The position numbers and the translations under genes are program-made. 64,000 nt of DNA from Bugula neritina (taxonomy: Eukaryota > Animalia > Bryozoa). The stretch covers positions 3,610,507-3,674,506 of the forward strand of contig OZ037767.1 in the NCBI GenBank assembly GCA_964035545.1, in the 5' to 3' direction. A model generated the notes under the pieces. The model saw nothing but the letters and a program-made list of their open reading frames with translations. It was not told the DNA's origin and ran no database searches. Positions 1 to 64,000 of this stretch are shown in pieces (positions within the stretch are counted from its first letter, which is position 1; each line of letters begins with the position of its first letter).

Positions 1-966
1 ATTGGTTTTATTTATTTAGCGTGTGATAACACAATACAACATAAACACACACACACGCACGAACACACACGCATGGACACACACACACTCTAGACTCTAC
101 AGCTCTGATTACATTACAAACTTTACAATAGGTTGAGCCACTATGAATCGTTTTGAAATAGTTAAAAAATATTTATAGTTCTTTTTCATACTAAACCATA
201 TTATTTTTAACCAAAATAATTATGTGTTAGCTTATTCCAATTCTTTCGCTCCACATTATGTCTCTGTATTTAGCTGAAGCCAAATGTACTTCACTATATT
301 TCGTACTAAAGTCACATGACCTACATTTCATTTCTTCATGATTTAAACTGTCAAATTGATTGACCGAAAAGTTTGAATTACTAATGTCTTTCTTGACTAC
401 TCGATGTCTAGAATATAAATACATAGAGCTCTTCAACATTTACTTGCATACAATTTGAAGGTACCCGAGGGCTACACGCCAACTGTGGTAATTTCACCCG
501 CTTATCCTGCTCTCCTCTTATCGCTACTTCAATCTATTTTTATTTGAAAATTTTGTGAAAAAGTTTCGTAAATAATTTTAGGTTTTGTACAAAAGTGCAG
601 GCAGCATGATAAGCCTGTGTGGTGATTGTGAAAGCATTGGCTGTTATTCGTGAGATTTTTAATTAAAATATGTTATGTTAAATGCCTAATCTGTTCCTCT
701 AATTGTATCCTTAGTTGCATACTCATAGATTTTTAGTATTTTTAAACTTTGTGTTCACTAAGTATAATGTGTAAGGTAAAGCTTATTGAAACTAGCATGC
801 TGCATGTATCAACTTAAGCTTCAGCACCAATTACTAACAATAGCTAAGAAAACTTTGTTCAATTTAATATAACCAATCATATAGAGTTAACAGAAGAGTG
901 TGGACTTTGCTATCATCTGTTACGGTGCATTTAGACTTTTCCCTGAGTGGTTGAGTATCCTTTTAG

Positions 967-3900
967 GTTGAATACGAGACGTTGCCTAGCCCGTGTTGTT
1001 GCCCAATAGTGAAAAATAAATGCGGGGAGATGCCCGAGTCCCGACTGACCAACAAGTTCTGGGCATTGAGATGTTTCTCGTACAGATTGGTTGAGCATAA
1101 ATACTTTGAGGGATTTATTATTGTGTGTATCCTTCTTAGCAGCATGTCCCTGGTTAGTAGAACTTCCCCATTCAATTTACCATATAGTATATGTTATGTA
1201 ATCTTATATTATGTGTTATGTATATATATTATATGTAATCTATACGTTGTATTATGTTATATATTATGTAATCTATATTATATGTTATGTAATGTATAGT
1301 GTAACTTATATTATATGAGATTAGTATATATTACATTCACCGGGTTTCCATGGATCGATCTCAAATTGATCTCAGCGAGATCGATCCATGGAAAGCCGAT
1401 GTATATCTATTATATAGATTAAAGTATATATTATGTAATAACATGAAATATATATAAATATTATAGTTTATATTACATATATTACATAATAGATAACATG
1501 ATATGTTGCATAGATAATATATTATACTATATATATTATATTATATACAAGATTATATCAAAATTCAATATATCTAAAAATTCTTATAATATACGAGTAT
1601 GAGCTAAATTGTAGTTATTAAAAGTTTAATCTACAAATTTCAAATAATTTTATTTCAAAATTTTTAAGCCATAGGCAGTTTTGCTACATTGTACAAGAAA
1701 TGTATGACTATAGTCATACAGTAATATAAGAACATAACTGCTAACTCTACCAGCCAACTATTAGCTACAGCAACTAACACAACTAATGTATATCTGATCA
1801 TGTAAATTATAATTATGTGTTTAAGGCTTTGGAGGATATCTATCTAGACCAGAGACCAATACTGAAACTCATTCTCAACTACATGGACAAAATATTTAGT
1901 GGAATATTCATTTGTGAGATGTTACTGAAGTGGCTGGCGTTCGGCTTTCACAGATACTTCACAGACCCGTGGTGCTGGTTAGATTTTGTCATTGTCGGCG
2001 TAAGTATGATTTTTAGTGTCTGTTATTTTTGCAGGAGGCGGTTTTTTTGCTAGTCTTAAAATACGTAGAAATAATGGCCAATATTAGTGTGCTCTTGGTG
2101 TGCTACTTATACATTTGTTATGCCTTGTGCAGTTGAAAAGCTCTCTCTCAACTATATAATTTATATACTGGTTAGAATTGTATTGTCTTACAACTTCAGA
2201 AATTGCAAGCTAGGTTGATATGAGTCATTTCATATACCTTGCTACTTTCAATTTACTCACAAAATTTGTTTAAAGTTATTTATAGAAAGACAATATTGCT
2301 GTAGGTATTGTAAAACATTCATAGATGCAAGAATTTGTTTTTTGTTGCTTACAAATTTATATCTATCAGGCCACAGTTTGAATGACTCATTCACTCACTC
2401 ACTCACTCACTCACTCACTCACTCACTCACTCACTCACTCACTCACTCACTCACTCACTTGCTCACTCACTCACTCACTCACTGGTTGACTGAGTCACTC
2501 ACTGGCTAACTGACTGAATGAGTGATTAACTGATTGAATGACTCAGTGACAGCATGGTGATACTAAATGTTCAGTGAATTTTTGTTTCAAGATTTCCATC
2601 TCCGGACTGATCATGGAAAGTCTGGGTCTGGGAGGTATAAGTGCATTCAAAGCCATGAGAACTTTAAGAGCTCTGCGGCCTCTTAGAGCTGTTTCCAGAT
2701 GGGAAGGAATGAGGGTTTGTTTTTTATTTAATTGCCAAATTGAGAACAGAAAGCTGCTAGTTTCTTGAATGTTATTGGAAACTCATCAATTCTAATGCAT
2801 TTCTGTTTGTTTCAGGTGTAGATGTAAAGCATGTACAATAAATTTATACATTACTATGTTTAAATATAAACATTTTGAGTTACTGAAAAGTAAGGTTTTG
2901 TATAATTTATTTAATATTCTAGTTGATTCTCGTCTAGCAAATTAAGTAGCTTGTACTAGTTATGCTTCTCAAAAAAGACTTCACCAAACAACCTTTCTTT
3001 TAGTTTCAACTCTTAATGAAAGAAGAATTTAATTCACAACCCAATTCATTTGTTTGTCTGTCATTTAAAAACCATAGTTTGTATATTACCCATAGCTCTA
3101 AGTGTTATCAAAGCAAAGATTTTCAAATTAAATACTACGCTGTTTGTAAGTTGATATTCAAACAATTTTACAACATTTTATTGCTATCTCACACCGCTTT
3201 AGTTTACTGTGGTATATCTCTTTGATTTATCATGTAGGTAGTGGTGAACGCACTCATACAAGCCGTGCCATCTATTAGCAATGTCCTTCTCGTTATTCTG
3301 ATCTTCTGGCTCATCTTTGCTATCATGGGTGTCAACTTTTTCTCCGGAAAATTTTACAAGTGTGTTGATGCTGAAAACCGCTCGCTTCATGTCTACTACA
3401 GGTAAGTGGAACAGTTGGGTGTAAAGTTATCTAAATAAATGAGAAGTTATCTTATCATGTTAATTCTATATGCAGCAAGCTGGAGAATATCCTATATATA
3501 TTACATTACATATATAGTAATATAGTAGCATTACAGTATTCTTTACCTTACTTGAGAGTAAACATTGGATGAAAGGGCTTTCTATATTTCATTTACAACC
3601 AGTATAAAATCATCAAATCTGGTGAATTATTTTAGTCACTGATTGAACATGTTTTTTTAGGTACGATAAGTCACTATAAGGATGTAACAAGAAAGATTTT
3701 TTATTGAAATTAGCTTAATTTTAGCTATTTTAGTAGATGAGACCAATTCATGAAACGAGTTTAAACTGCTGACCTAATATATGTCAGCAAACACAACAGC
3801 TGCTTCGTAGTTGTATAGAGCCATAGATTTGCTTTTCTATTGATGATGATGTCAGATATGCTACTTTCTAGCACAGATATACTCTTTGTATGATGCAAAG

Positions 3901-6900
3901 TACTAATTCAGTATATTTATACACTCTCTGTTCAGAGGCATAGGTAATGACTCCAATTATGTGGAGACGGTGTTAGGTGTGACAAACAAAAGTAACTGTG
4001 AAGATAAGGTGGATAGAGGGTACAGATGGGTAAACTCTCCAATCAACTTTGACAGCGTGCCTAACGCGTACCTCGCTCTACTCCAAGTGGTTAGTTTACT
4101 TAGCTTTAGCATACTGAAGCTAAAAATACATCTTTGCTTTTCTGTATCTAAAACAGAAGTTGTCTCCTTTATTTTTAATGCTTGTTATTTTTCTAGCACA
4201 TTAGGACTGTAATAATTGTTAATATGCCTTTTTTGAAAAAACAATGTTTTGCCATTATGTAGTTTCAATCATCAACCATGCAAGCAGTGGATATAAACTA
4301 GTATTTCAGGCTACATACAAGGGGTGGATTGAGATAATGGCTGATGCGACCGACATCACGGATGTAGATCAAAATCCTGTGTTTGAAAGCAAGCCGCTGT
4401 ACTACATCTACTTTGTGATGTTCATCGTGTTTGGATCTTTCTTCACCCTCAATCTGTTTATTGGTGTCATCATTGAGAATTTCAATGCTCAAAAGAAAAA
4501 AGTAAGTCTTTTACTCTGTTTTGAAAAACATTTCAGGGCAACACAAAAATTAATTTCTTTTTATTGAATGTTGAAATTAAATCAATTTTAGATAAATACG
4601 TAAGGACTTGAAATACCTTGTTAGTGTCTCGGTATAATATTATAAATATTTTTGCCATATCAGGGCAACACACAAAATAATTTGTTTGTCAAATGTTGAA
4701 ATAAAATGATTTTTTTCTGATCAAAGTGTTTTACATAAAAATATATAGTAACTTGAAACACTTGGATGGTGTGTCAGTATAATAAATAACTATTATTGTA
4801 AACTTAATGGCTGTTGGTTAGGAGTTATAGCTCTTTAATATTATTATGTTTCGAAAAATTTACTTTTCCCTTTTATTGATTAATTTTTATAACAGAGTCA
4901 GTTAGACAAAAATGAACTTTACAATTTAGCTTCAAGTTCAAATCCAAAAAATGAAGTGCTGCAGAGAAATGTAATCTATATTTTTGTCCTTTCAGTATTC
5001 TGACTTAAAGCATTATGTTATAGCAATTTTTTCTACACTTTACAGTTAGTAACAATATTATCTACAGTTAGTAACAATATTATCTACACTTAGTAGCAAT
5101 ATTCACTATTGTCACACTCATACCAAATGTGAAAGCATTCAATAGCTATCCAGCCACTGACCCTGTAATTTCAGATATAATTTCTGGGTTTTATAAAGTA
5201 AGTTTTAGTTTTACGAAACACCTACTCCAATAGGCTTTTTTTCTAAAAGCTTATAAAGTAAATGCATCGAAAAATGCATATAGGTTCACACACACTGGCA
5301 TTATTTTAGCTGAAAGCTGATTTATTCAACTCTACAGAATACATAATTACATTAAAATTTTATGTGCATCTTATTTACTTAAAAATATTTATAAAATTTA
5401 TAGTATGGCAATCCATAAATTTAACTATGGCCACTTTAGAAGTTGGTGCATTTCTACGCTATATTTTAAAAATTAGAATGCTGCTGTTACTGCTGCCACT
5501 GCTGTTGGTTTTTATATATTGTCTGTTGAATTTTTGCTCTGCTCATCTTTCTAACTTTTAGTTTAGCATTTTGGTTTAAAGTGCGTCTGCTTTATCTAAA
5601 ACATCCACTGAAAACTTCTCATTAAACCTGGCATTACCAAGACACTGTACTTCTGCATTTTCCTTTCCTTCTATTAGTTATGAACATTTATTACAAACCT
5701 TTAATAATCATTACTAGCAATCTCTAGTCATTATATTACTAACCAATGATATTACTATTAATAATCGCTACTAGCAATTAATATTTATAACTGGTTATTA
5801 TTAGTCATTACTGGGCATTACTAATCAGTACTGAAAATTACTAGTCATTATTAGAAATTACTAGACAATACTAGACATTACAAGAAATTATTAGACAACA
5901 CTAGACATTACTAACTATTACTAATCATTACTTTTTAACTGCAGTTGCATCGCAGAGACTAGCACTAGTTCTTCTGCATCATTGCTCTGATTTCAACTAT
6001 ATTACATATGTAAATTTTGTCAGAAATAACATTTTACTTTATGTTGTCTCTTTTATTCTTTTCCTTTTAGTCTGCGGTTGGTATTTATAAATGGTGTACT
6101 GACATTAGCTAGCAGTAGATACGCTTTGTAGTGCTTAGATATTCATCAAATACTCGTGCATACAGCTCTAGAGCAGTGTTAATTTTAACATTTTAGTTCA
6201 CTATTAATCAGTGTTACATCTAGATTCCAACTAAGTTTTGCAAAAGTAAAATACATATCAGATATACAAGTTCAGTTATCTAATTTACTCATTAAATCAG
6301 TAAAAATATAAGCTTCTAGTCAAAATTTATATCCGAATCTCTAATATTGGGCTTCATATTTTGAAATGCGGTTAATCATGGATTACTTGCGTATTCGGGA
6401 TATAAAATTAACTCCATTATAAAGTTGATTATTGCAAATAGTTTATAGTTTTCACAAAATGTGAAAAGAGAAATGTTTGAGAAGGTTTTTATTGTGAATA
6501 TGCTATACAATATTCATATAAAGCACATATCTATATGATTTAGTATTCAATAATGTTAAATTGCTTGTTCTTTCCATGCAATGTTAATGCAATTTGAGTT
6601 AAACTCTGAAACTTTTCTGCCATGCTGATTGATCCTACTTTATATTCTCATTCATTCAGGACTCAGAAGTATGTAACTGTTGTATCACATTAAATTAATC
6701 TACATTGTTGGGCTGTATTTAATATCTATTAGTTACTACAATTAAATATTCTATATTTTCATTTAAGCATACAGTTACTCGCACACACATAGTAGAAGCT
6801 TTGCTTCCACTACTATTTCGTGCAAGTTATGATTAAAAAACGTAGAAAATATTCACTTAATAATTGCATGTTTATCTAATATTATGTTATAAAAATAATA

Positions 6901-9900
6901 TATGCTTTGAAATATTTATAATATTTTGTTCTGTTTTGGTGAAACTTATAAATTTATGCTTGCCTGGGTTCATTTTAACTTATTTAGAAGATAAATTTAT
7001 TTCATTAAAGGAATGTGTTCTAATGTTATTTATAACTGTAATAATGCATGTTTATCATACGTAAAATGTTGAGACTGTAAAACACATCTGTACATAGATC
7101 GTAGATAATGTTGCCTGACTATTGTAAACTTGTTACTGACCAGGTTTTAAGGTTTAGGTGAAAAGGTAAGAGTTGAAATGGTAACTTGGCATATTATAAT
7201 GAATCACCATTAAAGTCCGCCTTTTGCAGGATGGGTTTTGACAGGTTAAACAACAAAATTAATATTTATACAAACCAAATCGTTATGGTATTTTGTTGGT
7301 GTTGAGCATTTGTTTTGAGGAATTTGTGTTGCAGAAAAATTAAAATTTGGTGTCTTCTAGAAATTTTGAATCATCAATTATTCAGATTTTTCACAGCAAC
7401 ATAAGTTTTTGCTGGTGATTTAATTTTTATGTGTGTTTATGCAATGGATTTGCAAGATGCTACTTTTCACTTTCAATAATTATTTATTTTGCTTTACTAG
7501 AAATATTGATAGTTCCATATGCCTTGTCCCTAAAAGTAAAAACAACAGAAATAGTTGTATGGGATTAAGAATGAATAAAGTTTGTTTATTAAATGTTATA
7601 GTTAAAGTCACCTATAGTGATACAATACGGTTTGCAGTATTGAGCCATGTATTACAAAAATATTTTGATATAAATTGTAGGAAAGTATATCATTGTTGGA
7701 AAAGTTGTATCCCAGATGATAACTATGTTTTACATAATATATTAGACATACATATATACTTTTTTCATATTTCATATAAATTGTGCATTGTATAATATGC
7801 GTGATATAATATAAATTACATATCATAGTTAAGAATAGAATGACTAGCTGTTTAGGCCGAGTTCAACTGCATGTTTTAAGCTTGTGGAATTTCGCTAGAC
7901 CCCCCCCTCCCTGAGAGTTCTAGCTGAGTTTATTCTTACTTTACTGTTAACAGGCAGGCGGCTCTCTGGAAATGTTTATGACTGACGATCAGAAGAAGTA
8001 TTATAATGCTATGAAGAAGTTGTCTTCTTCTGGCCCTGCAAAAGCCACACCCAGACCTAAGGTATACCTGCACACCTCTTAATTATTCGGAGATTGAATT
8101 AAATTCTTTTATTTAAATGAAAATCCTTTATATGTATTATTTTATATATCATTTATGTTTTGCATATGTTGATGAAATTATTAAGGTATTTTATTTGTTA
8201 TATAGACATTATATGGTCTTTGAAAGTGACATTGTTTATGTAGCTCTCAATATCACCACTAAATAACATTAGAATATATCATTCAAAGCCACAAAATAGC
8301 CTTAGTAATTAATACATATCCATAGCCTTGCTCCTGTGTACTTCATACCCATTACATTCATCTGTTTAGTGGGGACCCCAGGCCGCCATCTTTGACTTCA
8401 CGATGAACCAGAAGTTTGACGTGGCTATAATGATATTCATCATGCTGAACATGATCACCATGTGCGCCGAGTATAGCGGCCAGCCTGACGAATATACTGA
8501 GGTGTGTGTCTGTATCGGAGTTGTGCTCTCTATTTCATTACCTTATACGTCATTTATTCTGAAACTTTTGTATTAGATAACTATAAACTGTTGGCTATTA
8601 GTCGTGTCCTAAAAAATTAATATAGCAGCAATTTCTTTCGTTTCTTTAGGGTATTTTATAAGTTTGCTCAAAAATTGTTGGCTAATGAGTCATTTTGTCC
8701 ATTGTAATTTAATGTTAGTATATTGTTCATGATGATTTCTATGGAATCAGACCTTCACCTTAGTTGTGTATTACCTATTATTTCACTCAAGTTGTAGTTT
8801 AGGACTAGTTTGTACCTTAATGTAATAAATTACCAGTTCCTATTAGGATAACACTATTATGTCTGTGATATTATGCGCCACTGAAGCTGCTATAGTGTGA
8901 TATGGTACAGTTATAATGTAATATTGTGTTGATATTACTGCTGCTATAATATTGCTGTATTAATTATAATTTTTTATTGTTGTATCATTGTGCTATTATT
9001 GTTGCACTATTTTGGTAATATATTATTGTACTATAATTATTGTGTTATTTGGTTAAGCCATTATTGCAATATTATAATTTTACTATTTTGTTAATATATC
9101 ATTGCGATATTAAATTTATTCTATTTCCTTAACATATTACTGTATTAATTCATTGTTTTTGTTATTCTTCTATAATTGTAGATTCTTCAATACGTCAACA
9201 TTGTCTTCATAGTTGTGTTCACTCTAGAAGCTGTCCTTAAGATTATTGCTCTTCGTCATCACTACTTCACTTTTCCATGGAATGTCTTTGACTTTGTTGT
9301 CGTCATAATCTCTATATTAGGTAATTATGTCATACTAATGTCATAGTAAATTGTGATGTCACAATTATCTCACAGTAAATTATTATGTCACAATTATGTC
9401 GTAGTAAATTATGTCAGTTATGTCAATTTCCTGGAATTACCTTTAAAACTTACTCATTACACTGTGCAGTATTATTTAATTTAGCATTACTTTAGCATTA
9501 CTCTAGCATTGCTATACTATTATTTTAGCATTATTCTAATATTACTCTAGCACTACTTTAGCATTATTCTAGCCACCTTTTTTAAGTGATTTCCTCTAGT
9601 CTTGCAAACCTTACAGCTTTTAAAAGGTTAAATTTGTTGAGTATTTTAGGATATGTATCTCCTGTCATTATTTCACCTGCCTGCAAGAGGGGGGGGTTGA
9701 ACCCCTTACAGGCAGGTTTGAACCCTTATGCTATCTAACCATATAGTAATGCGTACCGGCAACCTTTTATACAACACTTTCTGAAAGTTGCTATTTCACC
9801 CCATTAACTTTTCCTTTTGTATAAGCATTCAAATCATACCTAAATTAGACAAAATATTGCCTTTTGAAAACTAAAATCTGAAAAGTTTTATCTGACTAAA

Positions 9901-12900
9901 AGGTTATATTTTTATCGCATTTCATTGTATGTTAAGAGAAAAAAAGTTAGACATAGTTGCATGAAGAACAAACAGTATTAACAAGACCTTTAGTGTAGTA
10001 ACAATAGATGTGGCCAAGGAACCAAACCAATATTGTATAATTAGAATTTTACTATATATTACAAGTTTCCTTGTATTTGTTCAGGTTTGGCTTTTCAAGA
10101 CGCAATTGAGAAGATCTTCAACCTATCACCTACAGTTCTAAGAGTAGTTAGGGTATTTAGGGTTGGGCGTGTATTACGTCTCGTAAAATCTGCCAAGGGA
10201 ATAAGAACTTTGCTATTCTCATTACTAGTATCTTTACCTGCTTTGTTTAATATCGGGCTACTACTTTTCCTCGTCATGTTTATCTATGCTACCTTTGGGA
10301 TGGCCTTCTTCGCGAATGTTAAAAAAATGGCTGGCATAGACCAAGTAAGTTGTTTTCTTAAAATTTTTATAATCAAAGTACTATTCTTGATATCAAAGTT
10401 TTTTAGAACAAAGACTAGTAACTAGTAGCTTACTATTTATAGGTTTTGGTGAAATTTCATAGCTGTTTCATTTTCATATAGTTATTAGTACTAAAGTTTG
10501 TTCCTCTCCAAAAACAGCTTTAAATGTCGTGTTTCAAAAAGCTTAAGAACACTTACATTAATAAATTTGACTGCTTAAATAGTTTGCAATCAATTTTCTA
10601 AGATTTCCTACAGGCTGAGACAACGGAAAAAGTGATTTCGCTTTTGATTTTAAAATGTTATTGTGTCTAAATGCTTCACTGCTTGCAATTGTATTTATTT
10701 TTATTTTTGTTAATCAGACATACTTGTTTATCAGATTCATGTACCACATAATTATATACCATTTGATTTTTTATTCTTTTATTAGGTTTTTAATTTTGAG
10801 ACATTTTTCCAAGCATTAATAACGCTGTTTCAATGCACAACATCTGCTGGCTGGAACAACGTCCTGGCTGCCATAACTAATACAGAAGACTGTAAGTTTC
10901 ATCTTAGAAATAGAAATAATGAGTACACAAGTTTGTGAAGCCCCCATTATCTGTTATATCGTTGTTATACTTTCTGTAGACAGTACTGCATTATATTAAA
11001 GCAGTAGATGGGTTGATACAAACATAAAATATGAAATAATTTTTTTCAGTTTTGATAAATTCATTGAATGATGTAATCTCATTACTATGAATTTGAATCT
11101 GCCCCTTTTTGTCTACACTATTTATATTCAAATCATGCAATTTATAAAAGTATACACAAATATGCACACCAATTATATTCACAGAGTTAATTTATTACCT
11201 AAAATTTTCTCAAAAGTATCAGATATTTCGATTTCCAAAGTTGTGTTTTGTTCATGAGAATGCTATAAAGCAGCATTAAACTTATGTACATAAAATATCC
11301 TGTGCAATGTGTATTAGCCTTGGATTGTACGTTCGTACAGGTGTAGAAGATGTGGACTGCGGGAACGCCCCCCTCGGTGTTGCGTATATGGTCACCTATC
11401 TGCTCTTTACCTTCCTTGTCATCATCAACATGTACATTGCAGTCATTCTTGAGAACTTCAGTCAAGCCACTGAAGATGTACAGCAAGGTATGTATGTTTC
11501 TCTAAAGACGTGTTTACAACCTTTTATACAGGCCTTTAAAAAAATCCCTGACACACTTAGTTTATGCAGGATTAAAGTATTCATGTATATGAGTATTCTA
11601 GTTTAAACTTTGCACTTTCAAGTCGTCTCAGCTATTAAGTTGCGTATTTCAGCAGCTAAGAATAACATGCAATGAAAGTCAGCCAAAATAACCATCAGTT
11701 TTGTATTACCACAGATTTTAGAGTCGACTGGAAATGTCATTAGCGAGCATTGGAAGTCCCAAATTAATTCAAGACATGTTCACACAAAAATTAATATAAA
11801 ACCAAATTGTTTGAGCATACAACTCCTAAACAGTCTGTAGATGTCTAGATGATAGCTAAGATATATGTGAATATTTCATCACTGTATAAATAAAATGTTT
11901 TAGTAGCTGTTAGGCTATCTATATCACTGTATATCACTGTTTAGGAGTTGTCTACTCCTAGTTGTTATTCAATTGATGTCTAGAGGTTGTGGACTTTAAC
12001 GGCAGAGTATGATATTTTCTGTGTAGGCATAACGCAAGACGACATTGATATGTACTATGAATTATGGGGAACGTACGACCCTAAAGCTACTAAATACATT
12101 CAAGTAGACAAATTGTTTGATTTGGTTGACGAGTTGGAAGAACCGCTGCGAGTAGCCAAACCCAACTACTTCAGATTAGTCATGACGGACATACCTGTGT
12201 GTAAAGGGGATAAAATACACTGCAGCGATATCCTGGACATGCTTACTCGGCTTTTCCTCAAACAAGATTTTGGTAAGCGAAATATTTCTTGGTAATTACT
12301 ATTTGATGATAAAAGGTCAAAAGTGGGAAAAAACAAATTTCTGTGGGTATACATGTGTGTGCGTGCGCGTGTGTGTGCGTGCGCGTGTGTATATACATTA
12401 TATAAGTTGAAATATATTTCCTAAATTGTTGCAAAGCATATGTTTTTATTTATTGGGTTGTTTTTATGTTGATTATTTGAATATAGCTTAAATTCTTGAA
12501 CATAATGCAACCTAATAAATAGACCATAAGCTATATGTGAGCCATATAAAATATTTATAAGTACTTTTACCTGCATAACGCATAATATCAGTGTGCATAT
12601 TATACCTGCAACTTTAGTTCTAATTATTCAGTATAATGAAATTGCTTTCAGAGCCCGAGAACACAACTCCTGGAGGTAAAAACCGCCACTTGCACTGATT
12701 GCTAGTTATCACCAATATAGCTTATAATTCTAATGATTCCACTGCAGTTGTAGACATTCGTGTTTATATATTATGTATATATACATGATATGTTATATTT
12801 AGATATCATACTTTGTACAAAATGCACCTTGCGTTATGATTTTCCTACTCCTTCTAACATTATAATTCGTAGTCGGTTGTTGTTTGATGTGACTAACTTC

Positions 12901-13884
12901 CTTAACTAGAGTGAAAGTAACATGATAAACTATCACACTCATAAGTAATCAGTATAAATATAAGTTTCCTTGGCTTCCATCAATATGTTCAACATATATC
13001 AACAATGTGATAAAGGTCTCCAGTTTAGAATGTTATGCTGTTGAAGAAAAATTAACATAAACTATATAGTATATAAACAACACATATATAATATGAATAT
13101 ATATGTTTATTTCATTTATTAATCTAGTATTCTTTTTAAAGAGTAATTCTGGAGGGAAATAAATGATTTTAGTTTACAAAACTATCAAACTGATAAAACA
13201 GTGTATCCTGTGTATCGGAGATGGTCAACTTTTCCTGCTTTATTTTATTGCTTTCAATGCATGACTAATTGATGTAAAATAATATTGATATAAAGCTGTG
13301 GGAGTTGAGTTTCTAAACATACCAATATAATGGGTTTGTATGGGTTTACAGACCAAGGCACAGATGAGAATATTGCTCCCACTGATGGTAAAGAGAAATA
13401 TGACGAGGATTGTAAGCCTATATATGGTCTGCTTGAAAGGCAGCGTCATAAATGGGCTGCCAGGTTTATATGGCGTCGATATCTCGCGGTAAGAGAATAC
13501 AGTTTGTCGATTTACTAAATGTAGCTAGTCATTTCATTTGCCTGATTTTAGATTCTTGTCTGAGTTCAAGGTCGATAGTTTGTGAAATTATCGACAAAAT
13601 TTTTTTACTATGTTTACAATTTAAATCACTTCTTTGCTGCTCTCACACTAAACATGCTTATTGATAGTATGTCATTACATAATTATGTGTGGCATTAATA
13701 TTTATTGCAGTATCGAGAGTCTAAAGGTACGCCCCTCACCGGAGCTTCTGATAATACTAGGCTAAGCATAGAAAATGAACTTACAGTTCCAGAGTCTACG
13801 TCTTCTGATCGTATTAAAAAAGAAAAGAAGGCAAAACGATCAACTAGCAAAAACCAAATGGCAAATAATGATAACAAGAGCTGA
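967..13884 (+). CDS. para: Voltage-gated sodium channel alpha subunit, Nav1/para type (partial: end of II-III loop, DIII, DIV, C-terminus; 5' part lies upstream of the window)
   Basis: Phase-consistent GT-AG exons: 967-1152, 1826-1999, 2592-2714, 3238-3401, 3936-4089, 4310-4501, 7954-8061, 8370-8501, 9182-9320, 10085-10344, 10786-10891, 11341-11487, 12027-12272, (12652-12675 optional), 13352-13488, 13711-13884 (TGA). Motifs: DIII S4 [22 protein letters not shown]; DIII filter Lys (ATYKGW); gate [22 protein letters not shown]; DIV S4 [16 protein letters not shown]; DIV filter Ala (TSAGW); S6 [11 protein letters not shown]; EF-hand-like region. K and A filter residues indicate a DEKA (Nav1) channel rather than Nav2. 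Confidence 0.96.
1341..1398. repeat. Short inverted repeat (hairpin), possible MITE remnant
   Basis: Arms cgggtttccatggatcgatctc (1341-1362) and gagatcgatccatggaaagccg (1377-1398) are complementary at 21/22 positions. Confidence 0.75.
2388..2530. repeat. (TCAC)n microsatellite, degenerating at 3' end
   Basis: Direct reading. Confidence 0.9.
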
Positions 13885-13958
13885 TGAAAAGTAGACAAAT
13901 CCGAAAAACATGATTTCACTGCCTTTGTTCCACTGGTGGAACTATACGACTAAAGTTT

Positions 13959-13964
13959 AATAAA
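13959..13964 (+). promoter_or_regulatory. Candidate polyadenylation signal of the Nav gene
   Basis: AATAAA 75 nt after the stop codon, followed by T-rich sequence. Confidence 0.45.
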
Positions 13965-15328
13965 TGCTCTTTTGTATTCATCTAACACTATATGCAATGT
14001 CAGGATATTCCATTTTTATTTCAAGCATATTTTCCTATTATTTTCAAATTTTTATGTTGCAGTACATGTCTTTTAGTTCCACATTGTATAGAATTGACAC
14101 GTATTTATGAAAGTGACATCTCCAAAGTTGGAACTTGTAAATAATGTCACATGCTTGTGTTTTTGTAAACATTATTATTATCTTTAGAAACGTTAGCTTT
14201 CTATACACGTTGAGAAGTTGTGTGCACGCCGTTGCCTTTCCGCAGGTACATGTAGTCAAGTCACAATAACCAGTTTCTAGGCTTTCTTTGCTCAAGCTTG
14301 TTTCGTCTTCACCTCGTTAGTGCTAAACTGTTCAACACAGAAAACCTAAAGCTTGTAAATTCTGTTCCAACGCTCCCACCCTAACCACCCCCAAACTTGC
14401 ACATAGCAGCTTGAGGCATCTCAGTCTTCCAGCAGTTTAATCAAAGAATTGAATACCATAGACTGAGTTCATATCTACAGTCATAGATGTCAAGAGATAT
14501 CTAGACACTAAGTGTATATAAATATTATTGTAAGGAACCAGTATTGTCTCATATAGGGAAGATAACTCTTGGTTAATACAGTAATACTAAGTATAAATGT
14601 TATTCTCGCATTATAAACGTCATTTGGTTATTATGTTATTAGTATACACATCATACTTTTATGAATGCATCAAACTTGTAGAGTAATGCAATTATTATAG
14701 TTACTCTGGTATTTTATTTGTTTTTGATGTTACACAAAAGGCATATAAATTGCATACAACTTATTTCATATTTTAAATAAACTTGAGATGACAAAACCTA
14801 TGCAGCGACCAGTTATGTAATTAATTGACTTACACAGTTAAAGTTGCAGCAAAATACCTGCAGTAAAATTACATTCGATTAATAATGCTGCTGGATACAT
14901 CAATCTGCTATTTCTATACCGAGTAAAAACTATTTCATTATTTGAGCTAGTAGACAATAACATAATGAGTAAGCTAGAACTTACATCATGTGTGGAGGCA
15001 ATAATGCTTTATTTTAAATATAATATTTTATTGAAATATTTTTGTAATTTAATATGTTTTTTATTTTAAAAGTTTATAGAACTAAAAAAAGAGGAATGGA
15101 GTGGCTAGATAATATTCACAACCCAAAAAAACAGCAGATAAAAATAACATAAAATGTCGAAACAAAATTTGCATTGTAGCATTTATCACACTGTCATGGA
15201 CTAGAACAATCTAATAGACTATATTATTGTTTCAACAATAATTAACCACACAAATCACACACGGAATTCGATGGCACTGTGTTGAAAAATTCACCACACT
15301 CCTCAGTTTTCAACTTATAATGACTATA

Positions 15329-20413
<5,085 letters not shown>

Positions 20414-21700
20414 CCTATACATCGAAAGAATATTAAAAATGCATAAATTTATTACCAGGAATTACAACTCGTAGTATGAAGTTACTTATCAATCTACATA
20501 TTTCACTATGATGTCCTGTCTATACAATCCTATAATCTTTTGTCAGCATTATTTACAATATGTCAGCTATTGTAGACTAGATGTAATTCCTTTGTAAAAG
20601 GGAACTCTGCTCTTTAATTTCACCTTAACTCCTACTTCTGGCTTCAGTTTTGCACTTTGAGTCATGAGACGACAACCACTAACCTTATGTCATTTTTTCT
20701 TACTGATCAGCTCTTAGAAATTGGTAAACACCATAACTTGTTCTAAGAAAAGTTAAGAAAGATGAATCCAAAATCGAAGCGAAATTAGGGAAGTTTATTG
20801 GCCTGTATCAAAATTTATTAGCTTTTAATAATCTTGTTTATGATGATATTATCAACTTGAAGCATATAACATAATTATGTGAACAAAAATTTTCATCAGA
20901 TGTGGTGTTTCAATATGCCAGCAAGTGTACACTTGCATTTTTGCTTTTCATCCATATTACCATAAAACAACCGTATGGTTTATCTAATGAGGTTTTGCCC
21001 ACACAATATTTTAAATGGATGGCAAGTTTATAATTTAGAGAGTTGCACGAAGATGTACAAAAATCGAGGCACATACCAACTGAGCATAGTAGTATGGGAG
21101 ACGATGACCATTTTATCAATGGCCCTCTGGAGGATATCAAATATAGAAGAGCATGGGGTAGGGATAACTTTTCACGACACCTTGCACATACTTTGAATGA
21201 TCTTTTATTTTAAATAACATAACAGAGTTTTGACTTTTTTTCCAATTTTGTTCATGTCTACTTATTACAGTCAATATTCACACTGAATTTAGCAACCGTG
21301 TTTTCATGTCTGTGATATGCAATAAATAATCAAAATCAATCATATACATTGTATTCAGAGGCAAAAAATGCTAATTAAATTATGCTAATTGTTTTTCATA
21401 TAGGCTATAACCTTTGCTATATTCTAACATTAAAATTTGATATAATATAAAAAAGTTTGTTGTACTAGTGGTCTACCTGGGGTTTGCTTGCATGCAAAAT
21501 GGATGTGTGTCAATTTATAGTAACATTTAGTTAGACTTATAAAGTCTTCTATACCTGTTGATGCTGAATAGGAAATTAAATATATAAGATGTTACGTAAT
21601 GAAGTAAGTAAGCTTTCTACTTTTGAATAGCTGGTTTAAAATGCCATATACAGAAATTCAAGTCTTGTCAGCACACTTGTGAATATTATGCTGCCCTAGC

Positions 21701-22076
<376 letters not shown>

Positions 22077-22705
22077 TAGTACTTGTAACTAGATGTTTGT
22101 TTACATTTAGAATTAGAAAATAGCTTTCATATTATTGATTTGTTCGCTTTGGCAAATATTGCAATATATCGCATTTCAGTCAAGCACAAAATATGTAGTC
22201 TTTAGCTAGAAGAATTTAGTAGCCCTTAAATTTCAAGAAGCTGACTGGCCCCTACATACCAGTGTAGCCTCTCTTTAACTAATAACCAGAGTTCAGCCAA
22301 CCTAAGTGAGAGTCAAGCTGTGCAGGTCACGCAGAAAAGGCAGAAAATTGAGATTTATTGGCATTATATCAAGCTGCCAGCATTTAAACACAGACTTCAC
22401 TTCTAAAATTATATTTTAATCATGCTTAACTTGTATGGCAACTTAACTAGTCGTGTTCAGCATATTTGTAAAGAATTATACTCTGAATAAATGCAAGTTT
22501 ATTGATTGGCAATAACAATGTATCTTTTTTTAATTAACTAAGTTATAAATGTGTAATTTTGCCTATAATCTGCAACTTTCCATTAAATTTGAACAAACAT
22601 AACATAATATTATTTAGATGCACAATAAATTGTATTGTTAAAAACTGTTTCAATTCCTTACGCTGTATATATAAGAATATAATATGAAAACAGATATGTA
22701 GAGCA

Positions 22706-22787
22706 TACTGTCAACAGATGCTTTCAACAGGTACCATAAACAGATGCTGTCAACAGGTACTGTCAACAGGTACTGTCAACAAGTGCT
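22706..22787. repeat. 13-bp minisatellite (consensus GCTGTCAACAGGT), about 6 units
   Basis: Direct reading; paralogous to 28521-28830. Confidence 0.85.
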
Positions 22788-24756
22788 CTCTCCTATGTCT
22801 AATGGCTTTACTTCAGTGTCTTTTCTGCTATAACTAACCTAGAATCTTATGATTTATGCAGCAAAAATGGTAAAACCTTAAACATGCTCCACAATGATGA
22901 AATGTTTATTATTTATTTAAATATGTGAACCTGTTATTTTGATATGTAACTGATTTGTATAAAGTAAAGTATATGCTACCATCTTGTAACTCGTTATATA
23001 GAGTACACATAAATTACATATCCCTGTATCGCTTGATATTCCTACTGTTTATTATCTTATATTATATTGTCACTAGAATATACACCGACCTAATTTTCTT
23101 CATTCTGAAGGACTCCTATAATAGGTCATACAATTAGTGTATAACTTAAATGCTATGACATTATATACTCTCTTGCTCAAAGTTTAAGAAACCAACCAGC
23201 AGCTATCTACAAAACTTCTCTTCTTAAAATAAACAAAATAATTCAAATGACAGAATTTTTCACTTACCTTTTTGCAAGTCTGTAGCAACTAAAACTCTTC
23301 ATTACAAAATCATTTACTCTTTACTAAACTATAGCTGTAATCATGTGAGAATTTTTTTTTCACAGTATATGCACTGCTTCAACAATAGGTTATTGCTGCG
23401 AGGTTACATCCATGGCAAATTAGAACAGAAAGGTACGTTAAATGCCTGTTCATAAATTTGCAGTCGCCAATCATAGCACTAGAAAAAGGCATAGTAATAT
23501 TACCAAGTTACTTGCTAACATGGCTTTAGCCCATAGTTATCAATAGAGTCGAACGCTCTTTAAATACTTCCCGCATAGTAGAAACTTTATGCTAGTTTCT
23601 AAAGCTAGCTAAGAGTTATGGTAGACCAATAATAATGAAAGTGCTGCTTATATATAATTAAGGAGCTTAGTCGTCATGGTGATAAATATTTACTTGGGCT
23701 CTGCATACAAATGAACTTGAGGAATTATTTACTTAAAACAAACTTTTGAGTTTTCATCTCATTTACATAACTACATTAGTTACAGATCCTAGTCTAATTT
23801 TTAGTTACTGGTTATATATTGTTGCTTAAGATAGTTTCTCTATACTAAACATTGCTAAGCTTGCATCGCTATTGATATCATAAAATGTTGATCAGAGGTT
23901 AAATGAGCTCATAAAATTAGAGAGTAGACAGCTCTAAGAATAAAATTTCTAGATAAAAATTGTTTAGAAACGAAGTGCTAACGATTACAAAAATTAAAAT
24001 TAATTTTTGGCATCAGTCGCAATTTGAACATGGAAGAAAAATGAAATATGATTAAACTATTTTTATGGAATAATGTCATTTAGCAAAATGAAAAACATGT
24101 AAAAGTAACAAAACACAAGATTTCACACATGGCTTATATTCAGTGAGAAAAAAAGTTACAGAAGCAGGTATTTGTGGAGAGCTACTTAATAAGATATATT
24201 AATATAGATATGAATACAAGCTGTTGGATGGCATTGTTGAGTTGTGTCCTCTCTCCAGTTTGCTGAAAATAAACACAAATAACTATCATTTTTAATGAAG
24301 TTAGTATAATGCATAATAAATTTAGCTACAAAAGCCTTTTTTAGAAGACTTAACTTTTGAGTTCTTCAGATGCTAGCTATTACAGTTTTCATAGTTTTTA
24401 AGTGAACTCAAGAGCCTCTAACAGGATCTACTATGTTTTTTCAAAACCTATAATTTTATAAGAATTTTTGGAAATTGAAAAATTGCCTTAATATTTGTTT
24501 TTTTTCATATCTAAATTACTTAAATTTGAATAACTACTAATACTAATACTACTTTTGCGATTTTATTATTATTAATATAGTGGCCGGCTTTTATAATGTA
24601 GTTATATTTCACAATAACTTGGCTTTTTATCACAGCAGGATAAATTCATATTCTGATACGCCATGTTTGGTTTAGATCTTTATAGCTGCCCATTTCTAAA
24701 GTTGATCATAATAATATTATAGCTATGAATATAAGCATATTATTTACTATAAGGGA

Positions 24757-24898
24757 GCAACCGTGGTCTAGGGGTTAGAGCGTTTGCCTATAGTAAGCAC
24801 GAAGTCATGAGTTCCAGCCCGGAAGAGCATCCAGTTGTATAATTGCTCCTGTGCCTCATCTTAGTAAGTCCTTAGCCCAATTCAACAAAAACTCTTTA
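24757..24898 (+). mobile_element. tRNA-derived SINE copy (internally deleted)
   Basis: A-box-like TGGTCTAGGGG and B-box-like GAGTTCCAGCC; body shared with 47967 and 49909. Confidence 0.8.
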
Positions 24899-25558
24899 TA
24901 TACATGGCCATAAGCAATGTGTTTGCTTACTGGCTATATAACACTGTGAAAATAGCATTCCAAGTGGGTGTATTTGCACCCCTTTCACTTACCCCAACTT
25001 GAAGCTTGATGAATAATGAAGCAATGTCTGTACCAATTTATGAATATTGCTAATACATATAATTAAAATTATTTATACTTATTCTAAAAATGCGGCCTCA
25101 GCCACTGCAGTGTTAAACTCCACACCTACACAGTTTTCTGCAGCATGTTATTGTTATATGTGCTGACATATAAAATCCATCAAGTCAAAAAGGCTGCTAT
25201 AGTTTATTATCGCCTAATAAATCATTGAAATAATTAATTTTATTTACTCTAAACTATTCTATTCATCAAAATATATTCATAATTATATGTTTATTACTTT
25301 TTGAACAATTTTATAGAAACAGATAATAAGAAATATATTACAAATTTTCTTTTCAACACAAATAAAACGTCATGCAAGTAAAAATAATATAAACTTTTGA
25401 AATATAGGCTGCTTAACATAGAACTCATTTATATATTAGAATATTGATTTAAAAGATCTATTATATATTAGTTCAACAATAACCACACAGACAGACTGCA
25501 ATGTTAGCACTGTGCTAAAAAACTCAATAAACTTTTTCAGTTTTTAAACTAATGACTA

Positions 25559-27231
25559 TTAATATAAAATTGAAACATTGAGCAACTTTTTCTGATATTT
25601 ATTGAGTTCTTTTACATGAGGAATTTCAGCCAAAGCTAGCTCTACACATGTTGAGTTATTTAGACCACTTTCAGAAAGCAAATATCCATACGATCCTGCA
25701 CCATATGGTCGAAACCTCTGGTCTGGTATTTTACCAGCAGGCAAGGAAGCATTGACACAATCTGTCATCCAGAGATTCTGTAGACGCTTTAACTTAACAA
25801 TCTCTGCATTTATATATTCTTTTTTCAAAGCCAAAATATGTTCTAATTTATTTTTAAAATATTTATACAAAGCAAAGTCAGCTTTGAGAAACTTGTAAAC
25901 AGCAGCACGATTTCCTTCATTATCTTCTGGAAGTAACGAATGATCTGTAGATGGTTGTGCTTTTGTGCCCTTAAAATTTAATTTAAAATACAAAATATCT
26001 ATATTGTTCCATCCCAGCATATCTCTCAGCAAAATCAGACATTCATCAAAATATTCTACTATAATTACAAAATGAAATTGTTTATCTATGCTTTGAATAA
26101 GGTCCTTCACGGCATCATCTTTGTCTGCATTTTTTATGTCTAGTCCAAGATCAAAAGCCTGTGGACTCTTAATAACAACTGCACAGCTTGTTCTTCCAGA
26201 TCTGATGACTTCTAAAAGAGTCGCAGGATCTTGTGAAGGTAAACATCTCTTCATCTGGTAATACTCGAACATAGATTTGAGTTGTGTGAACGGATCTCGG
26301 AGGGATGTAAAATAGAAGCTGTCTTGAGGCATTGTTCTTATCAAATCATCTGATAGCACAGTGTGAAAGCAGAGTACATCTGGTGCGCTAGGGTGCTTTT
26401 TAAGGTTTCTAGCTCTGTTAAACTTTGCAGGCCAACCGAGCTGGTTAAAATTGTCTTTTACGGGAAGAGCAAATGTTAGGTTTCGCTTCATGCCCGCTCT
26501 CATTACGATGTTTTGTAATGTGGAGCTGGCAGCCTTGTGTACTTTTAGATAAACAATGTGACTGCTGTTATATGGTCTGGAATTGAATACAGATTCTCCT
26601 TTCAGCGTTATTTTGGATAATGACTTCGAAGTTACAGAGCTCTTTGGAGAAACTGGGTTTTCTATTTCTTTATTTTTTTCAAGACTTTGTACATTCAAAA
26701 GTTGAAATCTGTTATTAGAACCTGAATAAAATAAACATTTTTTTAATTTACAAAAAGATGTTACGTAACATATATTATTTTATGTACATACCATAATTAT
26801 ATTATGTCACATATCATGTATTACATTGCATATAATATATTGCTTACCTTAATTAAACTACATGTACATGTAATATCGTTTGCCTTATACCCATGCTATA
26901 CTATACATATATAGAAACTAAATGTGTGTATTATTTATATATATAGCTGTTAGTTAAAATTTAGTTATCCCATACATACTATGTACCATACATTGCTTTT
27001 GAAACCATGTATGGTACTCTTGAAACTATAGTCACTTCATACTAATATATAAATAGTACATTATATGTATTACCTATACATGTATGTATTATACTAACCA
27101 ACTTTCGTTCCATATGAGTTAGTTTGAAAATGCACCTGAACTTGGTCACCGTAGTAGAAGATGACCATAGAAACTAATCCAGCTACCACCATCAACGTAA
27201 CGAAAATCTTACTCCATTTCTGACACTTCAT
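25559..27231 (-). CDS. Galactose-3-O-sulfotransferase family protein, paralog B
   Basis: Coding exons 27231-27099 (MKCQKWSKIFVTLMVVAGLVSMVIFYY) and 26721-25559 join in phase 1. Same motifs and the same 1163-nt main exon length as paralog A. A probable 5'UTR exon has its donor at 29155. Confidence 0.93.
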
Positions 27232-28520
27232 CCTATGTCAGAATAATATTGAAACTAAATTAATATTTGCCGTGAACCATTCAAGTATGCAAAGTCATGG
27301 ACTACTCTACATATTTTACTATAACTTCCTGTTCGATAACCTCTTGAGTCGCCGAAAGATTCTCGAAAACAAAATCACTCTATTGCAGTGTTGAAAAATC
27401 AGGTCTACACTTAAACTACTGTAAATTCTTAAAAGGAAAACAAGCTATAGTTTTAAATAATCTTTTGTCAGCATTATTTACAATACATCAGCTTTTTATG
27501 CCTAAAGATAATTTAGGTGAAAAAATAAACTTTGCTCAATATATAATTACAGGAGAAAAAATTATTTTCCTCTGATTGTTGGCTTCAGTTTTGCACGATT
27601 GTGTTGTGGAAAAACAGCTACTTGTGTTAGATATGTTTATTTTCTGATCAGCTGGCAAAAATAGGTAAGCACTAAGCAGAAAATGTTCGCTTTTATTAGT
27701 TTAAAAGTTATAATAAAATATACAAAAGTTCAAAGTTTACTGCACTAGTTTGCTGCACAGTTTACTGCCTGCACGGCTTTGTATGCATGCAAACTTGATT
27801 TGTATTAATTCATAGTAGCAATTAGTTAGACTTTAAGTCCTCTGTATCCACTGGCTATAACTGAATAGGAAATTAAATATATAAGATGTTACGTAACTAA
27901 GTAAATAAGTTTTCTACTTTTAAGTAACTAGTTTAAAATGCTATGCAGAAATTCAAGTCTTGTCAGCATACTTGTGAATATTACGCTGCCTTAACTTACA
28001 CAACACACATACCACACTAAACACACGCACACAGCGTACACGCACACACGCACACACGCACACACGCACACACCAAACACACGCACACAGCGTACACAAC
28101 CACATGAATGTCTATCTGACCAATAACCAGAGTTCAGCCTACATAAGTGTGGGAAAAGTAGTGCAGGTCATGCAGAGGATAAAGAAAGTTGAAATTTATT
28201 TGCTTGTGTCAAGTTGCCAGCGTTCAAACACATACTTAAACTTTCCAATTATACTTTAATTATGCTTATTTTTACAGCAATTTTGAAAGTCATGTTCAGC
28301 AAATTGCAGAAAAATTACTCTGCATAAGCTATATAGAACGTTATTGATGGGCATGTGTTTCACTTTAATCAGAGAGAGCATAGATGTGTAATTTCACTTA
28401 TAGGCCCTATGCTAAATCAATTTTACTATTCAATTTGAACAAAAATTCTATTTTTAGATACTCAATAGACCTATATTTTTGAAACGTTTTAATTCACTCT
28501 GTTTTATAAAATTTGCATTA

Positions 28521-28830
28521 AAACAGAAATGTCAACTGGTGCTGTCAACAGGTACTGTCAACAGGTGCTATAAACTGATACTGTCAACAGGTGCTATAAA
28601 CTGATGCTGTCAACAGGTGCTGCCGACAGGTGCTGTCAGCAGATTCTGTCAACAGGTGCTGTCAACAGGTGCTGTCAACAGGTACTGTCAACAGGTGCTG
28701 TAAACTGATGCTGTCAACAGATGCTGTCGACAAAAGCTTCAACAGGTACTGTCAACAGGTGCTGTGAACTGATGCTGTCAACAGATGCTGTCGACAAGAG
28801 CTGTCAACTGGTTCTGTCAACAAGTGCTGT
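28521..28830. repeat. 13-bp minisatellite (consensus GCTGTCAACAGGT), about 23 units
   Basis: Direct reading. Confidence 0.92.
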
Positions 28831-29559
28831 CTGCTATGTCTAATGGCTTTACTTCAGTGTCCTTTCTGTTACTAACCTAGAATCTTATTATGTTATAAGC
28901 AGTAAAAATGGTAAAACCTTAAACATGCTGCACAATTATAAAACGTGTGATTATGATTAATATGTCAAATAAGTGGACATATTGTTTTAATATGTTAAGG
29001 CATTGTATGTATATAGCTATATGACATCATCTTATAACACATTACAGAGTACATAATCTTCCAGGAGTGTGAGATTCTTCTAGCTTACTATCTATTATAA
29101 AACTTCCCTTACTAAATTAAGCAAATTAATTCAAGTATCAAGATGGTTTACTCACCTTTTTACAAATCTATGCCAGCTACAAATCTTCATTACAAAAATC
29201 ATACTGACTAAACTACAACTGTAGACTCGTGTAGGGATATTAACGTGTTCTACTGCAAACTTGCAACGACCATTCAAGTTAGTAGCTGCCTGCAGCACAT
29301 ATTACTGGTTATAAAATGTTGAAGGGATCAATGGAAAAATAATAATACTTAACGCTACAAGCTATTCATTAGAAAGAAGTCAAAGACATTTGAGTGAAAT
29401 GTTCAATAATATTATGGTATATGATCTAAAGTAAGTCGGGTTAGGGTAAGAAATATTAGCTTGCTGATTAGTAAAGATAATTAGATTTTGATTCTGTGCC
29501 ATGCATAATTTATTGCAATATTATGTTGAAGAACAACAGTGACGGCTAATTTGTTACAT

Positions 29560-29790
29560 AGACGATAGAGAAAAACTGTTGACACGACAGAACTTTCACG
29601 ATTATGCTCTCTTAAAATACCCATATCCCCCCCCCCCCCCCCCCCCCCCCCCCCCGTCAGGTTGCTCATAATAACAAGAGTAATAGAGAAATTATAACCC
29701 GATGCACTCAATGACACCACCAATAATGCTGCTTGGATTCAAACTTTTGACCTGATGCTTATTAGAGTCAGCACTAACAACTAGAAAAAG
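29560..29790 (-). mobile_element. Degenerate tRNA-derived SINE with an internal poly-G tract
   Basis: Reverse strand reads TCTAGTTGTTAGTGCTG...AGTTTGAATCC (tRNA-like head), then GGTGGTGTCATTGAGTGCATCGGGTTATAATT, resembling the central block of the other SINE copies. Confidence 0.5.
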
Positions 29791-32700
29791 TCTCACCAAA
29801 ACACTACATAGAAGGCCAGTATTTTAAAAAGCAACACAAAGTTACCATATCAAGCTTTTGCTATAACTAAGCAACATAAATATTACAATGTCTTAAAAAA
29901 TATTTTTATATATCATTAGCTAAAATAGTTTTAATTGAATATTCATTTGGACTCACCCTGAGCCCCTGCAATGTTGAAAGTTACACTTACGCATCTTCCA
30001 TAGTTTGAAATTACTTAATCTTAAACTGAAACAACTTTTTATATTGCATTATTGTTTTTAAAACATTCAAATGATTAACTCTGTATGTATTATTCAAAAG
30101 TTTAGGTTAGATGCCAATAAACTTACAAAATGAGCACTCTACAGTAGCATACTGCAGTATAATAATATTTTGGAATATTTTTTATTCAAGTTTGATTTAA
30201 ACTCCAATAATGTAGAACAATGTAAGCTAGGTATTGCTAAGCAACTTAATCTGTATAGTATTTTTTTTCTATAGGTACAATTAGTTGTAAACTTACCCAT
30301 TTTCTTTGATTTCCCAGAGCCAGTAGAAAAAATATCTAATAGTTCAATATAAAATCAATATTCAAATAAATTAATAGATATTGCATTTTGTAGTTTTTGA
30401 TGCTTCAGTCAAAATGCAATGTTGTCCACTTTGAAAACATTAATTGTGCATAGGCCACATGTAAGCATACACTTCATGTAATGCACAAGTAATATAATTT
30501 TAATTGCTTACGATTCCATTGCTTGAATGAATTGCTGTTTCTATTGTTTGGATCTATAGTGCAGGTTAAATTCCACAACGCATGCAAGCAATGGAACCAT
30601 GGTGTAAGGCAAGCATACTATACTGACAGATATACTACATGAAATGTTAAATAAAGCTAATTGCTTCTTATTACATTTTAATGCTGCATTATACTGCAGT
30701 AATTCTTGCATACATAACTCATTGTGCTGGGTTGATGACTCAGAATGTCTGCAAGTAATAAACTGGTCTCACTCTGGTAATTGCCGTCTGTTTTATTGCA
30801 TTGACTACAGAATTATAGCGTGTGGTGCAACAATATTTTGTGCCTATAACAATTTATGTCCCATTATAGTATATTCACTAGCAGCATAATGTGGAAGGAA
30901 TTAATTAGACTTGAAACTTGTTAGCAACAGTGTTAGTAGCTTGGTAAACCCAATTTCAATAGCTAAATCCTATTGGCGATGTCAGGGCTTCTTTGCCCGC
31001 AATAAATTTTTTTAGTCTCGCATGCCTAAGTTATTGTTGAAATAATACATTAATTTATTGTTACAATCAAATTTCTAGCACAAACATGCAGCTCATCATT
31101 ATGCAGCCTGTAAACTACCTTACATAAGAATTGTTTAATTGTAGTATGACATAAAATTAATTCATCCCACGGAACAAGTTATATTTTTACCAATGAGATA
31201 ACATAAGCTTTGCTGCAATTTTTCGAAGTCATCTTTTTTGTGAAGCTGCTTTCTAATATAATATATTAATATAGCAAGCCAATTAGGCAACATGTGATTT
31301 AATTGAATGAAATTTTGTTAACAATAAATTATTGGGCACCTGCTAACTATAATAAAAAAAAAATTTCGACCCAATATTTTCAATATTTGATGAAATTCAC
31401 ATAATTATTCTGATAATTCTAAGATTTCTGTGTTTTGGCCTTATAACCATGTCTAACATTTCTAACTCTAAAGAACATATAATATTAAATAAATTAGAAA
31501 AAAAATTGATCAATGTTTCAAGTTGATATTATTAGTCCTTGACCTACAAAATGAAGAGAAGGTGGTTATAGGTGTTGTGTGTCTCCGATGGTCATGGTAA
31601 AAGTAGCACTGTGATTCGGAGCTAACACTTGTGTAAAGGAATAATAATACACGGCTGCCTCCCACACATCTATCTTGTTTTGCCTACTCTTCTCAATACG
31701 ATTCATTGCTCCAGCAGCTAGCTCGTCAAAGTTAAGCAAAGTACAGTATATAATGTAGAATTGTAAGATTCAACAGCTTAATGCTTTGTAATATATTTAT
31801 AATAGTTGGTTTGTTTGGCGCAGTAAAAGTTTTAATGTATATTTTTACATATTGATGTGTTATTATTTTCTATAAAAACTACTCTTAAATAAAAACATGA
31901 AAAGTTTAATATGTGAAAGCATTTTTGTGATTAGTCAAGGCACAGCATGAAAAATAAATAATATAATATAGGCTTCTTCACAACTTGATAAAAAACTCTA
32001 CATGCATAATAGTAATAAATAGAAAGAATATTTATGTATCATATAAGCCAAGCTTAAAACCAATTTTGTGCTAAGAAAAGTAACAAGTGTTAAAATATTT
32101 TGAGCAAATTATTGATTTAATATTTGAGTTAAACGTATAATAGTCATGCAAATGTTTTTTGTTCTAATTTTACTAAGGTAGGTATATACAAACAAACTGT
32201 AAGTCAAAAGATATATAATTGGATTGTTGAGAGAAAATTTTTGTGGTAGAAATAGTAGAAAAGTATTCCGGGAAGCTTATGTTTGCATTTATACATAACT
32301 ATAGCAATTTTTTTCAAATATTGAAAATATTCAAAATCGGCAGCTCAAAGATAGCGTTTAACATTTCGTATAGTTGTTTTCAACAAATTAATACACACTT
32401 TAAACATAAACACAATTATTTTATGCAATATTTGAGCAAGATAAAACATATCTATGAATTCAATAAAAAAAGAGAAAGCAAATTTTGTGAAAATAAAAAA
32501 AATAACTTTTCGTAAACAAAATGAAATAATGTATAATATATTTTTATTTATAGTTGTCATTTTCCCGTAACTTTCAACAATTTAGCAAATAATAGCCTCT
32601 GATACTTAGCTACAAGGCCCGGCTTTAAGAGAGTAGTTATAGATCTTGTTTCTATGTAAAATGTTGTCCTGAGAACCACTTGTCTCCGTTGGCTGTGGCT

Positions 32701-33034
32701 CTGTATAAGAACTAGCCTCACTTGAAGCTCTTCTACTTTCTTCTGAAATAAGACAGGCCTTATTATAGCAACCATGCACCGGAGATTGGCTTTCGGTTGA
32801 AAGAGAGGATATGGATGAAATTGACATGTATGAAACATTTTAAATTTACCTTTTTTGTGCATCAAAAAATAATTTAAATACAAATTGTTAGTAGGTGATA
32901 ACTAACTTTCACAATCGCTATTTGAGCTTTGTACATGTGCATATCCATTGTCTTTTGGAGTTTGCATGTCTATATAGCCATTATCATCTACATCACAAAT
33001 GTTACAAGAACAATTATATATATGTGGGGGTGTG

Positions 33035-33160
33035 CGAGCCGGTGAGTTAATTTTACACTGTGTACGTTTCCAGATTCCTTAACACTCACCACTGTGCATG
33101 AATGATAGAATCCAATATGCTTAACTTGTTTTTGGGCAACTTTTAAAGAAGAATAATTTT
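33035..33160. repeat. Dispersed repeat of about 120 bp, copy 1 (copy 2 at about 34693-34817)
   Basis: Shared core ccagattccttaacactcaccactgtgcatg...tagaatc...tttgggcaactttta in two introns of the VFT gene. Confidence 0.75.
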
Positions 33161-33296
33161 ACACAAATTAACATTCTATCACTTACTGCCAGGTATGGTT
33201 GTTGAGGGATTGTTAGCCAGGGGCGCTACTGCGTCTTGGTGGTTGTTGACATTCATATAAAATTCGTTGTTTCTGCCTGCTGTATATACTGAATAC

Positions 33297-33326
33297 ATAT
33301 ATATACACACACACACACACATATAT

Positions 33327-33409
<83 letters not shown>
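33297..33409. repeat. (CA)n/(TA)n compound microsatellite
   Basis: Direct reading. Confidence 0.9.
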
Positions 33410-33410
<1 letters not shown>

Positions 33411-36400
33411 CTATGAACCGTTTAAAATCAAGTAATTTTAAATAAAACATATTTATTCACTATATATAGCAAAAAAGAAAACTTGTAGAAAAATAATAAA
33501 CTGGGCCAAATAAATTAGTAGCATGAAATTGCTTTATAGGCCTACCGCAGCTAAACTTTTCAGTCAGCAGTTTTTTATGTCATTCATACAAAATTTAGTT
33601 ACCACAAATATGCTAGTATTTGATGTAATTACAGCTTGTAGGTAGGAGTGTTTTCCTTTATTGAAGTTTTGTCACCGTAAATGGTAACTAACCTTGATAG
33701 CTGCTGTTTAAACCGGTTAAATTGGGAGAATTGTTGTCAGTTTGATTTTGAAAAACCTGCATGCTTTGTGTAAATTCGTCATAATCGCCTTCATCTAAAC
33801 AGTGTGGTATAAGAGTAAATTTAGTACAAATATAATACTGTAATAATAAACGTAATTTGATATATTTTTCAAGTGTTGTATGTAAACAAAATGCTACTAT
33901 TTGCAAAGTAAATTGACTTAATCACATGTGATACTGCAACAATAGGCCCTTATTTTCAGATGTCCCAAGTATCCTCTTTACAATTACGAGTTGTGTTCTT
34001 TCAAAGTAAATAGGTTGAACCTTTGTATAAAAAACAAACTCATCAAAAACTTGAAGTTTGGCTGTTTCTTAAAATTCTAATTATGCCATATAATTGTTCT
34101 TTTAGGAGATAGATATTTTGGTATAAGCACACATATTAGCAGTTCAAAAATCTTTGAAAAATGTTTCTCCATGAAACATTTTAAAAGAAATAAACTTGAA
34201 AGCAGATTTGTGGTTTTGGTTGCCAAGCAATGCTGAAGTGGCACTTCAGCATTTCTCAGCAACTAAGACCACAAACATGTGCCCAAGTATAATTTGTTCA
34301 ACAATTTACTTTTTGGGAGGACACAATTCTTAATTGTAAAGGGGATCTTGGAAACTTCTCAAAAGGCTCTATTAGACAAAGGTCTGCTGACACATTGCAG
34401 TTGATGGCCTTAGAGGTTCTATACGGGTGTGTAAGAGGTACTTGTTCTAACTGCACTAGTTGGTTACTGGCCTTAAACCTACATGCAAGTTAACATAACG
34501 AAGCCTGTCTTCCAAAAATATGCTTTTGTGATCTGCTTCTTTCTGTAGGAAAGATCCCACAAGACCATATATTCATAAGCTACTGATGGAAACTGGGCCG
34601 TACTAAACCTATTAAAAGCAATTGATCATGTGATGCCACTGATTTGTGCAAAACAAAGAAAAACCAACACGATGCACTTCAGAGCTACAACTCGAGCTGG
34701 TAGGTTGACCTTACACTGTGTAAACCTCCAGATTCCTTAACACTCACCACTGTGCATGGATAATAGAATCAACTATTTTCAACGTCTTTTGGGCAACTTT
34801 TAGACAAGGATAATTTTATATAATATACTTATATATGCATATACATATAAAGTATATACTTATATATGTATACATGCATGTATATATGTATATATATATG
34901 TTGATGGATGTATATATGTGTGGTATATGTAAATATAAGTAATAATAGAAGGCAATTATTTTTATGGGTAAGTATAATAATGAAATATATACGCACAATC
35001 TGTGTCAAACATTTGTGTGCATAAAACATGGCTATGCAAAACTGTTTTTATTTGCCTGTATAATGCTTTTTACCTTTACAATTTTCATCTTGCTAAAATT
35101 ATTGCGAATTTTTAGAAGTGAGTGCATTGTAAAGCCAAAGTATAAAATTATACTTGCATAAACTTACTAAAAATAATTTTTTTATAATTTGATATTGTTC
35201 TGTCATATTAATAACAAAAAAATTGTTAATAACAGACTTCTATAAATATCAATTTCTACAGTAATTTTCATTTAATCGCCTAAACCTTTGAATATTGACA
35301 AAGACTTCGATATAAATTTACCAAATAAATTTTCAGTAATTCACTTTTTAGAATTGTCACTATAATTATTCATTACAATGTTTAAAATAGTCAATCTAAA
35401 AATAGGCTACCTAATAAAACTGAATACCACAATATTTCAATAGGTTATAGATAGTAATAAATTTACCACGAGTTGCTTCTTTCCTGTTTCTTTTAGCCTT
35501 CTTTATAAGCTTTGCTTAGCCGAAGTTCACAATTATAGCAAGACCAATTACAAGCATTACAATGACTATAGCAAGGATAGCACGCCCAACTTTGCTATCA
35601 AATTCATGCAAATTTTTTTCAATTAGTTCATCAGCAGTGATTGCTGGTGTGCTGGAAGTTACAATGCTAGGAGCGAAGCTTAGAATGTTTTCAGGACACT
35701 CTTTGCAGTTCACGCTTAGTGTACAATCAAATAGTACTAGTTTTTCATCGTCAATCTGCTCCGAATGATAAAAAAGGGGTTGCCGAGAAATTTCAAACAA
35801 GCCTTCGTCAATACGATACAAAAGTACATACTCTGCATTGTAGCTGTCGTTTTTTATGATGTTGAACACGTCATAGGTGGCAGGTCCCTGATTGTTTCCC
35901 GAATTGAAAACTCTTATATTTGGAACACCGGTAATGCCATTTGAAGGTATTAAAACTTTTTTCATCAAATTAAAAAATGTTTGACGAGAGGGTAGCCCTG
36001 AATTAAAAATTACATTAAAGTCTTCACTTATTTCTTGCTTAGCTTCCTTAACTGAATAAGCTAACGAAAGCCAACCAAGAGTGACCAACTTTGCAAATAC
36101 ATCTTCCGTGTCCAGTGGTGCTGATGCTGTACACTTAGCATTATTTGAAACTAAGTTACACTCCGGATGGCATTCTCTGCTCGCTGTTTTTCCATGACTC
36201 ATTGGGAGATTGCAGCCAAAATGCTGCTGCCAAAAATTTTTAAACAAAATGCTGTGTGCTCCATTAAAAACACTAATGTTGGACAAAAACTTTTCAAACT
36301 GATTTCCTTTATCTGTATGCCAAGAAAACTCTGTTTTCAATGACATGGTTATGAAACCAAATGTGACATCTTCAACTGGTTTAATCAGTTCATAGGATTT

Positions 36401-37884
36401 ACCCCATGTTTTGCTGCCAATAATCATTCTACCCTTACTCTTCCAAATTGAATTACGATCTCGAATCTGTGTGAGAAGCTGGGGAATAACTCTTTCATCT
36501 CCAAAGAAAATGTAAGCACGCGGCCAACTTTGATTTCTGGCCATTTCAATTGCCACATTGATCAAGGAGTTTTGAGTTCGATCAATTTCTCTTTTAACTT
36601 CAATGCAAACTCCGTAATTTTGAGCATTTTCTCTTATTAATCGAGCTCCAGATTTGCCGTAAACAGAACTTGTGTATATCAGTCCCACCGATTTGATGTC
36701 GTTCATCTGGCAGATTTTTAAAATATTGTGCACTTGATTTGTGTCGGATGGTGTTAGGCGTAACAGTAGCGGATATTGTTCCGTGTTGTCCAGCCAATGA
36801 CTTGTACTGCCTGGACTTATTTGTGGAATATTTAGATGGCGGAAATAACTTTGTATTGCTATGGTTACAGCACTGCTTATATCACCAATTATCAACAAAA
36901 TGAAGTTCTCCAGTGGGATTGTATGTGAGGTGCCATTTACATCAATTACCTCTGCTTTGTCATTGCCAAAGATTTCATTTAGTACTTTGTAAGTGTGAAG
37001 TTCTGCAGAGCAAGTGTCAATAAACAATGTCCCAACATCTAGCTCATTATTCAATATCTGATTGAATAAATGTTTTCCATAATCAAATGCCAAAGCACGG
37101 GTCATACCAGATCCTGTAATAGTGTTTGAACACCCTTTGTAGTTTTCCCCAATATCCCTTATAGTGCCAGTGCCTAGAAAAAAGTTACAAAAACTTTAGC
37201 ATTAGAACGCCTTTAACTTTTAACCTTTTCATCATCAACAAACAAATTCTTATTTAAGACCTGGTATTGTTTGTTACAAAATAAACAGAAGAAAAAGTTT
37301 TAACTATTTTCAGACTAGCAGTCAAAATGTATAGAATCAATTTTCTTAATATATTTCTTGTGTAAACTAATTTTTATTTTTTAGACGCTTTATAATTAAT
37401 GGGTTTTATAATGCTTAAACTGTACAGATAAATAAAATTATGTATGCTCTAATATTTTTATGCAAAATAATGCTATAGTTTATAAATTCTTTTCTAACCT
37501 ATAACCACATATTTACTCTTTCCAGGAGTATATACATAATGTAAATTTCTAGGAGTACAATGCTGACAATCGTTTTCACATCTGGACTTGATTGAGGTAG
37601 TGTAGTTGAAAAGACTTTTGGTGGAACCGTTTTCAAAATGCACATTTATCTACAATAAACAATTTGCCAATTTTGGATAAATTTGAAATTATTCTGCTAA
37701 TTTTTTTTTAAACTACATTACATAAAACACAAAATTAATAAGAAAATTATGACATCTAAAATGAAATATTGCAATACTATTAGATGACTGTATTTTGCAT
37801 GTTACTATAAGCTATATTACATATTTTTAGAAACACAATTTTCATAAACATTGCATAATTGCCCTTTGATTGTACTCATGTTCA

Positions 37885-38338
37885 TTAAAGTTGCGTTTAT
37901 ACCTCTGCTGAAAAAAGTACCGAGTTTAAGTTAATAATGCTGGTCCGGGTACCCCTTTATAGTCAAACTGAAACTCGTTGAAATCATATTGATGCGGTTG
38001 CTCGCTTTCTGAAATTGAAATTTGACTCGCATAATAGCTATTTGATGCCCTTTGTAAACGTCGTGAATTAGTGAAGCGGAAAGCATAAAAGCGATAATTG
38101 AGAAGGCGTAGGCTATATAATTATAATCGTATAAGTACGTTGTCTGATCGCCAAAGTAATGACTAAATAACGATGTTTACATGGAATTATTACTCCTATT
38201 CTAAAATTGGCCGATTAAGTTATCACAGTACAAAAATTTCAACGAGTGGCTTTTACAATGCAATGCAACTCGGAGAAATTCCAACCCGGCCAAATTGAAT
38301 TTTTGACCGAAAATCGTGAAGGTATAAACGCAACTTAA
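37885..38338. mobile_element. Non-autonomous DNA transposon (MITE) with TTAA flanks, Kolobok- or piggyBac-like
   Basis: TIRs agttgcgtttatacct / aggtataaacgcaact; TTAA at 37885-37888 and 38335-38338. Confidence 0.75.
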
Positions 38339-40624
38339 GCTATTATGTTTTTTACAAATTTTACAATTTATTTTAGCTTTTTACCTCTACATACTCTAAA
38401 TGTTGACTGTTGGTAGTTTTATTCAAAACAGCCAATTTCAAGCTCTGCTCATTGATGCCAAAGTCAAAGTCACCTCCAGAGCTGAAGAAACTACCATTTC
38501 CATCCATTTTAGCAGTGGTCAAGGGACTATTGGTAAACAAATCGTTTGCCAGCACTTTTCCTTGCTTTTCATAGTTTTCTTTGAAAAGCACTAAAAGCAT
38601 ATGCAGTGCTTTCTGCGTTGCCAATAAATTATCGAACTGAATAGAATCGGGTTTACAATATGGCTGACAATAGCTCAGTGTCCTGGTCAGCCATGATGGC
38701 TGTTTTTGACTTGTTTTTAAGACATCCTGCACATATTTCTTAATGTTTTCTAATGACCCTGTATTTTGGTAGTTTGGTAAAAGCGTCATAATAGTCAAAA
38801 GAGAGCTTCCTTTTTGCTTTATGACCTGTTCTTGCGTCCTTTTATGCCACAATGATTGTCCGATAGCTGTTGGTAAAATTATGGTTTTTTCAAACAGTTC
38901 ACTGTCTAGTGTGTTATAATATGTTTGAACCAGAATTTGTGCTACAAAAAGTCAGACAAATATTACATTGAAGTGCGTTTGGTTTAGTAGAAAAAAAAAG
39001 CTTAAAATGCCAATAAACATAAAATAAGCATTTCATTTGCTACAGAATAACATATTTAGCATGGCTAAAGGAGGACGCAGCATAAAATTTGGGACTACTA
39101 ATGAGACCCCAAACCCAGGGTCCCCTCTCCCAACTCTTGCATTTAGTGACCCCAAACTTTGTGCTGCATCAAACAATTTTCTAACCGAAATCCCTTATCC
39201 TTGTCATTAGCCTAAAAAATTATAACAGCTTGCAAAGTAAATGGCTACTCTTTATTCACGCTAGTGATCAATATCTATTCAATATGTTTCTGGAAATTTT
39301 TAGTTTGACTTTACCTGGCTCTTCAAGTCCATAATATAAAATCACTTTTGCTTCATCAATTGCCGTAACATTATTAACCAACTCTATGGAATAGTCGATG
39401 TCTTTTATTCTTAAAGTGTCAATTTGCAAGGTAATTGCTGTACATATACTCCATATTCCTGTATTTAAAACAAACAGTTATGGTTCACTTGAGACTTCTA
39501 ATGCATAGAATTTATATGCTTATTTCACTAGCACAACACTGTTAAATAAAAATAGTTAAGATTATTGCCTTTCGCAAACCAAATGTTTCTGAATCTGTAT
39601 TAGATGATACATGAGTGTAAAGGCATGTAAATTTAATAGTGCCAATTTAAAAAATTACTATTATTCAATGAGTTACCTGCGCAAATTTCTCCATACTTTT
39701 CAGTCCTTCTCTCCCATAACTATCATTTGTGTACAGAAAAATAACATAACTCCAATTATTTTGCACAGCCCATGACAGCATAGTCTAAATATTAAGAATT
39801 GGATCGAGTTTATACATATATATGCAATAAAGCAGGAACTTAAATTTTAATAAGCTTCAAAAATCCCAAACTAATTAAACAAACATTGCTCAGCAAAAAA
39901 ACTTTTTAACATAAATTCATTTCAATATTTACAACTATTGAAGCATTTTTTGGGAATCATGAAAATGAATAGAAACACCCATGCAGTGTTTATAGCAACC
40001 TAAAGAAATAGCTATATTTATTATTTCATTAGGCATTTTATGCATCGTCAGTGATAAAATGGGCATTTTCTCATGTTTCTAAAGCTATTTTCTTAAAAAA
40101 AACATATAGTTTTTTGTGAAAGACCTTGACCTTGATTTCCAAGTCTGCTAAGACGCCAGTTCCGAAAAAGCTGTTAATTGATTGATCCAGTACTAGTGAT
40201 GGTGAATTAGTAGTTATGCTAATCAGCGGTACTGTAACTCCACCAAGCATATTTTTCAACAGTCTTGTATTATCATTACCCATAGCTGTTACCAAACCTG
40301 TTAGTACAAATTTGGATCAAAGTTTCTAGCTCACTAACTGCATGTAGTTGCAGCACACTATAAACAAAACCAGAGTTTCCACATATAAATGCGATGATAT
40401 AACTAATGAGAAAATAGTTTAAAGAGCAATAGAAAAACATATTTTTGAAAGTCCTTTGTTTTTCTAATTTTAACGAAAGTAATGCTCGGTACAGTCTAGA
40501 CTCTAGATTATCATATTCTACACCTAATTAAGATGGACAGTGTACTCAAAATAATAAATTTTAGCTATTATTTATCCATGCATGATGAATTTAAAGGACA
40601 CAGATTTTCTCCTCCCATAGCTTA

Positions 40625-40880
40625 AGGCCTCATTCACGCTTGTCGTATTGTAGGCCGTAACAGCAAATATCAGCTATTTTTACATATGTCTGAGCTTCCT
40701 GTACGACGTTTCAGTACGTTAGAATCAAGCACTGCTTGATTTAAACAAATTACAGCGGGCTGCTATTGGACAAAAATACTTTTGCGTCGACTCATTGAAA
40801 ATAATTGTCTAATGCCCGGACACATTAGAAATGGTTGATATTTTACGTTACGGCCTACGGTACGGCAAGTGTGAATGAAG
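40625..40880. mobile_element. MITE with imperfect TIRs of about 50 bp
   Basis: tcattcacgcttgtcgtattgtaggccgtaac...aaatatcagctattt is complementary to aaatggttgatatttt...gttacggcctacggtacggcaagtgtgaatga. Confidence 0.75.
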
Positions 40881-41315
40881 AGAAAATTAAATTTTCTAAA
40901 AGTTAGATCATCACCTAATTTTACATAAATAGTAGAGATTATTAAGCCTCATACAATGTTTTGAAATTTATTTTTTTTAAATTACAATGGAGTACAATGG
41001 TATATGCACCTACCGATTGGAAGTTCATGAGAATTTGTTTCATTCACACGAAAATCAAAGAGGGGAATTGTTAGAGAGTCGGTGACATATTTAGTAGCCA
41101 GTGTCTTATTCAGACAGCTATCAGCTGCCTCCAGTTCTGTAATATAGCTACATTTTAAACATGAAAAAAAGAAAAAAAAATATATGTATTGTGTATATAC
41201 AATGCACATGAAACTAGTAGCAATAAAGTGTTTTAAATCAAATTTTATTGTTCATTACTTTTATTTACTCTGCTCTGCACTGCATTGAGCTCTCTTTAGC
41301 GGTAAACTATACACC

Positions 41316-41395
<80 letters not shown>

Positions 41396-41396
<1 letters not shown>

Positions 41397-41481
41397 TTCC
41401 CTAATGTTGCTATATTGCCTGAACAACTGCGGCACAACTAACATATCAATATAGGCGTGTGTGCGTGTGTTATTGAAGAAG

Positions 41482-41572
<91 letters not shown>

Positions 41573-41661
41573 TATCTTCCTCAATAACACACGCACACAC
41601 ACCTATATTGATATGTTATTTGTGCCCCAGTTGCTAAGGCAATATAGCAACATCAGGGAAG
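41396..41661. mobile_element. Foldback/MITE element: inverted arms of about 85 bp around a (TA)n core, TA-flanked
   Basis: cttccctaatgttgctatattgcct...gtgtgttattgaagaaga (TA)n tcttcctcaataacacac...aggcaatatagcaacatcagggaag. Confidence 0.85.
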
Positions 41662-43645
41662 TATGATCATTATTACTTTGTATAGTAGTAAGTTTGGGTT
41701 ATATAGAGTCATACAAGGAAGTTGTATTGTTGTGCTGCATATAAACACAGTACAGTGTATTACAACATACCTTCGCATATGTGTTTTGACATAAAGCTTG
41801 TAGTTTAAACTACGACATAATAATATATAAAGGATCTTTTATAGAGTTATGTAACAGAGATTTTGTCAATTTTATAAGGCAGCAATTTCACTATAAGTTC
41901 TAGCGTGACTTCATATAGTAGGCATCAAGTAAAAAAGAGTTGAAAGAGAATAGATGTATATGATAGCCTAAGAACCTACCGTATGATACCCCTGGTACTG
42001 CGAGACCCTCATAATCACTTCCATTCACTTGAGTTTGTTCTAATATGTACTGTGCAGCAAGAATATGGGCAATGTTTGTCATAGATATCTCGGCTGGAGC
42101 ATGACATGTTGGTGACTGGGTCAGTTCAGCTATAAACACTATCTTTGCTGTGATGTTGGCTGGGAAATAGAAAATAATTAAAATGTTAGCAATTATAGTC
42201 TGAGCAAAATAGGCATATAACAAATAGTATTATTACATAATTTCTTTGCTATGCATATATGTATTAATAAGTTACATATTGAACCCCATTAGCAGGTCTA
42301 AATAATAGGCTATATTTGATACTGTATGCTTTGCTTTCCTAACATTTGTTTGAAAGACCAGCAATTCAAAGTATATAATATTTTTACATGTAGTGACGAC
42401 AGTGAACCTGTTTGGACTTTACATAAGCTGGGAAAGCTTTTCCATAATGCATGATAGCTTTTCACATATCATCTCAGCTATGCCAGCTATATTATGCTTT
42501 TTCCACATCTACTATATAGCTACTACGCAAAAGCTAATCTTTTTGACTAATAAAAAACCCAGCATTTTTCACTTATCCATACTGGCGTCTCACACTTGTA
42601 ACTTGCAACTTATAACTTATGATATAACCTTTTTCACATTGCTATTTTCTTTCAGTCTGTGACAATAAATATTTCTATATACATAAAACACAACAGAGCC
42701 AATGTACTTTTATAGTGTGACATCAACATTTGTTGTTGCTGCATGCATATCACTTGTAAAAAAATAAAATATGTCTATCTATAAGATAGGAAACCAATTT
42801 CAATTTATTTCATTTTTAAAATTCTCTGCATAGAATTCTATGCTATAAACCTCTAGCAAACTGCTAAGGGTTTATGAAATAAGGTTTCCAGCCAAAGAAA
42901 AACTGCTAAGTCATACACTGCATAAAAATTCCAAGCTTCCTGGAAAGAAAATTGTTATGCAATGTTTGCAAACACCTATACATGTAATGTAACCACACCC
43001 AGAAATTCGTTTACATAATGTGTTGACCAGAGAAATGGAAACGCAGCCATGGAAACGCAGAGCTGTAATAGAACATGCTAACCTTGAATTCATATATGAC
43101 CCAGAATCTGCAAATGCTATACATATATAATTTTAAACAAATGTTTTCAAATGAAATTATTAGAAATATCAGTGTATGCAACTTGTAACTTTTAAAATGT
43201 TGAATCATGAATTTAATCTTAATTTATATTAGTCAAATTCAACATTATTTTAAGCTTTTAAAGCACAAAAATGCTCCAGTCTATAATAATGAGGAAAATA
43301 ATGTGAAAGAAACTTTATCTCACCCCTAGCACATGTCTTATTATAGATGTGATATATAGGCATGGTAAGTGTGATAAAATAGTGATGTGACCGAAAGTGT
43401 GATATTATAATCACATATAAATACTATATCCTATTAGACTTATAATATCACACCAGTATCATACCGATAGCATGCTTATATAACACCGGTATTGTTCTTA
43501 TACCACACCAACAACACCAACATTACATAACCTATTCCATTATGAAACAACGGACTTAGTATTTGGATAATTATAGTAGACCTTAGACGGCTTCATCAAC
43601 ACAAAAGTGCACGTGAGTAAAATTTGTGATAAGAAAACCAAATCT

Positions 43646-43826
43646 AGTGACATGTAGATAGGCTACTTTTACCTGCTCTAATGACATTTAGATAGACTAC
43701 TTTTACCTGCTCTATAGTGACATGTAGATAGACTACTTTTACCTGCTCTATAGTGACATGTAGATAGACTACTTTTACCTGCTCTATAAGTGACATGTAG
43801 ATAGACTACTTTTACCTGCTCTAATG
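43646..43826. repeat. 34-37 bp minisatellite, 5 units, spanning the exon 1 / intron 1 junction of the VFT gene
   Basis: Unit agtgacatgtagatagactacttttacctgctctat; each unit reads CAG|GTAAAA on the minus strand. Confidence 0.92.
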
Positions 43827-44264
43827 ATTGATAGAGTGAATAGAATACAGGAGAGAATATTTAGTAGTCTACCCATCTCAAATGATTTTAGCAAACTGGT
43901 TTCAAGGACTTGCATAGTAGTCATGTAATACTGTAAGCTCAAAGGCACTTAAGTTTTGGCTGTTTGTTTATGTGGCTAACTTGAGCTAATATCTATATAT
44001 TTGCTTATTATTAGCATATAAAATAGATGAAACTAAAATTATATTGTAAAACAAGGAAGTATTTGCTAACATAAAAGGTATTTATACAGCTGCCTATTGA
44101 AATAATTCACGTCACACTTACGATAATTATATAATTATATTAGTGAAATGTTTTGATACACTGTGTTTGGTTTCTTAAAAATTCCCTTTAACATTTTTCT
44201 AAATTAGTCAGCTTTGTGTCAAAAAACTAATAATTTTGTTTGGAAGTTGAAAGCAATATAATAC

Positions 44265-44636
<372 letters not shown>

Positions 44637-45933
44637 GATATTATAATAAGAATAATTATATGCATAATACACTGTAATATATATTATTGAATTTCAGCTT
44701 AGTTTGGTAAATTTCAAATTTAAGTTCAAGTGGCATGTGGAATATTCATATGATTTTTTGATTTTTAGAGTTATTTGTAAATTAATTAAATCCTTACAGT
44801 TTTAATTTTGTTTAATAAATCCAGAATTATACAATTTACAATAATTTTTGACAAAGCAGTTGTAATGTAAATGCTGTAAGCTTATAATTTTATTGAAAAT
44901 GTTCAATGATTTGTAAATTATGATTTATAAATTAAACATTATAGTAGCTGTCTACTCTTTTTAAATTTGTGAAACAATTATATACATATCGTGCATAAAC
45001 TTTGCACTTGCATTTAAATATTGCTACAAGCACACAGCTAACAAAGTGATCCTATCTTAGTTTTGGTCACACAACTCCTGTAAGGACTGCTTAGCTATGA
45101 TTAATCCTCTTTAAAATTTTGAAAATCTGCAAAATTTTGATCCTGAAGACTGCATGATGTAAGCTGCCTGTGCAAAACATACATTTAAGTTGCTGCTGCC
45201 AATGTTTCTGCTGTAACAGTTTACTAGGTAAATAGTTCAAGATGAGCTGCCATGAGAAGACAACTTTTATCATATAACAATAGGACTCAAAGTTTTCAGT
45301 TTTTATACTCAAGAATGTGTTTATACAGCTGCAATTAGCAATGTGATTAACATCAGACAACAACACAATATATAAGGCCCCCTATGCAATGTTTTACCTG
45401 ATTAGAATAAAATAATTACTTGCGCATATAGTTTTAATTATTTTGTTTTCTTTAAACAATCATGTAACTAGCCATTTATTTTATTTATTTGTTTTTTTAA
45501 TGTCATATGAGCATAAAGACTATTTTATTTGCATTAATCTATTTATTTCAATTTTTCAAAGTCAGGCATGTATGTACATAAAGATTATTTCCTATTATAG
45601 GTGCCATATTATAGAATATAATAACAACGTTCTTTTGTAAAGCACAGTTTAATATTAACCTTTATAATTTATCATCAGCGAAGGTATAGACTATATAGAA
45701 TAATAATCCTGTTGGATGGTTGAATCATTTTACAATGATTAGCTGATTACAGGAGAAAAGCTAGCTTATTGCGATGCTTTCAGAGTTTTACAAGATAATA
45801 TCAGACAGCTTATTATCATATTGATGTCATTTGAATAATGGATAACAGTATAAAACAAAGCCATTAACAAATAGCAATTCATATGACAGCTTCAACAGCA
45901 TTGGATTAGTTAGAAGATTGAATATTTCTCATC

Positions 45934-46997
45934 ATGAGTAAAATAATCTTATTTTCTCTGATAGCTGTCGGTTAGTATCGAAATTTGAGTTATACTGCCT
46001 AATATAAAACATAAACTCATTGCATTTTAGTTCAACAAGAAATGTACTTGATAAAATTATTTTTATTGCGGAGCAATTGACAATATAGATTGTATTCAAA
46101 TTATGTGTACCAACAGCATCTAGTTTTTTATTTTTTAATCAAACTGTTTTAAAATTTTTAAATTATACAAGTGATAATGAAAATAAAATTAAGATTGACA
46201 AATTTCTTACAAAAAGTTTGAATTAAATTTAAGCTTTTAAAATTGAAAAAACTTTTTCAAACTCAGTAAAGATTTGTTTAATATAATAAATGTGTTGCAG
46301 GATTATTTGGCGTGAATGAAGCCATCAAGTGTTACACGTGTAGTAACTGCGGTGACCCATACATCGGGAATCCTAGTCAGCTTCTCAGCTGCCAAACTGG
46401 AGTTGCTAGTTGCTTGAAAACTCAGTCTAACGCTGCCGGCACTGAAACCAGTGAGTAGTTTCTAAATTCAGCATGAATTATAACTATAAGCATTGCATCT
46501 ACAGTAGAAGTCATGTAATAGTTATATATATATTATATATACTATGCTGGTACAAAATAAAATTGTGTAATGGTTATATACAATATTGTTGCATATATTA
46601 TATATTAATATATTATATATCTTTATGCATGCTTTTTTATACATATTATGTACTATCACTTGATATTATCACTATATAATATAATATATATGACTATATA
46701 TCATAATATTGTACAGAGTTATATTTATAATATATCATTATACAATCGTAGCATCAGAGTTTGCATTAACTTTTATATTTCTCAGTCATATATAATATTT
46801 GATTATTTTAAGCTGTAAGAAGCTGTGGGACAATAGCAGCTGCTGCTTCTTTGGGCTGTACGACAGCAGAAGTGTTCGGAATCAAAACAGACACTTGTTT
46901 CTGTAAAGGAGATGCCTGTAACACAGCCACTCTCGCCAAAGTCTCCTACATAAGCATGATTGCTGTCATCACTCTACCCATTGCTGTATTTTATTGA
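45934..46997 (+). CDS. Ly6/uPAR three-finger (quiver/sleepless-like) GPI-anchored protein, 123 aa
   Basis: Exons 45934-45970, 46301-46450, 46813-46997 (phase 1,1): MSKIILFSLIAVGLFGVNEA-IKCYTCSNCGDPYIGNPSQLLSCQTGVASCLKTQSNAAGTETTVRSCGTIAAAASLGCTTAEVFGIKTDTCFCKGDACN-TATLAKVSYISMIAVITLPIAVFY. Signal peptide, 10 Cys with CYxC start and CxCxxxxCN end, hydrophobic C-terminal GPI-type signal. Confidence 0.92.
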
Positions 46998-47966
46998 TTT
47001 AATCAACATGAGTCATCAGTAACTTTAGATTAGATAAAATTATGCAAATATGCATGCAGTTAACAAACGCTTTAGAGTTTATAAATCTATTTAATTATAA
47101 TTCTTAAAAAGATTAGCTCGAGTTCTTCTTATTATTTTTGAATTTTTACTTTTCATGTCTATAACAAAAATAATTTGTAATTTCCGAACAAAATATAAAG
47201 TAAAATACAATAAATATATGGAATGATATGACAGTCTAATTTATATAAAGTTTGTAATAACATAGATGTAATACATCAAGAAATGAAACATACATGTCAT
47301 ATGTAATATCGCATACTTAATGCACTATAATATATTTATATTACAAAACATTATATATAGTTAACTTCATTAGCATAGTTGTTCATATAAACTTATATTA
47401 TGTACAGAGCAGTTTACTAAATCATCATAACTATACTCAAATTTATTTTACTAAGAGCAGAAAATAACTATGTCATTATATTCTTGGTATAATAAATTTA
47501 GTTTCAATTAAATTATATTTGATTCATGTTGACTTATGTCACAGTTGTGTAGTAATATTAATAAGCAATTCAAATTACTATAAACTTTGCGTAAAATGTG
47601 CAAAAAATATGTTTTTAATACTTTAATTTTATTCATAAACAAAGCAAATTGTAATTTTCGTTCTTCAAGACTGTAAATATTTTTAAAAACAAAGCAATTG
47701 TCATTGGAGCTTCACTTCATTCATATCCTTTATGAAGTTTTGCTAATTAATGTAAAGTTTGTAGATGTAAGCACTGCTATCTTATCACAAGCTATTAAAG
47801 CTTGTTAATTAAATCATCAAATTAGCTTAGTAGATTCTTGAAGGCAATATTATGACTAAAATTGATATCTATAATATGCCTTTTAAAAAGCAAATGCTTA
47901 CTTGAATGTCTACAGAAGAAATAATATGGTAGGACTTTATGCTAAGCATAAATGAATCTCCCAAAT

Positions 47967-48172
47967 GCAGCCATTGTCTAGGGGTTAGAGCGTTTGCTTT
48001 GTGAACACGAAGTCATGGGTTCGAACCCCGACAAAGGCCATTGGTGATGTTAGGAAGAGCATCCAGTCACAATTGCTCCTGTGTCTCATTTAAACAAGTC
48101 CTTAGCTCGCTCCAACAAAAACCCTTTCCATTGGGGTTTCTCGCAGGGATAGTGACTATAAACTTGCATAAG
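47967..48172 (+). mobile_element. tRNA-derived SINE, near full length
   Basis: A-box-like TTGTCTAGGGG, B box GGTTCGAACCC, central GGTGATGTTAGGAAGAGCATCCAGTC, 3' end GGGATAGTGACTATAAACTTGC shared with the 49909 copy. Confidence 0.85.
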
Positions 48173-49908
48173 TTTTCTTTATAAATGAATATCTCAAAAC
48201 ATATTTTCATAAAATAAAATATGAATTTAGTTTGAGCAATCAGTTAAAAGTCTCGTTAATATCACCAACTAGAGCCATACTTCAAAAGTACACATATATA
48301 GCTTATGAATAAATTTATATACAGGCTACTACATTTTATTTTAATAATGATAATGGAGATGATCTTGAAAATGTTTACTTATCGTAAAAAAGAACATAGG
48401 TGTAATTCTTCACCTTTAGCATTAGATTCTATTTGATATGTTCATAATTTTGAGTTAGCTGCCAAATTTATTCTGCAATTTATATCAAAATTTGAGAGAG
48501 GACAACTTCACATATAAAAGTCGAGAAATTTATAAACCCATGTTTCTTGAGAATTTATTTTTTGAACTCTAATCAAATAGATGAACTTTAACAAATAAGC
48601 AAACTTGAAAATCAGTCAATGTGTCATTTATTGCCTTGTAAACAGCAGCATATCTCTGTATATAATATGCTGTTGTATATACATTAGTACTGCCTAATTT
48701 AATCAAACTTGATGGAGTTTTTATAAATTAGCATAGAATAAGCATGTCAAAAGTTGCAAAAAAACTTAAAACAAGTACCTTGAACTCCACTTGAAATGTT
48801 TTAATAATGATAACAACAAAAGACAAGCTGCTTTCTGACTAGTTGCCTGTCATGTGACCAGTTAGTTCCGGTATCAACCAGTATTGTCTTCACTGTTATT
48901 ATAGCGACTCTGCCTACTTATTCAACACTCAGTAATACAACTCATCTCTATAAATAATTTGCATCAAATTAAAACAGTTCTCAAACCATCTATCTTATTT
49001 GTTATAACTTACCTAATAGTCCTCCAGGTATTTAGAAGACAGCATAATAATATTATGTTATAATTACCTCTTACAAGCACGCCATGTTACAGGTATTTGC
49101 ATTAATTATAAGCTTTACTTAAACTGGAAAGCATTAAATATTCGTTGCTCTTATTTTGATATAGCCTAGGAAATTCACTGTTGTATGTGCGTTGTTAATG
49201 CTATTTTGACTAGCTATAGAATCCCGGTTTTATTTATTATGTACTTCGATAAACTTGGTTTGGCAAACGATCAACTACATAAACTAGTTGAAACCAGTTT
49301 TTGTTATGCTATAGGATATGGTTGGACACATTCTAATAGATAAGCCTGCAAACTGGTTGTTCCTACAAAATTAGTAAACAGCTACATACAGCAAAGGCTG
49401 GTAATGCTTTAGCATTATTTCTTTAACTCTTGATTCTCTTAGAACAACTTATTTCAGTCAATGGGAAAGCTTCAAAGGATCTTGTTGTCAGCAACTTTGC
49501 TATAAGTTCATAGTTGAACTACTGCTCCAGCAGACTCAACACTGCAGTACGTGGACTATACAAGTTGAGAAGAACCTATCTGGTAAGTAATTATATGTTC
49601 TTGTGTAAGTTTTTCGTTATATCTTGCAGTTACAGTAATATGGTATGCAATGCATGAGAATTGCAAGGGTACACATATGCAAAGGATGACATACTATAGG
49701 CATAGGTTTGTGTGCAATTAATTTGCACCAGTCTCAGCTTATAAGCAGTCAACAGTCTTCATAGGTATTTTATTGCTGTGTTGAAAACCAACATCAACAT
49801 GTCAGTCTATTGCCTGCAACTGCAAACTGATAAATACAGTAAAAATAGCAACTCTGAAGTTTTAAAACTTATTTTAATATTATTGCACCAGAAATACTTA
49901 TCAAGGAA

Positions 49909-50118
49909 GCAGCAGTGGTCTAGGGGTTATAGCGTTTGCTTAGTAAACACTAAGTTATGGGTTCGAGCCTAGACAGAGGCCATTGGTGATGTTAGGAACA
50001 GCATATAGTCATAATTTCTCCCGTGCCTCATCTGAATAAGTCCTTATATAGCTGCTTTAAGAAAAAACCTTTTAATCAGGAGGTTCTCACAGGGATAGCG
50101 ACTATAAACTTGCGTGAG
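49909..50118 (+). mobile_element. tRNA-derived SINE, near full length
   Basis: TGGTCTAGGGG ... GGTTCGAGCC; colinear with the 47967 copy. Confidence 0.85.
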
Positions 50119-50176
50119 TTTATAGAAATACTTATCCAGTTGAGCACAATATGGTATCAGATCTTTAGAATATGTG

Positions 50177-50880
<704 letters not shown>

Positions 50881-50978
50881 GTTGTGTGCGAGCACTGTAT
50901 TTACCATCAATCTTCATGTTTGCTAAAAAGATGCATTGTTTGTAGTGTACAGAGCTGTTTTAGTTACAAAGCCAAACC

Positions 50979-51663
50979 ATGAATAGACTACTTTTTTCTC
51001 CAGTCACTCGCAATATTCTAGCTAGAAAAGTTTCACAGATAACTCCTCTAAGCTTCATTTCATCTGGAAAACTTCGACTTGATGAAGAGAAATTGTAAGT
51101 ATGACAACTCCAACTTTATAGCTTATAACATGCAGTTTGTGTGACAACTCCAAACCATTGGCTATAATGACTTGTAAAAAGTAAGACAACTCCAATATGC
51201 TTCTACCATTATTGAGGTTCTGCTAGGAAGATATGACAACTTTTAAATAGATAATAATATAATGACAATGCAAATATATATCAATAGTTGTTTTTCAATT
51301 AAATTTAAAATTTTGTTAGCTGTTTTTTGTGTTGCATAATATAATAGAATCAACTAGTGAAGTTACTTTTGAGTATTTTTATCTGCAAAAACAACAAAAA
51401 AGCTTCAATTATTAATATGACACTAGCATACAGTTTGCAGTAAAGTTTCAATTATTATCCAACAGAAAAGGAGCTCAATGGACAGATGATGCTAAAGTAG
51501 TGATAATTGGAGGGGGGTGTGTCGGCACGTCCCTAGCTTACCATTTAGCCAAGAAAGGGGTCAAGGACGTTGTGCTGTTAGAAAAGAGTGAGTTGACTGC
51601 AGGCTCCACTTGGCATGCGGTAAGACACCTTCCAAAACCAAGTATACAAAACAATTCAATTCA

Positions 51664-51717
<54 letters not shown>

Positions 51718-54700
51718 GGAAGGCAATACAATTTGTTGTATAGTTTTGTGCAAAAATCTTAAGTTGGTGCACATCTGCCAAGTAAGTCAATAAACTGTAG
51801 TATCCTTCATTTAAAAGTATGTGATTCTGTTATAATATCATATTAATTGTCAATAAAGGTTTTGTAGCATTATATAACTTATCAAATGTGTTTAACTTCT
51901 CACCCAGTGTTTTCAAAGCTAGAGTGATAAGTAATTTTATACATGTATGCCAGTGATGGTATACTGAGCCTTATGGTGATGGCTTTATATAATTGGGTTG
52001 ATTCAATTGTAGGCGGGGTTAGTGACATACTTTAACGGAACAACCAACATGAAAAAGATCCATCACTACTGCATGGAAGTGCTTGCGAATATAGAAAAAG
52101 AAACTGGCCAGGTTTGATTATAGAACGGCTTTTAATATTTATTTGTTGTGTTTATGTTATACACTCAAGCAAGCTGTGTGATAATTAACATGACCAATTT
52201 ATCTAAATATAACTGTTTGTACTTTAATTGCTATATTTTCCGACTTTTAATTAAAATAAGCTATTATTAATAGTGATGAAAAAGAACGGTGACATTAATA
52301 TATATTTAAAAACCATTTCTGTTGTCTTCTCATTTAAATTTTATGTAACAAAGTAATAGTTATATAGTTGTGGTATTCATATATAGATTTGTTTTTATAT
52401 AAAACATAGCTATTGTATTATTGGGGGGTTCTTTGCTATAATATAATATTAGGGGGCCTATTATACATTTTATAAAAAATTCAGCAAGTTTTGACTGACA
52501 ATAGTAAGTGTTGTATGCTGACGGTTGATTAACCCATGTGGATTAAATAATAGGTAATATAATATGATGTGAGAAATGCAATTGGTGCTTTTCTAGTTTA
52601 AAAATACTGATATGAAACATAAAAATAAATATTTTCAAGATACATTATTGAGTTGTCTTCTCTTTTATTAGCAAGTTGGATTCCATAACTGCGGAAGCCT
52701 TAGATTAGCTACGACTGAAAGCCGACTAGATGAAATGAAGTATCAGCTATCACGGGCATTATGGCATCCGGCCCATATTGAGTTAATTGGTCCAGAAAAA
52801 GTTCACGAGCTACACCCTTTGCTGAATATGGACATGGTAAGCTATGAATTAATTACTGTATTGTTATGTTATTATAATATATTGCTATATAGCTCAACAG
52901 CTGGCAAACTGCAAATGGAATATTATTATGACTCTGGTTAAAGAGAGTTTTGAAGAGGCTATTGAAAGGAATTTACAAAATAATTAATGTTGTTAGCCTT
53001 TGGAATAGTGTAAGGGCTCTACAATATTATTTGTTAAGGAAGCATTCTATTAATAGGGTTTATTTTACACTGTCATCAAAGTAAACCATAAGCAATGATA
53101 GGCTATAGTTTATAATAAAACAGACATTCTTATGGGTTTTCTGTCATTCAAGTTCATTAAAAATTACTGTAGAAAAAGAATGTTCAAAACTAACTATAGA
53201 TTTCCAGTTATATCAAAATAGTTTTTTGCATACTTTTAAAATAACACGTGTACTTTTTCTAGATTGTAGTTGAATTACTAGATATTTTTTAAACAAAAAT
53301 ACTAAATAATTTGCGGTTCTGCATTTATATTTGTAGATCTTAGGTGGCTTGTACACTCCAAATGACGGGCACGTCGACCCATACTCTCTAACTCAGGCCT
53401 ATGCAACTGGTGCTAGGGCTAACGGTGCTCAGATAGTTCAGTATTGTGATGTTTCAGACACAACTTTAAAGGAAAATGGTCGCTGGGAAATACAGACAGA
53501 CAAAGGAGTTATTAAAACTGACCATGTGGTCAATGCAGCAGGTTGACTATTGTCATAAATCATGCTAGAATTTGATTATATGATCACCTCAAACTTCGTT
53601 AACAAAATTCACTGTTTTATTTACTGTTTATTACTACATATTATAAAACAAAACTTGTTCACTCTTCTATTCAATGTGCAGCCTATAATATGCTTAGCTA
53701 ATCCAACTTTTCAAAAATATCTATCCAGGTCTGTGGGCTAGAGAAGTTGGAAAACTAGCTGGAATAACTTTGCCTATCATACCTGCCCATCATCAATACG
53801 TAATCACATCTAGTCTTCCTGAGGTAGAGGCGTTGGAAAGAGAGACACCAGTGATTAGAGACTTGGAAGGTGTTAACTGCATTAACTAAATCTATACACT
53901 AAATCTGTATAAACAAATGTTTACTAAGGCATCATTATGTATTTGATTGTTTATTTTATGAACTGCTTCTTGGAGTTGTATAACCTTTGTTTGTGAATCA
54001 AATTTGTGGAGCAAAACACTATTTTAGATGATTAATTTCTGAGTAGTTAGTGTTTTGTTGTATTGTTTTACAGGATCGTATTACTTGCGGCAAGAAAGGG
54101 GAGGATTACTGTACGGCCCTTATGAAGATAGAGAAAAAATGGATCTTTGCTATGATTGGTATGACAATGGGCCACCTCAAGGTATTTTTAACTTTCTTTC
54201 TATAACCAACTCTATTCATTATGTATTTGAAAATAGTGCTTTAAACTCTGTTTTAGTAGTTAAAATATTATTATTATACATGTTACTAAATTCTTGATAA
54301 GCACTAATAATTATTTCATATAGTAAATCCTAATAAGCACTGCATGGTAAGTAACATAATAAACACTAATATGCACTGATGAGCACTAATAAGCAATATC
54401 AAGTCAACAATTGATACTTATAAGCACCAATAAGCCGATGATACAAACTGGTAAATAATAGTAAACATTAATGACCACTGATAAGCATTAGTATAGACAC
54501 TAATTTAAGTAAAAACAAGCACTGATGAGCAATAATAGGCACTAATAAGCACAAATGAACTCTTATATAATTCACAGAATTACATTTGTGTTATTATTAA
54601 GGATTTGGTAAAGAACTGTTCCAGCCGAACCTGGACAGAATATCTGACAACTCAGAGATGGCCATGCAGCTGGTGCCGTGCTTGGAAAGAGCAGAGATTC

Positions 54701-57700
54701 AGACTGTCGTGTCCGGTCCTATAACTTACGGTCCGGATATTCTACCTCAAGTGGGACCTTTTCAAGGATTACACAATTACTGGGTATCTGCTGCACACAC
54801 GTGAGTCTGTTGTAACGCGTGACCTAGTCGATTATATGGCCTAGTCGATCATGTGACTTACTTTATCATGTGACCTAGTTGATCATGTGACCTAGTCGAT
54901 CATGTGACCTAGTTGATTTACCCTCTATAACAGTTGGCTCGAATAATCTGCTCTTTATAAAAATTGACCAAGGTAGTCTCCGCATTGAACCGCATAGCTC
55001 AGTTATCTAAATATTGCTAACACATACACAATTATTGAAAAGTCATGTCAAAGTTGCCAGTTTTTACATTGCAGATATGGCATAGCTCATTCCGCAGGGT
55101 TCGGTGACTACTTAGCTGATTGGATAATACACGGAGAGCCTCCTTTTGAATGTGCCGAGACGGACCCCAATAGATATTCTCCGAAATGGTGCACTGAGTA
55201 GGTTGACCTTAACCTGTTTATTTCGTGTCATCTCATTTCTGAGCAATATTTGTCTATATGTGTGTGCGTGCATGTGCGTTTACGCATGCATGTGCGTGTG
55301 TGCGTATGCATGTGTGCGTGCGTGCATGAGTGAGTGTGTGTGTAAGTTTTCTTGATAAATTAGCAACAGTTGCCAATTACTGCCTAGTTTTTAAACTTAT
55401 ACTAAATGTTTAGCCTATATTATATTAATACATCTTATTAAAGATATCATTGGTATTGTGTATGAGACATATCAATGCTATCTGCATGTTATTGTAATCT
55501 AAAACACTTTCAGTGAGTTTCATTTGGCAAAGGCACGAGAGACTTATGGTATGAACAACCATCCTCCATTCCCCAAGGAGGTGAGACCCGCCGGGAGGCC
55601 CACATGTAGGACAACTCCCATATACAAACTCCAGAAAGAATCTGGTGCCCAGTTTTCCTTCTCTGCAGGTATTCAAGCAACACTACACGTAGAGAGGCTC
55701 TAAACTCATGATTTAAACTATTGCAGCTTCAAATCTTCATTTATTAAAATGTTATTATATCATTATGTTATAATTATTACGTCATTACCAACTATAACTG
55801 TAAGTAATTATCATTTTTATATTGTTATGATATTTTCTGTATGCTGTAATATTTTTTCTTGATTTTTTTATGATTTTTATCAATTCATAATTTATGTTAC
55901 TATATAGTTGCCACATTACTATAAGCTTATAGTTGATATATTACTACATAGTTACTATATTACTATATATAGTTATTATATTACTGTATATAATTATTAT
56001 ACTACTATATATAGTTATTTTATTGCTATATATAGTTAATATTTTACTATATAATAATTATATTACTATATATAGTTATTATATTACAATATAGTTACGA
56101 GTATTATATTACTATATTACTATATTATAGTTATCATAACAACAGTATTGCTACTATTATGTGTATCGTTATGCTGTCTCTATGATTGTGTAGGATGGGA
56201 GACGGCAGACTGGTACGCATTACCTGGAGATGAGTCCGGATATATTCCCTCCTTCAGACGGACAAACTGGTTTGAGCCAGTGGGACGGGAATGTAGAGGA
56301 GTTCTGGAGAACTGCGGAGTGATTGATTTGAGTGCCTTTGGCAAGTTTGAGTTGACCGGCCCAGACTCTGCTAAACTCATTGATTACTTGTATGCTAACG
56401 AAGTACCTAAGGTAATTACACACATACACACGCATATGCACGCACACACGCACACGCGCACACACACACACCCACACACACACGCACACGCACACACACA
56501 CACACACACATACACGCACACGCGCACACACACATGCGCACACACACACACGCCCCCACATGCAAACAAACACATTCATTTTAAGCATGTTCTTTATATC
56601 ATACCATGTCATCATAAACTGAAACATTTTGTAGAAAGGAGAGATTAAAGTTTCCCACATGTTGACCTCTACTGGCACTGTGTACGCTGAGCATACTGTG
56701 TCTTGCATGGACCCGGAGAGGTTCTGGTGTGTAACTGGTGGCACGTCAGAGCTTCATGATATCAGGTATGAATAAACCAACATAACTAATTAGCAAGTAA
56801 TACTTACTAATGTTTTACTTACACTTATACGACTTACACGCTCCCTATGCACTGTACAGTGGGATTACATATAAAATGTGTCCTTTACATTATACAGTGT
56901 GCTTATACTTATACTCTAAGTTATGCCATCTTTTCTTGTATTTTTATGACAAACAACTGCACCCACAACACATCATTTTTGACTTTTCCTGAAAAACCTC
57001 CTTCTGATACAGATTATACATCATGAACTTTACATCAAAGCTTTACAAAATATCTTCCTCAACACAAAATACATTATTTTGATATATACGAATATTGCTA
57101 CACCCGCAGATGGATGGAAATGGTAGCTAAAGAGCGAAACTACAATGTTAAGTTTGAAATGATTTCTGACGAATACATGGTGGTGAGCATAGCAGGGCCC
57201 AAGTCTAGGGAGGTCATGGCGAAACTTACAGATGCAGACGTGTCAGGAGAATCTTGGCCTTTCATGGTTCAGAAGACGATAGAGCTAGCTGGGGTCACTG
57301 CCCACGCCTTTCGACTCTCCTACACTGGTTTGTTGGTGCTCAGTCTATTTTCTAAAGTGATTGGGGCAGCTAAGTTTATAATGTAATATAGAAATTAAAC
57401 CAATATTAGAATAATGCTGTTATTTTATCATTATGTAGTGTTGACTGAGCAGTTACTCAGCTATTTTAGAACCTATAAGGCTATCTTAACTTAAGTTAGA
57501 ACGTCAAAACAAATAATGATAAATATCAACAGCATATATTTATTTAAAGGCTTTGCAGTGATATCTGTTTAAACCTATTATAAATGTCTTTCAAACATGT
57601 TTATTAGTTTATATCTTTTTCAAAATAACAAAAGGAAAATATAAAATTCTTCTTTTCCTACTGTTCAGTGATTGTGGAATTATGCTTGCGGATTGCATAA

Positions 57701-59964
57701 TATGTTGTTGACTATATATATACAGTACTGTATTAACAGGTGAATTAGGCTGGGAACTATACATCAAGCCAGAGAGCATGCTCTCGCTATACAAAGCTAT
57801 CCAGGAAGCTGGAAAAGAGTTCCAAATGGTGAAGTTTGGAAAGTTTGCGCTTGATTCCCTGCGACAGGAAAAAGGAATGCGAGGTTGGGGCATGGAGGTA
57901 GCCTATATCTATTACTATATAATACTATACTTTACTATATATTACTACCTATGTTTCTATAGATTATTGTATATCACTCTGTATTACTCTATACTACTAT
58001 ATACAAGTATACTATAACTATATTTTCATGTTACTATATACTAATACTTGCTATTATATATTACTGTATAATATTATATATTACTATATAATACTTTGTA
58101 TTACTATATATTACTCTATACAACTACATATTACTCTATAATGCTTGGTAAGCCTAGGGCCACACGGTGCGTATTTTCGCATGCGAAAATTGAAACCACA
58201 AGTAGCAAAGGTGTCCACTGTGCGCGTTGAGAAAACATTCGCACTTGTCGCTCTGCATTTTCAACGCAAGTGCGAATCGTCTCTGTCGTCGTCACCTAAT
58301 TGGCTGGTAGTTATTCAGCGAGCCCAATTCCCTTATTTTAGTGCTACATTCCAGTAAATTGCGTTTTATTGAAAGCGAGTGCGATTTAAAAATGAAAGCT
58401 TTATTTATCACGCATCACTGACGCTACAGTGGACACCTTTGCTACTTGTGATTTCAATTTTCGCATGCGAAAATACGCACAGTGTGGCCCTAGGCTTAGT
58501 GATATAATATGTGTTTTTCATTTGCTCTGTTCTAACATAAACGCATGTCACAAATGTGACATATAAATGTTTATGTAAGAAAAAATGTGACATGTGGCAC
58601 ACTTTGTTCTACATGATGCATTTATGTTGTGCACATGTTTTTTATAGCATATTGTTGGGGACTTATTGTAGATGACTAAAGGTACAAATGCTCTTGAAGC
58701 TGGGTTAGGGATGTTTTTAAAGCCAAACAAAGTGAGTATATTATGTTACTACTACTACTGCTACTGCTACTGCCACTGCTACTGTAACTGCTATTGCTAC
58801 TACTATTACTACTGCTACTACTATTAATACTTACCATTGCTTGTAGGAAGCAGACTTCATTGGAAAGGATAAAACCAAGAAAGAAGGTTTAAAAAAGAAA
58901 TTAGTCTTTTTGACTGTTGAAACAGAAGGAGTGGATCCAGGGGGAGATGAGGTGGTTTGGTGTGATGGGAAGGTAAGTAGATATTCCTAAGGTTATCATT
59001 TTTTAACTCTTTATACCTCAAAATGATTTCATTAAGTATCACACAGGCCAGCAGTAGATGCTGAACTGACTCAATACTTTTTGAATATTCAGTATTCAAC
59101 GGGTAAGTTGGTTTATTAGTTTTTAATGCTTATAATGCTAATCACACACATCAAGTATAAAACTATTATAAAATCAACATCATCAATAGCGGAACTGTAA
59201 ATCAATCTATCACTGTAGGTTTATTCAGAGATGCCAAAAACTGGCTAGCAATGTTGTGTATACTTAGCTTTAAAAATGGGCTCAAAAATTTATTGAAACT
59301 GTGCAAAATGTTTCATGGCTATAATACAAGTATAATAAATTAAAATTGATATTCTCAAGTTATAACTACACTGTGTACAAGTAGTTTATTAAATGGTGCT
59401 AATAATTGCATACGTGTAAAGCTTCATTAGAGATAGGCTTATTCTATAGTCTAAAAACTTAAAAAACTGCTTAAAACATGAAAAGGATCAAAGTTTTAAA
59501 AACAAAAGCGAGATGGCAATTATTTCTGTTTGCACATGCTCTGTTAACTAGCCCTGTAAGTGTAATTATTACACGTCAAAAGGGGATGGAGCCATGTGGG
59601 GATGTATCTTATCTATTATCAATATACAATTATTAGTAGTCATTGTTAGCATAAATGATTGGGCTTTATCTCCACCAGGGACAGCTAGTAACATAGAAGC
59701 CAGATAAAACTTCACCAGGAAAATAAGCTTTGCATCGTGTAGCTCACTTTAATTTTTGAGTTTTGATATGATGTAACATTTTAGGTTGTTGGATATACCA
59801 CGTCTGGTTGCTATGGCTGGCAGGTTGGCTCTAGTATATGCATGGCTTACCTACCAATAGAATTAGTAAAAAACGGAGCTATAGTCCAAGTAGAAGTCTT
59901 AGCCCAGAAATATAACGCTACGGTGCACAAGCAACCCTTAGTTAAACATGAAACCCGTAGGTAA
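50979..59964 (+). CDS. DMGDH: Dimethylglycine dehydrogenase, mitochondrial
   Basis: 17 phase-consistent exons: 50979-51094, 51466-51619, 52013-52111, 52672-52836, 53337-53541, 53729-53869, 54074-54181, 54602-54800, 55075-55197, 55514-55668, 56194-56411, 56635-56765, 57110-57327, 57740-57897, 58672-58731, 58847-58972, 59785-59964. Presequence [17 protein letters not shown]; FAD motif [19 protein letters not shown]; [13 protein letters not shown] with the covalent-FAD His; [12 protein letters not shown]; [13 protein letters not shown]; [15 protein letters not shown]; folate domain [13 protein letters not shown] and VVGYTTSG. Confidence 0.96.
51665..51717. repeat. (GATT)n microsatellite
   Basis: Direct reading. 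Confidence 0.9.
54819..54918. repeat. 17-bp minisatellite (GTGACCTAGTCGATCAT), about 6 units
   Basis: Direct reading, DMGDH intron 8. Confidence 0.85.
58151..58496. mobile_element. MITE with TIRs of about 70 bp and TA flanks
   Basis: agcctagggccacacggtgcgtattttcgcatgcgaaaattgaaaccacaagtagcaaaggtgtccactgt and its near-perfect reverse complement ending ...gtgtggccctaggct; TA at 58149-58150 and 58497-58498. Confidence 0.9.
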
Positions 59965-61479
59965 AAGTAGTTATTTTGAAGAGCAATAGTTTCTAGTCAT
60001 TCATATTCTGCAGCTAGTCAGGATTTAAGGCTAAGTTTAGCCTTAATGTGTGAACAGCCTCTTAAATCAGCTGTTCCTTTCTTTTAATGATGACTGAGCA
60101 TTTTCACTTGAATTTTGTATTTTTTAAGACTATTTATAAATACAAATACTATTTGTATGTTTGTTGGCTTTTGTTTTAGATTACATTCTTATATTTTGCC
60201 TCTTTCCTATTCTGCATGTGTCAGTTGCATAACTAACTGTACATTTGTTGCACCTGAATATTGTGTGGGAAACACTCAATAGTGTTTTTATTTAAATAGT
60301 TCAAAGTTAGCTTTGAAAACTGCTGAATAAAGTCACATGACTTTCATAATAGTGACACGTATTGAAACCTAGTGTATAAGCATTATTTCCTTATGGTTTT
60401 AGCCCTAAGATTATGCTAAAAATTTTTTGATAAAAATATTATTTTGATGGAAATACAGTTTTGCAGTTGAATATGTTAGCAAATTTTATTGATTTACTAA
60501 GTTTGTACGACACTGATTACTATAATTTGTGTTAGTCCTCTATTATTGTAGTGTCATGTTAGTGAGAAAGGTGATTTGTTTATATATGTCAGACTGACAA
60601 TATATTTTCCTTACTCACAATAAGACATAAACACACATCTCTTCTATTCAGCAAAACATCAAAACAAAAGACACCATAAGTAGCATAAAACTTGACTTCA
60701 TCTCTTTGAAAACTGGATCAAAATTCAGTAAGCTGTTACAACACATTTTATATTCACTTGCATAGATTTTAATATTTATACGTACTCTAATTGTTGTGAA
60801 GTTTATATATATTTTATTTTGCATTAATTAGAATAACAAAAATGGCAGTTTTGCTCTGTAAAACCTCACACTAAGCGCACTATACTAATGATTTATAATT
60901 TTAAGTTGAACAAGGAAGTGCATGACATACTATAATCCCCCACTCACTCACATCACCCACTATAATAACTTATCTAATCATAACAATAATCATGTGCCCA
61001 TAATAACATGCTTAGCCTCTAATACGACAGAAGTCATTGTTTAATTGAGCGCCTTGTGTACTGCCGACTACATGCAGGCTCTACACTCAACTTTCACTGA
61101 GACTTCCAATATATAACAGTTGTAGTTAAGGTGAGTATAGCAATATTTCTACTATATTGTAGTATAAGTGTAATACTATAGGTGTAGTACTATACTATAC
61201 ATGTACTGTAGGTGTGATACTATAATATACCTATACTATAGGTGTAGTACTATACTATACATGTACTGCATGTAGCTGTGATACTATAATATATACCTAT
61301 ACTGTTGTACTATACATGGACTATAGGTGTGACATATATATCTGTACCATAGGTGTAGTAACCAAACCTCTGAATAATGAAGTTATTTGTTTCCATTGCT
61401 ATTAGCTTTATTGTTAATTTAAAGCTAACTCAGCATGCATAGTAAATGCAGTATTTTAAACTGGTGTGTAAAATACCTG

Positions 61480-61548
61480 CCCCACCAGGAATCAAACCTC
61501 GGACTTTTAACTTACAAGCCAACATGCTACTCATTGCACTATGAGAGC
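61480..61548 (-). mobile_element. Degenerate tRNA-like element (SINE head or tRNA pseudogene)
   Basis: Reverse strand GCTCTCATAGTGCAATGAGTAGCATG...GAGGTTTGATTCCTGGTGGG has A- and B-box-like spacing, but the stems do not pair cleanly. Confidence 0.5.
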
Positions 61549-63269
61549 TACTGGAAATCTCAACACTATGAGATGTTGGATTATTTGGTATAATGAATAC
61601 AAAGTTTATTACAAGAAGCATTTCAGACTAATTTTGTCATTAAATCATGGAGGCAGCCAGGCTTAAGTCATAACCCACATTCCAGTGCATCAAATCCTGA
61701 GAAAATGTAGATGGTGACAGAAATATCAAATCCTCCATCTATCAAGTTTCTTGTGTAGTTTGTGTGAAAAACTTTCAATAGTTCATCAACAGGTTAAAAC
61801 TATTATTATTGTTCTCATAGCAACAATTGATGGCAATAAACAATTATAATATGAACATGTTCTTTGCATGGGTGTAAGTGCAGCGATGCAAATTTTACAT
61901 ATAAAATTAAACAGATAGAATAGTTTCCCTGCGCAGTACTCCATAAATTTGTGGTGAATATCTGTAAGTTGTCATTGGTGCTTAAAATTATGTGCTGCTG
62001 CTAAGTTTATACTAAGTCGATCTACATCATTACAGTATTGAAAAGTTATTGTTGAAGTATTTCAATAACGATAATAACTGCAACCTACATCAGTGAACTG
62101 TCAATTTATTAACATTACTGGAAGAAAAGAATATTACCTTTGAAAATTTGTCATCGAAAAAAAGATGTTTCATATTGTATAGCATTAGATTCAATCGAAA
62201 GTTGGTGGATTTTCAGGCGCAGCATTGATAATAAAACAATCAGCGTGCTTTACCACTGCATTGACTTACCTATCGGAAAATTGATTATGCTGTGTTTATT
62301 ATACTACGTAACTTATAAATGCAACATGAGCCCAATGCTGCATGGGTTCTGACTATTAGATGCTCTATTAGGGGGGGGGGGGGGAGCAGCAATGACCCAT
62401 GCACTGGTCTAGCAAGACACGCGTTAGATTGGGCTGCAAAACAAAACCTACAGGGGTTAGAAACCTGGCAGTGCTGTCGAAATAAATCAACCATGCTGTT
62501 TTTATGCTGAACTTGATATTGTAAAGATTATATTATAATATCAGCATGATATGAGGAATAAGTGTTATCCAGCCCAGATTTCCTTATCCCTGCACACACA
62601 GTGACAGCTCCACATTCAGTAATAATGCCATATGGCCACTCAAAGTTCATATACTTCCTTCTTATCAATCAGAAAGTGAATTGTCAGCTTATCTGCACTA
62701 TAATGTACTCAAATTTATCTATTTGACAATCTAGCTATATATATGACTATTGTAACTGATACGTAATCAAATAACTAAATTGTATTTACTTGGAAATACA
62801 TTGGTTACCAATCACTCACTGGTGAGCTGCGCAACAGTCTATCAGGAATTTCATAGATCTAATCTACATTTGTTACTCTTCTTCTGACACACCATTATCA
62901 GTTCCTTCAACTGATGTAATCATTATAAATTAAATATGTGGGAGTAAAACCCAAAAACTATGTTTCCATGACTGCGCATGGTTTGTAATTTGCATAGACT
63001 TATGGTTGTGATTTCATTCGATGTAACTATCTTCATTTGCATTGGCAAATAAAAAATCCATTCACATAATGCGAATGATGGAAACGCAGTGTATGCCTGG
63101 TCTGAGATGGAAATATCATAATAACTGGGAATTGGAACCAAATTCATTAAAATTCATGTTTTAGTTTTGCACGGATCACCTAGTTGGTATAGTTTAGCAT
63201 ATCATCAGCTTATATTTAGAAACTGTATTTTGTCTATGTTTTAGGATATCCGATCAACAAAGTTCAAAC

Positions 63270-63415
63270 ATGGCTGAAAGCTTTAATCAAGATAACTTGG
63301 ATCAAACTACTTCTATGACAGTAGAAACAGATGATGAGGTGGCATCATCACAGGAAGATATGACACGGCACACAAACACATCAGAACAAGGGGAACACAA
63401 CTTTAGCATCTCCCT
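63270..63415 (+). CDS. Probable first coding exon of a downstream unidentified gene (acidic, disordered N-terminus; continues beyond the window)
   Basis: Acceptor ttttag ending 63244, AAACATGG start context, MAESFNQDNLDQTTSMTVETDDEVASSQEDMTRHTNTSEQGEHNFSIS, donor GTAAGT at 63416. A possible upstream UTR donor AAG|GTGAGT lies at 61131. Confidence 0.55.
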
Positions 63416-63699
63416 GTAAGTATATTCTATTGATGATCAAAGACGTACTTATAAAACTTAGATCCTTATTTATGTATTAATGTGTTTATTGTTGTTTTAT
63501 GTTTGCAAGTGTTGTTAAAGTTGTACTATAATTGATGTTTTTGTAAATTATGATGCTTGAATTCTTATGAGATCTTAATTTAACTAATTTTGTATAGGAA
63601 AAGCATAACTTAGCAGGTGATAGCTATGAATCTTTCTCTAAATGATATAGCTCAACAAAGAGTTCAATTCCGCAAACGCACTGAGCAGTGGGTATATAC

Positions 63700-64000
63700 T
63701 ACCACCACACACGCACACACACCACACACACCACACACACCACACACACCACACACACCACACACACCACACACACCACACACACCACACACACACACAC
63801 ATGCCCACACACACACACTCACACACACACACCACACACACACACACACACACCACACACACGCACACACACCACACACACCACACACACCACACACACC
63901 ACACACACCACACACACCACACACACCACACACACCACACACCACACACACCACACACACCACACACACCACACACACCACACACACCACACACACCACA
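63700..64000. repeat. (CACACACCA)n / CA-rich simple repeat
   Basis: Direct reading. Confidence 0.95.

What the first reader, a model, noticed from the sequence alone, without database searches (positions are those of the whole stretch)
32606..43876. Tandem Venus-flytrap single-pass receptor with a phosphotyrosine-docking tail and no 7TM, cyclase or kinase
Seen: splicing gives signal peptide - VFT1 - SRCENDCQHC - VFT2 - DCTLSVNCKEC - Ser/Thr/Pro stalk - one TM - basic stop-transfer KLIKKAKRNRK - a low-complexity tail of about 185 aa built from small phase-1 exons. The tail carries Tyr motifs, several preceded by acidic residues: EGDYDEF, NEFYMNV, DNGYIDM, DNGYAHV, (VSYMSI), SSYTEP, KIYNYSL. 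Established: VFT domains usually couple to 7TM (class C GPCR), ion channel (iGluR), guanylyl cyclase or Tyr kinase (Venus kinase receptor) modules; YxxM binds PI3K p85 SH2 and YxN binds Grb2 SH2. Inference: this is a non-catalytic, tyrosine-phosphorylated small-molecule receptor that signals by recruiting SH2 proteins. I do not recognise this architecture as described, but I cannot exclude that it is known.
Basis: partly seen in the sequence, partly recalled or inferred. Interest (0 to 1): 0.85.

Follow-up and report, generated by a model that had tools for sequence, protein, structure and literature searches.

The report
Broken tandem Venus-flytrap single-pass receptor gene
This bryozoan gene belongs to a real family I could not find described, found in molluscs, brachiopods and bryozoans: membrane receptors with two stacked nutrient-sensor-type domains, one membrane helix and a tyrosine-motif tail. 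This copy has a stop codon right after the membrane helix, so its tail is probably not made.

Summary
The architecture is real. On the minus strand there is a signal peptide, a divergent first Venus-flytrap (VFT) domain in seven exons, and a well-conserved mGluR-type second VFT. After each VFT comes a three-cysteine linker, then one TM helix and four small phase-1 tail exons. I found no 7TM, kinase or cyclase domain.

It is one member of a large family. Homologues of 1000-1800 aa in many molluscs, Lingula and Watersipora carry two ANF_receptor domains, one TM helix and a disordered tail. All are annotated as uncharacterised, and I found no paper on them. This scan had already noted the same architecture at seven other places in this genome.

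- **This copy looks damaged.** An in-frame TAA (35518-35516) lies between the TM helix and the basic stop-transfer sequence, and DNA contigs of a public run show the same TAA. The exon 5/6 junction is also one nucleotide out of phase. This is probably a young pseudogene or a tail-less allele.
- **The conserved motif is different.** Across 34 family tails YxxP is enriched (46 observed, 24 expected), mostly next to the membrane. YxxM and YxN are not. That points to Crk/Nck/Abl-type SH2 docking, as in DCBLD1/2, not PI3K or Grb2.

No RNA data exist for this organism, so splicing and tail use are untested.

The parts
43816..43876 (-). Exon 1: ATG and signal peptide (MGRLLNILSCILFTLSIIRA), donor CAG|GTAAAA, phase 1
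41980..42159 (-). Exon 2: start of VFT1, phase 1 in and out
   Evidence: Family profile positions 34-90, E 0.004. blastp to Watersipora P0166 and P0004 residues 36-86, E 6e-8 and 1e-6.
41014..41136 (-). Exon 3: VFT1, phase 1 in and out
   Evidence: tblastn with P0004 residues 87-109; splice sites
40131..40297 (-). Exon 4: VFT1 lobe 1. The usual Ser and Arg ligand-contact positions are not conserved. Phase 1 in, 0 out.
   Evidence: Family profile positions 132-191, E 0.003
39677..39784 (-). Exon 5: VFT1 (..WSYVIFLYTNDSYGREG..), phase 0 in and out
   Evidence: Profile E 3e-8. blastp E 8e-9 to P0004 residues 192-223.
39315..39458 (-). Exon 6: VFT1 (GIWSICTAI.. corresponds to GICF in homologues). 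The acceptor is phase 1 and so does not match the phase-0 donor of exon 5. This may be a frameshifting lesion.
38385..38941 (-). Exon 7: divergent second half of VFT1, 185 open codons
   Evidence: Weak but colinear profile match at positions 308-533. The chance of staying open at this base composition is about 3e-7 (my calculation).
37499..37649 (-). Exon 8: end of VFT1 and the Cys linker SRCENDCQHC (C-x3-C-x2-C)
   Evidence: Profile E 4.6e-5. blastp E 8e-8 to paralogue L002.
35467..37173 (-). Exon 9: VFT2, Cys linker DCTLSVNCKEC, stalk, TM helix, TAA, basic stretch AKLIKKAKRNRKEATR, donor GTG|GTAAAT
35516..35518 (-). In-frame TAA stop codon directly after the TM helix
   Evidence: The identical sequence is in a DNA contig of run X1. 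Of the four large-exon paralogues, this is the only one with a stop inside the profile match.
33693..33794 (-). Tail exon A (holds DYDEF), phase 1 in and out
33187..33279 (-). Tail exon B (holds FYMNV). Alternative in-phase acceptors lie at 33288 and 33276.
32907..32987 (-). Tail exon C (holds GYIDM and GYAHV), phase 1 in and out
32606..32742 (-). Tail exon D (holds SSYTEPQ and IYNYSL) and the stop codon. A stronger acceptor at 32789 would give another frame.
   Evidence: SSYTEPQPTE resembles PSYVEPQSVE of Watersipora P0004.

Best explanation
The locus is a copy of an uncharacterised family of type-I membrane receptors found in molluscs, brachiopods and bryozoans.

**What the family looks like (shown here).** A signal peptide is followed by two class-C-GPCR-type Venus-flytrap domains in tandem. 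Each VFT is followed by a three-cysteine linker. Then come a short stalk, one TM helix and a disordered tail. The tail's one conserved feature is a YxxP motif, usually 10-26 residues after the helix. Many mollusc tails also end in a PDZ-ligand-like sequence such as -ISRV.

**How it most likely works (inferred).** A small ligand closes the conserved membrane-proximal VFT2. VFT2 keeps the mGluR Ser and Thr backbone contacts, and most family members keep the acidic S-E-x-W-G position. Closure re-orients a receptor dimer. Cytosolic Src- or Abl-type kinases then phosphorylate the YxxP tyrosines, which recruit Crk/Nck/Abl-type SH2 adaptors. This would resemble the YxxP scaffold receptors DCBLD1 and DCBLD2.

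**This copy (shown).** It carries an in-frame TAA directly after the TM helix and a one-nucleotide phase mismatch between exons 5 and 6. As written it encodes at best a tail-less ectodomain anchored in the membrane. It is most likely a young pseudogene or a null allele, because its long exons and tail exons are still open.
For: **The family.**
- An HMMER search of 1.8 billion representative proteins with exon 9 gave 1153 hits. Dozens of them are 1000-1800 aa and match in two stretches, the second at about residues 570-1000.
- Pfam finds two ANF_receptor domains and nothing else in the 15 full-length members tested.
- A hydropathy scan finds a single TM helix at about residues 985-1070 in more than 30 of them.
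- The sources are Pecten, Aplysia, Lymnaea, Haliotis, Patella, Solemya, Saccostrea, unionids, Lingula and Watersipora. Nearly all are named 'uncharacterized'.
- Two contigs, of 5152 and 4249 nt, carry uninterrupted ORFs of 1480 and 1246 aa. They look like assembled mRNAs.
- An AlphaFold model of Watersipora P0166 (pLDDT 81.8, pTM 0.71) shows two alpha/beta modules, a TM helix at 1039-1068 and a tail with pLDDT about 30. Each module matches mGluR ligand-binding domains (target-normalised TM-score 0.83). No solved chain covers both modules.

**The tail.**
- Across 34 tails YxxP occurs 46 times against 23.9 expected, and 0 of 500 shuffles reach that count.
- Yx[DE]P occurs 13 times against 2.5 expected, and Y[ILV]xP 23 times against 3.6.
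- One alignment column shortly after the TM helix has Y in 28 of 39 sequences, with P at +3 in 26.
- YETP is found in three bryozoan tails.
- Phospho-YxxP is the Crk/CrkL SH2 consensus and is ancient (PMC5043372). DCBLD1/2 signal in this way (PMC6029619).

**This copy.**
- The TAA is identical in DNA contigs of about 94x depth.
- The family profile keeps aligning past the stop, to window position 35474. The three other large-exon paralogues have no stop.
- The phase mismatch is documented.
Against: - No RNA data exist, so no splice junction or tail usage is verified.
- Run X1 may come from the same individual as the assembly. Its contigs hide minor alleles, so the TAA could be one allele of a polymorphism.
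- The exon 5/6 mismatch rests on my choice of canonical splice sites.
- The YxxP enrichment was computed on related sequences and is not proof of phosphorylation. No kinase, SH2 binding or ligand was tested.
- The window's own tail has only one YxxP (YTEP).
- Its VFT2 has Lys where at least 90% of the family has Glu (S-K-T-W-G). The two closest homologues share this Lys, so ligand chemistry may differ in this subgroup.
- Three paralogues in this genome appear to have short tails without YxxP. Docking is therefore not universal in the family.
Confidence: 0.6

Rival explanations
1. The gene is intact and works. The TAA would be an individual polymorphism, an error or a read-through site. The full protein of about 1200 aa would then signal through phosphorylated YMNV (Grb2) and YIDM (PI3K p85).
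For: All four tail exons are open, phase-compatible and have good splice sites. The basic stop-transfer sequence and a strong donor follow the TAA in frame. The large exons 7 and 9 are still open.
Against: A DNA contig at about 94x depth shows the same TAA, with no variant listed. TAA is generally the least leaky stop codon (my knowledge). A second defect, the phase mismatch, lies in VFT1. YxxM and YxN are at chance level in 34 family tails and are not seen in the bryozoan homologue tails I read.
Confidence: 0.12
2. The family does not signal through phosphotyrosine. The tandem VFT ectodomain would act as a ligand sink, a co-receptor or an adhesion and scaffold partner, like the clearance receptor NPR-C or an auxiliary subunit. 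The tail would serve trafficking and PDZ anchoring. Tail-less copies such as this one could then still work.
For: Many mollusc tails end in -ISRV or a similar S/T-x-V/I sequence. Several family members have tails of only 18-60 aa. Paralogues L003 and L004 end 30-45 aa after the TM helix within the same exon, with no YxxP exon in the 6 kb downstream. NPR-C is a precedent for a VFT with one TM helix and a short non-catalytic tail (my knowledge).
Against: The juxtamembrane YxxP is kept in 26-28 of 39 otherwise unalignable tails, including very short ones such as P0063, P0096, P0122 and P0130. Anchoring alone does not explain that.
Confidence: 0.25
3. The tandem arrangement is an artefact: two neighbouring single-VFT genes, or a VFT gene and a fragment, wrongly joined.
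For: Some long hits are clearly fused models of vertebrate receptor gene arrays, such as the 3171-aa Polypterus 'CASR' entry. VFT1 of the window is weakly conserved, and its single exons give no Pfam hit.
Against: The same layout of two VFTs and one TM helix at about residue 1000-1060 recurs in more than 30 proteins from three phyla. No TM helix or signal peptide lies between the VFTs. mRNA-like contigs carry the whole ORF. All window junctions except exon 5/6 are phase-compatible. In paralogues L002-L004 the end of VFT1 and all of VFT2 lie in one open exon.
Confidence: 0.03

Closest known systems
Class C GPCRs (mGluR, CaSR, GPRC6A)
   Same: The VFT is of this type. VFT2 matches mGluR4 at E 1.7e-21 and keeps the Ser, Thr and Tyr-Gly ligand-contact motifs. 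The homologue model superposes on the mGluR5 and mGluR1 ligand-binding domains at TM 0.83. After the family itself, the next hits are GPRC6A.
   Different: There is no NCD3G nine-cysteine domain and no 7tm_3 domain. There are two VFTs instead of one, a single TM helix and a three-cysteine linker instead.
Venus kinase receptors (VKR)
   Same: An invertebrate single-pass receptor with a class-C-type VFT ectodomain (PMC2680970, PMC3703292).
   Different: VKR has one VFT and an insulin-receptor-like tyrosine kinase domain. Here there are two VFTs and no kinase.
Natriuretic peptide clearance receptor NPR-C (NPR3) and receptor guanylyl cyclases
   Same: An ANF_receptor ectodomain, one TM helix and, in NPR-C, a short non-catalytic tail. 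The protein-atlas search ranks an NPR3 cluster third by features.
   Different: These have a single VFT of the NPR subtype that binds peptides. They have no tandem arrangement and no YxxP tail. The cyclases also have kinase-homology and cyclase domains.
DCBLD1 and DCBLD2 (and the p130Cas substrate domain)
   Same: Non-catalytic single-pass scaffold receptors. Their tails carry conserved YxxP motifs, which Src-family kinases and Abl phosphorylate and which then bind the CRK/CRKL SH2 domain (PMC6029619, PMC5043372). This is the closest functional analogue.
   Different: The ectodomain is unrelated (CUB, LCCL, discoidin). They are vertebrate families. Binding is shown there and only inferred here.
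Bacterial BvgS and EvgS sensor kinases
   Same: Two VFT domains in tandem outside the membrane, followed by one TM segment (PMC4352136).
   Different: Those VFTs are of a different periplasmic-binding-protein type. A cytoplasmic PAS domain and a histidine kinase follow. There is no homology beyond the general fold.

Membership tests
Class C GPCR | N-terminal VFT (ANF_receptor) domain | tested here: met
   Pfam PF01094 E 1.5e-30 on exon 9; mGluR4 E 1.7e-21
Class C GPCR | Nine-cysteine domain (NCD3G) between the VFT and the membrane | tested here: not met
   No PF07562 hit in the window exons or in the 15 full-length family members scanned. Only a C-x5-C-x2-C linker is present.
Class C GPCR | Seven-helix 7tm_3 domain | tested here: not met
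   There is one hydrophobic helix. The whole-genome PF00003 search has no match within about 16 Mb on this contig. There are no domain hits in the 6 kb downstream.
Venus kinase receptor | Intracellular tyrosine kinase domain after a single TM helix | tested here: not met
   No kinase Pfam hit in the two largest tail-exon ORFs of the window, in the downstream ORFs or in homologue tails of up to 750 aa
Receptor guanylyl cyclase / NPR | Kinase-homology and guanylate cyclase domains (or, for NPR-C, a single NPR-type VFT with a 37-aa tail) | tested here: not met
   No cyclase or kinase-homology domain. The VFT is of class C GPCR type and is duplicated.
Ionotropic glutamate receptor | Ligand-gated channel pore domain (Lig_chan) after two clamshell domains | tested here: not met
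   No Lig_chan hit; single TM helix
Tandem-VFT single-pass family (no description found; defined here) | Two ANF_receptor-type VFTs in one chain | tested here: met
   VFT2 is met outright. VFT1 is met through colinear exon matches to the family profile and to Watersipora proteins. VFT1 is divergent and has a phase break at exon 5/6.
Tandem-VFT single-pass family (no description found; defined here) | Three-cysteine linker after each VFT | tested here: met
   SRCENDCQHC and DCTLSVNCKEC. The cysteines sit in invariant or near-invariant columns of alignments A1 and A2.
Tandem-VFT single-pass family (no description found; defined here) | Single TM helix about 30-50 residues after VFT2 | tested here: met
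Tandem-VFT single-pass family (no description found; defined here) | Cytoplasmic tail with a YxxP motif | tested here: inconclusive
   The tail exons hold YTEP, and DYDEF sits at the juxtamembrane position. They lie behind the TAA, and no RNA is available.
YxxP scaffold receptors (work-alike of DCBLD1/2) | Phosphorylation-dependent binding of a Crk/CrkL-type SH2 domain to tail YxxP | not testable with these tools
   Only motif statistics are available. The precedent is in PMC6029619.

The most novel reading that the evidence does not exclude
Molluscs, brachiopods and bryozoans may have an undescribed receptor class. In it an amino-acid-type Venus-flytrap sensor, duplicated in tandem, would signal through one TM helix directly to Crk/Nck-type SH2 adaptors by way of conserved juxtamembrane YxxP tyrosines, with no G protein, channel or enzyme domain. 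That would be a fourth output mode for class-C-type VFT sensors.
Probability: 0.35. Interest if true: 0.75.

Novelty: new variant of a known kind. Interest (0 to 1): 0.5.

Why it matters
VFT sensors are known to drive 7TM domains, ion channels, cyclases and tyrosine kinases. A conserved, multi-phylum family that joins two VFTs to a bare YxxP docking tail would add a non-catalytic output. It would also give orphan chemosensory or nutrient receptors in molluscs, brachiopods and bryozoans a testable signalling route.

For genome annotation, these proteins are currently 'uncharacterized' or mislabelled as 'metabotropic glutamate receptor'. The broken copy here shows that the family is turning over in this bryozoan.

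Tried and rejected
- **RNA evidence.** The run search found one holder only. Its contigs are unspliced DNA, so no junction could be tested.
- **Pfam on single VFT1 exons.** No hits. Support came only from a family profile I built.
- **Joined protein.** I did not build a joined (spliced or repaired) protein or send one to any tool. All searches were exon by exon, by reference. So there was no whole-protein Pfam scan, TM prediction or fold of the window's own product. A Watersipora homologue (P0166) was folded instead.
- **Tail exons of paralogues.** I looked for YxxP tail exons in the 6 kb downstream of three in-genome paralogues and found nothing convincing.
- **Ways around the TAA.** The only GT upstream that could pair with a nearby AG would make a 21-nt intron, too short for an animal. 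Other GT sites cut through the TM helix.
- **Exon 5/6.** No alternative acceptor or donor restores the frame.
- **Literature.** Four searches for a eukaryotic tandem-VFT single-pass receptor returned only VKR, class C GPCR and bacterial BvgS/EvgS papers.
- **Gene fusion.** Rejected as an artefact; see the rival explanations.

Full report
**Setting.** The window is AT-rich animal DNA (about 31-33% GC) with spliceosomal introns and many microsatellites. Earlier notes of this scan call the genome a bryozoan. That fits my results: the best full-length relatives are Watersipora subatra proteins, and the closest exon-level relative comes from a metagenome sample labelled BRYA16. The window is G000:C3:3610507-3674506.

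**The observation.**
- On the minus strand, a 559-codon open frame (37195-35519) holds an ANF_receptor domain (Pfam E 1.5e-30). It matches the mGluR4, mGluR8 and mGluR7 ligand-binding domains at E about 1e-21.
- This frame ends in DCTLSVNCKEC, a short stalk and one hydrophobic helix.
- Upstream exons give no Pfam hit on their own.
- A profile I built from 25 family members matches those exons in colinear order. tblastn and blastp with Watersipora proteins agree.
- So a first, much more divergent VFT is present, ending in SRCENDCQHC.
- I placed canonical GT-AG sites for 13 exons. All junctions are phase-compatible except one.

**Two defects.**
- *The stop codon.* The TM helix (..IIVNFG) is followed at once by an in-frame TAA (35518-35516). 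After it come AKLIKKAKRNRKEATR in the same frame and a strong donor.
  - Contigs of the only public run that holds this stretch are unspliced DNA at about 94x depth. One 3185-nt contig covers 34729-37913 with no difference.
  - So the stop is not an assembly slip, although the run may come from the same animal as the assembly.
  - A profile search of the whole genome finds four large-exon paralogues. Only this one has a stop inside the match, and the match continues past the stop to window position 35474.
- *The phase mismatch.* Exon 5 ends at CAG|GTAACT in phase 0. The only acceptor that gives the homologous frame of exon 6 (GIWSICTAI, matching GICF in relatives) is phase 1.
  - The summed exon length is 3611 nt, which is not a multiple of three.
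- The long exons and the four tail exons are still open. At this base composition a 185-codon open frame has a chance of about 3e-7 (my calculation). The damage therefore looks recent.
- The tail would be about 153 aa. VSYMSI lies upstream of any usable acceptor.

**The joined protein was not built.** Every search used single exons by reference.

**No 7TM or enzyme domain.**
- There is no 7tm_3, NCD3G, kinase or cyclase hit in the window exons tested or in homologues.
- The genome's 7tm_3 matches lie elsewhere. The nearest on this contig is at 20.26 Mb.
- Downstream of the last exon there are only short ORFs without domains, up to a Gal-3-O-sulfotransferase gene.

**The family.**
- Searching 1.8 billion representative proteins with exon 9 gave 1153 hits.
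- Dozens of them are 1000-1800 aa with two matched stretches.
- All 15 that I scanned have two ANF_receptor domains and nothing else.
- A hydropathy scan shows one TM helix at about residue 985-1070, followed by 18-750 residues of low-complexity tail.
- They come from gastropods, bivalves, the brachiopod Lingula and the bryozoan Watersipora. They are named 'uncharacterized', 'Receptor ligand binding region domain-containing protein' or, wrongly, 'metabotropic glutamate receptor'.
- Two contigs of 4-5 kb carry the whole ORF uninterrupted. For a multi-exon gene family that suggests assembled mRNA.
- An AlphaFold model of Watersipora P0166, made with the family alignment, has pLDDT 81.8 and pTM 0.71.
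  - It shows two alpha/beta clamshells, a disordered stalk, a TM helix at 1039-1068 and a tail with pLDDT about 30.
  - Foldseek matches each clamshell to mGluR or CaSR ligand-binding domains (target-normalised TM-score up to 0.83). No solved chain covers both (query-normalised TM-score at most 0.35).
- This scan's notebook lists seven other first-reader notes of the same architecture elsewhere in this genome. My own search found paralogues on C1 and C2.

**The tail motifs.**
- In 34 family tails YxxP occurs 46 times against 23.9 expected from within-tail shuffles, and 0 of 500 shuffles reach that count.
- Yx[DE]P occurs 13 times against 2.5 expected, and Y[ILV]xP 23 times against 3.6.
- In the 39-sequence alignment, one column about 40 columns after the TM helix has Y in 28 sequences, with P at +3 in 26.
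- Bryozoan tails carry YETP (P0004, P0166, and the last coding stretch of contig L007). P0004 has PSYVEPQSVE where the window has SSYTEPQPTE.
- In the window DYDEF sits at the juxtamembrane position, with F at +3.
- Phospho-YxxP is the consensus of the Crk/CrkL SH2 domain and predates animals (PMC5043372). The single-pass scaffold receptors DCBLD1 and DCBLD2 use tail YxxP sites, phosphorylated by Src-family kinases and Abl, to bind CRKL (PMC6029619).
- From my own knowledge, YDEP-like sites fit Nck and Y-[VIL]-x-P sites fit the C-terminal SH2 domain of PLC-gamma.
- Many mollusc tails end in -ISRV or a similar PDZ-ligand-like sequence.
- The shuffles do not correct for relatedness of the sequences, and nothing here shows phosphorylation.

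**The ligand side.**
- VFT2 keeps the mGluR Ser (..ISS..) and Thr (..GSTS..) positions and the YG motif.
- The family's near-invariant S-E-x-W-G, which resembles the CaSR position, is S-K-T-W-G in the window. Its two closest relatives, P0001 and P0002, also have Lys there.
- This looks like a subgroup-specific change of ligand chemistry rather than decay.
- VFT1 of the window has lost the usual contact residues.

**Verdict.**
- The architecture and the absence of a 7TM or enzyme domain are confirmed.
- The family is widespread and I could not find it described in the literature I could search.
- The phosphotyrosine-docking idea is plausible for the family, but through YxxP and not through the PI3K and Grb2 motifs.
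- This particular copy is most likely a recently broken or tail-less allele.

Noticed in passing
window 43645-43823: A 36-nt unit is repeated five times directly after exon 1. Each copy repeats the exon 1 splice donor (AGAGCAG|GTAAAAGT), so intron 1 starts with five tandem donor sites. Only the first keeps the frame open.
   Followed up: partly
window 36418-36432 (GSKTWG in exon 9): VFT2 has Lys at the family's near-invariant Glu of S-E-x-W-G, the acidic ligand-contact position of class C VFTs. The two closest homologues, P0001 and P0002, share the Lys. This suggests a subgroup with a different ligand.
   Followed up: partly
homologue tails (P0032, P0035, P0036, P0066, P0067, P0076, P0167-P0169, P0245): Mollusc family members from bivalves and abalone end in the same -(K/R)ISRV C-terminus, a class I PDZ-ligand-like sequence. 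The bryozoan members do not.
   Followed up: no
window 15332-16435 and 25562-26698 (minus strand): Two intronless paralogous Gal-3-O-sulfotransferase genes (Pfam E 4e-49 and 2e-50). Between them lie retroelement-like ORFs (17640-19996) and very long (CA)n tracts (16465-17447, 21658-22074).
   Followed up: partly
window 33972-34340 and 37836-38000: Intron segments with very high word depth in run X1 (about 3,000-9,000 and over 100,000, against about 90 around them). These are high-copy dispersed repeats inside the gene's introns.
   Followed up: no
G000:C2:15669583-15703710: A cluster of at least three multi-exon VFT paralogues in tandem, some with stops inside the matches. Together with the pair at C1:2641455 and C1:2652954, this shows that the family is expanded and turning over in this genome.
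   Followed up: no
window 10087-10425 (plus strand): An ORF with a voltage-sensor S4 pattern ([25 protein letters not shown]). It belongs to the sodium-channel gene that other readers noted upstream in this window.
   Followed up: no
window 50023-50982: About 900 nt of a perfect 12-nt microsatellite. It reads CLSV or RQTD repeats in open frames on both strands and produces spurious ORFs of 250-320 aa.
   Followed up: no
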